Positions 1 to 64,000 of a stretch of DNA of 64,000 nt are shown here, in pieces. The stretch comes from an uncultured Erysipelotrichaceae bacterium (lineage in GTDB: Bacteria > Bacillota_I > Bacilli_A > RFN20 > CAG-826), in NCBI GenBank assembly GCA_900315885.1, contig ONAT01000002.1, positions 28,776 to 92,775 of the forward strand, written 5' to 3'. Within the stretch, counting starts at the first letter, position 1; each line of letters begins with the position of its first letter. Under the pieces are notes generated by a model. The model was not told the DNA's origin. It did not search any database and worked only from the letters and a program-made list of their open reading frames with translations. The translations under genes were made by a program, and so were the position numbers.

Positions 1-162
1 TTCAAATTATTTACTTTCAATTATATTTTAGCATAACTAAAAAACTTTTACAAAAGCCATTTGACACGCATGTATTTGTAAATGAAATAATAATTTAAAA
101 AATACTATTTATAGTAAAATAATACAAAAACGATACTTTTTAATGAATATTATCAATTTAAT

Positions 163-351
163 TTACTTCATATGTATCATCACTGAATCATTATCAACAA
201 ATAAGCCTAAAAATCGAAAAAACGAAGTGAAAACAGAATAATAATATTTACCAGGATTACGTAAAAATTCATTGAAAACTTTTTGATTTTGCTCATGATA
301 TTTTGTTTTACCTTTTTTTGGATGGTTTGCCAAAATCGAAATCACATACAT
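163..351 (-). CDS. Small hypothetical protein (62 aa), last ORF of the helicase operon.
   Basis: ORF track only; same strand and 42 nt downstream of the 113 aa ORF; no recognisable motifs. Confidence 0.2.
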   Translation of the reverse strand: MYVISILANHPKKGKTKYHEQNQKVFNEFLRNPGKYYYSVFTSFFRFLGLFVDNDSVMIHMK

Positions 352-392
352 CTTACCTATATCTTCTAAAAGTGAATTATCAATTTTTCTTC

Positions 393-734
393 CTAGTTTT
401 TAAAGTTACTCACATATTTGCTGTATTCTGCATCTCGTCTTCTCCCCAAATAAACATCAATAAATGAAGGTATATTAAACTCGTTGTTTTCATCCGAATA
501 GTTACAGACAATTTCAAATATTTCTCTTACAAGAGGAAGCAAGTTTTGCTTATAAGAATTAGTTTTTATATCTGCAGCATATATAGCAATTTCATTTTTA
601 GTATTAAAATGCTTTTCAGTACATTTTATCAACTCATCCAAAGAATTTAAACTATTTTTAAAAATTGACTCGAATGTAGGATATTTCTTTTTAAATATGA
701 AAACTTCAACCTCGTTCTTAATAATTTTTTTCAC
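393..734 (-). CDS. Hypothetical protein (113 aa), translationally coupled downstream of the UvrD-like helicase.
   Basis: Start lies 4 nt after the helicase stop; no recognisable family motifs. Confidence 0.35.
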   Translation of the reverse strand: MKKIIKNEVEVFIFKKKYPTFESIFKNSLNSLDELIKCTEKHFNTKNEIAIYAADIKTNSYKQNLLPLVREIFEIVCNYSDENNEFNIPSFIDVYLGRRRDAEYSKYVSNFKN

Positions 735-737
735 ATT

Positions 738-3284
738 CTAAGGGATAATATCATCTGAATATCCTAAAATCGACTTGTAAATAAGATCAAACTTTTCTTC
801 ATTATTTTTGTATTGAGAAACTGATTCTTCTATAACTTTTTTTGTCTCATGAAGTTTCTCATGTATATCTTTGTTTTTAAAGCGTTCCTCTAATTTTTTC
901 ACTTCCTTATTTAAATTTTCATTTAAGGATTCGTACTTAGATTGATATTTAGATAACTCGGATTTAGTTTTGTTCAATTCATCAATTAATATTTCTTTTT
1001 CTTTTTTAGATAAATCTGCTTGTTTTCTTTTTTCATCGTATTCGATTATTTTTGCTTCTAGTTCGGAAATTCTCTTTTTATATCTTTCGCAAATGGAATC
1101 CTTAGAATCAGCTTCATTTATAAGTTTTGAAATTAACTCCTTTTGGCTTTTATCTTTTTCTCTAAACTCATTATTTTCAAATTCTATTGCTTCAATTTTT
1201 TTATCTTTTTCCACAATTGATTCCCGTATTTTATCAGTTTCTTTGATTAATTGTAATTGTATAAAATTATCTCTTTCTAAAGATTCAATTATCTCATCTT
1301 TTGCCTTAATAATATTACACTTATCATCATTCAAATATGTAAAGGATACTTCTTCAAACGACTCGATTTTTGTAGAAAAATAAGTCTCTGGTATTGTATA
1401 AATAAAAGATTTATCAGCTAAGTCTTTTGTATTATCTACTGCATAGCCTGTAGCAGTCAAATAAAGCAATTCTCTTGCTCTTGTAACGCATACATAAAAA
1501 AGTCTACGTTCATTATCCAAATTTGCATCATCTAATTTTTCAATGTTACACGGAAATCCTCCCGCCTCTAAACCAACAATAAAAACAGCATCAAACTGTA
1601 GTCCTTTAGATTGATGAGCAGTCATCAATCTAACGCAATTTTTTGTTTCATTTTTTTGCTGCTCACATAAAGAAAAATTCATTGATGCCACAATTGAAAG
1701 ATACTCATCATCTTCTGAATTATCACTTTCAAACATTTCTTCACTTGATTTGCAAAAAGAAAAGGCATATTCGTATATATCATCCATTAACTCATAACGT
1801 GTTTTATTGTTTTTAAGATCATAAGCAATTAAATTTGCAATAATCATTGATGGCATTTTGCCATTATGTACTAAATCATATTGTTCTTTAGCAAATGCAT
1901 AACATCTTGTTAAGTTTCTAATCCTTTTTTGAAAAGCTTCAGAATTAGTAATGATTGGATTCAATTCTATAATTTGATCCATTGTTTTTTGAAAACTTCT
2001 TTCACATGAAAAATTAGTACCATATTCTATATTAATTAATTCCAAAATTCTAGAATAACTTCTTTTCACAAATGAGTTAGAATCAATAGCAATACAAAGA
2101 GATGGATTAATTTCTTCTTTATATAGGTTATTTAGTATATCACATATTCTTTTAATTGTTTTCGATGTATCATTGTCATTTCCAAGGAAAGTAGATGTAG
2201 TCGCATCAATTCCTTTTTTTTGCAATTTTTCTTTAATTTCTATTAATCTAAAATTATATCTAGATAAAACTGCAATTTCTCTTGGTTCAATATTAGACTG
2301 AGTTATTAAGCGAAAAATCTCATTAACAACATAATCGTTTTCATCATTTTTGCTTGAAAACGGAGCGCACCTTACTGGTTTTAGTGTACTTTTTGTTTTA
2401 TTAGCAATAATAGTTTTTTCTCTTCTTTCCTTGGAACGTAGTCCCATTAATACCTTTTTTGAAAATTCAACAATTGGTTTTTCTGATCTATAATTTCTTG
2501 TTAAATAATATACGTCATACCCAGAATCTTTAGTTGTTTTTTCAAGAATAAAATTAGGGTTTGATCCCCTAAATTCATATATAGATTGATCATCATCACC
2601 GACATACAAAACGTTAGTATCTTCTCGAATTAGTAAATCAAGTAGTTCGTTTTGTTTTTTATTAATGTCTTGATATTCATCAACAAAAATATAATCATAC
2701 AAATATGATATTTTTTCCCTAATAATTGAATTGTTTTTTAGAATTTTGACAGTCAAATATATGAAATCATCCAAATCAATTAAATTTGAATCAATCATTT
2801 TTGCGCAATATTCATTAAATTGCTCTATTGTAAAATTATACTTATTAATAACAAATCCATTCTTTATACTAGATACATACTCAAGAAATGAATTTATCAC
2901 TTCATTAGATTCATCTTCTTCAGTAATAATTGTTTCTATAATTCTTTTTTTGTCATTTATGTCTGCAATTGTATATCCATCTCTAAGTCCCACAAGATCT
3001 TTATATTTAAATAAAAGTCTGCAGCCAAAAGAGTGAAGTGTACATATATTTTTCTTTTCACTTCTACTAAATGAAATTTCTTTTGAAAGACGTTCCAACA
3101 TTTCTCCAGCAGCTTTTCTAGTAAATGTTACAGACAAAATCTTTTTTAGCTTAACTCCTTTACTATTTAGCTGTACTATTTTTTTTATTAATGTTGTTGT
3201 TTTTCCACTACCTGGGCACGCTAAAACAACTATTCTTTTACTTGTTGATTCTATAATTAATTCTTGTTGTGTTTTATTTGACAT
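738..3284 (-). CDS. UvrD/PcrA/Rep-like superfamily-1 DNA helicase with a roughly 250 aa C-terminal K/E-rich coiled-coil extension.
   Basis: Walker A VLACPGSGKTTTL. Motif II FVDEYQD. Motif III LYVGDDDQSIYEFRG. Motif IV LTRNYRS. Motifs V/VI AHQSKGLQFDAV and YVCVTRARELLYL. The last ~250 aa are heptad-like K/E/I/L repeats. Start overlaps the stop of the upstream 246 aa gene; RBS AAGGA. Confidence 0.85.
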   Translation of the reverse strand: MSNKTQQELIIESTSKRIVVLACPGSGKTTTLIKKIVQLNSKGVKLKKILSVTFTRKAAGEMLERLSKEISFSRSEKKNICTLHSFGCRLLFKYKDLVGLRDGYTIADINDKKRIIETIITEEDESNEVINSFLEYVSSIKNGFVINKYNFTIEQFNEYCAKMIDSNLIDLDDFIYLTVKILKNNSIIREKISYLYDYIFVDEYQDINKKQNELLDLLIREDTNVLYVGDDDQSIYEFRGSNPNFILEKTTKDSGYDVYYLTRNYRSEKPIVEFSKKVLMGLRSKERREKTIIANKTKSTLKPVRCAPFSSKNDENDYVVNEIFRLITQSNIEPREIAVLSRYNFRLIEIKEKLQKKGIDATTSTFLGNDNDTSKTIKRICDILNNLYKEEINPSLCIAIDSNSFVKRSYSRILELINIEYGTNFSCERSFQKTMDQIIELNPIITNSEAFQKRIRNLTRCYAFAKEQYDLVHNGKMPSMIIANLIAYDLKNNKTRYELMDDIYEYAFSFCKSSEEMFESDNSEDDEYLSIVASMNFSLCEQQKNETKNCVRLMTAHQSKGLQFDAVFIVGLEAGGFPCNIEKLDDANLDNERRLFYVCVTRARELLYLTATGYAVDNTKDLADKSFIYTIPETYFSTKIESFEEVSFTYLNDDKCNIIKAKDEIIESLERDNFIQLQLIKETDKIRESIVEKDKKIEAIEFENNEFREKDKSQKELISKLINEADSKDSICERYKKRISELEAKIIEYDEKRKQADLSKKEKEILIDELNKTKSELSKYQSKYESLNENLNKEVKKLEERFKNKDIHEKLHETKKVIEESVSQYKNNEEKFDLIYKSILGYSDDIIP

Positions 3285-3285
3285 T

Positions 3286-4026
3286 TTAAATCCTTGCCTT
3301 TATATTAACTCTAATTCCAGCTTTAATACCTTTTTCTTCATCACTTGGTAAAATATTGGAGACAGTAATTTGAAATTTGTATCCATCATCAATCATTTTT
3401 CCCATAGTAGGTGTTAGATATGCTGGAATATTAAATACATCATCGATATAATCTATAAAAACATTAATTTGATACTTATCATGAATGGAATTTTTAACGC
3501 GTTCGTATTTAAGATTAGTACCAATATCAATTAAATCAAAATCATTTTGAAACGCTTTTGAGGATGTATGTCTAAGTGGAACATTTTGTTTTCCAAGATA
3601 TGACAATAATTCGTTTTTGAAATATTCATTATATGGATAAAGATTTGATGTATCAAATACAATACCAGTTTTTTCATTTGCTGGTACAACCCTGTTAGAT
3701 GTGATTTTTATATTTGGATACTCACTTACACACTTTCCATTTATCTTTAAATAAAATTTATATTTATTATTCTCACTATTTAAAAACTTAACATCGTCTA
3801 AAGAATCAAAAAACAATAATAATGATGCGTTTTCAAGATTTTCTAAAGAAGCATCTGAAATTTTAAAAACGATATATTTATTACCATTTGATGCCTTGAT
3901 AATTTCTTTTGATTGATTCTTTACAAGATAAACAGAATCAACGTACTCGCCTTTTTTTAAATTTTTTAAATATTTATGCATAGACATTGCGCCTCCGTAT
4001 TTTAAAACAACGTACGATATATCCAA
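3286..4026 (-). CDS. Hypothetical protein (246 aa), first gene of the operon, partner of the UvrD-like helicase.
   Basis: Stop overlaps the helicase start; divergent from an XRE regulator. No confident family assignment; only a weak PD-(D/E)xK-like pattern (FDLIDIG...YERVK) that I cannot verify. Confidence 0.5.
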   Translation of the reverse strand: MDISYVVLKYGGAMSMHKYLKNLKKGEYVDSVYLVKNQSKEIIKASNGNKYIVFKISDASLENLENASLLLFFDSLDDVKFLNSENNKYKFYLKINGKCVSEYPNIKITSNRVVPANEKTGIVFDTSNLYPYNEYFKNELLSYLGKQNVPLRHTSSKAFQNDFDLIDIGTNLKYERVKNSIHDKYQINVFIDYIDDVFNIPAYLTPTMGKMIDDGYKFQITVSNILPSDEEKGIKAGIRVNIKARI

Positions 4027-4040
4027 TAATTAATTTTTTT

Positions 4041-4110
4041 CTCATAATTTATGAGTTTTGCATAATCAAAATACAATATTTTTTGAGTTTTTACAATAGT
4101 AATCTCATAA
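4041..4110. promoter_or_regulatory. Divergent promoter/operator region with CTCATAA half-site repeats: palindrome CTCATAAtTTATGAG at 4041-4055 and a further CTCATAA at 4104-4110.
   Basis: Inverted and direct repeats read directly in the 85 nt gap between the divergent XRE gene and the 246 aa operon start. Confidence 0.45.
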
Positions 4111-4138
4111 AATGCTATATTTAAGTGAGGAAAAACTT

Positions 4139-4408
4139 ATGTTTAAAGATAAATTACGTGAATTAAGAGAGGACAAGGGTATTACACAAGCCGAGATGGC
4201 AAAAATGCTTAATATGACAAGCACAGGATATGGTGCTTATGAGCGAGGAGATTGTGAGCCTAGTATATCTACGCTTATTAATATTTGTAAGATACTTTGT
4301 GTCAGCGCTGATCAACTCTTAGAACTTAGTAAACCTGATGTTTTTTCACAAAATGATGTCGAATATTTAGAGTCTTTAACAGTAAGAATTTCTCAACAGC
4401 TCAAATAA
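4139..4408 (+). CDS. XRE-family helix-turn-helix transcriptional regulator (Cro/CI-like).
   Basis: HTH_XRE signature LRELREDKGITQAEMAKMLNMTSTGYGAYERGDCEPSISTLINICKILCVSADQLLEL. Probable start at the internal ATG 4139 with RBS GTGAGGAAAA (the track ORF starts at 4112). Confidence 0.8.
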   Translation: MFKDKLRELREDKGITQAEMAKMLNMTSTGYGAYERGDCEPSISTLINICKILCVSADQLLELSKPDVFSQNDVEYLESLTVRISQQLK

Positions 4409-4422
4409 TTAAATCAATAACA

Positions 4423-4455
4423 AAATAGAGTCTAGCCAAATCGCTAGACTCTTTT
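4423..4455. terminator. Rho-independent terminator; the hairpin is symmetric so it can act in both directions.
   Basis: Perfect 10 bp stem AGAGTCTAGC-caaatc-GCTAGACTCT followed by TTTT. Confidence 0.6.
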
Positions 4456-4557
4456 ATTACGCTATCTACTAATTATTACTTTTGTCTTTTATCAAAAGAC
4501 ATCTAGACATTTTAAAAGCCTATTTAGTAATCTATTAATCGCAAAAATAGGCCTCAA

Positions 4558-4929
4558 TCAAAACATTACGCTAAACGAGGTGAATATGAATAAACAGCAG
4601 TAAGTGTGATTGATTCCATATAATGGAGTATCATATTGAATTTCGTAGATACTTGTGAAGTATTGGTCTTCATTAATTACATGCTCTATATCACTTCTTC
4701 TGATAATCATATCATATTCGTTATTTGGAGTAATTAAATCAATTTCCTTACCTTGTGATCCTGGTCGACTTTTTTTAGTTAACGAAATTCCCATAATTTT
4801 TGCTTCATCTACTTTTACTTCATCAATAGATGTTTTGTTTTCATCTTCATAATAAACTTCTAAATAATCTCCCATTACAACAGTGGAAATCACATTATTT
4901 GATTTCTTAGAATGCATAGTTAAATTCAT
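4558..4929 (-). pseudogene. Decayed copy of the tandem lipoprotein paralog: no signal peptide, divergent C-terminus.
   Basis: Its 123 aa align with the central region of the 212 and 208 aa lipoproteins (HSKKSNNVIS..GDYLEVYYEDE..IRRSDIEHVINEDQ.FTSIYE). The N-terminal lipobox region is missing, and the tail from residue ~100 (NHTYCCLFIFTSFSVMF) is unrelated to the paralogs' tail. Confidence 0.55.
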
Positions 4930-4941
4930 AGATAAACTTAA

Positions 4942-4975
4942 ACAAAAAAAAGCCCAGTGACCAAGTCACTAGACT
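4942..4975 (-). terminator. Rho-independent terminator downstream of the 212 aa lipoprotein gene; a near-identical copy sits at about 5995-6028.
   Basis: On the minus strand: stem CAGTGAC-ttg-GTCACTG, then GGGC and a T8 run. Duplicated together with the flanking intergenic sequence. Confidence 0.5.
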
Positions 4976-5113
4976 TTTCTAAGGTGTATTAAAGTTTTAC
5001 TATGTCTTGTTCTATCAATTGTATTTTGTTAAAAGACAAATAGCTTTTCAAAAAAGAGCCTACTTATATTCATACATTAAATATCTTTTATTTATTGACT
5101 CTCTTCGAATGAA

Positions 5114-5734
5114 TTATCCTAATCTTGGCGAATAAGAATAAAGTGCTATCATATTATAAATCTTGTATTCATATGATTTCACACTTCCCTCAATAGTATT
5201 AATTTCGATGTCTTCTTCGCGATATATTCCGTATAGTATAGTGTCATCTAAAATATCGTAAATACTTGTGAAGGATTGATCTTCATTAATTACAAACTCT
5301 ATATCATTTCTTCTGATAATCATATCAGATTCGTTATTTTGAGTAATTAAATCAACTTCTTCACCATGTGATCCTGGTGGACATTTTTTAGTTAACGAAA
5401 TTTCCATAACGCTTGCTTCATCTACTTTTGCTTCATTGATTAAAGTTTTATCTTCATCTTCATAGTAAACTTCCAAGTAATCACCTGCTACAACATTAGA
5501 AATTATATTATTGGATTTCTTAGAATGCAAAGTTAAATTCGCAGATGAACTTAAAACATTATTCACTGAATATGATACGCATCTTGTTTCCTCGTCGTAA
5601 TTGACATCTACGTACATTCTTTCCATGTTTTCAGTTTTACTTTGAGATTCACCGCCACCTGTTTTATCACAAGCAAAAAGGATTGGTAAGCATAATGCTA
5701 AACATAATAGACCAAGTGATTTTCGATTTTTCAT
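5114..5734 (-). CDS. Lipoprotein, member of the tandem paralog family.
   Basis: Signal peptide with lipobox LFAC-D. About 75 percent identity by eye to the 208 aa paralog. Probable start at the internal Met (MKNRKS) with RBS GGGGGA. Confidence 0.7.
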   Translation of the reverse strand: MKNRKSLGLLCLALCLPILFACDKTGGGESQSKTENMERMYVDVNYDEETRCVSYSVNNVLSSSANLTLHSKKSNNIISNVVAGDYLEVYYEDEDKTLINEAKVDEASVMEISLTKKCPPGSHGEEVDLITQNNESDMIIRRNDIEFVINEDQSFTSIYDILDDTILYGIYREEDIEINTIEGSVKSYEYKIYNMIALYSYSPRLG

Positions 5735-6168
5735 ATGTTTTCCCCCATACATAGTTTATTCTTCAATTCCTATTTAAATACATTTTTATTTAATTCAATG
5801 AAATTGAATACCTCCTAAGTTGTTTTCATTTTAACACATTTTATTGCATCTGGCAAATATTTTTTAGCAGGCTTAAAAAATGAAAGATATCTTAAGCTTA
5901 GTATAATTATTGATAAAAAATCGATAATCAATGCTTTTTAGTCACATTCCATTTTACATTATTAACACTCTGTCATTTTTTTAAAATACATTTAACAAAA
6001 AAAGCCCAGTGAGCAAGTCACTAGACTTTTTAAGGTGTATTAAAGTTTTACTATGTCTTATATATTCTATCAATTGTCTTTTGTGAAAAGACAAATAACT
6101 TTTCAAAAAAGAGTCTACTTATATTCGTACATTAAATGTCTTTTATTTATAGACTCCCTTTGGATGAA

Positions 6169-6795
6169 TTATCCTAATCTTGGCGAGTAAGAGTAAAGTG
6201 CTATCATATTATAAATCGTGTATTCATATGATTTCACACTTCCCTCAATAGTATTAATTTTGATGTCTTCTTCGCGATATATTCCGTATAGTTTAGTATC
6301 ATCTAAAATATCGTAAATACTTGTAAAAGATCCATCTTCGTTAATCACGTATTCTACGTCACGTGCCTGTATTAATTTGTTGTCATCATTATCTTCTGAA
6401 AGATAATTAATTTCCATCCCTTGAGATCCTGGTGGGGATTTTTTAATTAACGACATTTCCATAATACTAGCTTCATCTACTTTGATTTCATCAATTACTG
6501 TTTTATCTTCGTCTTCATAGTAAACTTCCAAGTAATCTCCCGCCACAACGTTAGAAATTACATTGTTTGTTTTTTTAGAATACAAAGTTAAATTAGTGGA
6601 TGAACTTAAAACATTATTCACTGAATAAGTTACTTTGTCTGTTTCAGTATCATAACATGCGTCAACATACAATCTAGTCATCTTATCACTAAGATTGTCA
6701 TTTTTGTTTTCGCTTGCGTTAGAATTTGAAACACCACAACTAAACATACCAATAGAACATGCCATTAAGCAAAAAAGACGTAAAACTTTTTTCAT
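6169..6795 (-). CDS. Lipoprotein, member of the tandem paralog family; co-transcribed with the upstream secreted peptidase.
   Basis: Signal peptide MKKVLRLFCLMACSIGMFSCG (lipobox). C-terminal ~170 aa nearly identical to the 212 aa paralog. Start is 3 nt after the peptidase stop. Confidence 0.7.
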   Translation of the reverse strand: MKKVLRLFCLMACSIGMFSCGVSNSNASENKNDNLSDKMTRLYVDACYDTETDKVTYSVNNVLSSSTNLTLYSKKTNNVISNVVAGDYLEVYYEDEDKTVIDEIKVDEASIMEMSLIKKSPPGSQGMEINYLSEDNDDNKLIQARDVEYVINEDGSFTSIYDILDDTKLYGIYREEDIKINTIEGSVKSYEYTIYNMIALYSYSPRLG

Positions 6796-6797
6796 TA

Positions 6798-8603
6798 TTA
6801 TTCACCTCCTAAATAAATATCCATATCTCCAATACAAATTCTTCCCTTGTTTCTGCTACCTATCGCATCAGATTCAACACTAAATCTAAATTCAGTAACT
6901 CCTTCAGGGAATACAATTATGTAATGACCTGGGTTAGTACGATCAGTAGTAAGTGTTATATCATTTAACAAATCTAATGATGTTGCCCATAATCCATTAC
7001 TATTTCTATATTCAAGCTTAGCTTTAGCGTTAGACTTATTTATTGATTCGCTACTGCTCCACATTGTTAAATCAACATCGATACGATATACATTGGTGTC
7101 AAATGAATATATCAAATATGCACGACCAGCATTTGATCTTCTTGGTGATAATACTATATATTCTGATTCAATGTATCCACATCTTAATCTTGTTGTTCCA
7201 ATAGTATAATTACCTTGAACAATGTCTAACTCTTTAATTCCTTCGTTTTCAAAATAGTATCTTTCTTCAAAACCGTATTCCGCTGGTGCTAATACAATAC
7301 GATCTATTGAAGAAGTTGGTTCATTATAAACATATGTAACAGAATTGTAATATGATACATTAGAACTTGCAATTCGCTTAAATTGTACATATATTTTGCC
7401 ACTAGCTTTATTCAAAATAGTTTTCCAAGCATTTAATGATAATGTAATTTGATTTCTTGATGTTGTATATGAATACAATGCACTTCCATTTCTTGATGTT
7501 TTTATAGAAAGCGTATATGTCTCTTCTGAATCATATATATCTTTCATCCAATATAATGTTGGTGGAACGTTTTTCCAATTGGCTGGTACACTGAATAATA
7601 TTTCATCAGATATATTACATCCACAATGTCCCTTTCCATTAATAATGTAATTATTAGAATGTGTGTGGCCCATTGCTGAGTAATCTAAAGTAAATGCTTC
7701 TGTAATTTTGGAATAATTATGCGGACTTCCTAATAATGGTGAGTGTGTACTACCACTACTCCAGCCAAAGTTTGCATAGATACCAGCCTCATCATAATCA
7801 TATGCTACGACGGAATGGTAGGCGATTTGGTTACCAGCTGAGTCGTAACTCTTAATGTGAACAATAATAGGATTTCCACTATTTATTGTATCCTTAACCA
7901 AATTAATATATTCTGACTGTGTCTTGTTTCGATAACTATTAACGACAACAGAGGCATTATAATTTGAATAGAATGAGTTCAAAACTCTTTGATAATCCCA
8001 TCCTCCGATAGAGTATGAAAATTTGTCAGAACTGTCTGTAATGTCTAGAGTATTCTTTACAATAGTTAATTTGCTTTGTAAGTCATTGCTCTCGGTTGCA
8101 TGACAATATTCGTAGTAATTTGAATACCCGCTTCCATAATAGTATTGTCTTTTTACACCAGGCGAATGTTCTTTTACTTCAGTTTCAGTTGTTGCCGATG
8201 TATATTTTGCTTCAAAAACTTCTGGAATAACGTTGTCATTATAGAAAGTATCATAATAACTCATTGCTTGTATCAATGAAACATATCCACATGAACCAAC
8301 GCTATTATAAGCGGAATAGTCATTTAAATTTTCAAAATAACTTCTCCTTGTAAATGCGGTTTGTCTAGAATAAACTTTTTCAGCAAAATCCGTGTAATCA
8401 GCTGTTCCATCTGGAGTGCTTTCTGGTGCAGAGAAATCATCATAATTTGAAAAATCAGAATCATCCGACTTGTATTTCTTTGCTATTTTTTCTAGTTCAC
8501 TAGCATAATCATCATCTCTATGATAATTTTTTAACTCCGTTTTGCTAGTGTTAGCAGCTAAAGTTGTAGCTGCTAATATTAAAAATAATGTTACTTTTTT
8601 CAT
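6798..8603 (-). CDS. Secreted protein with an N-terminal papain-like (C39-like) cysteine peptidase domain and a C-terminal beta-rich region.
   Basis: Signal peptide MKKVTLFLILAATTLAAN. Cys motif NSVGSCGYVSLIQAMSYYD resembles the C39/C39_2 catalytic cysteine context; downstream His in AYHSVVAYDYDE. RBS AAGGGGG. Confidence 0.4.
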   Translation of the reverse strand: MKKVTLFLILAATTLAANTSKTELKNYHRDDDYASELEKIAKKYKSDDSDFSNYDDFSAPESTPDGTADYTDFAEKVYSRQTAFTRRSYFENLNDYSAYNSVGSCGYVSLIQAMSYYDTFYNDNVIPEVFEAKYTSATTETEVKEHSPGVKRQYYYGSGYSNYYEYCHATESNDLQSKLTIVKNTLDITDSSDKFSYSIGGWDYQRVLNSFYSNYNASVVVNSYRNKTQSEYINLVKDTINSGNPIIVHIKSYDSAGNQIAYHSVVAYDYDEAGIYANFGWSSGSTHSPLLGSPHNYSKITEAFTLDYSAMGHTHSNNYIINGKGHCGCNISDEILFSVPANWKNVPPTLYWMKDIYDSEETYTLSIKTSRNGSALYSYTTSRNQITLSLNAWKTILNKASGKIYVQFKRIASSNVSYYNSVTYVYNEPTSSIDRIVLAPAEYGFEERYYFENEGIKELDIVQGNYTIGTTRLRCGYIESEYIVLSPRRSNAGRAYLIYSFDTNVYRIDVDLTMWSSSESINKSNAKAKLEYRNSNGLWATSLDLLNDITLTTDRTNPGHYIIVFPEGVTEFRFSVESDAIGSRNKGRICIGDMDIYLGGE

Positions 8604-9052
8604 ATTGTCCCCCTTTTATTATTTTTAATTGATAAAACCCAAATGTTCATATTTATTAAACATACGAACACAAAACTTAAATTTTTTTTCTGTCACTTAT
8701 CTCCTCCCTCAAAATGTGAGTGATTCATTCAACAAAAAATGAAATAGAAAAAATGGCTAGCCTCGCAAAGGCCTAAATCCGTGCCTAAATTATAAAATGT
8801 TACTAAATTCAAAATTATAGTTCTTAATTAGAATTAATTGATATGCAATTCTCCTTGTGTCATTTTCCATTTTAATCCCCTCACACATTAATTATTTCAA
8901 CAACAACAGCAACCTTATTGACTTACTAAGCACATAGTAACCCAATAAAGCGCATAGGATGCTAACTGCTCATCACTACAAAATTAAGTTAACATATAAT
9001 AATTCCTTTTGCAACACAAAAACTTAAATATGGTATATTTTTTAAGCCACAT

Positions 9053-9084
9053 TAAAAAATGCTAAATGGCAATCACTTAGCATT
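9053..9084 (-). terminator. Rho-independent terminator.
   Basis: Minus-strand hairpin ATGCTAAgtgattgccatTTAGCAT followed by TTTTTT. Confidence 0.55.
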
Positions 9085-9094
9085 AAATAAATCA

Positions 9095-9286
9095 TTATTT
9101 AGAAATAATACGATAAATAATAAGCGCTGAATAGGAATATATTTGCTCATTAGTATTTGATAAAAAATGTGATGTAGCGTATTTAATATCAATAAAACTC
9201 TCATCAGGAAGCGATTTAAAAAAAGCATTAATCTGTTCTTCTAAATCTTCTTCATTTTCTTCATCAATTACGGCGACTGCAATCAC
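9095..9286 (-). CDS. Small acidic hypothetical protein (63 aa).
   Basis: ORF track only; lies between the flavoprotein gene and a terminator. Confidence 0.25.
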   Translation of the reverse strand: MIAVAVIDEENEEDLEEQINAFFKSLPDESFIDIKYATSHFLSNTNEQIYSYSALIIYRIISK

Positions 9287-9352
9287 GATTAATCACCCTT
9301 ATTAATAGTAACCAATGAATAATACAAATAAACTCTAATAATGTCGAATTAC

Positions 9353-10543
9353 TTATTTCACGATGTAACTTGTAGCAAACGCAATTTGGAGAGAGTAACC
9401 ACCGACAAAGGCATCAACATCAAGTACTTCTCCAACAAAATATAAGTCTTTTACTATTTTGCTTTCCATATTTTTAGGATTAATATCTTTAACATCTACA
9501 CCACCAGAAGTAACAATTGCTTCCTCCAGTGGTGCAAATTTTAAGAAATGCAATGGAAAATGTTTTAAATATCTTATCATTTCTTTGCGCATTTCTTTCG
9601 TAATAGCGTTACATAATAAATCTTTATTTATTTTTAAAATAGACAAAATAGTGTCAGATATTATAAAAGGAACAAATGCTGTTAAAGTACGAGAAATCTC
9701 ACGATTAGGATTTGCAGAAAACTTCTGCACTAATAAGTGATCTAGTTCTTCTTCTGATACATTATTTTTAAAATCAAGTTCCAATTCTTTTACTTCTTCA
9801 CGATTAATTAAACTCGACATGTTGCGGACAACATTTCCGCTTATGCGATTATCTTTAAAAATTACTGTACCAGTTAATTTTCTTTTAGCATTATTAGTCA
9901 TACTAATAAGCGTTGCACCCTCAAAAGTGAAACCATCTAATTTTTTTAAAAAATCATCTTTCAAATATATATCACATAAAGCTGAACGAATTGGAACAAT
10001 TGTATGACCAAATTCAGTTGCAATCTTATAACCTATGCCATTAGAGCCTGTTTGAGGATAAGATTTGCCTCCTGTTGCGACTACAAGTTTATCGCATTCT
10101 AATTCGTTATGTTCTAAAGATACAACAAAGCGTTCCTCATTAAAGCATTTTATAACTTTTGCGTTATATAAGAACTTAACACCTAGTTCTTCACATTTAT
10201 TTAATAAAGCATCGAGAATATCTTTAGCTTTATTACTTTTTGGATAGACTCTTTCTTCAACAACATAAGAATCAACACCTAAATCTTGAAAGAATTCAAC
10301 GCATTTTTGACTAGAAAAAGTATATAAAGCAGTCTTTAAGAATGCATTGTTGCGCACAACACATTTTAAAAATTCATCAACACTTGTTAAGTGTGTAAAA
10401 TTACATTTTCCGTGTCCTGTTAAAAGCAGTTTATGACCTGCAGATTTATTTTGTTCTAAAACGAGAACTTCATAGCCTTGCGAAGCAAAACTAATCGCCG
10501 ACATTAATCCACTTGGTCCTGCACCAATGACAATAACTTTCAT
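9353..10543 (-). CDS. HI0933-like FAD-dependent flavoprotein (BaiN / aminoacetone oxidase family).
   Basis: N-terminal dinucleotide fold KVIVIGAGPSGLMSAISFASQGYEVLVLEQN and GHKLLLTGHGKCNFT; C-terminal GEVLDVDAFVGGYSLQIAF, typical of this family. Confidence 0.75.
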   Translation of the reverse strand: MKVIVIGAGPSGLMSAISFASQGYEVLVLEQNKSAGHKLLLTGHGKCNFTHLTSVDEFLKCVVRNNAFLKTALYTFSSQKCVEFFQDLGVDSYVVEERVYPKSNKAKDILDALLNKCEELGVKFLYNAKVIKCFNEERFVVSLEHNELECDKLVVATGGKSYPQTGSNGIGYKIATEFGHTIVPIRSALCDIYLKDDFLKKLDGFTFEGATLISMTNNAKRKLTGTVIFKDNRISGNVVRNMSSLINREEVKELELDFKNNVSEEELDHLLVQKFSANPNREISRTLTAFVPFIISDTILSILKINKDLLCNAITKEMRKEMIRYLKHFPLHFLKFAPLEEAIVTSGGVDVKDINPKNMESKIVKDLYFVGEVLDVDAFVGGYSLQIAFATSYIVK

Positions 10544-12941
10544 TAGTTTGCCACCACACTTACAATACGATTTTTAATAACCATAATCTTTCTAATTGTC
10601 AAATTAGCTAAGTGTTTTTGTACATTAGGCGACGCTAAAGCCTTCTCTTTAATTTCTTCTTCGCTTGCATCAACAGAAACAGTAATAGTATCACGTAGTT
10701 TTCCGTTAACTTGTACTGCTAAAGTCATTTCTTTTTTCACTAATTTATTTTCATCAAATGTTGGCCATTTTTCATATGCAATAGTGTTATCATGGCCTAA
10801 TTTTTGCCACATTTCTTCACCAATATGCGGAGCAATACAAGAAATCATTTTTACAAATCCTTCCGCATATTCACGTGGTAATTTATTAATACGATAAACT
10901 TCATTAATAAAAATCATCATTTGGGATATGGCAGTATTAAATGATAAGTTTTCATAATCGCTTGTTACTTTTTTAACTGTTTGATGGTAGAGCATTTCTA
11001 ATTCTTTTACTTCTTCATCAACAATAACATTTGCATCAACAATAATACGATATACTCTATCTAAGAATTTATGCGCCCCTTCAACACCATTATTACTCCA
11101 TGGTTTACTTGCCTCTAAAGGTCCCATAAACATTTCATATAAACGCAATGTATCCGCGCCATATTGCTTAACAATATCACTAGGATTAATAACAAATTCT
11201 GGGAATCTCTTACCCATTTTAATACCATTTGTGCCTAAAATCATACCTTGGTGTACAAGTTTTTTAAATGGTTCATCAAAAGAGATATAACCTTTTTGAT
11301 GGAGATATTTTGTCCAAATGCGCGAATAAATTAAATGTCCTACTGCGTGTTCTGGTCCACCAATATATAAGTCAACTGGGAGCCAGTGATCAAGTAATTT
11401 CTTATCACCAAATACTTTATCGTTATTTGGATCAACATATCGCATAAAATACCAGCTTGAACCTGCAGAACCTGGCATTGTTGATGTTTCTCTAACACCT
11501 TTTTTGCCGTTATATGTATATTTCTTCCATTCGGTTGCGTTTTCTAAAGGTGCTTTACCATTTTTGCCTTTGTAATCATCTAGTTCTGGTAACACTAATG
11601 GCAATTCTTCATCGCTTAAAACGTGGATTGTGCCATCTTCCATATGTACAACTGGTACTGGCTCACCCCAATAACGTTGACGAGCAAAAATCCATTCACG
11701 GAACTTGTAATTAACTTTTTTCTTACCTACGCCAAGTTCACCTAATTTTTCTAGCATTACTTTAATAGCGTCCTCTTTATTTAATCCGTTTAAGAAGGAA
11801 GAATTAATATGTAATCCATCTTCGGTGTAAGCTTCTTTTGTTATATCTCCGCCTTCTAAGACTGGAATAATGTCAAGATTAAATTTTTTAGCAAAAGCAT
11901 AGTCTCTTTCATCGTGAGCAGGAACCGCCATAATCGCACCTGTTCCATAAGTTGATAAAACATAATCAGAAATAAAGATTGGCATCTCTTTACCATTTAT
12001 TGGATTAATAGCATAACTTCCAAGGAAGCATCCCGTTTTTTCTTTATTTAAAGAAGTTCTCTCTAATTCAGATTTACGACTTGATGCTAAAACATATTTT
12101 TCAACTTCTTCTTTTTGTTCTTTACTTGTAATCTTTTTGACTAATTCATGTTCTGGAGATAAAACGCAATATGTCGCTCCAAAAAGAGTGTCGCAACGTG
12201 TGGTAAAGACTGTAAATTTCTCATCTGTTCCTTTGACTTTAAAATCAATTAAAGCACCTTCGCTACGGCCAATCCAGTTTCTTTGCATTTCTTTTGTGGA
12301 TTCTGGCCAATCAATGCGATTAAGTCCTTCAAGTAATTGATCTCCAAAGCTCGCTTGGTCAATTACCCATTGTTTCAAGTTTTTACGGACAACTGGATAA
12401 CCACCACGTTCAGATTTACCATCGATTACTTCATCATTTGATAAAACTGTGCCTAATTCTTCGCACCAATTGACTGGCATATCAATATATTTTGCATAGC
12501 CATCAAGGTAAAGATTTTTAAATATCCATTGTGTCCATTTGTAGAATTTTGGGTCACTAGTAACAATCATTTTGCTCCAATCATAATCAAAGCCCAATTC
12601 TTTTAGTTGTTTAGTGAATGTTGCAATGTTTTGCATTGTAAATTCTTCAGGGTGATGATTTGTTTTAATAGCGTATTGTTCAGCAGGTAAACCAAAGGAG
12701 TCATATCCCATTGGATGTAAGACATTATATCCTTGCATTCTTTTCATACGCGAAACTATATCAGTCGCAGTATATCCTTCTGGATGTCCAGCATGTAAGC
12801 CCACTCCTGATGGATATGGGAACATATCCAAAGCATAAAATTTTGGTTTAGAAAAATCATAAACATCAGTTTTGAATGTTTGATTATCTTCCCAATACTT
12901 TTGCCATTTCTTTTCAATTTCACTAAAATTGTAACCCATAA
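10543..12941 (-). CDS. leuS: Leucyl-tRNA synthetase.
   Basis: Class I aaRS HIGH motif [16 protein letters not shown] and KMSKS-like GIKMGKR; LeuS-like domain order and length. Start assigned to the internal Met [13 protein letters not shown], which has RBS GGAGG; the track ORF extends upstream into the leader. Confidence 0.92.
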
Positions 12942-12944
12942 TCT

Positions 12945-13178
12945 TTCCTCCAATAAAAAAACGTCCACATTTAAGGACGTTATTAACGCGGTACCACCTT
13001 AATTTATATCTTGCGATATACACTTAATTATCTTGTTAACGCCAAGAAACGAGTCATTACTAAGTTGAGACTTAAGAATTCAAATGTTATATTGCACCAA
13101 ACTATAACTCTCTAAAAATCAAATTCCTAATTATTCTTTAACTAGATTTATTATTACTTTTATAAAAAGTAAAGTCAA
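12945..13178 (-). promoter_or_regulatory. T-box riboswitch leader (tRNA-Leu responsive) with promoter, specifier loop, antiterminator and terminator, upstream of leuS.
   Basis: Minus-strand reading: -35 TTGACT, 17 nt spacer, TAATAA. Specifier-loop context AAGUCUCAAC gives CUC followed by A at 13067-13069. T-box sequence AAUUAAGGUGGUACCGCG. Terminator AACGUCC-uuaaaug-GGACGUU plus U7 immediately 5' of the leuS RBS. Confidence 0.8.
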
Positions 13179-13246
13179 GAAAAAACATACAATCATAATA
13201 TATTTAGCCAATTAAAAAGGTAAGAAATACATCTTACCTTCATAAA

Positions 13247-14977
13247 CTAAATTTGTTTAAATTGTGAATTATATAATTCGTAATAGAAACCTTTTTTCTT
13301 TAATAATTCATCATGATTACCTTGCTCTACAATATATCCTTTGTCTAACACAAGGATAATATCGGCGTTACGAATGGTTGAAAGTCGATGAGCAATGACA
13401 ATAGATGTCTTACCTTTCATAACTTCATTAAAGGCTTCCTGAACTAATACTTCTGTACGTGTATCAATGCTTGATGTAGCTTCATCAAGAATTAAGATAT
13501 TAGGCTCAGAAAGGAATAATCTAGCAATACAAATTAATTGTTTTTGTCCATTTGAAAGACCTAATTCATCACTTACAACTGTGTCATAACCATCTTTCAT
13601 TTGCATAATGAAGTTATGTGCTTTAGCTTTCTTACTTGCTTCAATGATTTCTTCATCACTTGCATCAAGTTTTGCATAACGAATGTTATCTTTAATTGTT
13701 CCTTTAAAGATCCAAGTATCTTGTAAGACCATACCTATTTCATCACGCAAAGAACTGCGTTTAACTGTGGCAATATCTTGATTAGAAACACAAATGTTTC
13801 CCCCATTAGGATCATAGAAACGCATAATCAAATTAATTAAAGTTGTCTTACCACACCCTGTTGTTCCAACAATTGCGACTTTGTGGCGTGGGAATATATC
13901 AATATCAATATCTTTTAAAACAAGTTTATCTTTATTATATCCAAAGGCAATATGATTAATTTCAATATTGCTGTCTTGATAAATAAAATCTTTTAAATTT
14001 GCATCATCAATTACTTTGTCCTCATCAATCAATGATTGAATACGTTTAATAGAGGCAAATGAAGATTGTAATTCCGCAATAACACTTGATATTTCATTAA
14101 ATGGTTTCGTGTAGTGATTAGCAAATAATAAGAATGACACTAATAAACCAGAAGTAAGATTAAAGCCACCATTAATGACAATAATGCCACCCACTAAAGC
14201 TAATGCAGCATATATTAAGGCATTAATTAATCTAGTTGAAGGATTAATTACCGCTGCTGCTAGTTCGGCTTTAAAATTGATGTTTAAAAGTTCTTTATTA
14301 ATAACTTCAAAGTCTGCTTGTACTTTATCTTCGTTTTGATAAGAAGCTATGACTTTTTGATTTGACATATTTTCATTTAAGAAACTGCCAACTTTTCCTC
14401 TTTGCTCAGATTGCAATTTATAAATCTTACTAGATTTTTTAGCAATGACAGTTGAAGAGATTAGGGATAATGGTGTCAAAACCAAGACAATAATCGCTAA
14501 TGGATAACATAAATAGAACATAATTGCCAATGTGACAATAATAGTTAATACACCTGTAAAGAATTTTTGGAATAATTGAATTAAGCCATCCGAGATAATA
14601 TCAACATCTCCTACAACTCGCGAGATTAAATCGCCATGTGAATGTTGATCAATATAAGAAACAGGCACAGATAATAATTTATCAATTGCTTTCTTTCTTA
14701 AATCACGAACTACTTTATAACTTGTTTGCATGGAGATATAACGAAGTAACCATTCCGATAAGAAACATGAAACAGTACAAATACCTAAAATCAACAAATA
14801 ATGAAGTAATTTAGTAAAGTCAACGGTTGTTAAGAATAAATCAAGTGCATAACCACTGACAATCGTAATAATTGTTGTTGCTCCTACAAAGACAATTGCC
14901 AATAAGAAACAGCAAATCAAAGAGAAAACATAAGGCTTAAGAATCATCTTAAAGAAGGAATAATAATTCTTTTTCAT
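13247..14977 (-). CDS. ABC transporter, fused permease/ATP-binding subunit (type I exporter, LmrD/YheH-like).
   Basis: Six N-terminal TM segments. Walker A GTTGCGKTTLINL, signature LSNGQKQLICIARLF, Walker B ILILDEATSSID. Confidence 0.85.
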   Translation of the reverse strand: MKKNYYSFFKMILKPYVFSLICCFLLAIVFVGATTIITIVSGYALDLFLTTVDFTKLLHYLLILGICTVSCFLSEWLLRYISMQTSYKVVRDLRKKAIDKLLSVPVSYIDQHSHGDLISRVVGDVDIISDGLIQLFQKFFTGVLTIIVTLAIMFYLCYPLAIIVLVLTPLSLISSTVIAKKSSKIYKLQSEQRGKVGSFLNENMSNQKVIASYQNEDKVQADFEVINKELLNINFKAELAAAVINPSTRLINALIYAALALVGGIIVINGGFNLTSGLLVSFLLFANHYTKPFNEISSVIAELQSSFASIKRIQSLIDEDKVIDDANLKDFIYQDSNIEINHIAFGYNKDKLVLKDIDIDIFPRHKVAIVGTTGCGKTTLINLIMRFYDPNGGNICVSNQDIATVKRSSLRDEIGMVLQDTWIFKGTIKDNIRYAKLDASDEEIIEASKKAKAHNFIMQMKDGYDTVVSDELGLSNGQKQLICIARLFLSEPNILILDEATSSIDTRTEVLVQEAFNEVMKGKTSIVIAHRLSTIRNADIILVLDKGYIVEQGNHDELLKKKGFYYELYNSQFKQI

Positions 14978-16710
14978 TATTTGTTACCTCCTAAAGTGTC
15001 TTGAGAATCACATATCTCTTTATAAACCTGACATATTTTAACTAACTCTTCATGTTTACCTAAGCCCACAATCTTGCCTTCATCTAAAACAATAATTTCA
15101 TCAGCATTTTTAATAGCGTTAACACGTTGTGAGATAATTAATAATGTCGTTTCTTTATAATTATTTTTAATAGCAGTACGTAAATCTAAGTCTGTTTTAA
15201 AGTCAAGCGCGGATGTTGAGTCATCTAGCACTAAAATCTTTGGCTTTTTAATTAGAGCTCGAGCAATAGATAACCTTTGTCTTTGTCCACCCGAGAAATT
15301 CTTTCCTAATTCTTCGACAACACTGTCAAGACCATTTTCTTTGCTTTCGACAACGTTACGTGCTTGAGCATTATCAAGAGCAAACCACATATCTTCATCG
15401 CTTGCATTTCTATTACCAAATAACAAATTAGAACGTATTGTTCCTTTAAAGATTGCAACTTTTTGGTCAACGACTGCAATGCTACTTCTTAATTCATCTA
15501 ACGATATATCTTTAATGTTTACATCATTATAATATATCGCACCTTTAGTAACATCATAGAAGCGATTTAATAAATTAATGATTGTGGTTTTACCACTTCC
15601 TGTACCACCAATGATACCGATAGTATTCCCTCGTTTAATATCAAAACTTGCGTCTTTTATTGCGTAAGAATCATTATCTGAATAAGAATAAGATACATTA
15701 TCAAATTTAATGATATCTTCTTTATCAGTTGTTTTTTCTTTACCACTTACAATTGTTGGTTCAAGCACTAGGACATCATTTATTCTTTTTGCGGATACCG
15801 AGGCTTTAGAGAATGTGACAACTAAATCACCAACAACCACAACTGCTAAAGATATTTGAACTAAATAATTAATTAATGAAGATACTTCTCCTTTTGATAA
15901 GCCAAAAGCCCATGAAGAAGAATTACCACTAAAATAAAAAATTAAAATAATTGCTACATTTACGATAACAGTCGTCAAAGGATTAAGTAAAGCAGAAAGC
16001 ACGGACAAGGAAGTTGATGTTTTTTGAACATCATTAACTTCTTTATAAAATCTATTTCTTTCATATTCTTGTTTATTAAAAGCTCTAACAACACGTGTAC
16101 CAGTTAAATTTTCTTTTGTAATATTAGTAATGTTATCAATTTCAGTTTGGATTTTACGGTTGTATGGTAAAGAGAATTTAGAACTTAAAAATAAGACTAA
16201 ACCAATAAGTAGACCAACACCAACGAAAATGATACCAAGTTTAGGCGATACAAAGAAAGACATAACAGTGCCACCTATAACAATTAAAGGTGCCCGCACT
16301 ACTAAACGAATTAACATTGCCACTGCTCTTTGTGTTGTTGAAACATCGGTGGTTAATCTAGTTTGCAAAGAACTAACACCGATATCATCAATTTCTTTAA
16401 AAGAAAGAGTGTTAACTTTCGCATACAAATCTATACTGACATTGTAGGCGTATTTTGAAGATATACGGCAAGCGATGTATTGGCAAACCATTGTAGTAAA
16501 AAAGCCTATAACCGCAAGAGAGAGTAAAATAAGTCCTTGCTTAACAATATAATCCGATGTTAAGTTTTCACCACTATCAATATAATCAATAATATTCGCC
16601 ACGATTAATGGCACAATTAATTCAAAAATAGCTTCCAATACTTTAAAGCAAGGGCCAGCTATAACGCCTGCCTTATATGGGGCTAAATATTTTTTAAATA
16701 ATTTAAGCAT
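14977..16710 (-). CDS. ABC transporter, fused permease/ATP-binding subunit; heterodimer partner of the downstream gene.
   Basis: Walker A GGTGSGKTTIINL, signature FSGGQRQRLSIARAL, Walker B ILVLDDSTSALD. Stop overlaps the partner's start. Confidence 0.85.
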   Translation of the reverse strand: MLKLFKKYLAPYKAGVIAGPCFKVLEAIFELIVPLIVANIIDYIDSGENLTSDYIVKQGLILLSLAVIGFFTTMVCQYIACRISSKYAYNVSIDLYAKVNTLSFKEIDDIGVSSLQTRLTTDVSTTQRAVAMLIRLVVRAPLIVIGGTVMSFFVSPKLGIIFVGVGLLIGLVLFLSSKFSLPYNRKIQTEIDNITNITKENLTGTRVVRAFNKQEYERNRFYKEVNDVQKTSTSLSVLSALLNPLTTVIVNVAIILIFYFSGNSSSWAFGLSKGEVSSLINYLVQISLAVVVVGDLVVTFSKASVSAKRINDVLVLEPTIVSGKEKTTDKEDIIKFDNVSYSYSDNDSYAIKDASFDIKRGNTIGIIGGTGSGKTTIINLLNRFYDVTKGAIYYNDVNIKDISLDELRSSIAVVDQKVAIFKGTIRSNLLFGNRNASDEDMWFALDNAQARNVVESKENGLDSVVEELGKNFSGGQRQRLSIARALIKKPKILVLDDSTSALDFKTDLDLRTAIKNNYKETTLLIISQRVNAIKNADEIIVLDEGKIVGLGKHEELVKICQVYKEICDSQDTLGGNK

Positions 16711-17040
16711 ATTTTAAACGACCACCATTCAAATACTTTACTTTTATAGAATATCACTTGCATTCTATGAATGCAATTAAACTTTACTTTCGTCATATTA
16801 CAAAACAATCATACATTTTACTGATATTTTTATGCATTTTTCTATTGATTATAAATTACTTGTCTATGTCCAATTTTTATTGAATAAGATTTTTAAAAAA
16901 ATTATTTCAAAAATACAAATACAAGTGCAAAAAGAGCATTATTTAGGATTTTAATTCACTAATATTTTTAAAATATTATTAAAAATTATTAATTTGCGTT
17001 ATAATTAATATATCTTTATAAATTTTAGGAGATTAGAGTA

Positions 17041-17547
17041 ATGATTAGAATAATTGTACCAATGTATGGAGAAATTGAAATTGAATTAGATTATGAAAAC
17101 GCCCCAAACACATGTGCAAATTTCGTTGAATTGGCACGTAAAGGTTTCTATGATGGCTTAACATTCCATCGTATTATTAAAGGTTTTATGATTCAAGGCG
17201 GTTGTCCAATCGGTAATGGCACTGGTGGCCCAGGCTACACAATTAAAGGCGAATTTAAGATTAATGATTTTGAAAATAATTTGTCACATAAACGTGGTGT
17301 AATATCTATGGCACGTGCTTTAGGTAAAAACACTGCTGGATCTCAATTCTTTATTATGCATAAAGATGGTGAATATCTTGATGGACAATATGCTGCTTTT
17401 GGTAAAGTAGTTAAAGGCATGGATGTCATCGATCGCATTGCTAATGTAAAAACAAGTCCATCTGACCGTCCTTTAGAAAGAGTAATTATGTCTAAAGTCG
17501 AGGTCATTGATGAACCTGTTAAAAAAGTTGTTAAATTAAAAGAATAA
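17041..17547 (+). CDS. ppiB: Cyclophilin-type peptidyl-prolyl cis-trans isomerase.
   Basis: GFYDGLTFHRIIKGFMIQGGCP, GNGTGGPGYTI, SMARALGKNTAGSQFFI; RBS AGGAGA. Confidence 0.9.
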   Translation: MIRIIVPMYGEIEIELDYENAPNTCANFVELARKGFYDGLTFHRIIKGFMIQGGCPIGNGTGGPGYTIKGEFKINDFENNLSHKRGVISMARALGKNTAGSQFFIMHKDGEYLDGQYAAFGKVVKGMDVIDRIANVKTSPSDRPLERVIMSKVEVIDEPVKKVVKLKE

Positions 17548-18708
17548 ATAGTCTAAACGATTAGCAAAATCTTTTAAAAACTTTTCTTCGTCTACACAAT
17601 CATAGGTCATTGAAAAGCGAACATAATGATTTACATCATCATAAGGAATACACATAATACCTACTTTGTTTAATAAGAGCGCAGCAAATTCTTTGGCACT
17701 AGTAATAGTTTGCTCTTTAACAAAAGTAGGTGTTTTTATATACAAATAAAATGTTCCATAAGGGATATGAGTATAAAGCCCATGTTCAAATAAAATCATT
17801 GCTATTTTTTTCATACGTCTTAGATATTTCTCTTTTAATTCATTAGTGATTTCATCATGCTCTAACGCCACTTTGGCCGCATATTGAATAGGTAAATATT
17901 GTCCTGAATCAAAATTATTTTTTAAATCTTTAAGTAGACTTATTATTTTTTCATTTCCAATTACAAATCCAATACGAAATCCCGTCATATTATGACTTTT
18001 TGATAATGTATATATTTCAATTCCCACATCTTTTGCTCCCTCAATAGACATAAATGCTAACGGAGATTCATATGATATGCCCAAATATGCCGCATCATTA
18101 ATAATTAAAAAATGATATTTTTTTGCTAGTTCAATTGCGTGTTTATAAAACTTTTTATCAACAGTAGTACCTGTTGGATTATGCGGAAAATTTAACATCA
18201 AAATCTTTGTCTTTTTCCATACTTCTTCTTTTATTATATCTAAATCAGGATAAAATTGATTTTCTTCCGATAACGACAAGTATTCAATTTTAGCTTTACG
18301 CAATTGTGCCGCTCGCTCTAAAACGACATAACTTGGTTTTAAAGTTACTACGTAATCTCCTTCTTCAACAAATAATGAAGGAATCATTGCTAAAATGGAT
18401 TTTGCACCCATTACATGCATTATTTCTTTTTCATTTGCCGTAACATTAAAATTTCTTTTAACATATGCGCGTGCGGAATCTAAAAAAGAAGAATAATCAT
18501 TATCACTATATTTATGATTTTTGCTTTCTTTTAAACTATCTATTAACGCATTTAAAATAAGTGGATTTGGTGCATCTTGTTCTTCACCAATTCCAAAATC
18601 CATCAAAGGAAACGAGCCATGGTACGCTCTTTTAAGACGCATAATATCTTCGAAACGATTAAAGAAAATATTATGATAATCTTTAATAACTAATTCATTA
18701 AAATCCAT
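17536..18708 (-). CDS. Class I/II PLP-dependent aminotransferase (PatA/DapL-like; sits with DAP-pathway genes).
   Basis: LNFPHNPTGTT, and SKSHNMTGFRIGF containing the PLP-lysine context; adjacent to dapF and asd. Confidence 0.7.
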   Translation of the reverse strand: MDFNELVIKDYHNIFFNRFEDIMRLKRAYHGSFPLMDFGIGEEQDAPNPLILNALIDSLKESKNHKYSDNDYSSFLDSARAYVKRNFNVTANEKEIMHVMGAKSILAMIPSLFVEEGDYVVTLKPSYVVLERAAQLRKAKIEYLSLSEENQFYPDLDIIKEEVWKKTKILMLNFPHNPTGTTVDKKFYKHAIELAKKYHFLIINDAAYLGISYESPLAFMSIEGAKDVGIEIYTLSKSHNMTGFRIGFVIGNEKIISLLKDLKNNFDSGQYLPIQYAAKVALEHDEITNELKEKYLRRMKKIAMILFEHGLYTHIPYGTFYLYIKTPTFVKEQTITSAKEFAALLLNKVGIMCIPYDDVNHYVRFSMTYDCVDEEKFLKDFANRLDYLFF

Positions 18709-19429
18709 CCATTATCTCTCCTTTATAAACACACTTAACATCGCCATATATGCACAATTTGTCCATTAATTTTTCAATAATATAATTACCTCCTAATGAA
18801 ACAAATTCCACTTTTGAATTAATAATTCCTAAATCATATAAATGCTTAAAAGCGCATAATGAAGCACTTCCACAAGATTTAGTAATTCCCACACCATTTT
18901 CATAAGTTAAAATCTTAAATTTATTAGTGTCTAACATTTCTAAATTTGTTACATTTACTTGCGAAAATAGTTCATTTTTCTTATCGTTACTTAAATTGGT
19001 TTTTGAGATATAGTCCACTATTCTAATTGCGTGCTTGTTGCCTATCTCATATAAACTATATGGTTCAATAAAACCTATAAATGATGGCATATCCATCAAA
19101 GCATAATATTTATTAAACTCATATCCTACAACTGCCTCAATATTATTATTTACTAGTAAATGGTATTCATCTTTTTGATTTTTTAAGATATTTTTCAAAA
19201 AATATGCAACAATTTTTAGTCCGTTTCCGCACATTTTTGCTTTACCACCATCTTTATTATAAATATTTAATAAAGCATCATATTTTTTATCACTTTTAAT
19301 GATTAATACTCCATCTGCCCCAACTCCAAAATGTTCTTCACATAAAGATTTAATATCTTTAGTGTCAATGTTTTGCTCAAAAAGGACAATAAAATCATTG
19401 CCCATTGATTGTATTTTATAAAAAATCAT
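18698..19429 (-). CDS. dapF: Diaminopimelate epimerase.
   Basis: MGNDFIVL (GNDF motif) and MCGNGLKIVAYFL (catalytic Cys in CGNG); length about 243 aa. Confidence 0.8.
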   Translation of the reverse strand: MIFYKIQSMGNDFIVLFEQNIDTKDIKSLCEEHFGVGADGVLIIKSDKKYDALLNIYNKDGGKAKMCGNGLKIVAYFLKNILKNQKDEYHLLVNNNIEAVVGYEFNKYYALMDMPSFIGFIEPYSLYEIGNKHAIRIVDYISKTNLSNDKKNELFSQVNVTNLEMLDTNKFKILTYENGVGITKSCGSASLCAFKHLYDLGIINSKVEFVSLGGNYIIEKLMDKLCIYGDVKCVYKGEIMDGF

Positions 19430-20439
19430 AGAACCCCCAATTTAAGAAGTGATAACGCTATTTTGACCGCGTTATAACTTGCGCCTCTAATCAAATTATC
19501 TGATGTGGCAAAAAGGTTTAATGTATACTCACAGAACTTATCAATTCTAAATCTTCCAACATCAACATAATGTGTGCCACGCACTTCTTTTAAAGATGGG
19601 TAATCATCTAATGCTTTAATTCGTAAAAATGGATATTCTTGATAAAATTGATATACTTCATTTAAATTAATTTTCTTTTTACAAATTGCATATATACTTG
19701 CGCCATGGCCAAAAAGCGTTGGTACACGCACACAAGTAGGATTAATTTCTAAATCGGCGCGATGTAAAATTTTTTGTGACTCATTTATAACTTTAATTTC
19801 TTCACCTGTATAACCATCTTCATAAACTCTATCAACGATTGGTAAAATATTATTATATATTGGCTTTTTGATAACATTTTTGGACGGTAAATATGTTGGT
19901 TTATAATTTATATCTATACTTTCATTTACATATTCTTGCATAGCTAAATTACCTGCCCCACTTATTGATTGATAACTTGATACATTTATTTTTTCAACGC
20001 CATACATCTTTTCTAAAGGATAAATAGCTAATAAAATCATAATAGTAGTACAATTAGGATTTGAGTATATGTTTGAATTCGTTAATAAATCAGTCTCGTT
20101 TATCTCTGGTATGACAAGTGGAATATTTTTGTCCATACGAAAATAAGAAGAGTTATCAATTACTTTTGCTCCTAAGCGAATAAATTTACTTGCGTATTCT
20201 TTTGAAATATCTTCGCCTGTTGAAAAAAAGACTAAATCAAAATGTTCAAGATTTTCTTCACTTAATATTTTAATTTTATGTGTCTTGTCATTAACAATTA
20301 AATCTTCATTTGCGTGTTCACTAGATCCATAAATAGTCAACGATTCTAAAGGAAAATTAAGCCGATATAATTCTTTAATAATTGATACTGAAACTAAGCC
20401 GTGGCCTCCCACCACCGCTACTTTATATTTTTTACTCAT
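19426..20439 (-). CDS. asd: Aspartate-semialdehyde dehydrogenase.
   Basis: N-terminal Rossmann VAVVGGHGLVSVSII; active-site Cys context SNPNCTTIM; length 337 aa. Confidence 0.8.
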   Translation of the reverse strand: MSKKYKVAVVGGHGLVSVSIIKELYRLNFPLESLTIYGSSEHANEDLIVNDKTHKIKILSEENLEHFDLVFFSTGEDISKEYASKFIRLGAKVIDNSSYFRMDKNIPLVIPEINETDLLTNSNIYSNPNCTTIMILLAIYPLEKMYGVEKINVSSYQSISGAGNLAMQEYVNESIDINYKPTYLPSKNVIKKPIYNNILPIVDRVYEDGYTGEEIKVINESQKILHRADLEINPTCVRVPTLFGHGASIYAICKKKINLNEVYQFYQEYPFLRIKALDDYPSLKEVRGTHYVDVGRFRIDKFCEYTLNLFATSDNLIRGASYNAVKIALSLLKLGVL

Positions 20440-20491
20440 AAAAAAACACCCCTAACACTTTAATGTATGTAAGGGTGTATATTTTTAGAAA

Positions 20492-22390
20492 TTATTTGAG
20501 GTTATTTTGATTAATAACATCAACAATCAACGACCATTTCGTTGAGTTATCTTTATAATCTAATGGGTAAACATAATATAAGAATTCATCATTATAGCAC
20601 TCAAATTCTTTGCCTATAGCGAATGGTAAGGCATGTAAATTATTATAAGGAATGAAAAATTCTTCATCATTTTTCATTTTCCCTATAAATCTAAATCCAT
20701 TTTCATCTAAATAGCATGTTCCTTTTCCGCGTTCATCAAACTTTTTGTTTTTTATTGAAAGCTTTTTAACTTTTACTGGAACACTCATCTTGTTTGTAAC
20801 TAAATCTAAATTGTCTTTTTCATATCCATACATCCACTTATAGTAATCATGAATGTTACTAAACTTCATTTCATTTTCTTTAAAAGAATAATTATCATCT
20901 ATTTCTAATGTAAAATTACATTCTTTACAATAAATAATATTTCCATTTGTTTGCATTACATGCTCATGATGACATTTTGGGCAACGATAAAAAACCTTAT
21001 CTAAACCTTTCGCTTTTTGATTGTTTTTATATATAATATTCTCTTTTTTAGCATATGCGAAATCATTATACGATAAGCTTTCATCAATTATATTATCAAT
21101 TTCTTCATAACTTAAAAGATTAATTTGTTCTTTATTTAAAATACGTTTAGTTTCAATTTTAATAGGAGCACGCATAAATTTTTTACGCCACTTTGGTTTT
21201 GATAAATACGCTCCATTAATAGTAACAAGGACCACAGGAATTTCTAATTTTTTAATCAATTTACCAGTTTCTAACGTTGATTTATAATTAACACCATCAA
21301 CAGAAAGACGTCCTTCCGGACACATGATTACTGGAAATCCTTGCTTAACACTCTTAATAATTAAACGAATTGTCTCAAAATCAGGAGAAAATAGTTTTTT
21401 AGGAATTACACCCATTTGACGCAAGAGATGGTTATTAATTTTCTTTCGAAAAAAGTCACGATTTAACACTAATGCAAAGCGTTGAGGATATAATTTGTCT
21501 GTCAAATAGAAAACATCAAAGAATGATGGATGATTAGTAAGTAACAAATATGGTCCTTGAATCTTTTCTATTTCTCTAGTGTCAAACTCAATTTTTCCTG
21601 TTCTTTTAGAAATAAAGGACGCCATCTTTTTAAATACGCTATATAAAACAGAATTTGGTGTACCACGTCCTTCTTTAAAAAATAGACGATCCATTATTGT
21701 GAAAATTATTATAAACAAAATAATCATCGCTAGAATTACTATTAAAACTAACCAAACTATTGAAATATTAAGTCTTAAAAAATATTTAATCATTTCTCCT
21801 ATAAATAATGAAGATAAAATTGAAGGTAAAACACCTAAAAGAGAAACAATTAAATAACGCCAATAAGAAATTTTAGTTGATGAACCAAAATAACATATTG
21901 CACCAATTGGTAAAACAGGCAAAAAGAATAATAAAAGCATTAATGATTGAACGCCTTGATTACTCTTTTTTCTTTTTGCTATATCTTCGATTTGTTTTGC
22001 GTTATTTGCAAACATAGCGTTTCCATCAAATTTAAACAAGTGCACTAGAAGGTAAATAACTGAAGCGCCCACAAACACACCAAATAAGCATATTAAAATT
22101 GCTAATAGTGGTGGATAAGCAATACATGCAGACATTTGAATAAATTCTGTAGGCAAAAAAACAGCAATCATTTGGAGTGATTCAATTAAAACAATTAAAA
22201 GTACGCCAATAAATCCTTTTTCTTTTAAAAAGTTCGCGGCGCCTTCTTGATCATTATTTTTTTGAAAAGAAAAGATTTTAAATAAAATATCTTTTAAAAA
22301 AACAACTAAAAGAGCAATAGTAACAATTGCTAGGAAAATAACGATAAACTTTTTAAATGGGTTCTTCTTTTGTTTCATTTTAAATCTCAT
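20492..22390 (-). CDS. Tri-domain membrane protein: N-terminal DedA/VTT (TVP38-like) domain, lysophospholipid acyltransferase (PlsC family) domain, C-terminal zinc ribbon.
   Basis: Multiple TM helices in the first ~230 aa. Acyltransferase motifs LLLTNHPSFFD (H-x4-D) and MCPEGRLS (PEGTR-like). C-terminal YRCPKCHHEH...YCKECNF is a C4 ribbon. Confidence 0.65.
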   Translation of the reverse strand: MRFKMKQKKNPFKKFIVIFLAIVTIALLVVFLKDILFKIFSFQKNNDQEGAANFLKEKGFIGVLLIVLIESLQMIAVFLPTEFIQMSACIAYPPLLAILICLFGVFVGASVIYLLVHLFKFDGNAMFANNAKQIEDIAKRKKSNQGVQSLMLLLFFLPVLPIGAICYFGSSTKISYWRYLIVSLLGVLPSILSSLFIGEMIKYFLRLNISIVWLVLIVILAMIILFIIIFTIMDRLFFKEGRGTPNSVLYSVFKKMASFISKRTGKIEFDTREIEKIQGPYLLLTNHPSFFDVFYLTDKLYPQRFALVLNRDFFRKKINNHLLRQMGVIPKKLFSPDFETIRLIIKSVKQGFPVIMCPEGRLSVDGVNYKSTLETGKLIKKLEIPVVLVTINGAYLSKPKWRKKFMRAPIKIETKRILNKEQINLLSYEEIDNIIDESLSYNDFAYAKKENIIYKNNQKAKGLDKVFYRCPKCHHEHVMQTNGNIIYCKECNFTLEIDDNYSFKENEMKFSNIHDYYKWMYGYEKDNLDLVTNKMSVPVKVKKLSIKNKKFDERGKGTCYLDENGFRFIGKMKNDEEFFIPYNNLHALPFAIGKEFECYNDEFLYYVYPLDYKDNSTKWSLIVDVINQNNLK

Positions 22391-22528
22391 TTCTATATTT
22401 TTTATTTTATCAAAATTTTATAAATAAGTCGATAATTTAGTTTATGACTTATTTAGTGTTTAGTTTACGACTTCTTAAGATATTTGTTTTTAATCTTAAA
22501 ATATAGTAAAATATGGTAGGTGTTAGAA

Positions 22529-23272
22529 ATGGAACAAAAAAAATTTACTGTAAAATTCGCAGAAACTAAAGAAGAGTTAGATGCAACTTTTGCTTTAAGA
22601 TACAAAGATATGATTTTAGAATACAATTCGGAATCTCAAAACGAACAAAAACGTGATAGAAATATTTTTGATGATATTGCAAAGCAAATCATAGTTATAA
22701 ATAACGAGACAAATGAAGTAATAGGCTGTTATCGTTTAATAGATAATGCATTTTTTAATAAAAGCATTAGCACTTTTACATGTGAAAACGAATTTAATAT
22801 TTCAAAAATTAAGAATTCTGGTCATCGTATTTGCGAATTATCACGTGCGGTAATAAAAAATGAATATCGCACTGGTGTTCCGCTTATTTTATTATGGAAA
22901 TTTATCTATGATTACGCTATTAAAAACTCCATTCGTTTTCTTTTAGGAGATGCAAGCTTTTTTGGAATTGAACCTTCTAAACATATTCATTCTCTATCTT
23001 ATTTAGCACATTATCACGCTATTGAGAATGAATTTGAAGTCACTTCGCTCGAAGTGAACCCACAAATCAAGCTTCTAAAAAAAGAACATATTAATGTTGA
23101 TGAAGTAAAAAGCAACCTTCCACCTTTAATAAAGGCATATCTAACTTTCGGCTCTAAATTTTCAAAAGAGTATTTTATTGATCGCGATTTTAAAAGTATT
23201 GATGTCTTTACATTACTTGATTTTGAAAATTGTAATTTAAAATTATTAAAAAAATATCTACGTGTCGCCTAA
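22529..23272 (+). CDS. GNAT-family N-acyltransferase of the hemolysin/OlsB/GlsB-like class (Acetyltransf_5-like).
   Basis: Size and pattern (FTVKFAETKEELDATFALRY; CYRLID; ICELSRAVIKNEYR; LLWKFIYDYA) match the aminoacid N-acyltransferase family. Divergent from the PlsC-family acyltransferase. Probable start at the internal Met MEQKK (track ORF starts at 22520). Confidence 0.55.
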   Translation: MEQKKFTVKFAETKEELDATFALRYKDMILEYNSESQNEQKRDRNIFDDIAKQIIVINNETNEVIGCYRLIDNAFFNKSISTFTCENEFNISKIKNSGHRICELSRAVIKNEYRTGVPLILLWKFIYDYAIKNSIRFLLGDASFFGIEPSKHIHSLSYLAHYHAIENEFEVTSLEVNPQIKLLKKEHINVDEVKSNLPPLIKAYLTFGSKFSKEYFIDRDFKSIDVFTLLDFENCNLKLLKKYLRVA

Positions 23273-23310
23273 TTTTGTGTTAACTCTTCTTCTTTTTCAT
23301 ATAATATCAT

Positions 23311-23913
23311 ATGGAAAAAAAGTTGATTGGCATACCCATACGAAAATATAAAGATTTAAAAACCGATGTTATCGGCATATATGCCCGTTATCTAGATTAT
23401 TTTGAAAGCAACAATTTAATTGTTGTCTTTTTGACGTTAAACAATTATAAATATCTTATTAATTCTTTATCTTGCCTTGCACTTATTGGTGGGGGAGATG
23501 TTAATGCTAAGATATATAATTCTCTTGATACACTTGATTATGACTATGAACTAGATAAACTTGAATTTTTATTAATAAAAGAGGCTCTTGAACGCAAGTT
23601 ACCTATTTTTGGTATATGTCGAGGCTTACAAATTCTTAATATATATTTTGGTGGAACCTTAAAAGAAATCCCTTCTTCACATCTTGGTTTACACAATATA
23701 AAACTTAAAAATGATGTAGTAAAAAGCGTTAATTCTTTTCATCATCTTTGTATTGATAATTTAGCTAGTAATTTTTCGATATTAGCCAAAAGTAATGATT
23801 TCGTAATTGAAGAAATCGAAGACAAAAAAAGGATGATATTTGCCATACAATATCACCCTGAAATAAATTTTGATTATGAAGTAATTAATTACTTCTTATC
23901 ATATTTGCGTTAA
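23311..23913 (+). CDS. Class I glutamine amidotransferase-like / peptidase C26 gamma-glutamyl hydrolase (PuuD-like).
   Basis: Nucleophile elbow FGICRGLQILN; His-Glu in AIQYHPE. Confidence 0.7.
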   Translation: MEKKLIGIPIRKYKDLKTDVIGIYARYLDYFESNNLIVVFLTLNNYKYLINSLSCLALIGGGDVNAKIYNSLDTLDYDYELDKLEFLLIKEALERKLPIFGICRGLQILNIYFGGTLKEIPSSHLGLHNIKLKNDVVKSVNSFHHLCIDNLASNFSILAKSNDFVIEEIEDKKRMIFAIQYHPEINFDYEVINYFLSYLR

Positions 23914-25971
23914 TTAATAACGCATAATATAGCCACCAGATTTTGTAATCTCATCATAAGCATTATCCATCAATTGATAATCATAACGCTTATTTTCAAA
24001 GTTTTTATAAACTTCGTCATAAGGAATACCAGATACACTTTCAACAGTTTTGCTAACTAAATCAAATAGTTCATCTAGACCATCAAATGAAGTAATGCAT
24101 GAGTGGTATTTTAATTCTGAATCACCGTCAGAATCTTTGTAATAAAGATTTTTACTATTAAATACTTTTGTTCCATCATCTTTATAAGTAATCAAACTCT
24201 TTTTCATTGGCACATAGCCATTAACAATCATATTTGCGTTCCATCTATTATGTTCTTGATACGCCATCGCATTTCTTAAAGATAAAGTATGTGAGAAATG
24301 AGTAGGATATACAATATTTCCATCTTTTCTTTGGATCTCTTTAAAATTATCATAAATTTTAAAATATTCTTCGCGACTTATAGCTTTACTCTTATCATCT
24401 GTGACTTGTAGGCCCATCATACCTAATTTTTGTAAAATAGAAATAACAGAATCAGAATTGCTACGTTTTTTATCAACATCTAATTTTTTCCATACTTCGT
24501 TAATGGTTAATTTAGTATTTGGATTTCTTTCTTTTTCGTAATTGTACGCTCTTGCTTTCGCACTACCTAAAAGTTTTTCATTAATGATAACATCTTCATT
24601 AATGACACTTTCGACTGTGCCAAATGGAATTAAGCCATTATCTTTAATAATGCTTTCATAACGAGCGTTATCGATTTTTACATAAATATTTGTGTTAGAC
24701 TTAACATTCCATTCATGAAGTTTTTCTTTTAAGCGCAGAGCTAACTCGACATTTTGTAAATCATCACCAAATGAGATAATAAAAGCATTAAATCCATTAG
24801 TAATAGAGACACAATTATGTATCTTTTTATAGAAATCGAAATTATTAATGTCTAAATGTTCAAATGTTGTATTACTTATTTGATCACATCTTGGGAAATA
24901 TTCATCATTAATATCAAGATATTCCATTCTCTTAATGGTGTGATTAAAAAGATTATCTTCAATGTTGTTTTTATCAAAAATATAATAATTTACTGGTTTC
25001 CCGACGAATTTATCGTTTTTAATCGTAATAAATTGATAGAACTTAACAAGATTTAAATATAATGTTTTATTTGTGCCCCCAAAGCCGATTAAGAAGGCAT
25101 TAATTTTACTATCCGCATTAACTGTTCCTGTTTTAGTATCAAGTATTTTACCAAATGAATGTGAAAAATTATTGGATGAAACAAATAAATCACTTGTTAA
25201 TTGATGTTTATTAAAGAAATGAATATTTAAATTTGTGCCTTTAATCATTTTCTTTATTAAGTACCAGTTCTTATCTTTAATTAAGAAATATGAGTCATTT
25301 TCAAATTTTGAAAGATAATCAATAAGTTTGTATTGCTTTAATATGTCTTCTTCAAAAGAAATAAAGATATTATTTTCTTTGGCAAAGCGTTTCAAATCTT
25401 CAACTTTATTAATAATTGCAACATGCTTCTTTTCGTGCATTAATTCATCTTTAATTTTTTTATCTTCACTACTTAATAAAATGTAGACTCTCTTTTTCGT
25501 AGATTTTATAAAAGTTTTCGCATTTTCGTTATAGCCTAAAACCACTAATGAATTCTTTTTGATGATTAAATTTTTAAAGAAATTAACAATTTTATTAAAA
25601 AATAAATCAATAACTAAAGAGAATGTTATATAGGCGTAAAGTAACGCAACAACATAATATGCACATTCAAAATATGTGTTTTGTAAAGCCTGAGTCAAGT
25701 TACCTCTTGAAACATTGAGAGTTATCATTTTAAAACTATTATAAATAGAGTCAAAAATGATAATTAGAGGATTACCTACACCTTCATAGATATAACCACT
25801 TATCAATAAAGTAATAGATATGATAAAAAGAGGGACATAAAAAGAAGAATATTCTTTTAAAAAGAGATGCTTCTCTTTTATTATTTTATAAATTAATAAA
25901 CATAATAATGTAAAATCTAAAATGCAACAAATAATCGATATAATAGTCATTATTGAAGTCCTCCTGGACAA
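23914..25971 (-). CDS. Integral membrane protein (4-5 N-terminal TM helices) with two Rossmann-like (RCK/TrkA-N or SLOG-like) domains and a C-terminal RyR-like domain; candidate effector for the upstream TIR proteins.
   Basis: TM segments in aa 1-130. Glycine-rich beta-alpha starts LVVLGYNENAKTF and AFLIGFGGTNKTLYL. C-terminal MAYQEHNRWNANMIVNGYVP resembles the RyR repeat core (A..EHNxW......GW/Y). Start overlaps the 3' end of the TIR gene by about 20 nt. Confidence 0.45.
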   Translation of the reverse strand: MSRRTSIMTIISIICCILDFTLLCLLIYKIIKEKHLFLKEYSSFYVPLFIISITLLISGYIYEGVGNPLIIIFDSIYNSFKMITLNVSRGNLTQALQNTYFECAYYVVALLYAYITFSLVIDLFFNKIVNFFKNLIIKKNSLVVLGYNENAKTFIKSTKKRVYILLSSEDKKIKDELMHEKKHVAIINKVEDLKRFAKENNIFISFEEDILKQYKLIDYLSKFENDSYFLIKDKNWYLIKKMIKGTNLNIHFFNKHQLTSDLFVSSNNFSHSFGKILDTKTGTVNADSKINAFLIGFGGTNKTLYLNLVKFYQFITIKNDKFVGKPVNYYIFDKNNIEDNLFNHTIKRMEYLDINDEYFPRCDQISNTTFEHLDINNFDFYKKIHNCVSITNGFNAFIISFGDDLQNVELALRLKEKLHEWNVKSNTNIYVKIDNARYESIIKDNGLIPFGTVESVINEDVIINEKLLGSAKARAYNYEKERNPNTKLTINEVWKKLDVDKKRSNSDSVISILQKLGMMGLQVTDDKSKAISREEYFKIYDNFKEIQRKDGNIVYPTHFSHTLSLRNAMAYQEHNRWNANMIVNGYVPMKKSLITYKDDGTKVFNSKNLYYKDSDGDSELKYHSCITSFDGLDELFDLVSKTVESVSGIPYDEVYKNFENKRYDYQLMDNAYDEITKSGGYIMRY

Positions 25972-26945
25972 ATGTAATTGTTTTCAAATCCTTCTTTTTC
26001 TAATATCTTAAATAAACCTTTTGATTGACGTTTAGGAAGGGTAAAATAAACCCTATTTGTCGTGCCTGAATCACTAATGGAAATATCAGTAAGTCCAGCA
26101 TTTTGCAATAATTTAATAAATTGTTCCTTAATCATTGAATCGTAAATATCGACAAAACATTTAAATGTTACACCATACATGTTACTTACAAGAATTAAAT
26201 AAGTAACAGTATAATTATCAATTGAATAATTATCATATACTTTATTTAAAATAACGATTTCTTTACTTGTTTTTTTTGGTAAATCAATGAAAGGACAATG
26301 TTGATGTGCCATATAAAATTTGCAAAAACAATCATCTAATTCTTCACCGTTTTTATAACAGACTCGATTAGTTTCTGTGATGTATTGACGATACATTTGT
26401 GGAACGATAAATTGAAATTGATAAGAATAACGTGGAATTTTTTCAATTCCAGGAATCGCAATTTTTAAAGAAACATAACCTAGTTTACCTAATACTTCTT
26501 TGTTAAATTCTTCTTTTGTTAATAAATTTGATTCAGCTTCAAACAAATCAGAAAATAATGTGTTCTTTTTTAATTCTTCTTTTAATAAAGCTAAATCATC
26601 AATATATGTGGCATTTGGTAAAAATGACTTTTTAGTGCCTTTAAAAACATATAATTTTTTATGCATGGAAATTAAACGACCTATTTCAAACATAGTCCAA
26701 GGCGTATTAATATCTCCAACAATCACCGCACATGTTGATTTCGCAATCATTTCATTAATGCGGTTATAAAAATCTTGAGTCTCCGCATTTAATAACTTAT
26801 CAGATAAAATATTAACTTCATCTCCACAATAAGCGATAATCTCATTTACTAATTCTTCGTTTGCCCGAGCGTAACTTAAAAACACTCCAACTTCTTTTTG
26901 TTGGTCTGCACTTATTTTAGTAATTTCTAAATTTAATTCACCCAT
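25950..26945 (-). CDS. TIR-domain protein (N-terminal TIR, roughly aa 18-110) with a ~200 aa C-terminal domain of unknown function; paralog of the upstream gene.
   Basis: Box-1 VGVFLSYARANEE (aa 19-31). Beta-C CAVIVGD. Alpha-C helix TPWTMFEIGRL has W83 and putative catalytic E87 in the S-x-W-C-x-x-E-L position. The C-terminal region (GVTFKCFVDIYD..KEQFIKLL..RVYFTLPK) is paralogous to the 359 aa neighbour. Confidence 0.6.
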   Translation of the reverse strand: MGELNLEITKISADQQKEVGVFLSYARANEELVNEIIAYCGDEVNILSDKLLNAETQDFYNRINEMIAKSTCAVIVGDINTPWTMFEIGRLISMHKKLYVFKGTKKSFLPNATYIDDLALLKEELKKNTLFSDLFEAESNLLTKEEFNKEVLGKLGYVSLKIAIPGIEKIPRYSYQFQFIVPQMYRQYITETNRVCYKNGEELDDCFCKFYMAHQHCPFIDLPKKTSKEIVILNKVYDNYSIDNYTVTYLILVSNMYGVTFKCFVDIYDSMIKEQFIKLLQNAGLTDISISDSGTTNRVYFTLPKRQSKGLFKILEKEGFENNYICPGGLQ

Positions 26946-26956
26946 AAAGTTACCTC

Positions 26957-28036
26957 CTATTTCGGATAAAAATAGTTGACAGTTTCACTATATTCTTCTT
27001 TAACATCATCTTTGGCATCATAGAATAATCTGCCATCTTCAATATTAAGTGGGAAATACACTCTAACTTTATCATCAACAATCTTTTTTACGATTTGTTC
27101 TTTCTTTAATCCATCATCCACTAAAATAGTGACTAAATCACTTGGTGTAATGTCGTTATCTTGAATTTCAAAGAAAGGTAAGAAAGTAACACCTAATATT
27201 TCGTTATTTGGCACTACGAATTCCATCTTAATTGAACCAACTAAATCAGTTGGATCAACTTCTTCGCCACATTCAATTTTCTTAAAAGTTTTAATTTTTG
27301 AAAACATACTGCGAAGTGGAAAATCTAAATCAAGACGTTTCATTTCTTGATGATATGGCCAATAGCCAATATTTTCAAAACTTATTTTTTGTCCAAAATG
27401 CAATACTCTAATGCCAGTCATAACTGATTCTTCTAGCATTGTGTAAACATCATTAAGCGTGATATCATCACGTACTTTACTTAATCTTTCATATATTTTT
27501 AATAACGAATTATATCTTAAATCGAGCATAACGACAAATTTAACATAAAAAATACGATTACGAGTGTAGCAATCTATCGACTCATCTTTAAAAATGTTAA
27601 GAGGCAACGTGATAAAGTTTTTGACCGCTTCAATAACTTTTTCTTTACTAGAAAGTTGTACATCTCTAATTGGTGACTTAGAGAAAAGATTAAGACTTTC
27701 TGGACTTAATCCTGCATTATAAAGCATTAATTTCTTACCAATTAAAACTCCTGCTTCATGCATTGTGTAGTTATACATTTGAGGGTCATTAAGTGTTTCA
27801 TCATCAAGAACAATAATACCAACATCGGCTTTTAAACAGTTATAAATAGATTTTTCGACTAGAAAATCATTATCAAGATTTTCTTTACTTTTAACATATA
27901 AATAATAGTTAAAACCATATTTATCGAGTTCGTTTAAAAATTCACGGCATTCTTCAAGCTTATTTTCATTTAAACTAATATAAAGCAATAACCGTTTTCC
28001 TGGATTTCTAATTTCTCTTTTAGACGCAAGGAACAT
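26957..28036 (-). CDS. TIR-like domain protein (divergent N-terminal TIR or flavodoxin-like fold) with the same C-terminal domain as the downstream paralog.
   Basis: LLLYISLNENKLEE (box-1-like), GIIVLDDETLNDPQMYNYTMHEAG (beta-C plus helix with E94). C-terminal GVTFLPFFEIQDND..KEQIVKKIV..RVYFPLN aligns to the 331 aa paralog. Confidence 0.45.
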   Translation of the reverse strand: MFLASKREIRNPGKRLLLYISLNENKLEECREFLNELDKYGFNYYLYVKSKENLDNDFLVEKSIYNCLKADVGIIVLDDETLNDPQMYNYTMHEAGVLIGKKLMLYNAGLSPESLNLFSKSPIRDVQLSSKEKVIEAVKNFITLPLNIFKDESIDCYTRNRIFYVKFVVMLDLRYNSLLKIYERLSKVRDDITLNDVYTMLEESVMTGIRVLHFGQKISFENIGYWPYHQEMKRLDLDFPLRSMFSKIKTFKKIECGEEVDPTDLVGSIKMEFVVPNNEILGVTFLPFFEIQDNDITPSDLVTILVDDGLKKEQIVKKIVDDKVRVYFPLNIEDGRLFYDAKDDVKEEYSETVNYFYPK

Positions 28037-28037
28037 C

Positions 28038-29633
28038 TTACTCCACCTCCATTACATAAGCTTGATATGGTTCGATTACTTTGTAATCGTGAAAGTTGTT
28101 ATAATTATTATACAATACTCTTTTAACATTAGGCAAATTATTAAGGGTAATGACATTATTTGTACAATTACAAATAATTAATAAATTGCCTCGTTTATAA
28201 GAAATAATCCTCTCATCTAACATAATTTCTTCATAATAGCTTTGGGTAATTTGTGTTAAACTCTTACGAAGTTTTATGATTTTTTTATATTCATTAAGAA
28301 GAGATCTTTCTTCTTGCTCTTCTTTTTTAACATTTATTGTCTTGTAATTTGGATTAATGTGAAACCAAGGTTTAGAAGAAGAAAAGCCAGCGTATTCACT
28401 ATCATCCCATTGCATAATGGTACGTGCATTATCGCGGCTTGTATCTTTTACAGCGTTAACAAATTCTTCTTCACTTAAAGTGGTATTTAATTTATAAGTT
28501 GTACGAATTCTTACATCATCAAAGTCTGAAACTTTTTTAAATGGGTAATTAGTCATACCGATTTCTTCGCCGTTATAAATAAAGGGTGTTCCTTTTAACA
28601 TATACATTAAAACCGCTAACATAGAGCCGGATTCAATAAAATAATCCATATCACCATATAAACTCATCGCGCGTTCAATATCGTGATTAGTTAAATATAA
28701 GCCCATCCAGCCTTTTTCATTTAATTCGTTTTGATATGCACTTATCAAGTTTCGCATAGCTTTAACATCCATCTTATTGCTAGACATATTATGTAAATCT
28801 ACTTTTGCACAATTAGTAAAACCAAAAGTATAAACCATATCTAATTCATCATTACAATAATCTAGGGCTTGTTTGATTGTTGGATTTCCTCCAATCTCAC
28901 CAATAGTCATAATGTTATAATGCGAAAAAATTTCTCGTTTAAATTCTTTTAAAATATTATGAACTTCTTTCAAGTTACTAAATAAGGAATAATCATAAAC
29001 TAAATCTTTATTAATTGGAGTGGTATTTTCTAATTTCTTTTTGCATAGGTGTGAAATTGCATCTAATCTGAAGCCATCAATACCTAAAGCAAGATAATAC
29101 TTGATTATTTTCTTTACTTCTTTTTTAAGATTAATGCTCTTCCAGTTTAAATCTGGCATTTTATCAGAGAAGATATGTAAAAAATATTCTTTGCGTTCTT
29201 CGTTATATGAAAACGCACTGCCTCCAAAAAAACTACCCCAATTATATTTTTCTTTACTCCAAATATAAAAATCGTCATAATATGGGTCTTTTGCACATGA
29301 TTTTTTAAACCATTCATGCTCAATTGAAGTGTGATTTAAGACTAAATCAAAAATAATCTTTAATCCTAAGTTATGAGCCTTAGTTATCATTTCTTTAACA
29401 TCTTCCATTGTGCCATAATCAGGATTTATTTTGTAATAGTCACGAATATCATATCCGTTATCGTCCATCGGAGAATCAAATATTGGACAAATCCATATTA
29501 AATCAATTCCTAAATCTTTTAGATAATCTAATTTTGAAGTAATGCCTTTTATGGTTCCCACGCTTGAATCAATACTTTTAAAACTTTTAGGATATATTTG
29601 ATAACCAATCGCACTTTTATACCACATTGTCAT
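28038..29633 (-). CDS. GH13 alpha-glucosidase / oligo-1,6-glucosidase-type glycoside hydrolase.
   Basis: YQIYPKSF, DLIWICPIFDSPMDDNGYDIRDY, catalytic region GIDGFRLDAISHL, HDIERAMSLYGD; length 531 aa. Confidence 0.85.
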   Translation of the reverse strand: MTMWYKSAIGYQIYPKSFKSIDSSVGTIKGITSKLDYLKDLGIDLIWICPIFDSPMDDNGYDIRDYYKINPDYGTMEDVKEMITKAHNLGLKIIFDLVLNHTSIEHEWFKKSCAKDPYYDDFYIWSKEKYNWGSFFGGSAFSYNEERKEYFLHIFSDKMPDLNWKSINLKKEVKKIIKYYLALGIDGFRLDAISHLCKKKLENTTPINKDLVYDYSLFSNLKEVHNILKEFKREIFSHYNIMTIGEIGGNPTIKQALDYCNDELDMVYTFGFTNCAKVDLHNMSSNKMDVKAMRNLISAYQNELNEKGWMGLYLTNHDIERAMSLYGDMDYFIESGSMLAVLMYMLKGTPFIYNGEEIGMTNYPFKKVSDFDDVRIRTTYKLNTTLSEEEFVNAVKDTSRDNARTIMQWDDSEYAGFSSSKPWFHINPNYKTINVKKEEQEERSLLNEYKKIIKLRKSLTQITQSYYEEIMLDERIISYKRGNLLIICNCTNNVITLNNLPNVKRVLYNNYNNFHDYKVIEPYQAYVMEVE

Positions 29634-29639
29634 CCACTC

Positions 29640-30563
29640 CTAAATCTCATTATTCATTTCGTTTTCGTTTTGATTTTTGATTAACATTGTCATTGCTTCA
29701 ATGTAATTTTGTAATTTTTTTAATGCCTCAATTTGTATATCGACAATATTGATACTCTCTTTTGCAAATATTGATTTATACATATTGATTTTCCAATCTT
29801 TGATTAAAATAAATAAGTTATCATCAAATAAAACAAGACATAAATTTGTTTTAATAAAATTTTGGAAATCATATAATTCTTTAATTATTTGATAATTTAA
29901 AACGGTATATATTTTGTTATCAAGTGTGGCGTAAAGAGCAAAATTTTTATCATAAAGATAACTATTATTCATCGTTCCTAATCCATATTGTTTTAAATTT
30001 TTTTCGTTATAGGAAAGTTTACCTTTCTTATTGTCATTGCGTAAAATAATCATTTCATTGTAAAGAAAATCTATTTTTGTTTTTATTAACACATCATATT
30101 TATCTTTATCGTGCTTCAATTGAAATAAATCAAAATAAGCTCGACTAGAGGTTTGCGTAAAAGAATACACTTCTTTAAAATCATTAATAAGAATGTAATC
30201 TTTAATGAATTTACGTTCGACATCATTTAGCCCATTAGTGTTTTTGAAAAGTGCTAAACCATCAAGCATTGCTTCATTTTCTAAAAGTGTTTGATGGAAA
30301 ATTTTATATTTCTTATTTAAATGAAAATACATAAGAATAAAAGATATGACACTTAACACAAAGGCTAAAGTTATAAAAATAATAACAGAACTAATATTTG
30401 AGGCACTATCATAAACCCATTTCAAATGTGGATTTAAGAAAGTATAAAAAGCATAAGCAAGCGCGGTCACAAAAAGCATAGCGAAAAGAACGACCAAGAA
30501 TAATTTAAACTTGTTCAAGCGTTTCTTATTCCTTATTTTTTTGCTTGCATAACTTAATTCCAT
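29640..30563 (-). CDS. Membrane protein of unknown function (two N-terminal TM helices plus a ~220 aa soluble domain), sitting where JetD would be.
   Basis: TM helices FKLFLVVLFAMLFVTALAYAF and ISSVIIFITLAFVLSVISFILMYF. Start assigned to the internal Met MELSYASKK with RBS GGGGAGA (track ORF starts at 30590). No recognisable Toprim or other catalytic motif. Confidence 0.4.
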   Translation of the reverse strand: MELSYASKKIRNKKRLNKFKLFLVVLFAMLFVTALAYAFYTFLNPHLKWVYDSASNISSVIIFITLAFVLSVISFILMYFHLNKKYKIFHQTLLENEAMLDGLALFKNTNGLNDVERKFIKDYILINDFKEVYSFTQTSSRAYFDLFQLKHDKDKYDVLIKTKIDFLYNEMIILRNDNKKGKLSYNEKNLKQYGLGTMNNSYLYDKNFALYATLDNKIYTVLNYQIIKELYDFQNFIKTNLCLVLFDDNLFILIKDWKINMYKSIFAKESINIVDIQIEALKKLQNYIEAMTMLIKNQNENEMNNEI

Positions 30564-30614
30564 ATTCTCCCCAATGTTAAATAAGACCAACTAAAAGCGT
30601 TGGTCTATTTAATT

Positions 30615-33600
30615 TTATTTAGCAAAAGATACTTTTTCTTCTTCTGCGTATAATCTTACACGAGATGTGTTCTTATCGTGTAATACTACTAATGTTTCAT
30701 CAACTAATTCAGAAATATCGGCAATCTTATCAGATGGAGCACTGAGAATAGCTTGTAAGCCGAATTTACGTAATAAACGAATTGATTCCGTAATACGACC
30801 TTTATCCATCTTAGAGAAGGCTTCATCAAAGATGATAAGACGTGTGGAATTTCCAAGTTCACCTGGATCATTGACGCGATATAATTGAGCAAAACTTGCT
30901 AAAACTGCAATGTAGAAAGGAGTTTGTGTTTCACCACCACTCTTTTTCTTGATCATTTTAGAAAGACGTTGTTCTTGTCCTTCTTTGTTTGTAACGATTA
31001 AGTCAAAGTCTAAATAGGAACGATAATCTGTAAATTTTTCAACATTTGCAGCTAATTGAGCTGTTTTATCACCATGATCACCGACATCAACGATTTGTCT
31101 AAATAAATCGTTCATAACTTCAGAATATTTTTCAATAAAGGCTGATTCATCTTCGCCAACTTGAAGTAATAAGTCATCTTTAATCATATCGTAGTAACGA
31201 TGATATAGTTGACTTGGCTTACATGTAAAGCGATAGGAGTCGTTACCAAAGCGAGATTGTGATAAAGCATCATTTAAATCTTCAATTTGTGTTTCAACAC
31301 CTTCGATAGCGCTTCTTAATTTAGAGATGAAGTCATCTTTAAATTGCTTTGTTGCCTTATTATAAGCATCGTTAATTGCGATACGATAATGTGGTAATTT
31401 AATATCGCGCAAATCAGATAATTCTTTTTCGTAAGCATCATTATCTTTTTGGTCAGTATCATATGATAAACGATAATCTTTAACATAATCACGACGTAAT
31501 TTCACAACACTATTGAAAATCGTTTGAGCGCGGTATTGCACTTGTGAGTATTTAGCTTGGAAATCAGCAATAATGTCAAGTGGTGACTTACCTTCCACGA
31601 TTAATTGGTTAAATAGTGGCTCTGCTTCTTCGGCGACAACAAAAGCATCATAATTCTCTTTTAAGTGATTTTCTCTTTCAAGAGTTTTATTCTTTGTTTC
31701 AGGTATTTTTTCTTCTTTTAATGTCTTAATTTGCGTATTGAGTTGTCCACGTTCTTCATACAAACTTTGACGTTCATTTTCAAGATTCTTGATATCATCT
31801 TCGACATCTTTAATACGACGATCAAAGCTTTCAATTTGTGTGACATCGTGTTTAGATAACTCATCATCACAATAAGCAATTGTTTGTTTAAGTCCATCGA
31901 CATTTCTTGAAGCTTCAATTAGCGCAAGTGTTGTATTACTTTCATTAGTGTTAATTGATTCTAAGGATGCAGCTTCAGAAATATCTTTATGCACTTCTCT
32001 TAACATAGCAACGAGATGGTTGTTACGGTCAAGTTCTGCACGTTTTAAAGCAATTTGTGCTTCGTTAACACTTCTTCCAATATAAGAAGGTGTGTATAAA
32101 CGAGGGTTGATTTTTCCCATTGCAAAATTACGATAAATATCACAATCAGGAGTAATACCATTCATAGATTCACGAGCTTCTTGAGGATTACGACATTTCA
32201 TCAAACGCCCAATCAAGAAGTTAGTATAACATCTTGCTCCTTCATGGTCCGTTATAATTTCTTCTGCTAAAGAATTCTTCTCACAAGAATAATTTCTTTC
32301 AATAATCTTTTCTTGGTCAACAAGTGTTGTGCCATAGAAATGATTCTTAGCAAGTAAGTCACGTAAGATTTCGTAAGCATCTAAATAATATCTGCCATCA
32401 ACAAATAAATTGAATTTTTGGCTGTGTAAGAAACCTTCGATAGCGTTAATCCATTTTGGTGACTTAATATCAATCAAATCAGCATAAAGAGAAACAGTAA
32501 TTGGTTTACCATATTTCTCAGTTAACCTTCTTTGTAATTCATTTTTAATCATTACAAGGTTACGATCATAAGACTTTGTACCATTTCTTAAATCTGCTTC
32601 TTCCGCACGGAGTTGAGCGGATTGACGGTCAAAGTTTGTAATTGTACGACCTAAAGATACACTCATCGCTGAAACAAGTTTTTTGAACTTATCAAGCGAA
32701 TCACGCCACTCTTTCAAAATCATACTATCTAATGTTTCAATATGTGGTAATTCGTTATCGCGTAAATTTGTGGAAGTACGGACAACTAATTCAGCACATT
32801 CTAATAATTCATTAAATTCATAAGCGCGGTCATCATTTAAAATTGATTTATCAAGAGTTGATAACTTATTAACAATGTTAGAAGCTACGTTAATAAAGTC
32901 ATTCGCGTATTTTGTTAAATTGTTTTTAACAGCCTCCGCATCTTTATTTAAAGCCGCTAATCTTTCAATCGCAGCCTTACGTTGCTCTCTTAATTCATCA
33001 GTAAGTCGATAAGTATCATTACTTGCCTTATCTTGAATGAGACGAGTTTTACGACGATTAAGTTCAGCTATATTAACATCAATATCTGCTAATTCGTTTT
33101 CAATTTCTAACAATCTAGTTTGCGCATTACCAATTGAATCTTCATAAGATTTTAAACGATTCAATTCCATTTGTAATTCGGCTTTTTCGACAACATATCC
33201 ATAAATACTCATATTGTGGAAATTAGTCTTATAAGCTTCATAAGATTTTTCAATTTCTTCTAATCGCTCAACACGAAGTCCCATAATGAGAGCTTCATTT
33301 TCTAAACGTTTATATTGCAAAATGTTTTCTTGCATTGAATCGATAGAAATATTAGCTTGTGAATCACAAATATATTCTGTAATGAAAGTTGTAATATCGG
33401 TAATTGGGGTAAAGGAAACAGCTTTTTTGAAAAGTGAGAAATACTTGTCTTTAATATTTCCAAACTTTTTCTTTAACAATTCTTGATATTGTTTATTTGT
33501 ATCTAAGAACTTAAAGTTTCTTTCACCATAAGTTTCGGCAAAATACTTAGCCAATGTTTTAAAGTCCATTGGAATATTATTTTTAATAAATTCATTTTCT

Positions 33601-34013
33601 GGAATTTTATCTTCTAATAAGAAATAACGATGTTCTTCGCTTCCATCATCATATGAATCAAAGACAATACCTAAAGTAAATGATTTGTCATTTAAGTCAT
33701 CATAGAATTCCATAGCGATATAGGAAGTAAAGCGTCCATCACGTAAATACTTGAAACCACCATCTTCGGAATCACCTAATTCTCCACGAAGGTATCCTTT
33801 TAAAGTACGAGAAGATTTTTCACTCGCTGCTTTATTAAAGAAACGTCCAGAAGTATCGCCTAACAAAACGACTTGCATCGCATCAATAAGTGTTGATTTA
33901 CCAGAAGCATTAAGACCTGTTAAGAAAACAATTGGTTCAATGTTAATTGTTTCGTTCCAAAAATAGTGCCAGTTAATGATTTTAATTTTCTTGAGAGATT
34001 TCATCTGGCTCAC
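30615..34013 (-). CDS. SMC-like ABC ATPase of the MukB/MksB/JetC class (Wadjet JetC-like).
   Basis: N-terminal IKIINWHYFWNETINIEPIVFLTGLNASGKSTLIDAMQVVLLGD (Walker A preceded by the NW..F element typical of MksB/JetC). Long central coiled coil. C-terminal signature SGGETQTPFYIAVLASFAQLY and Walker B LIIFDEAFSKMD. 1132 aa. Confidence 0.75.
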   Translation of the reverse strand: MSQMKSLKKIKIINWHYFWNETINIEPIVFLTGLNASGKSTLIDAMQVVLLGDTSGRFFNKAASEKSSRTLKGYLRGELGDSEDGGFKYLRDGRFTSYIAMEFYDDLNDKSFTLGIVFDSYDDGSEEHRYFLLEDKIPENEFIKNNIPMDFKTLAKYFAETYGERNFKFLDTNKQYQELLKKKFGNIKDKYFSLFKKAVSFTPITDITTFITEYICDSQANISIDSMQENILQYKRLENEALIMGLRVERLEEIEKSYEAYKTNFHNMSIYGYVVEKAELQMELNRLKSYEDSIGNAQTRLLEIENELADIDVNIAELNRRKTRLIQDKASNDTYRLTDELREQRKAAIERLAALNKDAEAVKNNLTKYANDFINVASNIVNKLSTLDKSILNDDRAYEFNELLECAELVVRTSTNLRDNELPHIETLDSMILKEWRDSLDKFKKLVSAMSVSLGRTITNFDRQSAQLRAEEADLRNGTKSYDRNLVMIKNELQRRLTEKYGKPITVSLYADLIDIKSPKWINAIEGFLHSQKFNLFVDGRYYLDAYEILRDLLAKNHFYGTTLVDQEKIIERNYSCEKNSLAEEIITDHEGARCYTNFLIGRLMKCRNPQEARESMNGITPDCDIYRNFAMGKINPRLYTPSYIGRSVNEAQIALKRAELDRNNHLVAMLREVHKDISEAASLESINTNESNTTLALIEASRNVDGLKQTIAYCDDELSKHDVTQIESFDRRIKDVEDDIKNLENERQSLYEERGQLNTQIKTLKEEKIPETKNKTLERENHLKENYDAFVVAEEAEPLFNQLIVEGKSPLDIIADFQAKYSQVQYRAQTIFNSVVKLRRDYVKDYRLSYDTDQKDNDAYEKELSDLRDIKLPHYRIAINDAYNKATKQFKDDFISKLRSAIEGVETQIEDLNDALSQSRFGNDSYRFTCKPSQLYHRYYDMIKDDLLLQVGEDESAFIEKYSEVMNDLFRQIVDVGDHGDKTAQLAANVEKFTDYRSYLDFDLIVTNKEGQEQRLSKMIKKKSGGETQTPFYIAVLASFAQLYRVNDPGELGNSTRLIIFDEAFSKMDKGRITESIRLLRKFGLQAILSAPSDKIADISELVDETLVVLHDKNTSRVRLYAEEEKVSFAK

Positions 34014-34620
34014 CTACTTTCAATTGTTCTAAAGCTTCTGACATTGCTTTAATCTTTTGGTTATCAACCGCAAATAAGATACTTGGTAAAATATAGAATG
34101 CGACGTTACCTTCGTCATAAGATCCACTAACTTTAGCGATAATATTATGATTAGCTAAGAAACGCAGTGACTTAGCGAATAAACGACCACTCATTCTTTT
34201 ACCTGACATCGTAATATTATGGTCAATCATTGTTTTTAATAAAGTTGGAGTAGTGATATAAATCGCTTCACCAGTTTGGCTTGATTCATTTTTCTCAGTT
34301 TCATAAATTAAACGTAAGACAAATAAGATAAGTGATGTTTCTCTTTCCATTCTTAATCTATTTTGCTCGTTAAGATTAATCAAAGCTACAACACCATTAA
34401 GGACATCTTTTTCCATCATCCAATTAGTGTATTTTAAATAGTCATTTATTAAATCAAAGTGGCGTTCAATAAAACGATAATCAGGATTAATACGCATTGC
34501 TTTTTCTTTGTTATCAAATACATCACGTACAATGAAAGATTTTAAAAGCAATGTATTAGTAACACGTGCGAATTCGTTTTGTTCGCCATTTGATAATTTT
34601 TCAAATTCAGTTTCAAACAT
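33982..34620 (-). CDS. JetB/MksE-like protein (DUF4194-like size and position).
   Basis: 212 aa acidic protein; its stop overlaps the SMC-like gene start and its start overlaps the 480 aa gene stop. Assigned by operon position and size only. Confidence 0.45.
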   Translation of the reverse strand: MFETEFEKLSNGEQNEFARVTNTLLLKSFIVRDVFDNKEKAMRINPDYRFIERHFDLINDYLKYTNWMMEKDVLNGVVALINLNEQNRLRMERETSLILFVLRLIYETEKNESSQTGEAIYITTPTLLKTMIDHNITMSGKRMSGRLFAKSLRFLANHNIIAKVSGSYDEGNVAFYILPSILFAVDNQKIKAMSEALEQLKVGEPDEISQEN

Positions 34621-36062
34621 TATTCAGTTTTCTCCTTTCGTTTAAACACAAGTTTTGGTAAAACATAACCTTGAGAAAGGACATGTCCATCGTCGGAATA
34701 ATCTACTTCGTAGAAGCAATCATCATCATTACGATTTAAAGTTGCAAGAATTAAGAGAATAAAGGCATCGTAGTCTGGTAAAGGTATCTCCTCTGCTCTC
34801 ACTTCATCAGCATCACCAAACGCTCTTTCCATAAATTCAAGCACACGCGCACTTGTGAAGACATTACGGGTTTGATCCAAGAAGTTTTGCATAATTAAAT
34901 CGCCAGCTTCTTCAAAGTTATTGACAATTGGTAACGGTTCTCCTATTTCACGATATTGACGGATAATTGGCAGAGTTATTGAATCTGGATCAATATATCC
35001 TTGTTCGTGGAACATGAGAGCATCTTGCATTGAAGTTAAGATATTGCGCAAGTCTTTCGAACCATTTCCCGCCATTGCATCGGCATTCGCTTTTGCGTAA
35101 GCTTTAAATATAGTTTCCAAGTGACCTTTAATTGTCTTATCGTTATTGTTGAAATAAACAATTTTAGAAGCACTAGATTTGGTGTATTCGCTATGACTTG
35201 CATCAATTTGACTAATCATACCATTTAATTGTTCATACATATCTTGTATGTAATTTATCATGTTAATTAAATCCGCTTCTGCTTTTCCATAGTCGCGACT
35301 CTTTCTTAAAATCAAAGATTGCTCAATGAGCATTTTTCTTGTTTTTTCATCACGTAACCACTTTTGTAAAATGGAGGTTATTGGTCTTTTAAAACGAGTG
35401 ACAGAGTCAAATGTTTTCAAAGGGTGATAGAGTCTATCAGAAATACGTACTTTATAATCATCAAAGTGATTAGCAAGAACTTCATTTGTTGTAAACAAGT
35501 TTGATAGGCGATGTTGATAGATTTTAATTTGGTGTCCCAAAGTAACTAACTCAATACGAAGTTTTTTCGTATTTTCATAAGCTCTCAATAAAGTCACATA
35601 CATTAAATCATCTGGGTCATCATCTTCTAATTTCAATTCACTATACGTTGAGTGAACAAGAGAGTTATATGCCGCTTCTGATTCACTATTAATATCTTTT
35701 AAGCACGCAAGCATTTTAATAGAATACGAAGGCAGAATAATATATTCTTCAAACGATTCAGGATCTATTTGTACATCAATCCATCCAGTCTCTTCAAGTC
35801 TACGGAGAATGAATGCAGCACGACTAGGCAAAGTTGGATTTGCAAGAGCGTCATCTTCTGTGCCTTCTTCTGACATATCTAGACTCATAACTAGGTCAGT
35901 GGCATTCTCTTTTAAGATGCGCAAGAAATCTTGCTTTTTAATCGTCATCTCTTCAGTTTCTAGGCTCTTATATAATACTTCTAGAGCCATAGCGTATACT
36001 TCTTTATTTTTACTAGATAGGATTGAGAAAAAGTTGGTAGGAATTATATCAAATAATCGCAT
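34620..36062 (-). CDS. JetA/MksF-like (kleisin-like) protein (DUF3375-like size and position).
   Basis: 480 aa, first gene of the triad, gene order jetA-jetB-jetC as in Wadjet / MksFEB. Assigned by operon position and size only. Confidence 0.45.
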   Translation of the reverse strand: MRLFDIIPTNFFSILSSKNKEVYAMALEVLYKSLETEEMTIKKQDFLRILKENATDLVMSLDMSEEGTEDDALANPTLPSRAAFILRRLEETGWIDVQIDPESFEEYIILPSYSIKMLACLKDINSESEAAYNSLVHSTYSELKLEDDDPDDLMYVTLLRAYENTKKLRIELVTLGHQIKIYQHRLSNLFTTNEVLANHFDDYKVRISDRLYHPLKTFDSVTRFKRPITSILQKWLRDEKTRKMLIEQSLILRKSRDYGKAEADLINMINYIQDMYEQLNGMISQIDASHSEYTKSSASKIVYFNNNDKTIKGHLETIFKAYAKANADAMAGNGSKDLRNILTSMQDALMFHEQGYIDPDSITLPIIRQYREIGEPLPIVNNFEEAGDLIMQNFLDQTRNVFTSARVLEFMERAFGDADEVRAEEIPLPDYDAFILLILATLNRNDDDCFYEVDYSDDGHVLSQGYVLPKLVFKRKEKTE

Positions 36063-36110
36063 TTTTTCTCCTCCTAAAGTTTATATTAAATTTTACCACA
36101 TTTTTAGTCT

Positions 36111-36131
36111 CTTTGTAAATATAATTTACAA
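36111..36131. promoter_or_regulatory. 9-3-9 inverted repeat TTTGTAAAT-ata-ATTTACAAA in the promoter region upstream of the jetA-like gene; candidate operator.
   Basis: Read directly; overlaps a TATAAT-like hexamer; located about 50-70 nt upstream of the 480 aa gene start. Confidence 0.35.
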
Positions 36132-36187
36132 ACAAAAAAATATGAAAAAGTTATATTATTTTAGGCTTTTATGTTATAATCAAAAAG

Positions 36188-36643
36188 GTGATTGCTGTGA
36201 AGATTTATCCAAATATGAAAAAGACTTTAATTTATTTTTCTTTATTGTCGATTGGCTTGTTGTTCTTGTTCTATTTAACATTTGATGGTTCCTTTACTTG
36301 GCCCTTACCTTCTAAAGATTATATTATTTTTGCTGGTTGGCTAGTTATTACTGTTATTTACTTTGTTATAACTTTAAGAGGTGGATATTACGTCTTAGAA
36401 AAAAGTGGTTTAAGACAAAAGCAATTAAATAAAGATTTAATGTATGAATATAAAAGAATTATTTACATTAATGAAGAGTGGTCAAGAAAAAACGGAATGT
36501 TATTATTTGTAACTGATCGCGGAGATGCCAAGTATTTAATTTTAGATAAAAAACAAATTTTACTCGATGAAATGCTTAAAAGATGTTCAAAATTAATGAC
36601 TCGCGAGGAAGTAAGTAACAAATTTCCAAACCTAAAGTTTTAA
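36188..36643 (+). CDS. Small membrane protein (two TM helices), hypothetical.
   Basis: GTG start after AAAAAGG in the ORF track; alternative ATG (MKKTLIYFSLL) at 36215; hydrophobic N-terminus. Confidence 0.4.
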   Translation: MIAVKIYPNMKKTLIYFSLLSIGLLFLFYLTFDGSFTWPLPSKDYIIFAGWLVITVIYFVITLRGGYYVLEKSGLRQKQLNKDLMYEYKRIIYINEEWSRKNGMLLFVTDRGDAKYLILDKKQILLDEMLKRCSKLMTREEVSNKFPNLKF

Positions 36644-36740
36644 ATAATTTTCAAAAGTTAAAAAAAGTAATTGCATAATTAATAAAAAGTATGTTATTAT
36701 ACAAAAGCATTGTAAATGCGTTAAGGGAGGTATGTAAAAA

Positions 36741-36935
36741 ATGTCAAGAGTTTGCCCAGTAACAGGTAAAGCACCTTTAAGCGGTAATAAACGCTCTCAC
36801 TCCTTAAGAGCAACTCCGCGTAGATGGAATGTCAACTTACAACCATATAAGGTCGTCGTTGATGGACGTGTCCAAACAGTTAGAATGTCCGCACGTGCTT
36901 ATAGAACCCTTAATAAATCTACTAAAGAAAACTAA
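36741..36935 (+). CDS. rpmB: 50S ribosomal protein L28.
   Basis: MSRVCPVTGKAPLSGNKRSHSLRATPRRWNVNLQ matches the L28 N-terminus; RBS AAGGGAGG. Confidence 0.9.
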   Translation: MSRVCPVTGKAPLSGNKRSHSLRATPRRWNVNLQPYKVVVDGRVQTVRMSARAYRTLNKSTKEN

Positions 36936-36936
36936 A

Positions 36937-36967
36937 AAAACTACCACGCTGTGGTAGTTTTTTTTAC
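36937..36967. terminator. Bidirectional Rho-independent terminator between rpmB and the convergent membrane-protein gene.
   Basis: A7-ACTACCACGCTGTGGTAGT-T8 hairpin with flanking A and T runs. Confidence 0.65.
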
Positions 36968-37626
36968 ATCAATAAGGTTACGATTGTTAACAATAAATCA
37001 AATACAATTGTTAAAATCATAAATATCCATTCATAGGTCGCAAGTAATAATACTTTCGGCCTTTTTAATGTGCTTGTGCCGTTTTCTTCTTGGCGTTCCA
37101 TATACATCCATTTATAAAGCTTTGGATTAATAAATAATAACAAGATAACCACTACTAATATTACACAGATAATGCCTAAGTAAAGAGGATAATCTACAGT
37201 ATTATAAAAGAAAACGTAATTTGCCATTGTGGCGTAAGTAATAAATGTTAAACCAAAATGCGCAATAGATAGAATCATGTGCAATGTTGCATTACGCATC
37301 GTAGTAAAGAACAAACACATCATTATAACTGCATTAACTATCATAACTATTAATAAGAATGACAAGTTCGGTTGAAGCGTTAAATCAAATGCATTAATAG
37401 CAAATAATGATAACGCTAAAGCTAGAAACAAAGCAATGAAGCGCACATTCCAGTTATATTTATAATATAAACCATCTTGCATTTCATAAGGAAACATCGA
37501 ACCCATTAAGAACTTCTCTTTTTTCGCGTCATAATAGTTTGCGCGCCCAACATTAAGCAATATGATAAAAATCACTATTGCAACGATGATGCTAGGTATC
37601 ATAAACTCAATTTTCATCTTTATCAC
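36964..37626 (-). CDS. Integral membrane protein (6-7 TM helices), hypothetical.
   Basis: Hydropathy only. Confidence 0.45.
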   Translation of the reverse strand: MIKMKIEFMIPSIIVAIVIFIILLNVGRANYYDAKKEKFLMGSMFPYEMQDGLYYKYNWNVRFIALFLALALSLFAINAFDLTLQPNLSFLLIVMIVNAVIMMCLFFTTMRNATLHMILSIAHFGLTFITYATMANYVFFYNTVDYPLYLGIICVILVVVILLLFINPKLYKWMYMERQEENGTSTLKRPKVLLLATYEWIFMILTIVFDLLLTIVTLLM

Positions 37627-38206
37627 CTAATTTCCGAATTACTAATACTGAACCTTTTTCAACTTTTAATAATGCGATACGTTGAAATAATTTAATGTTT
37701 TTTAATAATCCTGTTGAAGAATCTAATTTGATATGTGTCATTTTTTCTACTGTGTAATCTAAAGATATCATCGCTTCTAAAAACGGACAAATAGAAATAA
37801 AATTACTATTTCCTTTAGTAATGATATGCGTTCCTTCTTCGAAATATTGAATTGACTCTTCTTCGGTTTCAAACACAATTTTTAAGTGTTTGTATTTTTT
37901 CATTAATAATAAATTGTAAAGATAATTATCAGAGGAAGTTTTAATATTTGATAAAATTGTAATTTCATCAAATCCTTTTTTATACAAGTATTTTATAGCG
38001 TATTCTACATCGTGTTCTTCTTCTTTTATTTCTTCTAAAGTCGAAGGATCAACCGAAGGAATATAACTTGTTTTAAAATAATCATAAAATATATCACTAC
38101 TTTTTATATCACTAAAATTTTTAGAAAGCACGAGTAAAGGATAGCCATCGTATCGCGATAATTGGCTATATTTAGTGTCATCAGTAATGATAATAACTTT
38201 ACGCAT
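37607..38206 (-). CDS. Hypothetical protein at the thiN (thiamine diphosphokinase) position of the conserved rsgA-rpe-thiN operon; family unconfirmed.
   Basis: Synteny with B. subtilis cpgA-rpe-thiN; the canonical TPK GDxDS motif is not evident. Confidence 0.3.
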   Translation of the reverse strand: MRKVIIITDDTKYSQLSRYDGYPLLVLSKNFSDIKSSDIFYDYFKTSYIPSVDPSTLEEIKEEEHDVEYAIKYLYKKGFDEITILSNIKTSSDNYLYNLLLMKKYKHLKIVFETEEESIQYFEEGTHIITKGNSNFISICPFLEAMISLDYTVEKMTHIKLDSSTGLLKNIKLFQRIALLKVEKGSVLVIRKLGDKDEN

Positions 38207-38207
38207 T

Positions 38208-38867
38208 TTATTCTCCTTTTAATAATTTTATTCTTTCTTTAACGTCTTCTTTTCCAAATAAATATGAACCAGCGACTAAAACATCGACACCAGCTTCTAC
38301 ACATTTTCTTCCAGTTTCGTTGTTTATTCCGCCATCAACCTCAATTAAGGTTTTAAGGTGTCTTCTATCAATCTCTTGACGTAAAACTCTGATTTTTTCT
38401 AAAGAATTCTCCATAAAAGATTGTCCACCAAATCCAGGTTCAACAGACATGACTAAAACTAAATCTAACTCATCTAAATATTTTAAAATTTTGTTAACTT
38501 CTGTTTTTGGTTTAATTGATAAGCCAACTTTCGCACCTTTTTCTTTGATTGCTTTAATGACTAATTCAATCTCATCTTCCTTGACTGCTTCATAATGGAA
38601 TGTAACAAGATCTGCTCCAGCATCAACAAATTTTGGCCCATAAAATAATGGGTCAGAAATCATAATATGAATATCGTTAAACATATTATGGGCATTGGAA
38701 ATAGATTTTAAAACAGGGATGCCAAAGGAAATGTTTGGCACAAAATGTCCATCCATAACATCAAAATGAATCCATTCTGCACCTGCTTCTTCCATGTTTT
38801 TTAATTCTTTTCCTAACTCTAAAAAGTTTGCAGATAGCAGCGATGGTGAAACAATAATTTTTCTCAT
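38208..38867 (-). CDS. rpe: Ribulose-phosphate 3-epimerase.
   Basis: VSPSLLSANFLELGKELKNMEEAGAEWIHFDVMDGHFVPNISFG; length 219 aa. Confidence 0.9.
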   Translation of the reverse strand: MRKIIVSPSLLSANFLELGKELKNMEEAGAEWIHFDVMDGHFVPNISFGIPVLKSISNAHNMFNDIHIMISDPLFYGPKFVDAGADLVTFHYEAVKEDEIELVIKAIKEKGAKVGLSIKPKTEVNKILKYLDELDLVLVMSVEPGFGGQSFMENSLEKIRVLRQEIDRRHLKTLIEVDGGINNETGRKCVEAGVDVLVAGSYLFGKEDVKERIKLLKGE

Positions 38868-38868
38868 A

Positions 38869-39729
38869 TTAGTATCGATCCTTTCTAAAAATCAACTCAT
38901 TACTTATCTTTAAGTAATTGTCATATAATTCTTTTGATATATTGCCTTTTGCCACTTCTTCTTTAACCGCACAATCGCGCTCATTTATATGAAGACAGTT
39001 AGCAAATTTGCATTCTTTATATAAATTTTCAAATCCGACGAAGCATTTAGCTAAATCTTCTTTAAAAAACGGCAATTCCAAAGAAGAAAAGCCTGGAGTA
39101 TCGGCAATAAAACCATTTTGATAAGGAATTAAAACTACCTCTTTGGTTTTATGTTTTCCTCGCCCTAAGAATTCGCTATATTCGCCAATTTCTCTTTTTG
39201 ATTCTGGCACTAAAACATTTAATAAACTTGACTTACCCACGCCTGTTTGGCCCATAAGGGCAATTGTTTTATTGTTAAATAAAGTTTTAATTTTTTCTAA
39301 GCCATTTAAAGTTTTTTTAGAATAAGTAATCACTCGAACTCCTACTTTTTCTAAAGCATTAACTTTTTCTTTTAAACTGGCTTCATCATATTTTTTATCA
39401 CTTTTAGTGATAATAACATTAGCTTTAATATCAAAGTAACGGGCATAAGCAATAAATTTATCAATTAATAAAGATGAAAATTCTGGTTCGACAACAGACA
39501 TAACAATAGCAAGTTCATTAACATTTGCTATGCTTGGTCTTATCAAATAATTTTTGCGCTCTTTAATATCACTTATTACATTTTCTTTTTCATCAATAGT
39601 AACAAAATCACCTACTGCAGGTTTAATTTTTTTATGACGAAAAATTCCTCTTGGCTTACAAGTATATACTTTCTTATTTGCCAAGACTTCATAATATCCA
39701 CATTTTGAAGATAATATTATTCCTTCCAT
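38869..39729 (-). CDS. rsgA: Ribosome small-subunit-dependent GTPase A.
   Basis: OB-fold N-terminus; P-loop GQTGVGKSSLLNVL; C-terminal zinc finger CKFANCLHINERDCAV. Confidence 0.88.
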   Translation of the reverse strand: MEGIILSSKCGYYEVLANKKVYTCKPRGIFRHKKIKPAVGDFVTIDEKENVISDIKERKNYLIRPSIANVNELAIVMSVVEPEFSSLLIDKFIAYARYFDIKANVIITKSDKKYDEASLKEKVNALEKVGVRVITYSKKTLNGLEKIKTLFNNKTIALMGQTGVGKSSLLNVLVPESKREIGEYSEFLGRGKHKTKEVVLIPYQNGFIADTPGFSSLELPFFKEDLAKCFVGFENLYKECKFANCLHINERDCAVKEEVAKGNISKELYDNYLKISNELIFRKDRY

Positions 39730-39731
39730 AT

Positions 39732-40613
39732 CTAGTTACCTTTTTTATGGAATAAACGATAGAAGAAACCATGTTGTTCTTTAATCATTTCGGGGTTACG
39801 TAGAATACGTTCAATGTCTTTACGCATTTCTTTTACTGACTTATATCGTTCTGAAGGATTCTTACGCACAGCTTTTAAGATTATACGTTCAATTTCTTTT
39901 GGGGTTGAAGGAATAATCTTACGAGGTGAAGGAAATTTGTCTTTAATGTGACGAATAGCAACACTTACTGGAGTATCGTCTTCAAAAGGAACTTTACCTG
40001 TTACTAATTCAAAGAAAGTAACACCTAAAGAATAAATATCGCTTAAAAAAGATGCTTGTTGTCCTTTAGATATTTCTGGTGCTAAATAATGCACTGAACC
40101 AATAATAGTTTCACTGCGAGTTAGACGTGCAGAATTCTCAAAAGTCGCAATACCAAAGTCTCCAAGTTTAATTGTGCCATCTGCGGTCCAATAAACATTT
40201 TGAGGCTTAATATCACGGTGAATAACTCCGTGTTCATGGGCATGAATAACCGCGGAAGTTAATTGATACATAATATCGCAAGCTTCTAAAGGCGTGAAAT
40301 GGCCTCGAATATCTAAGACATCTCGTAAGTTCTTGCCATTAATGAACTCATTGGCCATATATGGACGACCTTCATATGTTCCTAAGTTAATAACACGTAC
40401 GATATTAGGATGACTTAAAGATGCTGCTGCTCGCGCTTCTCTTTCAAAGCGTGACAAATTAATAGGGTTAGTCATCATATCGCCCTTGATTATTTTAATT
40501 GCTACTTTTTTCTTACTTACAATATCGTAAGCTTCATAGACAATTGACATTCCACCCTCGCCTATTTTTCTTTCAATTCGATATCTTTCATCAATTACAT
40601 CATTGATATTCAT
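39732..40613 (-). CDS. Hanks-type Ser/Thr protein kinase, kinase domain only (PrkC-like, lacking TM and PASTA domains).
   Basis: GEGGMSIVYEAYD, VAIKI, HRDIKPQNV, DFGIA, SVHYLAPE; 293 aa; sits between prpC and rsgA as in B. subtilis. Confidence 0.85.
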   Translation of the reverse strand: MNINDVIDERYRIERKIGEGGMSIVYEAYDIVSKKKVAIKIIKGDMMTNPINLSRFEREARAAASLSHPNIVRVINLGTYEGRPYMANEFINGKNLRDVLDIRGHFTPLEACDIMYQLTSAVIHAHEHGVIHRDIKPQNVYWTADGTIKLGDFGIATFENSARLTRSETIIGSVHYLAPEISKGQQASFLSDIYSLGVTFFELVTGKVPFEDDTPVSVAIRHIKDKFPSPRKIIPSTPKEIERIILKAVRKNPSERYKSVKEMRKDIERILRNPEMIKEQHGFFYRLFHKKGN

Positions 40614-41356
40614 TATTTTTCAACCTCCCAAAGCGCAACGGCAATATTGTCTAATCCTCCGTTACGATTTGCGTTTTTAACTAACATATCGCATTTATCA
40701 TCAACACTATCACTTGTTGTAATGATAGATAGCATTTCTTCTTCACTTAACATCGTATAAAGTCCATCTGTACAAAGAAAAACTTTACATCCATCATAAT
40801 GTATTACATTTATCTCAAAATTTGCGTTTTGAAATAAGCCTAAGGCATTCATTAGAATATGACGTTTTGGATGAACATCCATTTCTTCTAATGTTATTTT
40901 TCCTAAGTGATACAAATAGTTAACATATGAATCGTCTTCAGTTACTTGTTCAATCGTATTGCCATCAATTAAATACGCTCTTGAATCACCGATATTTAAA
41001 ATAAACAAATTATTCTTTCTTATGATTACCACAGTCATGGTCGTTCCCATTTTTTTGCTTAAATCATTTTCTTTAGCGCTTTGAAAAATAATATCATTAG
41101 CCTTTTTTGTCGCCCGAGACAAAAATCTTTTAACATCATTTGAACTAGTAAACGAAGGTTTATTTTTAAATTCGTTTTTCATTACATCAATGGCAATTCT
41201 TGCGGCTATATCACCTTTGACATGTCCACCCATACCATCGCACACAACCAACATTATATCTCCAGTTGCATTAGTTAAAACAAGTGCTTCATCTTCATTG
41301 GTTTTGCGAACTTTTCCAATGTCCGTCTTATAAGAAAATATACCATTACAATTACT
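40613..41356 (-). CDS. prpC: PP2C-family Ser/Thr phosphatase (PrpC/Stp-like).
   Basis: FSYKTDIGKVRKTNEDEA, VVCDGMGGHVKGDIAA, DNIAVALWE. Start assigned to the Met overlapping the rlmN stop (track ORF starts at 41413, inside rlmN). Confidence 0.82.
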   Translation of the reverse strand, partial: SNCNGIFSYKTDIGKVRKTNEDEALVLTNATGDIMLVVCDGMGGHVKGDIAARIAIDVMKNEFKNKPSFTSSNDVKRFLSRATKKANDIIFQSAKENDLSKKMGTTMTVVIIRKNNLFILNIGDSRAYLIDGNTIEQVTEDDSYVNYLYHLGKITLEEMDVHPKRHILMNALGLFQNANFEINVIHYDGCKVFLCTDGLYTMLSEEEMLSIITTSDSVDDKCDMLVKNANRNGGLDNIAVALWEVEK

Positions 41357-42383
41357 CATTTTCTTCATGCTTGGCACGCAATTGACCACACGCAGCATCA
41401 ATGTCAGTGCCAAATTCCTTTCTAATTGTGGCTGTTACCCCCAATTTTGTTAATTTATCTAAAAACTCGTGTACATTATTTGATCTTTGATATCCATTCT
41501 CACTTACTGGATTATATGGAATCAAATTAACATAGGCTAGAGTCCCTTTGATTAGTTTTGCTAATTGCTCTGCATGTTCCATTTTATCATTTACATCTTT
41601 TAAAAGAATGTATTCAAAAGTAACTCTGCGTGAAGCAATACGTTCATATTCACGTACTGCAGGCATAAGTTTATCTAAGGAGTAAGCTCTATTAATCGGC
41701 ATAATTTTAGAACGTATCTCATCGTTTGGAGCGTGTAAAGAAATAGCAAGATTAATTTGTAAGCCCTCATTCGCGTATCTTAAGATTTTATCAGGTATAC
41801 CACATGTTGATACCGTAATATGCCTTGCTCCTATTGCGAAAGCTTTAGGATGATTCATAATACGAACAAAATCTAAAACATTATCATAGTTATCAAAAGG
41901 TTCACCTGTTCCCATCACTACGACATGAGTTACTCGTTGATTTTCACTTGCCAACAAATCGTTCATTACTAAAACTTGTCCCACCATCTCTTCAACATCG
42001 AGATTTCTTTTTCGTTTCAATAATCCAGAAGCGCAAAAAGAACATCCCATATTGCAACCAACTTGACTTGAAACACAAATGACATTTCCATAATTGTATC
42101 GCATTAAAACAGTTTCGACTTTATCATCATGCTTCATATTTAAAAGACATTTAATTGTTCCATCACTACTAACTTGTTTGACATAAATTGTAGGTTTCTT
42201 TAACTCATATTTTTCTTTTAAGACTTCGCGAAATTTTAATGAGATATCTGTCATCTCATCAAAAGTTGTCGCTTTTTTCTCGTAAATCCAAGTATAGAGT
42301 TGTGTCGCACGGAACTTCTTTTGTCCTTCTTGTAACATCAACTCTTCTAATTTATGAATCTCTAAACCATACAAATTAATCAT
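41352..42383 (-). CDS. rlmN: 23S rRNA m2A2503 / tRNA m2A37 methyltransferase, radical SAM.
   Basis: CVSSQVGCNMGCSFCASG (CxxxCxxC) and GEP motif MGTGEPFDN; 343 aa. Confidence 0.88.
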   Translation of the reverse strand: MINLYGLEIHKLEELMLQEGQKKFRATQLYTWIYEKKATTFDEMTDISLKFREVLKEKYELKKPTIYVKQVSSDGTIKCLLNMKHDDKVETVLMRYNYGNVICVSSQVGCNMGCSFCASGLLKRKRNLDVEEMVGQVLVMNDLLASENQRVTHVVVMGTGEPFDNYDNVLDFVRIMNHPKAFAIGARHITVSTCGIPDKILRYANEGLQINLAISLHAPNDEIRSKIMPINRAYSLDKLMPAVREYERIASRRVTFEYILLKDVNDKMEHAEQLAKLIKGTLAYVNLIPYNPVSENGYQRSNNVHEFLDKLTKLGVTATIRKEFGTDIDAACGQLRAKHEENE

Positions 42384-42541
42384 TTTATCACTAGCCTTTT
42401 TATTATTCTAACAAATAATAAAACTATTTAAAAGCATAATTGCATAGTTTTTTTGTTTTTTTTGAATTATTTTATGTGCTTATTTATTTAATGACAAAAA
42501 TAAATTATAATAATTTAGAAGTTATAAGATTGGTGATTTAA

Positions 42542-42763
42542 ATGAAACTAAATGAATTAAAAATTGGTGTTGAAAAAAAGATTATACAAATTGAAGGAAA
42601 AGGCGCATTAAGACATCGCTTGCTCGAAATGGGAATTATTCCTGGCACAATAGTCAAAATAACTAAAATTGCTCCCTTTGGAGATCCCATCCAAATTCAT
42701 ATTCGCAGTTATGAATTATCAATTCGCAAAAATGATGCTGAGTGTATTATTGTGGAGGACTAA
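42542..42763 (+). CDS. feoA: Ferrous iron transport protein A.
   Basis: 73 aa SH3-like FeoA sequence GKGALRHRLLEMGIIPGTIVKI. Confidence 0.8.
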   Translation: MKLNELKIGVEKKIIQIEGKGALRHRLLEMGIIPGTIVKITKIAPFGDPIQIHIRSYELSIRKNDAECIIVED

Positions 42764-42765
42764 AT

Positions 42766-44916
42766 ATGTTAATTGCTCTAGTCGGAAATCAAAATTGTGG
42801 TAAGACCACTCTATTTAACGCTTTAACCGGATCAAATCAACACGTTGGTAACTTTCCAGGTGTCACAATCGATTCTAAAATGGGAGTTATCAAAAATCAA
42901 AAACACGAAATGAAAATTGTCGATTTGCCTGGTATTTATTCCTTATCACCATATTCTAATGAAGAAATTGTTACACGTGATTTCATCATTCAAAATAAAC
43001 CAGATATTATTTTAAATATCATTGACGCTACAAATATTGAACGAAATTTATATTTAACTCTCCAATTAGCGGAACTTGATATACCTATGGTCATTGCACT
43101 TAATATGATGGATGAAGTTAAAAACTCCGGTAACTCAATTGACTTAAATAGTCTTGAAAATAAACTTGGAATTGAAGTGTGTTCCATTTCCGCATCTAAA
43201 AAAGAAGGTATAGATGAATTAGTAGATCATATTATTCGTATTGCCGAAAACTCAATTCAACCAAAAGTTAAAGATATTTGTAATGAAACATCGCCTGTTC
43301 ATCGCGCTATTCACGCAATGATGAACTTAATTCAAGACCACGCAAAAAGAGAAAAATTACCTCTTCGTTATGTTGCAACTAGACTAATTGAAGGCGACGA
43401 AATTCTCGAAAAACAAATCAAATTATCCGATAATGAAATTGATATGCTTGGTCACATTGTTAAAGAAATGGAGACAGATACTAAATTAGACCGCGAAGCC
43501 GCATTAGCAGCTATGCGATATGACTATATCGACAATATTTGTAAAGATACAGTCCATCGATCTAACCCTTATACTAAGGAACAAATTATTTCAAACAAAA
43601 TAGATAAATTATTAACTAATAAATATTTAGCGTTTCCGATATTTTTTATCATCATGGGTCTTGTATTCTATTTGACATTCGGTCTTATTGGCTATCATTT
43701 GTCAAACCTCTTTGAATTAGGCATTGATGCTTTTATTGAAATGGTTAGGAACTTCTTGACTTCCAATGCTATAAATCCAACTGTTGTTTCTTTAGTTTGT
43801 GATGGAGCCTTAGGTGGCGTTGGTTCCGTTCTTTCTTTCATTCCTACAATTGTCACGCTTTTCTTCTTCTTATCGTTGCTAGAAGATAGTGGTTATATGG
43901 CGCGTATTGCCTTCATTATGGATAAGCCTTTAAGGAAACTTGGTTTATCGGGTCGCAGTTTTGTTCCAATGCTCATAGGATTCGGTTGTTCTGTCCCTGC
44001 CGTTATGTCTTCAAGAACATTGACAAGTGATCGTGATAAAAAATTGACAATAATGCTTGTTCCATATATGTCTTGTAGCGCTAAATTACCTGTATTTACA
44101 GTTTTAACTGCCGCATTCTTTGGACAAAAATCCGCACTTGTTATGATAATGTTATATTTGATTGGAATCATTAGTGCGATTATTATTGCTTTCACATGTA
44201 AATTAATTATAAAAAGTAAGCCAACACCATTTATGATGGAACTACCTACTTATCGTATGCCTGGTGCAAAAACTACTCTTTTATTAATGTGGGAAAAAGC
44301 AAAAGATTTTATTAAAAAAGCATTTACAATCATCTTTGTCGCATCTTTAATTATCTGGTTTTTACAAAGCTTCGATTTAAAACTAAATCCAATTACGAAC
44401 AATGAAAACTCCATATTAGCAACTATCGCTCGCTTTATTACTCCTATCTTTACCCCTATAGGCGTTAATGACTGGCGTGTCACTTCCGCTATTATCACAG
44501 GTCTAAGCGCAAAAGAAAGTATTGTCTCAACATTAGAACTCTTAGGAGGAGGTACTTCTAGTTCCTTAATTTCTATGGTTGGCGGAAGTCTAAACGCCAT
44601 TAGTTTATTAGTGTTCATTCTTCTATATATGCCATGTGTTGCCACTTATGCCGCAATAAAGCGCGAGTTAAAATCAAGCAAAACCGCTGTGTTTTATATG
44701 GCAATGCAAACACTGGTAGCGTATGTTTCCGCAACAATTGTCTATCAATTAGGAAGATTAATATCACCAAATGGCATAGATGTTGTAATCATTCTTCTTG
44801 TTATTATGTTATTTGCTGTAGCATTAATCTTTAGTATCAAAAACGGATGTTCAACAAAAGGAACATATTGCAAAAACTGTGATAATCCAACTTGTAAATT
44901 TAAAGAAAAAGAATAA
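42766..44916 (+). CDS. feoB: Ferrous iron transporter B, with a Cys-rich C-terminal tail.
   Basis: G-domain IALVGNQNCGKTTLFNALTG, DLPGIYSL; polytopic membrane domain; C-terminus KNGCSTKGTYCKNCDNPTCKFKE. Start at MLIALVG; the track ORF starts 24 nt upstream. Confidence 0.88.
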   Translation: MLIALVGNQNCGKTTLFNALTGSNQHVGNFPGVTIDSKMGVIKNQKHEMKIVDLPGIYSLSPYSNEEIVTRDFIIQNKPDIILNIIDATNIERNLYLTLQLAELDIPMVIALNMMDEVKNSGNSIDLNSLENKLGIEVCSISASKKEGIDELVDHIIRIAENSIQPKVKDICNETSPVHRAIHAMMNLIQDHAKREKLPLRYVATRLIEGDEILEKQIKLSDNEIDMLGHIVKEMETDTKLDREAALAAMRYDYIDNICKDTVHRSNPYTKEQIISNKIDKLLTNKYLAFPIFFIIMGLVFYLTFGLIGYHLSNLFELGIDAFIEMVRNFLTSNAINPTVVSLVCDGALGGVGSVLSFIPTIVTLFFFLSLLEDSGYMARIAFIMDKPLRKLGLSGRSFVPMLIGFGCSVPAVMSSRTLTSDRDKKLTIMLVPYMSCSAKLPVFTVLTAAFFGQKSALVMIMLYLIGIISAIIIAFTCKLIIKSKPTPFMMELPTYRMPGAKTTLLLMWEKAKDFIKKAFTIIFVASLIIWFLQSFDLKLNPITNNENSILATIARFITPIFTPIGVNDWRVTSAIITGLSAKESIVSTLELLGGGTSSSLISMVGGSLNAISLLVFILLYMPCVATYAAIKRELKSSKTAVFYMAMQTLVAYVSATIVYQLGRLISPNGIDVVIILLVIMLFAVALIFSIKNGCSTKGTYCKNCDNPTCKFKEKE

Positions 44917-44928
44917 TTTTTGTACTTA

Positions 44929-44960
44929 AAAAGGATAAGGAGCAAATCACTTATCCTTTT
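44929..44960. terminator. Bidirectional Rho-independent terminator between feoB and the convergent metal-binding protein gene.
   Basis: AAAAGGATAAG-gagcaaatcac-CTTATCCTTTT hairpin. Confidence 0.6.
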
Positions 44961-44971
44961 AATATACTCAA

Positions 44972-45646
44972 TTAATGTCTATGGTTATGATGTGAACAAC
45001 AATCGTGCTCATCGTCACAATCATCTTCACAACATTCACAATGCTGGTGGTGATGTTCATCAGTTAAACATCTTTCCCCACAAACACATACTTTGCCACA
45101 AGCAGGTGAAGTTCCGTTGCAGCATTCGTGTTGGTGTCCACATTCACACATTTTCTTTTCTGGTTCTTTATTCTTCTTTTTTTCTTGTCCTTTTAATTTG
45201 TCTTCAAAGCCTGCAAAAGCATTTCCTTCAAATAATTCTTCATCAGAGAAATCTTCATCCTCTTCTTCATCATAATCTTCGTCTTCTTCATCAACTTCTT
45301 CACGAGGAAAGAATGGAGCGTATTCATTATTTGATTTTTCATAAGAATGTTTCTCATCAAAATAATAGAATTCAACATGGGCATTTAAGATATAGTCTGT
45401 AAAGCTTTCTAATAAGTATTTAGCAGCAACTGCTTCAAATGCTTCATATTTTTTTGGTGCATGCACTTTAATTAATGTGTGCCATGATGTTTGATCAACT
45501 CCATCATGATAAAGTCTTAAATCACCTGAGTGAAAAAAGATTTCACTTTCTTTTGTTTCAAATATATTTGCGATACCTTTAGTATGCATATGCGAATAAT
45601 CCGCAAGCATATAATGGTTCATTCCAATAACTTCAATAGTAATCAT
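44972..45646 (-). CDS. Protein with a ~110 aa N-terminal globular domain, an acidic D/E linker and a His/Cys-rich C-terminal tail; putative metal-binding protein.
   Basis: Strong RBS AAAGGAGAGAA. Tail CECGHQHECCNGTSPACGKVCVCGERCLTDEHHHQHCECCEDDCDDEHDCCSHHNHRH. Adjacent to feoAB. Confidence 0.55.
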   Translation of the reverse strand: MITIEVIGMNHYMLADYSHMHTKGIANIFETKESEIFFHSGDLRLYHDGVDQTSWHTLIKVHAPKKYEAFEAVAAKYLLESFTDYILNAHVEFYYFDEKHSYEKSNNEYAPFFPREEVDEEDEDYDEEEDEDFSDEELFEGNAFAGFEDKLKGQEKKKNKEPEKKMCECGHQHECCNGTSPACGKVCVCGERCLTDEHHHQHCECCEDDCDDEHDCCSHHNHRH

Positions 45647-45661
45647 AAAATTCTCTCCTTT

Positions 45662-47857
45662 TTAAATGTTTAAAGCATCAATATCTATTTTAATACTAAC
45701 GCTACTATTTTTCGATAAAATATTCAAAATATTTTGCATAATTGTGCGGAACAAGTCTTGCTTTTTGTATTTAAAAATACAAACTTCTTTAAATCCTGTG
45801 GCATCTTTTGAAACATAAGGCTTACTTGGTCCGATAGCTGTAATCTCACCTTGACTTTGTCTAATTACTAAATCAATCGTTCTTAAAGCCACATCATGAG
45901 CGACTTCTTCACTTTTTGAAACAATTGTTAGTGTTGAAGCAAAGGTATATGGTGGATTTTGTTGTAATTTTCTAATGCGCATCTCTTCATTAAAGAAAGC
46001 TTTATAATCTTGCCTTGCTCCATAAATAATTGAGTAATGGTTTGGCATATATGTTTGAATAATTGCCATTCCCTTTTTCTCACCTCTACCTGCTCTACCT
46101 ATTGCTTGCGTTATTAGTTGAAATGTTCTTTCACTTGAACGCATTGAAGGCAATGACAAGCCTAAATCTGCTAAAACAAGTCCTACTAATGTAACATTTG
46201 GAAAATCATGACCTTTAGCAATCATTTGCGTACCAATTAATACATTAGCTTCATTTTTAGAAAATTTTTCTAAGATGGACGAAATATTATTTTTAACTCT
46301 ACCTACATCAGAATCAAGTCTTAAAACTATAGCGTTTTCAAAACTCTTTTTAACAAGTTCTTCCACTCTTTCACTGCCAAAGCCAATTTTAGCTAAATAT
46401 GGTGAACCGCACTTCGGGCATCTTGTTGGAACAGGTTCAACATAACCACAGTTATGACATTTCATTAAATTGTCTTCGTGATGATAAACTAGAGGTATAT
46501 CACAATCTTTGCAGCGCATAATATGTCCGCATTCTCGACACAACATACTTGTCGAATATCCTCTTCTATTTAAGAGTAAGACCACTTGTTCATTACGATT
46601 TAATGTTTCTTCAATTTTGGATTTTAAATCTTTTGAAAACATTGAATTCTTATCAAGATTACGATAATCTTGCATATTAACAATTTTAGTTAATGGTAAC
46701 TCTTTTTTGTTAATTCTGATTTTTAATTCTAAATGCTCATACACACCTTTTAACGCACGAGCTTCAGATTCTAAAGATGGAGTCGCACTTCCAAGAAGCA
46801 CTTTACAATCCTCAAAATGGTTAGCACGCATTATTGCTACTTCTCTAGCATGATAACAAGGTGTGTTATCTTGTTTATAAGATTCAACATGCTCCTCATC
46901 AAGAATAATAATGCCAAGATTTTTTAAAGGTGCAAAGATGGCACTGCGCGTACCAATAACCACGCGAGCTTCTCCTTTTACAATACGGCGATATTCATCA
47001 TATTTCTCACCACTTGTAAGTTCGCTATGTAATATTGCAACTTGTCCTTTAAACAAATTATAAAATCTTTGCATCATTAAAGGTGTTAAATTAATTTCTG
47101 GAACAAGTATAAGAGCGTCTTTACCTTTAGTTAAAACATCTTTTACTAATGATATGTAGACTTCCGTTTTTCCGCTTCCTGTCACACCTTCAAGCAAAGC
47201 CACTTTTTTAGTGGATGAAATAAATTTATCTTTAACTTCTTTTTGCTCTTTAGTTAGTTCATATTCCACAAATTCTTTTGTTGTTTCATGAGAAAAACGA
47301 GATTTTTCAACTTTATATTCTTCAACTCGTCCATATTCAATAAGCTTATTTAAAATTGAAAGAGACTTAATATCACTTTTTTTAACATTCTTATTATTTT
47401 TAATTAAGCGCAACAACTCCAATTGCTTTGCTGTTAATTCATCTTCAGAATAATCTTTGATTCGCACATATTTTTCATAAGCGATTTTAGCATGTTTTAA
47501 CGATGCTGAAGTCGGTTTTAAACTTGGTGGCAACATTGCTTGATATACGCTTATTAAAGGCGCCATATAATATTTAGAAACTTCGTTTGCTAAAGTACGT
47601 AATTCTTCATTTAATAATGGAGCGTCATCTAAAAGTTTATTTGCAAAAGAAATCTTATAACCTATTTCTTTTTCATATTCCTCTTTACTCTTATTTGTTT
47701 CATTAATTTCAGTGATATAGCCCACTAATAAAGAGCCATGAAAAGGAACTTGAATTCTTTCACCAATTTGCGGGTTTTCTTTTCCTTCATAGGCATAAGA
47801 AAAAGGACGATTTAAGGCGTAAATAGCATGTTCTATTAAGACATTTAAGACAATCAC
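45662..47857 (-). CDS. priA: Primosomal protein N' (replication restart helicase).
   Basis: Walker A LLEGVTGSGKTEVY, DEEH box; Cys-rich zinc region CRECGHIMRCKDCDIPLVYHHEDNLMKCHNCGYVEPVPTRCPKCGS; 731 aa. Confidence 0.9.
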   Translation of the reverse strand: MIVLNVLIEHAIYALNRPFSYAYEGKENPQIGERIQVPFHGSLLVGYITEINETNKSKEEYEKEIGYKISFANKLLDDAPLLNEELRTLANEVSKYYMAPLISVYQAMLPPSLKPTSASLKHAKIAYEKYVRIKDYSEDELTAKQLELLRLIKNNKNVKKSDIKSLSILNKLIEYGRVEEYKVEKSRFSHETTKEFVEYELTKEQKEVKDKFISSTKKVALLEGVTGSGKTEVYISLVKDVLTKGKDALILVPEINLTPLMMQRFYNLFKGQVAILHSELTSGEKYDEYRRIVKGEARVVIGTRSAIFAPLKNLGIIILDEEHVESYKQDNTPCYHAREVAIMRANHFEDCKVLLGSATPSLESEARALKGVYEHLELKIRINKKELPLTKIVNMQDYRNLDKNSMFSKDLKSKIEETLNRNEQVVLLLNRRGYSTSMLCRECGHIMRCKDCDIPLVYHHEDNLMKCHNCGYVEPVPTRCPKCGSPYLAKIGFGSERVEELVKKSFENAIVLRLDSDVGRVKNNISSILEKFSKNEANVLIGTQMIAKGHDFPNVTLVGLVLADLGLSLPSMRSSERTFQLITQAIGRAGRGEKKGMAIIQTYMPNHYSIIYGARQDYKAFFNEEMRIRKLQQNPPYTFASTLTIVSKSEEVAHDVALRTIDLVIRQSQGEITAIGPSKPYVSKDATGFKEVCIFKYKKQDLFRTIMQNILNILSKNSSVSIKIDIDALNI

Positions 47858-47879
47858 GCTATCACTCCTTTACTCATCC

Positions 47880-48455
47880 TTATAAACGATTAATACTGCG
47901 ACGAATAATTGATTTTATGGCACTTGCGGCTCTATTAACCGTATCATTTACCACGACATAGTCGTATTTATTTTGTTCTGACATTTCTCTTTTAGCTTTT
48001 TCTAATCGAGCTTGAATAATATCCTCTGTTTCGCTGCGGCGATGACGAATTCTGCTTTCTAATTCTTCAATTGAAGGTGGTAATAAGAAAATCGTTACAC
48101 GATCTTTTTTATCAATTTTAGTTAATACTTGCTTTGCACCATTAACTTCAATCTCAAGAATAACATTCTTTCCTTCATTACGTAATTTTTCAACATAATC
48201 AGATGGTGTACCATATTTATTACCAACAAATTCCGCGTGCTCTAGAAGATTTCCATTTGCAACATTTTCTTCAAATACTTCATTTGAAACGAAAAAGTAG
48301 TCAACACCATCTTTTTCTTTTGCTCTTGGTTCTCTTGTAGTCATTGATATTGAATAAGCCAAATTTAAAGACTTGTCACGCATAACAATTTTTCTAACAG
48401 TTCCCTTACCAACGCCGCTTGGACCTGATAGAATAATTAATAATCCTTTTTTCAT
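47880..48455 (-). CDS. gmk: Guanylate kinase.
   Basis: LLIILSGPSGVGKGTV, REPRAKEKDGVDYFFVS; 191 aa. Confidence 0.9.
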   Translation of the reverse strand: MKKGLLIILSGPSGVGKGTVRKIVMRDKSLNLAYSISMTTREPRAKEKDGVDYFFVSNEVFEENVANGNLLEHAEFVGNKYGTPSDYVEKLRNEGKNVILEIEVNGAKQVLTKIDKKDRVTIFLLPPSIEELESRIRHRRSETEDIIQARLEKAKREMSEQNKYDYVVVNDTVNRAASAIKSIIRRSINRL

Positions 48456-48551
48456 TTTTTAATACCCCATCTTTTTGTTCTCGTTTATTATAATAAACGG
48501 GTATTTGAAAGTCAATAAGACTTACAATTTATATATAAATTTGCTATTATT

Positions 48552-50060
48552 ATGGCGGTGATGTTTATGGCTCTTTCAAATAAATTCATTGAAATATTAG
48601 TAAATCAAATCAAAAACGACTTAATTGATGTTCATATAAACAAAATTACTATGCTTAACGATAGTGATTTTTTAATCTCAAAATCAAAAAAATGTAGACA
48701 AAAACTATTTATTTCCTTAAATAATCGCGAACCATTTATTACGCTTTGTGAGGAAGAAAGAACTTTTTCTTCTAAGTCTAATAACTTTTTAATTTCTTTA
48801 AAAAAAGAATTGGAAGATGCAAGAATACTTGATGTTTATAAAAGTCCAAATGATCGAATCGTGGTAATTAAAATTAGTAATACTAGTGATGCATATGTTA
48901 AATATTACCGAACATTATATATCGAATTAATACCTAATCAAACAAATTTAATTTTATGCAACGAAGCTGATATTATTATTTCATGTTTCAAAACCACGCC
49001 TTTAGAAAGCGAACGCTTTATTAATAAAGGTGCACAATATGTATTGCCAAATCACATTAATAATTCAAATTTATCACAATTTGAAGAACAAAAATTGTCA
49101 CAATTTCCTAGCCAAACTTACGAATCTCTTTATAATGACGAAGGTATTTATAGCGTTATTAAAACTAACACTTCTAAAGATATCACTTTAAATGATATTT
49201 ATAATAACTATCTAGATACAATGGAAAAAAATCATCGTGAAGATTTATCTTTTGAAGTAACTAACACTGTTAAACGTCATATAAAATCGTTAAACAAAAA
49301 ATTAATCAGTCTAGAAAGCGAATTAAAAAGCACTACAAAAATGGAAGATTTTAAATTATATGGCGAACTACTTCTTACTTATCAAAACACTTTTGCTTAT
49401 CCTTGTAACGAGGTAGAATTATGTGGCTATAAAATTCCTTTGGATCCATCTATTAAAATTTCCGATAACGCAAACAAATATTTTGCAAAATATCATAAAA
49501 TGAAGCGTAGTGTCGCCCATCTAAATGAGCAAATTGAAATCACAAAAGAAAAGATTCAATATTTTATGCTTCTTGACAATCAATTAAAATCTTCAAATGA
49601 TGCCGATTTAAAAGGAATCGAATTTGAATTAATTGAAAATGGCTATATCACTAAAAAGATTCTTAAAAAACAATCTCGACAAAGTCAAGGCATGTCACAG
49701 CCATATTACTATTATGTTGACAATGTAAAAATTGGATTTGGTAAAAATAATTTCCAAAACAATTATTTAACATTTACTTTAGCTAAACCTGATTTTATCT
49801 TTATGCATGTTAAAGATAGACCTGGTTCACATGTAATTATCTTTGATGCAAATCCTAGTAATCATGTTTTAGAAACCGCTGCCTCTATTGCTCTAATTAA
49901 CGCCAAATTAGATGATGGAGAAGTTCAAATGACTGCTAAAAAAAATGTTAAAAAGATTAATAGCGTTGGAATGGTCTCACTTTCGACTTATCAAAGCGTC
50001 TATATAAAACAAATAAATCCTAAACTTAGAGAACAAATTAAAACTCTTAGGAAGAACTAA
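48552..50060 (+). CDS. rqcH: NFACT-family RNA-binding protein (RqcH/FbpA/YloA-like; ribosome quality control).
   Basis: NFACT-R context DVKDRPGSHVIIF; long coiled-coil middle; position next to gmk as B. subtilis yloA. Confidence 0.65.
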   Translation: MAVMFMALSNKFIEILVNQIKNDLIDVHINKITMLNDSDFLISKSKKCRQKLFISLNNREPFITLCEEERTFSSKSNNFLISLKKELEDARILDVYKSPNDRIVVIKISNTSDAYVKYYRTLYIELIPNQTNLILCNEADIIISCFKTTPLESERFINKGAQYVLPNHINNSNLSQFEEQKLSQFPSQTYESLYNDEGIYSVIKTNTSKDITLNDIYNNYLDTMEKNHREDLSFEVTNTVKRHIKSLNKKLISLESELKSTTKMEDFKLYGELLLTYQNTFAYPCNEVELCGYKIPLDPSIKISDNANKYFAKYHKMKRSVAHLNEQIEITKEKIQYFMLLDNQLKSSNDADLKGIEFELIENGYITKKILKKQSRQSQGMSQPYYYYVDNVKIGFGKNNFQNNYLTFTLAKPDFIFMHVKDRPGSHVIIFDANPSNHVLETAASIALINAKLDDGEVQMTAKKNVKKINSVGMVSLSTYQSVYIKQINPKLREQIKTLRKN

Positions 50061-50071
50061 GAGTTTTTTTC
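50044..50071. terminator. Rho-independent terminator at the rqcH 3' end, shared with the convergent lipoprotein gene.
   Basis: CTCTTAG-gaagaa-CTAAGAG followed by T7. Confidence 0.5.
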
Positions 50072-50575
50072 AATTTTTACTGTTTCGCGTAACGTTCTAA
50101 CAAAGTCTCTTTTAACTTTTAAAGCAATGTAACCTTCTGATACAACAAAAAGACTAGGCAAATCTGATATGATAGGTTTATCTTCTGAATATGTAATTTC
50201 ATCAAAACCTAAATCATTATTATTTTCACGCATTTCTTTATCTATTTCTTTATAATCGTTAATAAAATCTTTATTATCAACATCAAAGATATATTCATTA
50301 ATGACAAAGTTATTATCGTATGCGTATTGATTTAAATCTGCTAAAGTGCCACCATAACAAGTATCGCAATAATTACCACTACTTAAAGCAAATAAGAAAA
50401 CATTATTCTCTTTTGAATTAAATAAATTATTAAATTCACTTTTATTGATGGTGTGAAATCCCCCTTGTTCGGCATATGGGATATTTATCATATTTCTTTT
50501 CCCACACGATGATATCAAAAGTATAAAAAGGATAAACAACAATTTACTTTTATTTTTCATGTTTGTTCTCCTCAA
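50057..50575 (-). CDS. Lipoprotein, hypothetical.
   Basis: Signal peptide and lipobox LLISSCGK; no family motif recognised. Confidence 0.5.
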   Translation of the reverse strand: MRRTNMKNKSKLLFILFILLISSCGKRNMINIPYAEQGGFHTINKSEFNNLFNSKENNVFLFALSSGNYCDTCYGGTLADLNQYAYDNNFVINEYIFDVDNKDFINDYKEIDKEMRENNNDLGFDEITYSEDKPIISDLPSLFVVSEGYIALKVKRDFVRTLRETVKIEKNS

Positions 50576-51080
50576 TTAAAAAATCTTTTCCTTTGATAGC
50601 TTCATAGGTAGCTAAACCATAATAATGTTGTTGTCTTAATATTTCATATACCACAATTGCTACACAATTTGATAAATTTAAACTACGGGCAGATGGCATC
50701 ATCGGAAGTCTTAAACAAAAATCTAAATTATTGCGAAGTAATTCATGAGGAATGCCCGATGATTCTTTACCAAACATAACGAAGACATTTTCTTCAACAT
50801 GCGACAAATCAACTTCATCAGGACTTTTATATCCATATCTAGTTATATAGTATATTTTTCTTTTGCCTAAATATTTAAGAAATTCTTCTAGCGAAGAATA
50901 ATAACGATAATTAAGTTCTTGAATATAATCCATACCTGCACGCTTAAGTGCTTTTTCATCTAGTGAAAAAGTTAAAGGACCGATTATATGTAAAAAAGAA
51001 TTAGTTGCAACACATGTTCGCATTATGTTACCTGTATTTTGTGGTTTTTCTGGTTGATATAAAACAACATTAATCATTTT
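50550..51080 (-). CDS. trmL: tRNA (cytidine/uridine-34 2'-O)-methyltransferase, SpoU/TrmL family.
   Basis: INVVLYQPEKPQNTGNIMRTC, MFGKESSGIP, SLNLSNCVAIVVYE. Start at the internal MKMINVV. Confidence 0.8.
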   Translation of the reverse strand, partial: KMINVVLYQPEKPQNTGNIMRTCVATNSFLHIIGPLTFSLDEKALKRAGMDYIQELNYRYYSSLEEFLKYLGKRKIYYITRYGYKSPDEVDLSHVEENVFVMFGKESSGIPHELLRNNLDFCLRLPMMPSARSLNLSNCVAIVVYEILRQQHYYGLATYEAIKGKDFLIEENKHEK

Positions 51081-51131
51081 CATCGCCTCGTATATATTGT
51101 AAAACAAATGATTTAATTAATATAGTAATTA

Positions 51132-51518
51132 TTAATTAAAAACCCAATCTATACCCATGCAATTTAAAATTTTTTTAGCTTTAGCTTTTGGTATTAAGAC
51201 ATTATCAATCTTCATGCCACAGGCATAGGCTTCAGTATGATTAAAAAATCCAGTATTTCCTTTAAATATTGGACCAACAAATCTGAATTTAATTTCAAGC
51301 GTTTCATGATTTTTTAATAGTCTTTTAAAATAATCCATATGATACGCTTCTAAATGAGTAAAAATCTCGTTTAAAACATAATTGTCACAAATATGATCTG
51401 TGGCAATATTAAAAACATAATGATTAATTAAGTATTTTTTAATTCTTTTAATCCTTAAAACAATAATTTCTCCGATAATTTCTCCGTCTAATACGTCATC
51501 AACTTTGCCCCTAGCCAT
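51132..51518 (-). CDS. Hypothetical protein (128 aa).
   Basis: ORF only; no family motif recognised. Confidence 0.35.
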   Translation of the reverse strand: MARGKVDDVLDGEIIGEIIVLRIKRIKKYLINHYVFNIATDHICDNYVLNEIFTHLEAYHMDYFKRLLKNHETLEIKFRFVGPIFKGNTGFFNHTEAYACGMKIDNVLIPKAKAKKILNCMGIDWVFN

Positions 51519-51551
51519 TGGTAACCCTCTTTCAATTAATTCTTTTTACTA

Positions 51552-52004
51552 TTATATTATAACACCTAATAAATCATTTAGCACTTGATTAATGTATATA
51601 ATATCATAATTTCCAATAGTTATATGATAAATAATGATTAAATCAAAGGGATTTGTGTAACTTAACACATATCCTGCTGATTCTAGGAGGTGATTTGCTT
51701 CTTTCAAATTCAATCTCAAAGCCAAGGCAAAACGAATTGCAACTTTTTTAGAAACTTGATGAAAATGATTTTTCTTAATGCACGAATAAATATTTCTATT
51801 TAATCCCGCTTTTTTATAAATTGTTAAGTAGTTTTGTTTTTTCTTGTTCACATAGTAAAGCAAGGTGTCGATGAAAGCACCTTTATAATTTTTAATAATG
51901 TAATCTCGTACTTCACATACTTGCTTATAATTTGGAGATGTTTTTGATACATCAGAGACACTATTTATATATTCAGTAATCTCATTTTCAATATTTCTTT
52001 CCAT
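51552..52004 (-). CDS. Hypothetical protein, possible HTH-containing regulator (about 150 aa).
   Basis: Start at the internal Met MERNIENE with RBS GGGGGATAAAG. Central helix-turn-helix-like segment KKNHFHQVSKKVAIRFALALRLNLKEANHLL (weak). Confidence 0.35.
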   Translation of the reverse strand: MERNIENEITEYINSVSDVSKTSPNYKQVCEVRDYIIKNYKGAFIDTLLYYVNKKKQNYLTIYKKAGLNRNIYSCIKKNHFHQVSKKVAIRFALALRLNLKEANHLLESAGYVLSYTNPFDLIIIYHITIGNYDIIYINQVLNDLLGVII

Positions 52005-52117
52005 GGCTTTATCCCCCATAAAACAATGTGTTTTTTTTCTTAACATTTATAATATAGAGTATGTTTCAGCCTTTTTGGTATTTTGTAAAAAGACAATGGC
52101 ACTTTTTTTTATTTTTT

Positions 52118-52549
52118 TTACAATTTACACTTAATATTGCTGTCTGCGTTATAAAAACAATGCTTCTTAAACTTACCAGCGTATGTTCCATAGAACCTTT
52201 TTCGGCATGGTTTATTGTTTCCAGGGTTTTGATAAAATAAAGCCGCGTAAGCAGGATAAGCTCTCCAATACTTTATGCAATCGAGTGCTAGACGCTTTTC
52301 AACACTTGTGGCGTTGCCATAAAATAATTTAGCGCTAACACCTGCAAACTGATTCTTTTGATATATTGCTTGAGTAATGGTGTTAATGTTCTTAAAACTT
52401 AAACATTTTGCCACTACTCTATTAATTACTACGTTACCTACTAATTTCATTCCAAAACGTCCTTCGCCAACTGCTTCCGAACGCATTAATCTTCCTAATA
52501 AATTTACTTCACTATTGCGGTATTTACATCGATTAGCCATAACTATCAC
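52118..52549 (-). CDS. Cell wall hydrolase of the SleB/CwlJ (Hydrolase_2) family.
   Basis: LLGRLMRSEAVGEGRFGMKLVGNVVINRV matches the LARxIyAEARGE core of the family. Confidence 0.6.
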   Translation of the reverse strand: MIVMANRCKYRNSEVNLLGRLMRSEAVGEGRFGMKLVGNVVINRVVAKCLSFKNINTITQAIYQKNQFAGVSAKLFYGNATSVEKRLALDCIKYWRAYPAYAALFYQNPGNNKPCRKRFYGTYAGKFKKHCFYNADSNIKCKL

Positions 52550-52773
52550 CTATATATCTTATGAAGCATCTTTAAATTGAAACACAAAAAAAACACTAAT
52601 TGCTTAGTGCTCTTCTTGGCAATAGGAATCAATAATTGGGTAATGATATTTTTGAGGGCATATCGCGACCCCTATTGCAAAATTATTATATATCATACAT
52701 TTAACTATTTCTACATATTTTTTAAAATTTTGTCGAAAAAATTAATTTTTTAGCATTTTTTCTGTCATTTTTT

Positions 52774-53484
52774 TTACTTAATGTTAATTATTTTTCTTTT
52801 TAATGCATTTAATTCTTCTTCACTAATTAGTCCCATATTGTATTTGTTGTATATCAAGTCTAATTCTCTTTGCTTAAGAATATCAATTTTTTCTTTTTCT
52901 TCTCGAGTTTTTTTATTTAACAAATTATCATTATCTAAATCAAATAAAACCTTGTTGTTCGCTACTTGCTTTTCTGATGTATTTGCCTCTTTAATATTTA
53001 TTTGTTGAATATACGATGAATCAATTGGTAATGATTCATATTTCTTATTGTAATTTGTTAATGTTTCTAAATCATTTTCAGATGCCGGAAGCATATTTTG
53101 TTTGTTTATTGCTTTTTTTAATCTTACATTGTTAATAAATATCGCAATAATGGCCTGTGGTAAAAGTGCAAGCACTATTGATGTAAAAATATCACTAGAA
53201 AAATGTGGATAAGCTAAAACACTAACGATATTTGTGTCTGACACTATTTTACTTATTAAACTAATAAACATATTTTTAGGAATTAGAATTATATAATAGA
53301 GCAAAAGTAATACGCTAACCCATATTTTACCCTTAAACAACAAATAAAACGGGCCTAAAATTAAGCATGCAAAAGAATAGCCAAGACTATATTTATGCCT
53401 TTTTTTATTTGAATCCACTAAAGCTACCTTTTGCATAACTCTTATCACCTTTCTTTTTAAGATTATAGCAAATAAAAATGTCAC
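52774..53484 (-). CDS. Membrane protein with a C-terminal SHOCT-like coiled-coil motif.
   Basis: Three or four TM helices; C-terminal GLISEEELNALKRKIINIK. Confidence 0.45.
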   Translation of the reverse strand: MTFLFAIILKRKVIRVMQKVALVDSNKKRHKYSLGYSFACLILGPFYLLFKGKIWVSVLLLLYYIILIPKNMFISLISKIVSDTNIVSVLAYPHFSSDIFTSIVLALLPQAIIAIFINNVRLKKAINKQNMLPASENDLETLTNYNKKYESLPIDSSYIQQINIKEANTSEKQVANNKVLFDLDNDNLLNKKTREEKEKIDILKQRELDLIYNKYNMGLISEEELNALKRKIINIK

Positions 53485-53509
53485 TTACAATGAAGTGACA
53501 CCTCTATAA

Positions 53510-53776
53510 TTATTTACGTAAGCCTAATTTTGCAATAAGAGCTAAGTATCTTTCTTTATCTTTTCTAGCAAGATAGTCTAAAAGATTTCTTCTCTTACCA
53601 ACAAGCATTAATAAACCACGACGGCTGTGGTGGTCTTTCTTGTGAACTCTTAAGTGATCAGTTAAAGCATTAATTTGAGCTGTTAAGATAGCGACTTGAA
53701 CTTCTGTTGAGCCAGTATCTTTTTCGTCGCGTCCGTATTCTTTAACGATGCTTTCGATTGTTTCTTTTGCTAACAT
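53510..53776 (-). CDS. rpsO: 30S ribosomal protein S15.
   Basis: [55 protein letters not shown]. Confidence 0.93.
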
Positions 53777-53909
53777 TTGTTTTTCCTCCTTCTTCTTTAT
53801 TGTCCAACTTAATCCAAGGATAACGATGAGGATTCGTTATTCGTAGAATAAGTTACGCTAGTAGTGTAATATAAACTAAGATAAAATGCAAGACAAAGTT
53901 CTATTTAGT

Positions 53910-54758
53910 TTAGAATAACCCTCTCACGCATTTATAAGTTGCATCATTTATTTTTTCATAAATTGAAAGAACATTTTTTTCTTTATCAATAAATAAGACT
54001 AAATCATCATGTCCTTCATCTAATACTATAGTTTTACCATCCATAATATTCTTTTTGGTAACATCATCAACTTGCACTGTATCCATGTAAGATAAGGCAT
54101 CCACACAATTGATTTTGTCATCTAGTCTCACAGTTTTGACTGTATGAGCGCTTTTTAAATCAAATTTTCCCACTCTCGTACGTTTTAGACTCACTAAATG
54201 ACCAACAGTATTTAGTTTTTCCGCAATTTGTTCTCCAAAAGTACGTATATATGTACCTTTAGAACAATCAACACTAAATCTAATTAAATCGCCTTCAACT
54301 TTGAGTAAACGCACATTATATATTTCAATCGTACGTAATTTTCGGTCAATTTCAATATTTGATCTTGCTAATTTATATAATGGAATCCCGTTACATTTTA
54401 CCGCTGAATACATCGGTGGTAATTGTTCTAGTTTCCCAACGAAAGAATGCAAAACTTTTGATACCATCTTTTTATTAAGTTTTGGTACTGGCTTTTCATC
54501 AATTACCTTACCATCTAAATCTAAAGTATCTGTTTTAATTCCTAATTTTAAAGTAGCAATGTAGTGTTTATCAGATTTCTCTAAAAAGGGAGCAGCTTTA
54601 GTTGCTTTGCCCGCCACAACTACTAATAACCCTGTAGCAAAAGGATCTAATGTACCAACGTGGCCCATCTTCTTAAAATGAAATTTCTTAATCATTTTAT
54701 TAACAACGTCGCGAGATGTGACACCTGCTGGCTTTGATATTAAAAATATTCCATCCAT
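53910..54758 (-). CDS. truB: tRNA pseudouridine-55 synthase.
   Basis: GIFLISKPAGVTSRDVV, KMGHVGTLDPFATGLLVV. Confidence 0.9.
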   Translation of the reverse strand: MDGIFLISKPAGVTSRDVVNKMIKKFHFKKMGHVGTLDPFATGLLVVVAGKATKAAPFLEKSDKHYIATLKLGIKTDTLDLDGKVIDEKPVPKLNKKMVSKVLHSFVGKLEQLPPMYSAVKCNGIPLYKLARSNIEIDRKLRTIEIYNVRLLKVEGDLIRFSVDCSKGTYIRTFGEQIAEKLNTVGHLVSLKRTRVGKFDLKSAHTVKTVRLDDKINCVDALSYMDTVQVDDVTKKNIMDGKTIVLDEGHDDLVLFIDKEKNVLSIYEKINDATYKCVRGLF

Positions 54759-54830
54759 ATCTTTTTACTTTTCCCCTTACGTTATATTATAATACTTACA
54801 GGACTTTTTTTAAAGGAGATTTAAGTATTA

Positions 54831-55873
54831 TGAAAGCAATTAGAAAAATTTTAGCGGCCATAAGAAAAGCAGATCACGAGTTTGGTCTTATTAAACAAGG
54901 AGATAATATTATGGTTGGTGTTTCAGGTGGAAAAGACTCTTTAGTTTTGTGCTACGCCTTAAAATTATATCAAAAGTTTCCGCACACTAATTTTAGCTTT
55001 CAACCAATGATCCTCGACTTAGGTTTTCCAAATTCTAATATAAAAAAGTTACAGGAAGATTTTAAAAAGTTTGATATGGATTTGTTGATGGTGGATTGTT
55101 CTGAAATTTATAAAATACTTACAATTCAAAAAAAAGATAAAGAAAATCTTCCTTGTTCCATTTGTTCAAGAATGAAAAAAGCGGCGATTAATAAAGCGGC
55201 GAAAGAATTAGGTTACACTAAAGTTGCTTTTGCCCATCACGCTGACGACGCCATAGAAACAATTTTTATGAATGAAATGTATGGTGGTCGCATTGCAACA
55301 TTTGCCCCTTTTATGCATCTAGAAAACGCTAATATCGATTTTGTTCGTCCTTTAATATATTGTCGTGAAAGCGACATTGAAAAATGTGCAAAAGAACTTA
55401 ATTTGCCAATTATGAAATCAACTTGTCCTAACGATAAACATACAATGCGTCAAGTAATAAAAGACTATTTGGCGCATATTTATAAAGAATATCCTTTTGC
55501 TAAAGAAAACTTCTTACGTATGCTCACTAATAATGAACATTTAGATATATGGACTAATAAAATGTTTGAATCTATTGAAGGAACAGATTTAAGTTATCAT
55601 TTAGTAACAACAAAAAACGATGCCTTACTTGCTATGAATTACTTAAATTCGCGCCAAAACAATGTAGAAGATTTATTAAAGTCAGATATATATTTGCTCT
55701 ATAAAAAATACGAAATTATTGGAGCGATGGCTATAAATAGTAATCCTGAATCAATTGCAGTTATCGCTATTAAAATTAAGAAGAATGTTAATGTTTATAA
55801 TGTGAAAAAAAAGTTTATAAACGCTCTTAATAAGAAATATTTAGAACGTTATCCTAACGCCAAAAGAAAATAG
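54831..55873 (+). CDS. PP-loop ATPase of the TtcA / tRNA-thiolation family with a ~90 aa C-terminal extension.
   Basis: PP-loop MVGVSGGKDSLVL; CSICSRMKK CxxC; RBS AAAGGAG before the internal Met MKAIRKI (track ORF starts at 54734, overlapping truB). Confidence 0.6.
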
Positions 55874-55891
55874 TCATTGCTGACTATTTTT

Positions 55892-56800
55892 TTAACGTTC
55901 AATTACAAAATAATTAATTTCTTTATCAGTTTCAAAATGGAAGTCTGTCGCACCATGGCTCTTTAAAGAGTAAGCAAATCCTTTTTGTGATTCATTACCA
56001 ATTAAGGTATCGACAACTGTCTTACCAATTAGTTGATTAAATGAATCGGAAGTTCCCATTTTAAATATTACATCAAGGGTGTGGAACATATCGTCTGTTT
56101 GTTCTTTAGTTAAATTGTTAATTCTTAATTCTTTATGACTAACTTCATAAGAGAAAGCTTCAGTTTTCTTTTCTATTATAACTGTGGAAGAAACATAAAA
56201 ACTATCTGGTACATATTTTTTAATAAGATTGAACGGAAAATTCACTAATGTGCTCTTATAATCTGTAAAATCAAGTTTTACAACTGTAATAAAATCGCAT
56301 CCTCCGTTTTCAACATTAGAAAATTGAATTTGTTTTAATTCATATGTAAAAGTATTGCCTCCAACATCAACTTTACCTTGAGTTTTTTCTTCAATAACTT
56401 TTTCCGCTAAAGCACCAACTTGTTTATCTGATAACTTAATAAGCGTATTCATATTTGCTAAGTTTTCTAAGTTAACATAATAGCCATTTGTCTCATCATA
56501 AGTAATCATGTCTTCGACTGAACCATTAACAATAGTTTTTACATCCACCATATCATCGCTAGTAAAGGAATGTGGGCACATAACTTTTTCATCAACTTTT
56601 TCATTAATTGTCTTTAATTGACCTATAGTATTAAATAAATCAACATCGTACTTAACTCTCACAAAAACGTAACCACCAACTCCGATAATTGCTATTACAC
56701 CTACAATTGCTAAAATAAATGTTAATAATTTTCTTAATAATCGCATAATCATATCCTCTTTTCTTATATATTCTATCATAAGAATTTGCAATTCACACAA
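55892..56800 (-). CDS. Membrane-anchored hypothetical protein (single N-terminal TM helix).
   Basis: LLTFILAIVGVIAIIGVGGYVFV; no motif recognised. Confidence 0.4.
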   Translation of the reverse strand: MCELQILMIEYIRKEDMIMRLLRKLLTFILAIVGVIAIIGVGGYVFVRVKYDVDLFNTIGQLKTINEKVDEKVMCPHSFTSDDMVDVKTIVNGSVEDMITYDETNGYYVNLENLANMNTLIKLSDKQVGALAEKVIEEKTQGKVDVGGNTFTYELKQIQFSNVENGGCDFITVVKLDFTDYKSTLVNFPFNLIKKYVPDSFYVSSTVIIEKKTEAFSYEVSHKELRINNLTKEQTDDMFHTLDVIFKMGTSDSFNQLIGKTVVDTLIGNESQKGFAYSLKSHGATDFHFETDKEINYFVIER

Positions 56801-56832
56801 AAAAAGTAGCGAATTGTTTTTCGCTACTTAAT

Positions 56833-57192
56833 TTATAATTTCTTTTTGTGTTCAATATGCTCTTTTTCTCTTGCTAATGACTCTTCTAATTTCATTGCAC
56901 GGTCAAATGTTTCATCAAGAATAAAAGCAATTTCTGGAACTTTATAAATATCAAGTCGTTTAGCTAATTCACTACGGATAAATCCTTTACAACGATCAAG
57001 AGCTTCTAGTCGCTTGTTTTTATCACCTTTTCCAAGAAAAGAAACATAGACTTTAGCAAATGAATTATCTTTGTTTACTATTACTTCAGTAACACTAACA
57101 AAGCCTACTGTGGAATTTTTTAATTCAAATTGAATTATTTCGGAAATATTCTTTTGAATTAACGCGTGCACTCGTTCATTTCTATTTGCCAT
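56833..57192 (-). CDS. rbfA: Ribosome-binding factor A.
   Basis: RVHALIQKNISEIIQFELKN...FVSVTEVIVNKDNSFAKVYVSFLG; start at MANRNERV, immediately after the infB stop. Confidence 0.85.
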   Translation of the reverse strand: MANRNERVHALIQKNISEIIQFELKNSTVGFVSVTEVIVNKDNSFAKVYVSFLGKGDKNKRLEALDRCKGFIRSELAKRLDIYKVPEIAFILDETFDRAMKLEESLAREKEHIEHKKKL

Positions 57193-57193
57193 T

Positions 57194-59053
57194 TTATTTA
57201 TCCTCGACCATTTCGTAGCCTTCAACAATATCTCCTTCTTTAATATCGTTAAAGTTTTCAATTGTAAGACCACATTCATAGTTTTCTGCAACTTCTTTAG
57301 CGTCGTTTTGGAATCGTTTTAAAGAATTTAGTTTTCCTTCATAAACTATTCTTCCATCACGTAATAAACGGCATAAGGAATCACGTTTAATTACTCCACT
57401 CGTAACCATACAACCAGCAATTTTACCAATCTTGCTTGCTACAATTACTTTACGAATTTCAGCTTGACCAGTTACTTGTTCATGGCAAGTAGGTTTTAAC
57501 ATACCTTTCATTGCTGCCTCAACTTCTTCAGTTAAGTGATAAATAATGGTATGTAAACGAATTTCAACTTTTTCTTCTTCCGCTTTTGCTCTAATTTTAG
57601 CATCAGGTCTAATATTAAAGCCAAAGATAATTGCGTTAGATGTTGAAGCAAGTAAAACGTCGTTTTCATTAATTGCTCCAGCTGTCGAGCGTAAGACATT
57701 AATCTTAACTCCATCAACTTGTAATCTTAGTAATGCGCCTTTAACAGCTTCGGCACTTCCTTGATTATCAGCACGAATAATACAATTAATTTCTTGAACT
57801 TCACCTTCGTGAATACGATTATATAAATCTTCAAGGCTATTAATATGTGTTTTACGTTCTTCATTAGTCTTAGCTAATTTTCTTTTTTCAGCAATATCAC
57901 GAGCTTGTTTTTCAGTTGGAAAAGCCATAAATTTATCGCCAGCGACTGGCACATCAGTAAGTCCCATAATCGCAACTGGTGTGGAAGGGCCTGCACTTTT
58001 TAATTCAGCACGATATTCATTAGTCATTTTACGTACACGACCATATGTTGCACCAACAACGACATAATCGCCAGAATTTAATGTACCATTTTGAACTAAA
58101 AGTGTTGCTTTTGCACCTTCACCTTTGTCTAGTTTTGCTTCAAGAACAGTACCCATAGCGTATCTATTTGGGTTAGCTTTTAGTTCTAACATTTCTGCTA
58201 AAACTAAGATACTTTCAAGTAATGCATCAATACCAATTTTCTTTTTTGCGGAAATTTCGCAGAACATTGTGTCTCCACCATACTCTTCAGGAATAACATC
58301 TAATTCCATTAATTCTTGTTTAACACGTTCGACGTTAGCTTCTGGTTTATCAATTTTATTGACAGCAATAATAAGAGGGACTTTAGCCGCACGTGCATGA
58401 TCAATAGCTTCACGTGTTTGTGGCATAACTCCATCATCTGCTGCAACGACAATAATAACGATATCTGTTACACTTGCACCTCTTGAGCGCATTGCTGTAA
58501 AGGCTTCGTGTCCCGGAGTATCAATAAAGGTGATTTTCTTTCCTTTTATTTCTTTTTGATAAGCACCGATTGCTTGCGTAATTGCTCCAGCTTCTGTATC
58601 AACAATATTAGAATTTCTAATTGTGTCAATAAGAGTGGTTTTACCATGGTCGACGTGTCCCATGATTGTAACTATTGGTGGTCTTTCTTTTAAATTTTTA
58701 GGATCATCAACAATTTCTAAATCCTCAAAATTTTCCTCACTAACAACTTTTTCTTTCTTAAAGTCATAGCCATACTCTAAACAAATTTCACCAATTAAAT
58801 CATCAGTTAATGTTTGATTTAAAGTTACCATTTTTCCTTTAATAAACAAATTTTTAATAATATTAGTTGCAGGAACATTAAGTTCTTTAGCTAATTGAGC
58901 AACGGTAATATCACCTGTGTAAACAAATACGCCACCATTGACTTTATTAAAATCGTTTTTGTTAAAGTTTTTGTTTGATGGGATATTACTAACGCGAGAG
59001 TTTTTGTTATTTTTACTCTTACCATTAAATGACATAAAATCACCTGCTTTCAA
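57194..59053 (-). CDS. infB: Translation initiation factor IF-2 (short form, 619 aa).
   Basis: G domain [30 protein letters not shown]; position between ylxQ and rbfA. Confidence 0.93.
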
Positions 59054-59339
59054 TTGTATTTAATATTTTGTCTCTCATTTTTGAATCTAGAATACCTATA
59101 ACGGCAACATAGTGCTTGCCCAATGCACTTCCAAATTCAATTTTACTGAAACATTCGATTAATTCAGTTTTATAAAATAAAGATTTGTCTTTATACCTCT
59201 TTTTTGTGTTTTCACTAGCGTCACTTGCAAGCATAATTAACTTGACTTGATGCTTTTTTAAAAGAGGTATAATTTCATCTCCTATTATTATACGCTTACC
59301 TTTGTATGCTAAACCTAAAGACTTAAGAATATTATCCAT
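59040..59339 (-). CDS. ylxQ: L7Ae-family RNA-binding protein YlxQ.
   Basis: 99 aa; L7Ae-like segment LIMLASDASENTKKRYKD; position nusA-ylxR-ylxQ-infB. Confidence 0.7.
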   Translation of the reverse strand: MDNILKSLGLAYKGKRIIIGDEIIPLLKKHQVKLIMLASDASENTKKRYKDKSLFYKTELIECFSKIEFGSALGKHYVAVIGILDSKMRDKILNTIESR

Positions 59340-59589
59340 GAATTAGCCTTTCGATTTCTTGATAAACACTATCATCAATTGATGTTTCTAATACTTTTTC
59401 AAGAACCTTTTTACTCTTTGCTAATTCTAATACTTTTTCGTCTTTTTTAAGATATGCACCATGACCATTTATTTTTCCTGTCATATCAACTTTAATTTCA
59501 CCTGTTGGTGTCTTAACAATGCGTAGCAATTCACTTTTCGGTAATGATTCATGACATACAACACATGTTCTCATCGGTATTTTTTTCAT
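59332..59589 (-). CDS. ylxR: YlxR-family (DUF448) RNA-binding protein.
   Basis: MRTCVVCHESLPKSELLRIV; 85 aa; conserved position after nusA. Confidence 0.75.
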   Translation of the reverse strand: MKKIPMRTCVVCHESLPKSELLRIVKTPTGEIKVDMTGKINGHGAYLKKDEKVLELAKSKKVLEKVLETSIDDSVYQEIERLIHG

Positions 59590-59614
59590 AGATACACATC
59601 CTTTCTAATAAATA

Positions 59615-61234
59615 TTATTCGTCGTAGTAAGAATCGAATTCATCGTAGTCGATGTCTTCGTCTTCCTCTTCTTCTTCGTTTTCTTCCTCTTCAAACGCTT
59701 TTAATTCTTCTGGAGTATAAATGTCCATGTGTTCTGGTTTAACTCCATCAGGAATAAGTGAAACATCTTTTTCTTTCTCTTCTTCCTTCTTAGAATTATC
59801 GTTTTTCTTCCATTTGCGTTGACGGTTGTTAGCGTTAAGTTGACGTTTCTTTTCGTTTTCAAGTTCTTGTTCCAAATCCGCCAAAGTCTTGTTTGTTTTT
59901 ACATTTTGAATTTCGACTTTTTCTTCGACTTTTGCAGGTTTAACTTCAACTTTTTCTTCAACTTTAGTTGGTTCAGTCTTAATTACTTCTTCGTCTTTTG
60001 TAACGTCTTCTTTAACTTCTTCCACAGTTTCTTCAACTTTTTCTTCAACGGGTGTGACAACTTCTGTTACATCGTTTTCTGTTACATTGCTGTCATCGAT
60101 ATGTTCTAATTCTTCATTTGCCTTTAATTCATCATCACGAATTAAATCTTCTTGAGTCTTATAAACAATACCTTGGCTCAAAGCATCATCTAATTCTTTA
60201 ATATCAATATTCCAACCTGTTAATTTAACTGCCAAACGAGCATTGACACCTTGTTTACCAATAGCGACAGATAATTCATTATTTGGTACAACTGCGATTG
60301 CTTTTTTGTTTGCTTCATCGAGTACAACACCACGAACATTTGATGGTTTTAATGCTTCCATTATGTAAAGGCCTGGATTTTCGTAATAGTTAATGACATC
60401 AATCTTTTCTTTTTCCGAACCATTACCTAATTGACCAACAATCTTTTGGATACGGCTTCCGTTTGGACCAATGCACGCACCAGTAGCAGGAACGTTTGAA
60501 TCTAGTGAGTAAACAGCAACTTTACTACGTTTACCAGCTTCGCGTGCAATATTTTTAATAATGACTGTGCCTTCATAAATTTCATGAACTTCGTTTTCAA
60601 ATAATCTCTTTAAGAAGTTTGCATCAGTACGAGAAACGATTACTTGGGCCCCCTTTGGAGTTGAGACAACATCAGCAACATAAAGTTTCACAACATCTCC
60701 GACTTTGAATTTTTCGCCCGCAATCATGGCAACACGAGGTAAAAATACTGATAATCTTCCAACATTGATAATTGCTCCACGTTCATCACATTTTTCTACT
60801 GTACCTTGGATTAATTCACCTATGAAGTCTTTATATTGCTCATACAATACAGATTTTTCTGCCTCAGCGATTTTTTGGCGCAATACAGAAGCAATAAGTT
60901 GTACTGATCCTTTTGTTAAGAAATCAATTGAATATGGAATTTCATATTGGTCTCCAACTTTTGCATCCTTGTTTTCTTTTTTGGCATCTTCTAGGCTAAT
61001 TTCTAAAAAATCATCTTCAACTTCTTCTACAACATTTTTAAGTTGGAATAATTTAATAGTTGAGGCCTTGTCATCAATATCACATCTTACAAGTGCGTCA
61101 TCTGCGTTGCCTAGTTGTTTTCTAAATGCTTTTTCCATTGCTTCTTTTAAAGCATTGAGAACAACTTCTCTTGAAACTCCGCGATCATTCTCTAATGATT
61201 CAAGTCCCTCTAAAAATATCTTAGCATCAATCAT
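59615..61234 (-). CDS. nusA: Transcription termination/antitermination factor NusA with a ~170 aa acidic E/K-rich repetitive C-terminal extension.
   Basis: N-terminal MIDAKIFLEGLESLENDRGVSREVVLNALKEAMEKAFRK; S1 and KH regions; tail VEEKVEETVEEVKEDV...EEEENEEEEEDEDIDYDEFDSYYDE. Confidence 0.9.
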   Translation of the reverse strand: MIDAKIFLEGLESLENDRGVSREVVLNALKEAMEKAFRKQLGNADDALVRCDIDDKASTIKLFQLKNVVEEVEDDFLEISLEDAKKENKDAKVGDQYEIPYSIDFLTKGSVQLIASVLRQKIAEAEKSVLYEQYKDFIGELIQGTVEKCDERGAIINVGRLSVFLPRVAMIAGEKFKVGDVVKLYVADVVSTPKGAQVIVSRTDANFLKRLFENEVHEIYEGTVIIKNIAREAGKRSKVAVYSLDSNVPATGACIGPNGSRIQKIVGQLGNGSEKEKIDVINYYENPGLYIMEALKPSNVRGVVLDEANKKAIAVVPNNELSVAIGKQGVNARLAVKLTGWNIDIKELDDALSQGIVYKTQEDLIRDDELKANEELEHIDDSNVTENDVTEVVTPVEEKVEETVEEVKEDVTKDEEVIKTEPTKVEEKVEVKPAKVEEKVEIQNVKTNKTLADLEQELENEKKRQLNANNRQRKWKKNDNSKKEEEKEKDVSLIPDGVKPEHMDIYTPEELKAFEEEENEEEEEDEDIDYDEFDSYYDE

Positions 61235-61247
61235 AATTCATTCTCCT

Positions 61248-61718
61248 CTAAAATTTAATTGCTAATCTTGCACGATCAATGTTGCTTTTATTGATCGATA
61301 TGTTTTTTGTGCGTGTTTTAATTCTAATTGTTAGCACTATGTCATCGTCTTTTATTTCACTTAGTGTTCCTTCGTATATGTTTTCACCAGCAATAGGATT
61401 TATCAAATGTAAATTCACATAGCGATTAATATACTTATCAATTTCTTTGAAATCAATGGGATGTTCGGCTCCAGCTGAAGCAACATCTAACATATAATTA
61501 TCATCTTTGATAATATCTGCTTCATCTAGTAATGGTGAAATAGTTTCTGAGATATCGACAATCTCATCAAGACTAATTCCTACATCATTTTCTTTTTCTA
61601 CCAAAATTCGCAAAATGAAATCTTTTCCTTCTTTACCATAAGTTATTTCGTAAATTCGGACTCCTTTTTCTTTGAATACTGGTGCGACAAGTTGTTTTAC
61701 TTCTTCGACAATTGACAT
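61248..61718 (-). CDS. rimP: Ribosome maturation factor RimP.
   Basis: MSIVEEVKQLVAPVFKEKGVRIYEITYGKEGKDFILRILVEKEN; RBS AAGGAGG; start at the internal Met of the track ORF. Confidence 0.85.
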   Translation of the reverse strand: MSIVEEVKQLVAPVFKEKGVRIYEITYGKEGKDFILRILVEKENDVGISLDEIVDISETISPLLDEADIIKDDNYMLDVASAGAEHPIDFKEIDKYINRYVNLHLINPIAGENIYEGTLSEIKDDDIVLTIRIKTRTKNISINKSNIDRARLAIKF

Positions 61719-61941
61719 AAATGCCTCCTTAATTAAATCAAAGAGTGGGGAGGTCCCCACTCTTAGAAAACATCTTTGACCAAATGGTCATGCTTCTTCA
61801 AGCACGATGCTATTATATATTTATATTTATATAAATTCAACCACTAATTTTATAATTTTATTTAAAAATTGTTTAAATATACATAAAAACTAGACATCTT
61901 TTGTGAAAGTCTAGCTTTTAATCTTTAATTTACAATTAAAA

Positions 61942-63393
61942 TTATTGAGTAATCTTTCCTACTTTTGCGCCTTGACTTGGCATAAATTCCAAATTCTCTT
62001 TAGTCCAAGCCTTAACATCTTCAATCATTGCGTCACGTACAAGAAGTAAAGTTTCTGTTACATCTTTGCCATTTTGGAAACAATATTCTGGCTTATCAAA
62101 TATATAGTCACAAGCCGCTACAACATATTCTTGTGTGTCATTTAAAGCATTAATTTCTTCAGTTGTATGTGAGAAGATAAAGTTATCACTATTATTAATT
62201 AAACCTTTGACATCTTTGCCAGTTATTTTGGTAGTTTTAATCATATTATCAAACGGCATCATTTCCCAAATGTTTGAGACTTTAATGTCACTACCCTTAG
62301 CGATTGGGAAGGCTTTTTCTCTAACTCCTCCAGCATTAATAATTCCTACATCTGCTCCTGTTGCTCCTTTAATAGCGTTTGCAATCCATTTTCCACCTAT
62401 TTTTTTGGTGATTTTTTCGCCTGCTTTACCAATTACTTCGTTAACAACTTTGTTAATATCTTTCAAATTATCATCAATAATTGTCTTAATCTCTTGATCT
62501 TTATTTTTAACATCTTGAATTTCTTCGTTAACAGTGGTCATGCTAATCACTTTTTTCTCTTCGCGGTTATAACGTATATTTGTTACTCCAAGATATGCGC
62601 CATTAGATTCTGATTGAACAACATTATAACCATCATTTTCTTTCACATAAGAAGAATGCGAATGTCCATTTATAATTAAATCAATTTTTGCTTTAGTATT
62701 GGTGCCTAATTCAGTATTAACAAAATCACTATCATCATGTCCCATCGCCACAATTAAATCACAGTTATCTTCATTTCTAAGTTTATAAGCAATATCAACA
62801 ATTCGCTCAGCAGGATTTGTAAATTCATATGGACTAATAATTGAGGTAGCAATATCATTCATACATGTTGTACTAATCCAACCAATGATACCAATTTTTA
62901 TATCTCCACGTTCAACAATTTTATAATCTTTTGCCCAATCAACACGTGAAAGTTCTTTGTTTTCTTGAACTTGATAAATATTGCAACCTAAATAATCATA
63001 ATTAGCTTCTCCGTTTTTAGTGTCACCATCATGCTGAGATATAATTGTGTCTACACCCCAATCAAATTCATGGTTACCAATAGTCATAGCTTCTAGGCCT
63101 AATTTATTCATGACATCCATCATTATCTTGCCTTTGCCAGTATTAGATTCTGCACTACCTTGATACATGTCACCAGCACTTAACAAAACTGTTCCATTTT
63201 TCACTTTGTTTTGCTTTTCAATAATTGTGGAAGCAAAGTTTAAGAGCCCTTGTTGTGAACCATCTTCGCTTTGTTTAACTGCGCCATGAAAGTCATTAAA
63301 ACTCAATATTTGAATATCAACGATATTTCCATTATTACATCCTGATAAAGATGCCATTAATAATGGTAGTAAAAGCAATTTTTTAAATTTCAT
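61942..63393 (-). CDS. Lipoprotein 5'-nucleotidase / metallophosphoesterase (UshA/YfkN-like).
   Basis: Lipobox LMASLSGCNNG; metallophosphatase motifs ILSFNDFHGAV, GDMYQGS, GNHEFDWG; C-terminal 5'-nucleotidase domain. Confidence 0.8.
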   Translation of the reverse strand: MKFKKLLLLPLLMASLSGCNNGNIVDIQILSFNDFHGAVKQSEDGSQQGLLNFASTIIEKQNKVKNGTVLLSAGDMYQGSAESNTGKGKIMMDVMNKLGLEAMTIGNHEFDWGVDTIISQHDGDTKNGEANYDYLGCNIYQVQENKELSRVDWAKDYKIVERGDIKIGIIGWISTTCMNDIATSIISPYEFTNPAERIVDIAYKLRNEDNCDLIVAMGHDDSDFVNTELGTNTKAKIDLIINGHSHSSYVKENDGYNVVQSESNGAYLGVTNIRYNREEKKVISMTTVNEEIQDVKNKDQEIKTIIDDNLKDINKVVNEVIGKAGEKITKKIGGKWIANAIKGATGADVGIINAGGVREKAFPIAKGSDIKVSNIWEMMPFDNMIKTTKITGKDVKGLINNSDNFIFSHTTEEINALNDTQEYVVAACDYIFDKPEYCFQNGKDVTETLLLVRDAMIEDVKAWTKENLEFMPSQGAKVGKITQ

Positions 63394-63593
63394 AAATATC
63401 CCCTTTGTATTTAAAATGAATTAATTTTTAGCCTTTTATTTGCAAATTAAAAAATTCATTTTTATTCACAATATAATATTATCATATTGGAGCAAATTAC
63501 TTAAATCAATTTTTTAAAAACTAGTTGCGCAAATAATGTTTACTATTATTTGAATAATAGTATATAATAGTTCATTGGAAAGAGGAAAATTAT

Positions 63594-64000
63594 ATGAAAA
63601 AAGTATTAGTTTTAACAGTACTCCCACTTTTATTATTAGCCTCATGTAATAACAACAATAATGGCTCAAATGGTGGCAATACTACAAAAAATGGCATGTT
63701 AGTTAGAGAGCGTGTTAAACAACTAAGTGATAATATTGATACTATTCCATCATTTGGAAGTTCAAACGATAGCACCCAAACTAAAAATGTCAAAAAAATA
63801 GAAAGCAAGAAAGTTAGCGAAAGTTCTTTAACAAAATTTCCTGAAATCGATAAATCAAAAATTGTATCATCTTCTTATCAATATCTTGATAACGACTTTG
63901 TATTAGCGAATTCAATAATTGAAGGAGTTAAAAGTCTTAAGGAATCATATGTCGAAAAAGTTACAGAATATGGTACTTGGTTATATGAATTTGCACCAAA
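63594..64000 (+). CDS. Lipoprotein, N-terminal part only; continues beyond the window end.
   Basis: RBS AAAGAGGAAAA then ATG; MKKVLVLTVLPLLLLASCNNNNNGSNGG (lipobox LLASC); open reading frame to the window edge. Confidence 0.55.
   Translation, partial: MKKVLVLTVLPLLLLASCNNNNNGSNGGNTTKNGMLVRERVKQLSDNIDTIPSFGSSNDSTQTKNVKKIESKKVSESSLTKFPEIDKSKIVSSSYQYLDNDFVLANSIIEGVKSLKESYVEKVTEYGTWLYEFAP

Follow-up and report, generated by a model that had tools for sequence, protein, structure and literature searches.

A putative decaying cassette of a predicted OB-HIRAN protein and a long UvrD-like helicase, a candidate helicase-based defence module

Helicase-centred defence systems, including Gabija, Hachiman and Druantia, are known, and how phage DNA is discriminated from host DNA is an active question. 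HIRAN domains are familiar chiefly from enzymes that remodel forks (background in PMC8262856), HIRAN antitoxins have been described (PMC8262856), and the PADLOC candidate PDC-M03 consists of HipA plus a HIRAN protein (PMC13245101). Here we analyse a 64-kb stretch of DNA, referred to here as the window, in which a UvrD-like helicase gene (gene B) is tightly coupled to a gene for a predicted OB-HIRAN protein (gene A). The whole cassette lies at positions 163-3981 on the minus strand. We consider it about as probable as a coin toss (approximately 0.5) that this segment is what is left of a rare two-gene cassette, acquired horizontally and now decaying, which most likely acted against phages or mobile elements. 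The cassette is best read as a candidate helicase-based defence module, defence being the function that we infer for it. In the literature covered, incompletely, on PDC-M03, on HIRAN with anti-phage or UvrD proteins, and on two-gene systems of UvrD-like and OB-fold proteins, the pairing was undescribed, and its novelty is unproven.

The first-pass annotation of this DNA described a four-gene operon facing a small XRE gene and proposed a defence role; its observation was partly confirmed and its interpretation partly supported. Gene A (3286-3981, minus strand) had been called as 246 aa, but a 231-aa product from the ATG at 3979-3981 is more likely than one from a TTG at 4026, since a GGAGG ribosome-binding site (3992-3996, minus strand) lies 10 nt upstream of this ATG and homologues open with 'MH.FLK'. 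The stop/start overlap described between partner and helicase is in fact a 1-nt gap (TAA-a-ATG). The last two 'genes' of the proposed operon, of 113 and 62 aa, are helicase debris, both being fragments of the helicase C-terminal domain. The G+C content is 24-28% across positions 1-4000 versus approximately 30% for the whole window. Rfam gave no match in the window, and a promoter scan returned 38 sites against 34.5 expected from shuffled sequence, which is no better, so no promoter is claimed.

Gene A is predicted, from a structure model and from family-level homology, to comprise an N-terminal OB domain and a divergent HIRAN domain. The OB fold spans approximately aa 10-100 (about 3682-3954) and the HIRAN domain approximately aa 128-231 (about 3289-3600), with a conserved FDTSNLY linker between them. 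The AF2 model (pLDDT 88.9, pTM 0.79) matched the RPA70 tandem OB, the PolC OB domain, hSSB1 and HIN domains in a Foldseek search against the PDB. The partner had been described as lacking any recognisable family; indeed no family matches at default thresholds, but the fold is recognisable. Nuclease, HEPN and PD-(D/E)xK folds had also been named as candidates for it, and no nuclease fold was found in the model, which gave OB plus HIRAN. The window gene A protein itself has no Pfam HIRAN match at E ≤ 10, so its HIRAN assignment comes through family-level homology. We found that 13 of 16 family members match Pfam HIRAN (PF08797) at sub-threshold levels (best E-value 8.3e-5; gathering score 24.7 bits), and that members scanned individually score 16.7-21.6 bits over profile positions 9-84 of 96. 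Two distant relatives, P0034 and P0035, exceed the gathering score (34.9 and 29.3 bits) and align with the gene A family over their full length at an hhalign probability of 95-96%, which places NEYDPFAV opposite NSPHDKYQINV. Furthermore, the PADLOC model PDC-M03B, a HIRAN protein, matches 15 of the 16 family members, down to 3.5e-5, at profile positions of approximately 151-219. Asp168, within the NS(P/I)HD motif of gene A, is invariant across the family, and we take it to be the counterpart of the 3'-OH-contacting Asp of HLTF. Sequence searches of the PDB returned no match for the whole gene A profile and three chance-level matches only (E about 1) for a profile of the HIRAN half. By analogy, the OB plus HIRAN architecture suggests that gene A binds ssDNA or 3' DNA ends.

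Our data indicate that intact gene B combines a UvrD/PcrA-type SF1 motor, a probable coiled coil of approximately 185 aa, and a conserved all-alpha domain whose modelled fold appears to be new. The UvrD/PcrA-like SF1A core (aa 1-640; 1365-3284, minus strand) matches PF00580 (1.9e-58) and PF13361 (2e-34), which identifies it as a UvrD-like SF1 helicase. All seven motifs checked (I, Ia, II, III, IV, V and VI) are present: GSGKT at residue 25, TFT at 53, DEYQD at 202, GDDDQSIY at 229, NYRS at 264, TAHQSKG at 555 and VCVTRA at 598. The earlier description of an 848-aa helicase with intact motifs was correct for motifs I-VI, but 848 aa is the length of a truncated product and the intact allele encodes 1040 aa. 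The core is followed by a charged, poorly conserved segment (aa ~641-825; 810-1364, minus strand) in which E, K, R, D and Q make up 40-60% of residues and family identity is only 20-30%; this segment is the probable coiled coil. PADLOC matches to the C-terminal half of gene B were just spurious low-complexity coiled-coil matches (SMC/JetC/LmuB).

The C-terminal domain of 190-215 aa is conserved, all-alpha and alignable in every full-length homologue, and its AF2 model has 12 helices (pLDDT 88.7, pTM 0.88). No relatives of the domain were found in Pfam, PADLOC, PDB or BFVD, and Foldseek returned nothing significant, the best matches being Csm6 (E = 0.27) and a HEPN toxin (E = 2.1). Searches with a single sequence and with a 5-sequence profile recovered, among the matches listed, only the window's own 113-aa fragment. 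Since this confidently predicted fold has no PDB or BFVD relative, the domain may represent a new module, either effector or regulatory. We made no HEPN assignment, given that no conserved Rx4-6H motif is visible in alignments of the domain and that the Foldseek match is weak. Neither the gene A nor the gene B protein yielded a nuclease, NADase or membrane effector, or any other recognised toxic one.

In the window, the remains of the C-terminal domain (aa 826-1040 of the intact protein; 163-809, minus strand, located by tblastn of the intact protein P0020) are split over the end of the 848-aa ORF, the 113-aa ORF (393-734) and the 62-aa ORF (163-351), with the ancestral stop TAA at 163-165. 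Two lesions separate these pieces. The first is a GAG-to-TAG nonsense change at codon 849 (738-740, minus strand), which replaces a Glu codon of the intact allele and is all that divides the 848-aa and 113-aa ORFs, which have a common frame. The second is a 1-nt deletion in an A6 run, leaving A5 on the coding strand (T5 on the plus strand, 397-401), and the 62-aa ORF is reached via this frameshift. A near-identical strain (L013) carries GAG and A6 at the two sites and, in a DNA alignment, encodes one intact 1040-aa protein. P0020 reads '...DDIIPENVKK...' across the nonsense site, and its tblastn alignment with the window places aa 1-962 in one frame (99.3%) and aa 963-1040 in another (100%). 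Judging from the sequence, the window cassette is probably inactive because the C-terminal domain of its helicase has been lost to the nonsense mutation and the frameshift. Readthrough or recoding of the TAG was rejected, since the codon is GAG in the intact allele, table 11 reads other genes in the window normally, and a frameshift forms the second lesion. Phase variation at the A5/A6 site was also considered and set aside; the run is short and slippage could not reverse a nonsense mutation.

We found the tightly coupled gene pair in eight distinct contexts in gut Bacilli assemblies (L003, L006/L018, L009/L010, L012, L014, L016, L019 and the window) and in one distant relative (L021). The coupling ranges from an 8-nt overlap to a 1-nt gap, and the neighbour of gene A is a UvrD-like helicase at every locus. 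Overall, the family is extremely rare, with 10 representatives among 1.84 billion proteins and the cassette in one (a single MAG) of 185,579 species-representative genomes. No relatives were found by scanning IMG/VR and JGI metagenomes with the gene A and C-terminal-domain profiles, or in a phage collection and a plasmid collection searched with the gene A protein alone. The cassette is accessory, as it is absent from a contig of a conspecific strain (L023) with 98.1% identity over 10 kb.

In five contexts, the pair has known defence or toxin-antitoxin genes at a distance of up to about 5 kb. One context has Lamassu LmuB_C, a GajA/PtuA-like ATPase, HEPN_Apea and RE_ApaLI; another has a DpnII restriction-modification (R-M) system, another MutH-like and Dcm genes with Cas13d/Cas1, and another a pVip-like gene (4.6e-20). 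The fifth (L016) has HipBA, its HipA genes lying 3.3 kb off in their own HTH/Couple_hipA/HipA_C unit. Two contexts, the window and L019/L020, have no defence neighbours, and the association with defence islands comes from only about eight independent contexts, counted without a statistical background. The defence role proposed in the first-pass annotation is consistent with these surroundings. In some relatives, the start of a gene for an SprT-like protease overlaps the helicase stop, and in others a pVip-like radical-SAM enzyme begins 9 nt after the helicase.

From these data we infer a mechanism in which DNA ends would be sensed, the helicase loaded and forks remodelled, with the C-terminal domain also playing a part. 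If gene A behaves like the HIRAN and OB domains that have been characterised, it would bind ssDNA and free 3'-OH DNA ends. The OB-HIRAN protein would recognise 3' ends or ss/ds junctions, structures that phage DNA offers in abundance during replication or recombination, and would load or activate the helicase on them. The motor might then unwind or remodel the replication intermediates of the invader, and would be a bacterial SF1 equivalent of HLTF, in which HIRAN guides fork regression. The C-terminal domain would act as the effector, or as a docking and regulatory module, and in some relatives the gene directly downstream of the helicase (SprT-like protease; pVip-like radical-SAM enzyme) may add an effector. 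It is a possible, though tentative, extension of this reading that the pair of an OB-HIRAN protein and a long UvrD-like helicase is a previously undescribed anti-phage system in which HIRAN senses invader 3' ends, the SF1 motor dismantles forks and the all-alpha C-terminal domain serves as effector or switch. If true, this would be a prokaryotic immune use of HLTF-type end recognition coupled to a motor, and the premature stop in the window would be a natural loss-of-function allele, showing that the C-terminal domain matters. With a dedicated reader of DNA ends and ssDNA (OB plus HIRAN) as its sole part besides the motor, such a cassette would furthermore be a clean model of DNA-structure sensing, and it would give a function to the largely uncharacterised prokaryotic HIRAN domains.

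The pair could instead be an accessory module for DNA repair or replication restart with no immune role, carried as mobile-element cargo, in which the HIRAN/OB protein directs an auxiliary UvrD-like helicase to gaps or stalled forks, in the manner of HLTF and Rad5 in eukaryotes. The association of HIRAN with fork-remodelling enzymes (PMC8262856) is consistent with such a role, as are the lack of a toxic effector domain in either protein and the two plain chromosomal contexts. However, members of the family are extremely rare and patchily distributed; a conspecific strain lacks the pair, the window copy is pseudogenised, and R-M, CRISPR, Lamassu, pVip and toxin-antitoxin genes repeatedly lie next to the pair. 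Core repair functions seldom show such rarity, loss and defence-gene company, and we regard a repair module as unlikely.

We also considered whether an integrative element uses the pair to help its own replication or transfer, with the PcrA-like helicase and a partner of SSB-like or processivity type serving in rolling-circle replication. A parallel exists in ICEBs1, which uses PcrA plus HelP, and the partner is, in its structure model, an OB-fold ssDNA binder. Mobile-type genes occur near the pair in three contexts (L006, L009 and L014), comprising serine recombinases, an integrase, Bro-N/ANT and a group II intron, but the pair in the window, L003, L012, L016 and L019 has no recombinase with it. 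Furthermore, relaxase, Rep initiator and conjugation genes adjoin the pair at no locus, IMG/VR and the phage and plasmid collections gave no match, and PcrA has neither the long coiled coil nor the extra domain. Taken together, these points make an element helper quite improbable.

Returning to the reading of the locus as a decaying defence cassette, the XRE gene falls outside the cassette. This XRE-family HTH regulator (4139-4408, plus strand; Pfam HTH_3, 3.6e-12) does face the minus-strand operon, as had been described. It is called as 89 aa in public assemblies, and the ORF list also permits an ATG at 4112 (98 aa); with 4139 as the most likely start, the intergenic region previously given as 85 nt is approximately 157 nt. 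A terminator scan placed a bidirectional terminator-like hairpin 3' of the XRE gene (4427-4452). The CTCATAA repeats reported in the intergenic region were borne out, three of the eight copies in the window lying within 4041-4110. The XRE-proximal control region (4028-4138) contains a perfect 15-bp palindrome, CTCATAA-T-TTATGAG, at 4041-4055, and further operator-like elements at 4081-4087 (TTTTGAG) and 4104-4110 (CTCATAA); the L013 version of the palindrome has one mismatch.

The divergent geometry and the palindrome and half-sites clustered between XRE and operon would suit an XRE-repressed, four-gene toxin or abortive-infection operon with XRE as its dedicated regulator, as first proposed. 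Against this, the conspecific strain L023 retains XRE at 98% DNA identity, and there the same palindromic control region separates XRE from an unrelated 76-aa gene, with no cassette. Synteny with this cassette-free strain stops at about 4028, the right edge of the islet, and a second copy of the control region, 81% identical, flanks the islet beyond the left window end (L001, 15639-15738). The XRE is present only in the window's species (L001 and L013, persisting in L023 without the cassette), and a divergent XRE adjoins the pair at none of the other homologous loci. Given also that two of the four 'genes' are pseudogene fragments, this description of the module is largely refuted and very improbable. 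The XRE is a resident chromosomal neighbour; either its control region received the islet by insertion, or other strains have since lost the islet from that site, and XRE may incidentally control transcription of the cassette here. For annotation, the 848-, 113- and 62-aa ORFs are one broken gene and the neighbouring XRE is a host-locus gene.

A divergent Gabija or a housekeeping PcrA helicase, towards which the best PADLOC matches (GajB models, 1.6e-79) and the best NCBIfam match (PcrA) would point, is contradicted and extremely improbable: no GajA gene is adjacent, the partner has no GajA match, the PcrA model scores 257.5 bits where the cut-off is 911.2, and a conspecific strain lacks the gene, which in the window is truncated.

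Comparison with known systems supports the earlier statements that the helicase is not housekeeping and that the pair is not Gabija, Nhi or Hachiman. Gene B shares with PcrA, UvrD and Rep an SF1A core with all checked motifs, and differs from them by its extra coiled coil, its C-terminal domain and its patchy, accessory distribution. Its other NCBIfam equivalog scores also fall below cut-off (Rep, 252.4 versus 951.5; UvrD, 213.7 versus 1144.5), and tblastn found no other PcrA within the window. When the operon was checked with PADLOC v2.0.0 (2023), gene A matched PDC-M03B alone, and the best 25 of 48 families for the helicase comprised GajB models and one DRT RT-helicase model, with no system-specific match to Nhi, Hachiman, Hna, Druantia, Zorya or DISARM among them. 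The GajB match (266 bits over the 600-aa core) reflects generic UvrD similarity, as PcrA and Rep models score equally high.

Like the pair described here, Gabija is a two-gene cassette with a UvrD-like SF1 helicase, and it occurs in similar genomic neighbourhoods. However, its partner GajA is an OLD-family ATPase-TOPRIM nuclease, whereas here the partner is a predicted 231-aa OB-HIRAN DNA binder; the remaining operon ORFs have no GajA match either. The sole GajA-type exception among homologous loci is an ATPase 2.5 kb from the pair in L003, which is unrelated and separately oriented. Gene B is furthermore approximately 400 aa longer than the GajB models, with a coiled coil and a unique all-alpha domain, and no nuclease was identified. 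PDC-M03 (an HipI/HipN-type kinase plus a HipS-HIRAN protein) resembles the pair in carrying HIRAN in a small protein, but the partner of that protein is a HipA-like kinase, whereas gene A has a helicase and no kinase neighbour, and the N-terminal half of that protein is HipS-like where that of gene A is an OB fold. In the eukaryotic fork remodellers HLTF and Rad5, an ATP-driven DNA motor is combined with a HIRAN domain, a binder of 3' DNA ends, and the pair is predicted to share this combination. Their motor is an SF2 SNF2 enzyme fused to HIRAN, and they have a RING domain, whereas the pair has an SF1 UvrD-like motor, carries HIRAN on a separate polypeptide fused to an OB fold, shows no RING domain and sits in a bacterial accessory islet. 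Overall, HLTF/Rad5 is the closest functional analogy for a sensor that might position the motor.

Our data show that the minus-strand locus is an operon of two genes, the second of which no longer encodes its C-terminal domain, and the cassette is decaying in the window lineage. The first-pass annotation had described four genes under the control of a divergent XRE gene; the sequence encodes two, the second truncated. The ORF list contains, on the minus strand, a 246-aa ORF with a TTG start (3286-4026; gene A), an 848-aa ORF (738-3284; gene B) matching Pfam UvrD-helicase, UvrD_C, AAA_19 and UvrD_C_2, and ORFs of 113 aa (393-734) and 62 aa (163-351), and all of these except gene B lack a Pfam family. 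Helicase motifs I, Ia, II, III, IV, V and VI are present in gene B, in agreement with the first-pass annotation of a UvrD-like SF1 helicase with intact motifs, and the facing plus-strand gene (4112-4408, 98 aa) is indeed an HTH_3/XRE gene (3.6e-12, Pfam).

We found that the 113-aa and 62-aa ORFs, previously taken for operon genes, are debris of the helicase. Both align with the final ~200 residues of homologous helicases and share the motifs KKKYP, SYSD..EF.I..FID.YL, CNH and YY..F.SFF.F.GLF.D.D..M with their ends. The 848-aa and 113-aa ORFs lie in one frame with a TAG as their sole separator, and the 62-aa ORF lies in a different frame, 3' of an A5 run. Clustering at 90% identity groups the 848-aa protein with a 1040-aa protein (P0020) from a near-identical strain, whose contig (L013) shares 99.1% identity with the window over the locus, with GAG in place of the window's TAG (738-740) and A6 in place of its A5 (397-401, plus-strand coordinates). 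A tblastn search with P0020 aligned aa 1-962 to the window in one frame (99.3%) and aa 963-1040 in another (100%). The truncated allele occurs on five contigs (NCBI, ENA and Logan) and so is no one-off assembly error, though some of the five may be re-assemblies of related samples. Helicases adjoining gene A homologues are 1049-1078 aa long under the standard code, and 1084-aa calls in two clusters result from a TGA stop read as Trp. These calls (P0046, P0051, P0054 and P0056; L010 4611-7865) carry a 17-aa extension (...HVKNLWFVKT...) relative to P0045 (1067 aa). The L010 contig was presumably gene-called with genetic code 4; under table 11 its helicase ends at 1067 aa, as in close relatives.

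The ATG at 3979-3981 is the most likely start of gene A, which makes its protein 231 aa long, since a GGAGG lies 10 nt upstream (3992-3996) and all homologues share an 'MH.FLK' N-terminus. In public assemblies XRE is 89 aa long and starts at 4139, so the intergenic region would span about 157 nt rather than the 85 nt assigned earlier to the control region. The gene A/gene B junction in the window reads TAA-a-ATG, in place of the stop/start overlap reported before; in homologous loci the two genes overlap by up to 8 nt or lie at most 1 nt apart, and tight coupling is kept.

The gene A family is very small. A word-indexed search of 5.8 billion proteins returned 16 clusters at 50-59% identity, none carrying a Pfam domain or name, and 10 proteins reached E<=0.001 when 1.84 billion representatives were searched exhaustively with a profile. 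The AlphaFold2 model of gene A (16-sequence alignment) is confident (pLDDT 88.9, pTM 0.79) and has two beta-rich domains. Its Foldseek matches in PDB were OB-fold single-stranded DNA (ssDNA) binders: RPA70 tandem OB, PolC OB, RPA32, hSSB1, HIN domains and telomere end-binding proteins. These PDB matches included no nuclease, one of the folds that the first-pass annotation had proposed to look for. Pfam HIRAN matched the C-terminal half of 13 of the 16 members, the window protein not being one of the 13 (best E 8.3e-5, all below the 24.7-bit gathering score; 16.7-21.6 bits for members scanned singly). Furthermore, 15 of the 16 matched PADLOC PDC-M03B; PDC-M03 is described as a HipA-like kinase with a HIRAN-domain protein (PMC13245101) and has its counterpart in the HipS-HIRAN antitoxins of PMC8262856. 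Two distant relatives from the profile search, P0034 and P0035, score above the Pfam HIRAN gathering score (34.9 and 29.3 bits). Hhalign aligns both with the gene A family from end to end (probability 95-96%) and places NEYDPFAV, the HIRAN signature in P0035, opposite NSPHDKYQINV of the family. A UvrD-like helicase lies 1 nt downstream of the P0035 gene, which indicates that the pairing reaches beyond the close family. We conclude that gene A, described at first as having no recognisable family, is a predicted OB + HIRAN DNA-binding protein, with HIRAN in the window sequence assigned at the level of the family, through the Pfam, PADLOC and hhalign matches of its relatives.

Across the family, identity of gene B is 57-64% in the helicase core, 20-30% in a charged segment (aa 641-825) and 27-36% in the last ~215 aa. 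We read the charged segment as a coiled coil, since its only PADLOC matches were to the coiled-coil regions of SMC, JetC and LmuB. The C-terminal domain matched no family in Pfam or PADLOC. Seven homologous helicases were retrieved through their clusters, and an alignment of 10 sequences of the domain yielded a confident model of 12 helices (pLDDT 88.7, pTM 0.88). Foldseek returned nothing significant for it in PDB (best Csm6, E=0.27) or in BFVD. Invariant polar residues include N72, K90, E113 and H166 (domain numbering). Neither a HEPN Rx4-6H motif nor an HD motif is conserved in the alignment, and the domain is not assigned to HEPN.

We found the pair in eight independent contexts, one of them being that of the window, L001 and the near-identical strain L013. 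Recognised defence or toxin-antitoxin genes lie within about 5 kb in five of the eight, and recombinases or an integrase occur in three. In L003/L004 the cassette adjoins a Lamassu LmuB_C protein, a 771-aa GajA/PtuA-like ATPase, an ApaLI fragment and a HEPN_Apea protein; in L016/L017/L022 a HipBA-type module lies 3.3 kb off; in L019/L020 ordinary chromosomal genes surround it. L009/L010/L011 carry an integrase, Bro-N/ANT and a DpnII restriction-modification system upstream. L014/L015 have a serine recombinase, and both groups have an SprT-like gene downstream. This SprT-like metalloprotease gene (~182 aa; L009 11903-12454, L014 9032-9580, L015 8652-9200, L010 7940-8362) overlaps the helicase stop by 4 nt in L009, L014 and L015, is followed by a conserved 73-75-aa gene, and may be a third component in its subclade. 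L006/L007/L018 have two serine recombinases, a group II intron and a SymE/MazE-like gene upstream. Their helicase is followed after 9-11 nt by the start of a pVip-like gene encoding a 344-aa radical-SAM protein (L006 11953-12987, L007 4111-5145, L018 4435-5469; PADLOC pVip 4.6e-20), with four small or unknown genes downstream and an N6/N4 methylase further on; this gene may represent either an independent viperin-like system or, in that clade, an effector added to the cassette. In L012 the cassette lies between an upstream MutH-like/Dcm pair and, ~0.7 kb downstream, a Cas13d effector (8755-11076; PADLOC 4.7e-119) and Cas1 (12069-12877); the nuclease, methylase, Cas13d and Cas1 genes of this uncultured gut bacterium form a compact defence island. 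Named relatives occur in a 'Candidatus Enterosoma sp.' MAG and an 'uncultured Bacilli bacterium' MAG, and the genes neighbouring the window cassette share clusters with an 'Erysipelotrichaceae bacterium' MAG. Profiles of gene A and the C-terminal domain found no relative in IMG/VR or JGI metagenomes, nor did the gene A protein, the sole query there, in phage and plasmid collections.

Comparison with L023, a 381-kb contig of a conspecific strain, shows that XRE, first annotated as part of the module, is a resident gene outside the cassette. Over a 10-kb stretch (leuS, FAD enzyme, peptidase, lipoprotein paralogues and XRE) L023 and the window's contig share 98.1% identity, which ends at ~4028, within the XRE/gene A intergenic region. 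There L023 has the XRE control region, then a 76-aa gene and an 880-aa LRR surface protein, and it lacks gene A, the helicase and two genes of 288 and 108 aa. Furthermore, a divergent XRE is missing from all other homologous loci. The CTCATAA-bearing region belongs to the conserved XRE side and in L023 reads CTCATAAAATGTGAG. In L001, the contig that extends the window locus leftwards, the ~100-bp control region occurs twice (9857-9954 and 15639-15738; 81% identical); its second copy falls outside the window, to the left of position 1, and immediately precedes the LRR gene. Direct repeats thus flank a 5.8-kb islet made up of gene A, the helicase and these 288-aa and 108-aa genes, which suggests insertion at operator-bearing repeats or loss from L023 by recombination between them. 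Neither of the latter two genes matches a Pfam or PADLOC family or has a homologue at the other loci. The CTCATAA repeats proposed earlier as operators are not enriched overall (8 in the window vs 14 expected by chance), yet three of the eight fall within 70 bp, and this cluster is credible as an XRE operator. XRE may well influence cassette transcription in the window strain. The LRR/Flg_new surface protein itself (L001 15836-18922, 1028 aa; L023 17056-19698, 880 aa) is only 40-63% identical in repeated blocks between these conspecific strains, which marks the islet side of XRE as a general hot spot of variation.

Three tandem paralogous putative lipoprotein genes (4558-6795) share repeated blocks at 84-85% DNA identity: 4558-4929 (123 aa), which lacks the N-terminal signal part and looks truncated, 5114-5752 (212 aa) and 6169-6795 (208 aa). 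The gene that they follow (6798-8603) encodes a 601-aa protein whose match to a Mycoplasma-type cysteine peptidase (NF045837, 1.6e-9) is weak and falls below cut-off. No Rfam family reached gathering score in window 1-64000, and GC skew is negative nearly throughout, consistent with mostly minus-strand genes.

The best-supported reading is that the cassette is a rare two-gene module that moves horizontally and probably serves in defence. The module belongs to the accessory genome, is part of an islet, is slightly low in G+C (24-28% vs about 30%) and elsewhere has defence genes and recombinases nearby. In the proposed mechanism, ssDNA or 3' ends would be recognised by the OB-HIRAN protein and acted on by the SF1A motor, and the coiled coil and new C-terminal domain would supply oligomerisation, regulation or effector activity; the coupled SprT-like protease and pVip-like enzyme may be add-ons in some clades. 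The main weakness of this reading is that no toxic effector was identified in the cassette, which keeps two others alive. A role of the pair in repair or restart is unlikely on our assessment, and one in mobile-element replication more doubtful still. The family is tiny and this copy is broken; as a candidate defence family with an unexplained conserved domain, it nonetheless merits experiments.

Gabija and housekeeping PcrA were both rejected on their defining tests, in agreement with the first-pass annotation: no GajA gene adjoins the pair in the window, and the gene B core reaches 257.5 bits with NCBIfam PcrA (cut-off 911.2) and is equally far under the Rep and UvrD cut-offs. Its top PADLOC matches are GajB models (1.6e-79), which reflects general UvrD similarity. 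We found no description of an OB-HIRAN + UvrD-like cassette in PADLOC v2.0.0 or the searchable literature, and prokaryotic HIRAN domains have explicitly been called uncharacterised (PMC11090510). A helicase and a nucleic-acid sensor are the building blocks of an already known kind of system.

Follow-up and report, generated by a model that had tools for sequence, protein, structure and literature searches.

A divergent OlsB-family N-acyltransferase gene and DedA-acyltransferase fusion gene as candidates for an amino-acid-lipid pathway in a low-GC Bacillota-like bacterium

Introduction

Does a pair of divergently transcribed genes in a 64,000-nucleotide stretch of bacterial DNA, hereafter called the window, encode a route to an amino-acid lipid? 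Acyloxyacyl lipids built on ornithine, lysine, glycine or glutamine affect stress resistance, resistance to antimicrobial peptides and sensing by the host immune system. Such lipids count as undescribed in Bacillota despite the presence of OlsB homologues in that phylum (2026 review), and 'unidentified aminolipids' are routinely listed in species descriptions of Clostridia. The question was raised by a preliminary description of the locus, which proposed that a GNAT N-acyltransferase and a PlsC-family O-acyltransferase follow the logic of the OlsB/OlsA or GlsB/GlsA pathways. That description also remarked, in agreement with the 2026 review, that these aminolipids are little documented in Firmicutes.

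Results

The N-acyltransferase gene (22529-23272, plus strand) begins with an ATG at position 22529 and encodes 247 amino acids before a stop codon at 23270-23272. The start position is common to all homologues of this protein, which align there on the pattern M-x-x-E/K-K/R-F. Thus, the coordinates in the preliminary description hold, but its length of 248 residues does not. The assignment as a GNAT N-acyltransferase is confirmed by a profile search, in which PF13444 (Acetyltransf_5) matches over all of its positions (1-102 of 102) with 68.7 bits (E 7.7e-19) relative to a gathering score of 22.4. Specifically, the protein aligns end to end with the NCBIfam models for OlsB (E 4e-46 and 1e-40), although its scores for the equivalogs NF052554 (157.8 bits versus a cut-off of 350) and NF052555 (139.8 versus 320) are both below the cut-off and amount to less than half of it. 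Other models of this kind fit far less well. The GlsB equivalog NF053696 yields 22.5 bits versus 300 over a fragment only, with no stretch passing alone, the OlsF model yields 38.7 bits versus 620, and the FeeM Pfam model is sub-threshold at 25.2 versus 27 bits.

A word-indexed search recovered 54 homologues, and the family alignment contains 24 invariant columns, including E103 and R106 of the motif ICELSRAVIK. The AF2 model of the protein (pLDDT 93.8) finds its best PDB matches by Foldseek in FeeM (2G0B, E 1.5e-6), LasI, BjaI and MesI. Sequence searches of the PDB with the protein alone and with the family profile returned nothing meaningful, such that only the comparison of folds was informative. 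In Pfam family and predicted fold alike, the protein agrees with human-microbiome N-acyl synthases (hm-NAS; PF13444) and with soil NAS such as FeeM, which are acyl-ACP-dependent N-acylases of amino acids (PMC11631085; PMC9762135). Together, the profile matches, the invariant columns and the modelled fold support placing the protein in the PF13444/OlsB branch, and we predict that it is an acyl-ACP-dependent synthase of an N-acyl amino acid or a lyso-aminolipid.

Database entries for this family sometimes carry the names acyl-homoserine-lactone synthase or 'hemolysin', and the preliminary description named a grouping with such proteins as grounds for abandoning its proposal. The predicted fold does lie almost as near to LasI, BjaI and MesI as to FeeM, which could speak for a role of this sort. 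However, the Pfam profile search gave no match to the autoinducer-synthase family (Autoind_synth), the protein instead matches PF13444 and the full-length OlsB models, and no LuxR-type gene lies near it. The proposal is not overturned on these grounds, and it is very improbable that the gene encodes either activity.

On the opposite strand, the preliminary description had placed a PlsC-family protein with HX4D and PEG motifs. The PF01553 domain and both motifs are present, but this protein is not a simple PlsC. Rather, the acyltransferase is a middle domain of a polytopic membrane protein of 632 amino acids (20492-22390, minus strand) that comprises four modules: VTT/DedA, PlsC/Aas-type acyltransferase, zinc ribbon and PH-like. 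The identities of these domains are firm. Residues 1-240 (21671-22390) include a basic N-terminus, an extra transmembrane helix and a VTT/DedA domain, with about six hydrophobic segments. PF09335 matches residues 79-199 with 54.7 bits (gathering score 33.9) over profile positions 1-122 of 123, the hydropathy peaks begin at residues 14, 61, 98, 150, 180 and 211, and the AF2 model contains helices in this region. Because the N-terminus and the linker that follows the transmembrane segments are both rich in basic residues (seven and six K/R, respectively), each is probably cytoplasmic. This arrangement agrees with an active site that lies in the cytoplasm and can reach acyl-ACP.

Residues 241-440 (21071-21670) form the PlsC-superfamily acyltransferase domain, identified by PF01553 (30.5 bits versus a gathering score of 23), Foldseek and BLASTP. 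Its motifs NHPSFFD (HX4D; residues 286-292, positions 21515-21535) and PEGR (residues 358-361, positions 21308-21319) are invariant in 38 homologues of the fusion protein. The roughly 190 amino acids that come after this domain are likewise conserved. A C4 zinc ribbon (CPKC...CKEC; residues 470-491, positions 20918-20983) has a weak match to A2L_zn_ribbon and retains four of four cysteines in 38 homologues. It precedes a beta-sandwich with a C-terminal helix (residues 500-632, positions 20495-20893), which AF2 models with a pLDDT of about 90 and which carries the conserved motif FE.Y...YYFYP. Foldseek relates this region to PH, EVH1 and PTB folds (E 0.02-0.4, probability 0.9-1.0, TM 0.45-0.63). 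Homologues of the fusion protein number 77 in the word-indexed search, and an exhaustive search at E <= 1e-30 recovers relatives in 344 clusters at 50% identity. Given this abundance of homologues for both proteins, the two reading frames are real genes rather than chance ORFs.

What type of acyltransferase does the fusion protein carry? One explanation is that the 632-residue protein is PlsC, the housekeeping acyltransferase of lysophosphatidic acid, with additional domains and no relation to the GNAT. Its best structural match, at the superfamily level only, is T. maritima PlsC (5KYM, E 9e-6, TM 0.67), its HX4D and PEG motifs are intact, and no other PlsC-like ORF is present in the window, although 64 kb covers little of the genome. 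However, BLASTP produces no alignment of the domain with E. coli PlsC, and the score for TIGR00530 (PlsC, 1-acyl-sn-glycerol-3-phosphate acyltransferase) is 22 bits, below the cut-off of 102.95. Motif II of PlsC is FxxR, whereas the corresponding position in the fusion protein reads G-x-IPKKLFSPD and resembles that of Aas (FVPLDPTQP). Moreover, two paralogues adjoin each other in one relative (locus L112), an unusual arrangement for a PlsC that is essential and present in single copy. A housekeeping PlsC role is therefore improbable.

Comparisons with Aas point in a different direction. The top profile matches of the acyltransferase domain are Aas-type models (36.4 bits versus 1349, over the acyltransferase region only), and BLASTP aligns the domain with E. 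coli Aas at 27% over 128 amino acids (E 3e-6), with PEGRLSVDG opposite PEGRITTTG. The OlsA models NF052552 and NF052553 do not match the fusion protein at E <= 0.01, there is no GlsA-type match, and a Pfam search reveals neither an AMP-binding (acyl-ACP synthetase) domain nor an MFS domain. Among Aas, PlsC and OlsA, it is Aas that the domain resembles most in sequence. By profile, of the OlsB/OlsA-like pair that had been proposed, the OlsB-type GNAT stands and the OlsA-like acyltransferase does not, whereas the suggested likeness to GlsB/GlsA is lost on both sides.

The divergent adjacency reported in the preliminary description is confirmed, with 138 bp between the two genes. This AT-rich intergenic region (22391-22528) presumably holds both promoters, and it contains the palindrome ATAAGTC-N15-GACTTAT at 22424-22452. 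Neither the promoter-like matches on either strand nor the 7-bp palindrome rise above the expectation from shuffled sequences, and the region is conserved in a 95% relative only, not in the related loci L103 or L020. We make no claim for a shared operator, since the palindrome and the hexamers are at shuffle level and are not kept beyond the 95% relative. Located 39 nt downstream of the GNAT gene, and possibly co-transcribed with it, is a gene for a class-I glutamine amidotransferase-like / peptidase C26 hydrolase of 200 amino acids (23311-23913, plus strand; PF07722, E 1.5e-30). The two genes stay together in L103 and L104/L105, and the C26 gene is missing beside more distant GNAT relatives. 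It was set aside as a pathway member because it is conserved in the window's own lineage only. Rfam reports no RNA in the window, and PADLOC gives no match for three neighbouring ORFs of no assigned function or for a DUF3137 gene. Relatives, together with a GC content of about 29%, point to a low-GC, Bacillota-like source.

If the two enzymes cooperate, do their genes remain together in other genomes? An adjacent PF01553 gene is present at 2 of about 29 related GNAT loci, and PF01553 is found at a frequency of 2 in 57 among the immediate neighbours of GNAT relatives. Adjacency of a GNAT and an acyltransferase gene is seen in the window, L103, L104/L105, L020 and L018, with a VTT gene nearby in L024/L025, and it is absent from about 24 other GNAT loci and from all metagenome fusion loci examined. 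Likewise, the flanks of about 19 full-length fusion loci from metagenomes contain no GNAT gene, and none was found for the VTT-less relatives either. The usual conserved partner of the fusion gene elsewhere is a gene for a YfcC/DcuC-type transporter, situated directly downstream and often overlapping. The pairing of GNAT and acyltransferase genes does not have the distribution of a general operon. Within the window's lineage, the pair is embedded in a longer conserved block together with asd, dapF and aminotransferase genes, which are unrelated, and local adjacency alone proves little because the pair shares in this housekeeping synteny.

A survey of the neighbours within two genes on either side at 29 GNAT-relative loci reveals that the VTT/PlsC+C-terminal family is the only one to recur across unrelated contexts, namely window/L103, L020, L018 and L024/L025. 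In L020, a Clostridiales MAG, the same divergent pair is present while the other genes differ (GNAT 40% and fusion 31% identical). In L018 (Christensenellaceae), a VTT-less PlsC+C-terminal gene lies 80 nt upstream of the GNAT gene on the same strand, and its acyltransferase scores 24.5 bits versus 300 with the OlsA model. In L024/L025 (Acholeplasmataceae and Bacillales MAGs), genes for VTT, Fe-ADH and GNAT proteins follow one another on one strand, with cls nearby. The GNAT-linked members occupy three separate positions in an NJ tree, and a rough binomial estimate gives P ~2e-4 for at least 3 of about 14 independent contexts arising by chance. VTT and PlsC modules that are separate beside some GNAT genes and fused in the window constitute a Rosetta-stone pattern. 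In support of the original proposal, GNAT relatives adjoin members of the same acyltransferase/VTT family in several unrelated contexts, but most GNAT relatives have no adjacent PlsC gene.

It is quite possible that the two genes act independently. The GNAT would then produce mono-N-acyl amino acids or amines, as human-microbiome N-acyl synthases do, and the fusion protein would conduct lysolipid transport and reacylation analogous to that of LplT-Aas, for membrane repair or scavenging and normally together with a YfcC-type transporter, such that the adjacency in the window would be inherited synteny. The transporter gene that follows or overlaps the fusion gene at other loci, where the GNAT is absent, favors independence, as do the nearest matches of the acyltransferase domain (Aas models and E. 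coli Aas), the lack of an adjacent acyltransferase gene for most GNAT relatives and the longer housekeeping block kept around the pair. In L112, the fusion gene adjoins genes for a cardiolipin synthase and a paralogous acyltransferase, which also fits. Furthermore, PF13444 enzymes limited to N-acyl ornithine or lysine are known (PMC9762135), and hm-NAS and FeeM often stop at mono-N-acyl amides. However, independence does not account for the recurrence across contexts, in three further independent arrangements, of VTT or PlsC+C-terminal genes and of no other GNAT neighbours, and the analogy with LplT-Aas is weakened by the absence of an acyl-ACP synthetase domain and of an MFS LplT homologue.

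Discussion

The reading that we prefer is that the two divergent genes specify an amino-acid-lipid pathway of two steps that includes its own translocator, a plausible arrangement to which we assign a probability of roughly 0.45. It would be a variant of OlsB/OlsA logic in which the acyltransferase is not an orthologue of OlsA or GlsA. In the first step, the GNAT would use an amino acid, for which an ornithine- or lysine-type substrate is the best guess, to yield a lyso-aminolipid or an N-acyl amino acid. In the second step, which we infer from the recurrent gene linkage, the PlsC/Aas-type domain, facing the cytoplasm, would O-acylate this intermediate to generate an acyloxyacyl lipid. Finally, extrapolating from MprF and from lipid transporters of the DedA type, the VTT/DedA domain would carry the lipid, or its lyso form, from one leaflet to the other. 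A possible role for the zinc-ribbon and PH-like module is to anchor the enzyme at the membrane or on a partner.

The proposed pathway resembles OlsB/OlsA systems of Sinorhizobium, Rhodobacter, Brucella and Pseudomonas in having a PF13444 enzyme that aligns over full OlsB models, an adjoining PF01553 acyltransferase with an HX4D motif and the same order of N-acylation and then O-acylation. Unlike these systems, the window has a GNAT that scores 158 bits against a cut-off of 350, an acyltransferase that lacks an OlsA match and is closer to Aas, and divergent genes rather than an olsBA operon. OlsA is also without the VTT, zinc-ribbon and PH-like domains of the window protein, and the host belongs to low-GC Bacillota-like organisms, from which no such lipid is known. 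The glycine-lipid (commendamide/flavolipin) route of Bacteroidota, GlsB/GlsA, draws on the same enzyme superfamilies and two-step logic, again in gut bacteria, but is set apart by the fragmentary GlsB score and the missing GlsA-type match. OlsF, a bifunctional ornithine/lysine lipid synthase, demonstrates that the acyltransferase modules of such a pathway can fuse in one protein. However, OlsF joins an N-terminal O-acyltransferase to a C-terminal N-acyltransferase, whereas in the window the O-acyltransferase is fused to VTT and the N-acyltransferase is separate.

Similarly, LplT-Aas, encoded by separate genes in E. coli and fused in other bacteria (NCBIfam PRK06814), combines a membrane lipid-transporter module with a PlsC-superfamily acyltransferase, and Aas provides the best profile and pairwise matches to the window domain. 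In the window protein, by contrast, the transporter module is DedA/VTT rather than MFS, an acyl-ACP synthetase domain is missing, the zinc-ribbon and PH-like domains are extra, and the score is 36 bits versus an equivalog cut-off of 1349. MprF, an aminoacyl-phosphatidylglycerol synthase-flippase of Firmicutes and others, serves as an analogy only: it unites synthesis and translocation of an amino-acid-bearing lipid in one polypeptide (PMC11980842), but it has no homology to the window protein, uses aminoacyl-tRNA and PG, and has a flippase domain that is not DedA. DedA proteins are established lipid transporters, among them PetA, which transports PE (PMC10193950). The window's N-terminal domain is like DedA/VTT transporters such as PetA, UptA and TMEM41B/VMP1 in that it passes the PF09335 gathering score, and this group includes proteins that translocate PE or undecaprenyl phosphate through membranes. 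The known bacterial examples are stand-alone proteins of about 200-250 amino acids, and a literature search found no described fusion of VTT/DedA to an acyltransferase.

Several observations weigh against the two-step pathway. Adjacency is exceptional among relatives of either gene (2/57 and 0/~19, as noted above), the conserved partner of the fusion elsewhere is a YfcC/DcuC-family transporter, and the pair lies within the asd, dapF and aminotransferase block. Furthermore, the acyltransferase fits models of Aas-type lysophospholipid acyltransferases and no OlsA or GlsA model, and the GNAT stays under half of the OlsB equivalog cut-off. Many PF13444 enzymes yield mono-N-acyl amides only (PMC9762135; PMC11631085), and no aminolipid of the proposed type has been described in Bacillota (2026 review).

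A broader proposal, which we regard as doubtful, extends beyond the window. The PlsC-zinc-ribbon-PH family, which runs to hundreds of clusters at 50% identity and includes a VTT-fused subset, might supply the acylation and translocation steps at the heart of a membrane-lipid pathway, so far unrecognised, of gut Clostridia and Bacilli. OlsB-like GNATs would feed it in some lineages, and in others transporters of the YfcC type ('basic amino acid antiporter'-like) would do so. If true, the fusion would be Rosetta-stone evidence for DedA as a dedicated flippase of a new non-phosphoglyceride amino-acid lipid.

Should the pair in the window make an acyloxyacyl amino-acid lipid, this class of lipids would extend to abundant uncultured gut Firmicutes, and a second-step enzyme other than OlsA would be identified. 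Independently of the pathway, the natural fusion of DedA/VTT to a lipid acyltransferase offers a direct, testable handle on the substrates that DedA proteins transport.

The gene pair

ORF listing and Pfam profiles confirm that two genes, one of N-acyltransferase type and one matching PF01553, lie divergently in this AT-rich DNA (GC 26-34%), separated by 138 bp. The plus-strand GNAT gene (22529-23272) matches PF13444 at 68.7 bits (threshold 22.4), and from its conserved ATG at 22529, which is the homologue start, it encodes 247 aa rather than the 248 aa of the preliminary description. The minus-strand gene (20492-22390) encodes 632 aa and matches PF01553 at 30.5 bits (threshold 23). It had been called a PlsC-family gene with H-x4-D and PEG motifs. 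These motifs are present as NHPSFFD (residues 286-292) and PEGR (358-361), both invariant in 38 homologues, but the PlsC part accounts for just the central third of a membrane protein with several domains. The intergenic region contains a palindrome, ATAAGTC-N15-GACTTAT (22424-22452), adjoined by the near-direct repeat TAGTTTA(T/C)GACTT. The palindrome is kept solely in a 95% relative (L104/L105), and could be an operator or a chance occurrence in AT-rich DNA.

A predicted OlsB-family N-acyltransferase

The closest NCBIfam models to the GNAT are the two OlsB equivalogs, which align over the full length (E 4e-46, 158 bits; E 1e-40, 140 bits). Scores fall to 39 bits for OlsF, 37 bits for the exosortase-associated N-acyl synthase and 22.5 bits for GlsB. 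All of these scores are well under the curated cut-offs, which places the protein outside the OlsB equivalog. An AlphaFold model built from 29 homologues (pLDDT 93.8) has FeeM, LasI, BjaI and MesI as its top PDB matches, with no OlsB structure among them; within the GNAT fold, these matches belong to the branch of long-chain acyl-ACP/CoA N-acyltransferases. The family alignment has 24 invariant positions, including E103 and R106 of an ICELSRAVIK motif. A Pfam profile search gave no autoinducer-synthase match and a slightly sub-threshold FeeM match, and we regard an AHL synthase or "hemolysin" as highly improbable. The protein is very probably an OlsB-family N-acyl amino acid or lyso-aminolipid synthase.

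A peptidase C26/class-I glutamine amidotransferase-like hydrolase with GICRG and HPE catalytic motifs is encoded 39 nt downstream (23311-23913, plus strand). Among NCBIfam models it comes closest to gamma-glutamyl-CDP-amidate hydrolase (86 bits versus 250). This pairing is kept in L103, of the window's own lineage, and in L104, and is not found beside more distant GNAT relatives.

Architecture of the fusion protein

An AlphaFold model of the 632-aa protein, built from 38 homologues (pLDDT 86.6), has four parts. The first is an N-terminal helical membrane region with hydropathy peaks starting at residues 14, 61, 98, 150, 180 and 211, and PF09335 (VTT/DedA) matches the protein at 54.7 bits versus 33.9. 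The catalytic domain is predicted to be cytoplasmic, as both the N-terminus and the linker that follows the membrane region have a strongly basic character. The second part, an alpha/beta domain, matches Thermotoga maritima PlsC best among PDB entries (5KYM, E 9e-6, TM 0.67), and the third is a zinc ribbon with four invariant cysteines (C470/C473/C488/C491). The fourth is a beta-sandwich followed by a terminal helix; its similarity to PH/EVH1/PTB domains (probability 0.9-1.0, TM 0.45-0.63) comes with weak E-values.

In sequence, the closest match of the acyltransferase domain is to acyl-ACP--phospholipid O-acyltransferases of the Aas type (NCBIfam PRK06814, E 1.5e-9). BLASTP aligns Escherichia coli Aas at 27% over 128 aa (E 3e-6), with PEGRLSVDG opposite PEGRITTTG. 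E. coli PlsC gave no alignment, and NCBIfam gave no OlsA or GlsA match; a housekeeping PlsC seems unlikely.

One relative bears only the NCBI name "VTT domain-containing protein". An exhaustive HMMER search returned 344 clusters (50% identity) at E <= 1e-30, and the best 150 of these comprise about 45 full-length fusions of 600-660 aa and about 100 shorter proteins (380-430 aa) whose match is confined to residues 245-630 (PlsC, zinc ribbon and PH-like region, without VTT). Since both forms were recovered, the VTT fusion is a subgroup of a sizeable uncharacterised family.

Genomic neighbours

A scan in which each GTDB species was represented by a single genome found 30 loci with GNAT relatives (33-49% identity), mostly in Clostridia, Christensenellaceae and Oscillospiraceae gut MAGs, with a few MAGs of Acholeplasmataceae, Bacilli and Bacillales and one labelled Corallococcus sp. 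In a Clostridiales MAG (L020), a full-length fusion divergently adjoins the GNAT gene, as in the window. In a Christensenellaceae locus (L018), a gene for PlsC plus the C-terminal region, without VTT, precedes the GNAT gene on its own strand at a distance of 80 nt. In L024 and L025, from MAGs of Acholeplasmataceae and Bacillales, a stand-alone VTT gene lies two genes upstream, and cardiolipin synthase is near. Together, VTT alone, PlsC plus C-terminal region alone, and both fused occur with GNAT, a Rosetta-stone pattern. The L103 adjacency (GNAT 52% and fusion 50% identical to those of the window) is uninformative because synteny there extends well past the two genes, in the order PPIase, aminotransferase, dapF, asd, fusion, GNAT, C26 hydrolase.

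The same-strand run in L024 (91-6121) and L025 (3235-9170) reads cls, LuxS, DUF554, VTT (242 aa), Fe-dependent alcohol dehydrogenase (390 aa), GNAT and MscL; the dehydrogenase might hint at an amino-alcohol head group. In seven Christensenellaceae MAGs (L008, L010, L011, L017, L019, L021, L030), the GNAT relative occupies a fixed block between a PF02591 coiled-coil C4 zinc-ribbon protein and FtsK/SpoIIIE, with no adjoining lipid gene.

The two genes clearly do not form an obligate operon, and the original designation as an OlsB/OlsA locus was therefore too confident: PF01553 occurs in only 2 of 57 immediate neighbours of GNAT relatives, and a metagenome scan, which yielded about 19 fusions of full length and roughly a dozen relatives lacking VTT, found no GNAT-family ORF in their flanks. 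In almost every fusion locus with downstream sequence (L031, L032, L034, L035, L037-L040, L042, L043, L046, L108-L112), a DcuC-family (PF03606) transporter gene follows directly, often overlapping (L108:9883-11298; L112:6857-8281). It is related to the "putative basic amino acid antiporter YfcC" (NCBIfam, E 1.5e-46, under cut-off). In L047 the transporter (4521-5864) lies upstream of a VTT-less relative. The YfcC/DcuC partner is absent from the window, L103 and L020. The transporter linkage speaks for the main rival to a joint aminolipid pathway, in which the fusion, like LplT-Aas, would transport and reacylate lysolipids together with YfcC, and the GNAT would independently make mono-N-acyl amides, as other PF13444 enzymes do (PMC9762135). 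We hold this rival to be a tentative but serious possibility.

L112 (1432-9733) carries one same-strand cluster of genes for cardiolipin synthase, a small Bud32-like kinase of 179 aa, a VTT-less paralogue of 394 aa (PlsC plus C-terminal region), the fusion, YfcC/DcuC and a transporter-like protein of 478 aa that matches no Pfam family. A 43%-identical homologue of the last (L018 5330-6751) lies directly upstream of the L018 PlsC-GNAT pair, a further thread between the two loci.

Regarding a shared pathway for GNAT and fusion, BLASTP clustering of all neighbours within two genes of the GNAT loci identified the VTT/PlsC plus C-terminal family as the only one recurring across unrelated contexts. 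A rough neighbour-joining tree of the PlsC plus C-terminal region places GNAT-linked members at three separate positions: L020 is basal to the VTT-fusion clade, the window and L103 are sister to YfcC-linked L108/L112, and L018 falls inside a VTT-less clade. A rough binomial calculation, in which a genome of 2000 genes has four members of the family, four positions count as neighbouring and about 14 contexts are independent, gives P ~2e-4 for at least three matches.

Other features of the window

Directly after the GNAT-C26 pair, three consecutive minus-strand ORFs of 685, 331 and 359 aa (23914-28036) form a variable island, because L103 has a glycogen synthase and two NTP-transferase genes in their slot; the ORFs are present in L104/L105. 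TM helices are present at the N-terminus of the first, which also shows a faint resemblance to sugar transferases. None has a convincing Pfam match (sub-threshold only for the 685-aa ORF) or a PADLOC match. A minus-strand Wadjet-like operon (29640-36062) comprises JetA (34620-36062; PF18982, E 4e-96), JetB/DUF4194 (33982-34620) and a 1132-aa JetC-like SbcC/SMC ATPase (30615-34013), followed in the expected JetD slot by a 316-aa DUF3137 protein without a PADLOC match. The DUF3137-ATPase pair also occurs in L103.

A candidate aminolipid pathway

The GNAT would N-acylate an amino acid from acyl-ACP, probably 3-hydroxyacyl-ACP, the donor used by OlsB (PMC11631085). The cytoplasmic PlsC/Aas-like domain would then esterify a second acyl chain, and the VTT domain would redistribute this lipid, or the lyso form of it, between the membrane leaflets, by analogy with PetA, a DedA transporter for PE (PMC10193950), and the synthase-flippase MprF (PMC11980842). 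The zinc-ribbon/PH-like module may bind membranes or a partner. Domain identities and linkage statistics are observed; for the whole chain, with its inferred chemistry, we estimate a probability of roughly 0.45.

A 2024 review defines aminolipid synthesis by a PF13444 N-acyltransferase plus an LPLAT-family O-acyltransferase, and explicitly expects new types of the latter (PMC11631085). According to a 2026 review, OlsB homologues are found in "a few" Bacillales and Eubacteriales, and neither ornithine lipids nor other aminolipids have been described in Bacillota, in agreement with the initial remark that such lipids are little documented in Firmicutes; unidentified aminolipids are nevertheless listed in Clostridium species descriptions. 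The window locus is predicted to work like OlsB/OlsA, yet by equivalog membership it lies outside OlsB and OlsA, and outside GlsB/GlsA and OlsF. A literature search found no published description of a DedA/VTT-acyltransferase fusion. Greater novelty lies in this fusion and its link to YfcC, which the interpretation first given to the locus covers only in part.

Follow-up and report, generated by a model that had tools for sequence, protein, structure and literature searches.

Paired TIR genes ahead of a membrane-spanning RCK/RyR-like protein: a candidate Thoeris-like signalling module

Three consecutive genes, here called A, B and M in order of transcription, lie within the window (the whole stretch of DNA analysed, 64,000 nucleotides); features are collected in Table 1. 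The three reading frames given in the preliminary description were confirmed on the minus strand, and the motifs quoted there are all present: LLLYISLNE and MHEAG in A; VFLSYA and TPWTMFEIGRL in B; LVVLGYNENAKTF, AFLIGFGGTNKTLYL, and AYQEHNRWNANMIVNGY in M. The overlap of about 20 nt that had been described between B and M is a longest-ORF artefact, because translation of M likely begins at the ATG at 25950, which is probably its true start and leaves an overlap of a single base. Members of the M cluster in the database are mostly 678 aa long. Judging from the junction, which has a strong Shine-Dalgarno sequence, B and M are nonetheless translationally coupled; the hairpin downstream of M likely marks the end of the transcription unit.

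Table 1 Features of the A-B-M locus and its upstream region; positions are those of the window. TM, transmembrane.
Feature	Position	Strand	Description
Terminator-like hairpin	23830..23859	-	11 pairs and T-run, 55 nt downstream of M stop; pattern scan, consensus match only
Gene M	23914..25971	-	685 aa from TTG, probably 678 aa from ATG at 25950; 4 TM helices, tandem RCK/KTN, RyR-like domain
M RyR-like domain	23917..24306	-	C-terminal, residues 556-685; E573, H574, R576, W577 (24241-24255) invariant
M second RCK/KTN-like domain	24622..25107	-	Residues 289-450; G296-F297-G298 and D333 conserved, dinucleotide-fold signature
M first RCK/KTN-like domain	25174..25548	-	Residues 142-266; degenerate glycine motif LVVLGYNEN
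M membrane region	25567..25971	-	Residues 1-135; helices 2-33, 38-63, 68-83, 99-135 (secondary structure of AF2 model)
B/M junction	25948..25965	-	AGGAGG (25965-25960), 9 nt, ATG (25950-25948) sharing one base with TAA of B (TAATG)
Gene B	25950..26945	-	331 aa; TIR domain and Cys-rich C-terminal domain
B C-terminal domain	25953..26498	-	Residues 150-331; invariant C196, C208, C217, C263, C326
B TIR domain	26565..26888	-	Residues 20-127; box-1 VFLSYA (21-26), alpha-C TPWTMFEIGRL (81-91); E87 codon 26685-26687
Gene A	26957..28036	-	359 aa; divergent TIR-like N-terminal domain, C-terminal alpha/beta domain common to B
A N-terminal TIR-like region	27632..27997	-	About residues 14-135; E94, catalytic-position Glu
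GH13 alpha-glucosidase gene	28038..29633	-	1 nt upstream of A; Pfam Alpha-amylase 2.3e-132
Wadjet jetA-jetB-jetC	30615..36062	-	2.6 kb upstream, same strand; Pfam JetA 4e-96; PADLOC JetB 3e-67, JetC 1147 bits

The TIR domain with a catalytic-position Glu that had been recognised in B was recovered by profile search: it matches Pfam-positive TIR_2 domains (hhalign 96.7%), its W83 and E87 fall on the W and E of those domains, and both residues are invariant in the B-family alignment. These comparisons support B as a TIR-fold protein that keeps the catalytic-position Glu, and A as its paralogue. A and B had been said to share a C-terminal domain; their C-terminal domains are indeed collinear, but the likeness spans the full length (family profiles, hhalign 93.2%, E 2.9e-7, 302 columns), a paralogy that pairwise BLASTP does not detect (E 0.14). 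The TIR-type fold proposed for the start of A stands in part: its N-terminal region matches the TIR domain of B column for column when family profiles are aligned, E94-A95-G96 is invariant across the A family, and jackhmmer with TIR_2 domain seeds reaches this family weakly (1e-4 to 1e-6), but A alone is not TIR-like in profile comparison and has neither a Pfam nor a PADLOC match. The shared C-terminal domain lacks a Pfam, PDB-sequence, or confident fold assignment; in the B family it carries the motifs GVTFKCFVD, NRIYFTLP, and GFxNNYxCPG, and the loops bearing its Cys residues are of low AF2 confidence.

The description of M as a membrane protein that combines two Rossmann-type domains with a RyR-like one is supported. 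Its AF2 model is good (pLDDT 88.9, pTM 0.84): four long helices at the N-terminus are followed by two alpha/beta domains, and the C-terminus is helical. In the structure search M most resembles proteins of K+ transport and gating rings (CASTOR, KtrA, TrkA, GsuK, SLO3), and the Rossmann-like domains are a tandem RCK/KTN pair of the K+-channel gating-ring type. As in RCK/KTN channels and transporters (TrkA, KtrA, MthK, GsuK, CASTOR, BK/SLO), two RCK-type domains in a row come straight after the final membrane helix; the GxGxxN...D dinucleotide-fold signature is retained in the second. The C-terminal domain aligns with Pfam-positive RyR segments (hhalign 92.9%, E 3.7e-7), EHxRW and H623 being matched; H623, Y663, D664, and D669 are further invariant columns of the family. 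Pfam RyR found no match among 59 M-family members, and two structure searches did not recover this domain.

The family of M is large and widespread (1003 cluster representatives at E<=1e-3) and is without a Pfam model: the 59 members checked gave no Pfam match. Its surroundings were surveyed in 36 dereplicated metagenome loci, in which 110 neighbours lay within two genes of M. Of these 110, 9 belong to TIR_2, more than to any other Pfam family, and 7 to RyR, which ranks second. The TIR partners are of at least six architectures, the A/B family being one; they include TIR proteins of 355-384 aa, TIR+Sel1/TPR, TIR+PP2C, and TIR+methyltransferase-like proteins, and small TIRs clustered with RyR proteins, and many are co-oriented, with 0-13 nt in between. 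Other neighbours are DUF4062 proteins, proteins with HD-like motifs and RyR, and T4SS genes; unrelated genes (GH3, AraC, MFS, an ATP-grasp enzyme) adjoin M at many loci. A and B are absent from all 71 metagenome-sampled M loci. The closest non-identical relative of the M in the window (P0128, 38% identical) lies on a 4.4-kb contig on which no TIR gene was found.

The preliminary description had foreseen that RCK domains of a K+ channel would point away from its reading. The domains are of this kind, and M might accordingly be a conventional cation channel or transporter under RCK control that serves ion homeostasis, with its adjacency to A/B coincidental and A/B acting alone, for example as a NAD+-depleting TIR effector. 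The structural matches, a phage potassium-channel-domain protein as the top viral Foldseek match, the unrelated neighbours at many loci, and the size and spread of the family are in keeping with this explanation, which we nevertheless regard as very unlikely: a TVGYG-type K+ filter is absent from the sequence of M and from the family consensus, none of the 59 members matches Pfam TrkA_N or Ion_trans, and TIR and RyR genes abound in the neighbourhoods. In addition, the RyR-type ligand residues, invariant in the family, play no part in known RCK channels, B and M meet in TAATG in the window and in ATGA in L088, and in some strains M is frameshifted with A and B intact, which would be unusual for a housekeeping transporter.

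The pairing of A with B is strict: wherever a locus extends upstream of a B homologue, the gene immediately before it is A. The order A-B-M occurs in three divergent lineages: the window; L088 (B 40% identical, B/M overlap ATGA, GC 22%); and L014, in which an extra gene intervenes (A-B-GH127-M, GC 45%). The best match of the L088 M is the L014 M. The commonest arrangement, found at about nine loci, couples A/B to a GH127-like glycosidase without M, and B and the GH127-like gene overlap at stop and start; at L001, A/B is accompanied by neither. The layout of TIR genes followed by a membrane effector, as first described, gains support from the recurrence of A-B-M and the TIR_2 neighbours of M, but the usual partner of A/B is the GH127-like gene. 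In an alternative explanation, A/B would be tied functionally to glycoside hydrolases and not to M: A and B would be N-glycosidases or transferases of TIR/NDT fold working with a GH127-type cysteine furanosidase, and in this lineage also with GH13, on nucleosides, ADP-ribose-like glycosides, or another sugar conjugate, in metabolism or signal turnover, with M a secondary neighbour. The E-T-C and C-C motifs known from HypBA1-type enzymes are retained in the GH127-like protein, GH13 precedes A by 0-1 nt in the window and L001, and the surroundings of A/B in other genomes are not defence islands, being housekeeping or unremarkable with generic PADLOC matches only. We consider this explanation unlikely, since B matches bona fide TIR_2 domains with TIR-type FLSY and W-x-x-x-E motifs, A-B-M recurs with start/stop overlaps in three divergent lineages, and the M family is tied to TIR genes independently. 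GH127 and M occur together in L014 and are therefore not simple alternatives; in the literature searched, no paper mentions 'GH127' together with 'TIR domain'. GH13 is also directly upstream of A in L090-L093, and its membership of the module is uncertain.

Thoeris types I-XI combine a ThsB TIR protein with a variable effector; one TIR cluster may have several alternative effectors, several TIR paralogues may serve one effector (types I and III), and effectors often span the membrane (types II, V, VI, VII, X; 10.64898/2025.12.03.692087). A-B-M likewise has TIR genes in an operon with a single, membrane-spanning effector gene. It differs in that its TIR proteins are strictly paired and carry the unassigned C-terminal domain, and in that M, with four TM helices, tandem RCK and a RyR-like domain, has no PADLOC match and fits none of the effector labels in the legible part of the survey table (10.64898/2025.12.03.692087). 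Type X combines a TIR with an 'ion channel' effector, ThsK, which was compared with M by its description only; the type X TIRs in Table S1 (NKTY.., DUF1863-like) are unrelated to A/B. The most likely reading of A-B-M is a bacterial immune signalling module of an undescribed type, because relatives of M repeatedly adjoin TIR genes and A/B directly precede M, and a new Thoeris-like variant is plausible; that it signals through a TIR-made nucleotide as Thoeris systems do, most likely against phage, we hold to be an evenly balanced proposition. In favour of the Thoeris-kind reading are the TIR match of B, the A/B pairing, the RyR-like domain of M, the TIR neighbours of the M family, the recurrence of A-B-M, the coupled B/M junction, and the nearby Wadjet genes. 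Several observations weigh against it, namely the usual company of A/B, the M loci without A/B and the P0128 contig without TIR, the negative PADLOC search with A, B, and M, the lack of TIR likeness in A alone, the RyR-like domain missed by Pfam and by both structure searches, the frameshifts of M where A/B is intact, and the unremarkable A/B neighbourhoods.

The Thoeris-kind reading would work as follows. A and B, always encoded together, would probably form a hetero-oligomer with a NAD+-cleaving TIR active site on B (E87) and perhaps also on A (E94), their common C-terminal domain serving as sensor or assembly module. Upon a trigger, the TIR would produce an ADP-ribose-derived signal of the cADPR type, taken up by M in its RyR-like pocket (H574, W577, H623) or, alternatively, at the dinucleotide-type site of the second RCK domain; the tandem-RCK ring would then act on the four-helix membrane domain, letting ions leak or depolarising the membrane and halting growth. 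The Rossmann-like modules had been proposed as the nucleotide sensor; the RyR-like domain is more likely to have this role, as it keeps the ligand residues of phage RyR domains. In RyDEP and RyR Tad (phage; Pfam PF02026, R12-type), 2'/3'cADPR is bound or cleaved via H-x-x-W, His, and Asp residues (2026; PMC13232231; 10.64898/2026.06.04.730250). The C-terminus of M aligns with this repeat and keeps E-H-x-R-W and the downstream His, the counterparts of the phage residues that stack on adenine and contact ribose and phosphates of the ligand; it is too divergent for the Pfam model, and the catalytic Asp has no assignable counterpart. The phage proteins, small and soluble dimers, act against defence as sponges or glycosidases, whereas M is a host membrane protein and would be a receptor, not an inhibitor. 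The same logic would hold in animal ryanodine receptors, in which NAD+-derived cyclic ADP-ribose from a TIR/cyclase would act on a membrane channel with a RyR-repeat nucleotide pocket; binding of cADPR to the R12 domain in animals is itself unsettled, and kinship with M is confined to the RyR repeat, the membrane domains having no detectable similarity.

TIR/RyR nucleotide signalling could also be physiological (stress, membrane potential, NAD status), or the RyR-like domain of M could degrade the signal instead of sensing it, as a RyDEP glycosidase does. A His/Asp dyad can make RyDEP-type RyR domains catalytic (PMC13232231), and M has an invariant His and several invariant Asp; moreover, A/B operons can lie amid housekeeping genes (at L002 and L012, rpoZ and priA flank them), and no PADLOC model matches A, B, or M. 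Such a role seems distinctly unlikely to us: the bacterial TIR signalling systems in the literature surveyed are all anti-phage, and the TIR+Sel1/TPR, TIR+PP2C, DUF4062, and HD-like+RyR partners of M and the nearby T4SS genes are company typical of conflict systems. In the window itself, the module has Wadjet jetABC genes, for which jetD was not found, as near neighbours.

The three adjacent minus-strand genes A, B and M stand an even chance of forming a Thoeris-like module, in which the TIR-type pair A/B would signal, the candidate membrane effector M would read the signal out, and the membrane would be perturbed. The genes close a co-directional run (jetA-jetB-jetC, a 316-aa membrane protein, a GH13 alpha-glucosidase, A, B, M) in which all gaps from jetA to M are at most 24 nt; the A-B gap is 11 nt, and B and M meet in a TAATG overlap. 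The latter junction reads AGGAGG, 9 nt, ATG, the A of the ATG being the last base of B's TAA; given this arrangement, and since most database copies of M have 678 aa, the true start of M is probably the ATG at 25950. The overlap between B and M noted in the preliminary description is thus probably a TAATG coupling, and not one of about 20 nt as given there. TIR genes and a non-TIR candidate effector gene share one operon in the window, and this layout recurs in two comparison loci from elsewhere (L088 and L014). In the NCBI records, the organism is an Erysipelotrichaceae MAG, and A and M are labelled 'hypothetical protein'. A glutamine amidotransferase gene (23311-23913) converges on M, the two stops lying side by side with no spacer, and the terminator-like hairpin after M falls within that gene.

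Coordinates of A, B, M and neighbouring features in the window, and of related features in comparison loci (L numbers; other genomes or metagenomes)
Feature	Locus	Position	Strand	Remarks
A	window	26957-28036	minus	359 aa ORF
B	window	25950-26945	minus	331 aa ORF
M	window	23914-25971	minus	685 aa ORF counted from TTG start
Terminator-like hairpin	window	23859-23830	minus	after M
jetA, jetB, jetC	window	30615-36062	minus	strong scores
Gene after jetC, 316 aa	window	29640-30590	minus	two hydrophobic segments, weak DUF3137 match, no PADLOC match
Conserved A-B-GH127-like operon	L002	8761-12798		B stop overlaps glycosidase start
Conserved A-B-GH127-like operon	L007, L008, L010-L014	about 8850-12930		B stop overlaps glycosidase start
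TIR partner of M: 355-384 aa TIR proteins	L038, L050, L059			0-95 nt from M
TIR partner of M: TIR+Sel1/TPR	L053
TIR partner of M: TIR+PP2C	L034
TIR partner of M: TIR + methyltransferase-like domain	L016 type			most abundant species
TIR partner of M: small TIRs	L051, L054, L062			in clusters ordered M, RyR protein, TIR, ~680-aa unknown protein
Neighbour of M listed with the TIR partners: DUF4062 protein	L072
M/RyR/TIR cluster	L051	5860-13526
M/RyR/TIR cluster	L054	6010-13818
M/RyR/TIR cluster	L062	851-6488
M/RyR/TIR cluster	L039	2781-10930

The Wadjet genes jetABC lie 2.6 kb from the module, with the same layout in the strain contig L090. No jetD was found in the window, where three of the four Wadjet genes were thus detected: neither PADLOC nor Pfam matches the ORF nearest to jetA on its upstream side (36964-37626), the next ORF (37607-38206) has no Pfam match, and the 316-aa gene after jetC was rejected as a divergent JetD on its hydrophobic segments, its weak DUF3137 match and its missing PADLOC match.

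Searches of A, B and M against Pfam, NCBIfam, PHROGs and PADLOC gave no match above threshold. B reaches Pfam TIR_2 below the gathering threshold (E 0.0035, 18.2 bits; cut-off 28), has a further weak match to nucleoside deoxyribosyltransferase (Nuc_deoxyrib_tr) and none in PADLOC; a homologue of B (P0007) likewise carries a weak TIR_2 match in its precomputed annotation. A has neither a Pfam nor a PADLOC match. Pfam did not bear out the TIR assignments of the preliminary description; profile comparison did so for B, whose N-terminal profile scored 96.7% (hhalign, E 4.6e-10) against a small set of aligned TIR_2 domains that Pfam recognises. In this comparison FLSY fell on FISY, W83 on the TIR W and E87 on the TIR E. 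A flavodoxin-like TIR fold, the box-1 F-x-S-Y and the Glu of W-x-x-x-E in helix alpha-C were all found in B. Because of the profile match and the invariance of F22, S24, W83 and E87 (6 sequences), B is a TIR-fold protein bearing a glutamate at the catalytic position.

For A, membership of the TIR group would follow only through B. Compared pairwise the two proteins show no similarity; their family profiles match along their whole length (93.2%, E 2.9e-7), and the N-terminus of A, not recognisable as TIR by itself, scores 4.7% against the TIR reference (hhalign). In A, E94 is invariant. Three of our alignments (A1, of the B family, A2 and A4), used as profiles against PDB sequences, returned nothing useful. 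A and B share their C-terminal domain (25953-26498 in B); the B family has five invariant cysteines there (C196, C208, C217, C263 and C326) that the A family lacks. They sit in segments that AF2 failed to model, and hint at a metal site.

A word-indexed homologue search returned only 3 relatives of M, a strong under-report compared with an exhaustive profile search, which gave 1003 cluster representatives, 453 of them below 1e-30. The M family, for which Pfam has no model, comprises about 1,000 clusters (50% identity), most of them from metagenomes of gut Firmicutes; among 59 sampled members no family match was found in Pfam at E<=0.01 apart from six scattered weak ones (1-2 members each), and TrkA_N and ion-channel matches were absent. 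An AF2 model built from the 59-sequence alignment (pLDDT 88.9, pTM 0.84) comprises four long N-terminal helices, two alpha/beta domains with a tandem RCK fold, and a helical C-terminal domain. The Rossmann-like domains of the preliminary description, which had named K+-channel RCK domains in non-defence contexts as the case against it, are RCK domains in fold; a T-V-G-Y-G-type K+ filter was seen neither in residues 1-140 of M nor in the family consensus, and the neighbourhoods of the family are rich in TIR and RyR genes. Given the missing filter and the gene contexts, we rejected a plain K+ channel. That M is a plain ion-homeostasis transporter, as the RCK fold could suggest, is quite improbable beside the same neighbourhoods.

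The C-terminus of M, described as RyR-like, had no Pfam RyR (PF02026) match at E<=0.01 in any of the 59 members; the likeness itself held, with 92.9% (hhalign, E 3.7e-7) against segments of neighbouring proteins that do match PF02026, E-H-x-R-W and H623 pairing with their counterparts. E573, H574, R576, W577, H623, D664 and D669 are invariant in the 59 sequences. Two 2026 preprints report that the phage proteins RyDEP and RyR Tad bind or hydrolyse 2'cADPR, 3'cADPR and cADPR, and that phage RyR proteins act via an H-x-x-W pair, a second His and an Asp (PMC13232231; 10.64898/2026.06.04.730250); with these proteins M shares exactly the His, Trp and second His positions. A signal-degrading role for M, or a signalling role outside defence, we regard as unlikely. 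A Foldseek search of the M model against viral structures, aimed at phage RyR proteins, gave weak matches only, among which a phage potassium-channel-domain protein ranked first (E 0.014). Plasmid and phage collections, searched with M by tblastn, held no match.

The association of M with TIR genes was assessed in 71 metagenome loci retrieved by a pattern inside M, and hence unbiased as to neighbours. After dereplication, 36 loci supplied 110 neighbours within two genes, among which TIR_2 led the Pfam families with 9 proteins (best E 1.9e-20), followed by RyR with 7. If, as we estimate, well under 1% of all bacterial genes are TIR genes, such an enrichment would be far beyond chance, for loci that are not fully independent. 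The association is recurrent, the TIR partners being of at least six architectures. RyR partners of M show HD-like motifs by eye and no Pfam HD match.

Several arrangements around M deserve record. In four loci (L051, L054, L062 and L039), M belongs to a recurrent cluster together with a small TIR protein, an unannotated protein (about 680-780 aa) and a RyR (PF02026) protein of 680-790 aa whose N-terminal half shows HD-like motifs. L039 has a radical SAM gene where the others have the TIR gene. The cluster has the look of a multi-gene TIR/RyR system in its own right. In L006 (2-1147), a protein with an RyR repeat and a DprA/SLOG-like C-terminal domain is encoded 17 nt upstream of an M homologue.

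The A/B pair itself is rare: among about 185,000 species representatives it occurs in 8, and it is also present on some metagenome contigs; the sources are MAGs of gut Christensenellaceae, Clostridia and Bacilli, and A is always directly upstream of B. The gene that follows the pair varies. In about nine A/B loci it overlaps B's stop and encodes a protein of about 635 aa (10951-12864 in L008) that matches GH127 above threshold and retains two motifs, E-T-C and C-C, known from HypBA1-type cysteine glycosidases (cysteine furanosidases). M takes this place in the window and in the strains related to it. An M-family gene does so in L088 too, where B is 40% identical, GC is 22% and the overlap is ATGA. 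L001 has an ABC transporter gene there, and L014 has the order A-B-GH127-M. The best match of L088 M among 232 M sequences is L014 M, to which window M is only 23% identical. The main rival explanation is that A and B are tied to glycosidases and not to M. The nine loci speak for it; the A/B loci that do carry M speak against it, and we consider it rather unlikely. Of the 71 metagenome M loci, none has A/B (0/71). The rival would be compatible with the module if the GH127-like enzyme processed a ribose-ribose-linked signal, a speculation that takes its cue from the glycosidase activity found for RyDEP. Host-encoded turnover of ribose-ribose-bonded signals may be what the strict pairing of A with B, and their coupling to GH127-like genes, point to. 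The case for A-B-M is weakened by this puzzle and by the sub-threshold domain assignments.

Genes flanking A/B vary by genome and are mostly housekeeping genes, such as rpoZ and priA, between which the A-B-GH127 operon lies in L002 and L012. As coaBC occupies that place in Bacillus, A/B were considered as its replacement; this reading was dropped because the only Pfam matches of A/B are B's weak TIR_2 and Nuc_deoxyrib_tr ones, with no flavoprotein or DFP match. A PADLOC census of A/B neighbourhoods in other genomes gave generic matches only, and a scan of viral contigs for the B family gave none. In L012 (15600-17363), a 587-aa TIR_2 + BspA-type LRR protein is encoded a few kb downstream of A-B-GH127, past priA and def.

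In the proposed module, the A/B TIR pair would catalyse formation of an NAD+-derived signal; M would bind it, most plausibly in the RyR-like pocket or alternatively at the nucleotide site of RCK2, and would perturb the membrane, perhaps by conductance, via the four-helix domain, which the RCK ring would control, possibly to anti-phage effect. The folds, the conserved residues, the gene coupling and the association of the M family with TIR genes are observed; the enzymatic step, the nature of the signal, its binding site, conductance and the anti-phage role are inferred. We thus read A-B-M as TIR signalling with a variable effector, the M class being absent from every resource checked. A survey of 2025 gives 29 classes of putative Thoeris effectors, including an 'ion channel' type X, and stresses the pairing of one TIR cluster with different effectors (10.64898/2025.12.03.692087). 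The readable parts of its tables hold none of the labels RyR, Rossmann, RCK, TrkA, KTN, DUF1680 or GH127. By the labels in those readable parts, and having no PADLOC or Pfam match, M corresponds to none of the described effector types (SIR2-SLOG, Macro-TM, SLOG, caspase-like, DUF2270, DUF6650, SLATT, CMP hydrolase, ion channel, HIT). The literature ranked highest for 'RCK domain', 'TIR domain' and 'anti-phage' made no mention of RCK domains, and in the literature searched no paper was found with both GH127 and 'TIR domain'.

If the reading is right, A-B-M would add an effector class to TIR (Thoeris-type) immunity and would give a host-side receptor function to the bacterial RyR repeat, so far characterised only in phage anti-defence proteins (PMC13232231; 10.64898/2026.06.04.730250). 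It would link TIR NADases, RCK-gated membrane proteins and the nucleotide pocket of ryanodine receptors, usually studied apart, and the old question of how cADPR acts on RyR-type domains could then be put to the test in a small protein from bacteria. This host-side role, and the likeness to cADPR and ryanodine receptors, are what make the module of interest. A role for M would also annotate many genes, the family being large and without a Pfam model. Very tentatively, the M family might be a bacterial receptor-channel for cADPR-type signals, TIR proteins making the signal, the RyR pocket reading it and the RCK ring opening a pore; host RyR domains would then be the original receptors and phage RyDEP and RyR Tad captured copies, a prokaryotic immune precedent for the animal cADPR-ryanodine receptor axis, with the GH127-like cysteine furanosidase resetting the signal in the host by cutting the ribose-ribose bond.

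TraG/TrwB type IV secretion coupling proteins lie within two genes of M in three loci (alignment A6), which suggests that some M copies ride on conjugative elements. The scan of viral contigs for M gave one contig, L094 (IMG/VR IMGVR_UViG_3300045988_176260), which along 6.2 kb shares 98.9% identity with the L016 locus, a chromosomal one, and is probably host DNA beside a prophage or a misclassified contig. In L016 (5911-8238, minus strand) and about 25 sister loci, of the most abundant species, a 775-aa antisense ORF covers the whole M gene; it is probably a shadow ORF, and where it overlaps, a longest-ORF gene caller misses M. In three strain relatives of the window from different samples (L091, 3765-5802; L092 and L093, 3700-5737), M is split into ORFs of 94 aa and 600 aa, with A and B intact. 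The split in L091, at 99.7% nucleotide identity to the window, is due to a single 1-nt indel; gene calls in L092 and L093 are as in L091, the indel having been compared in L091 alone. Other strain copies of M are mostly intact, at 678 aa.
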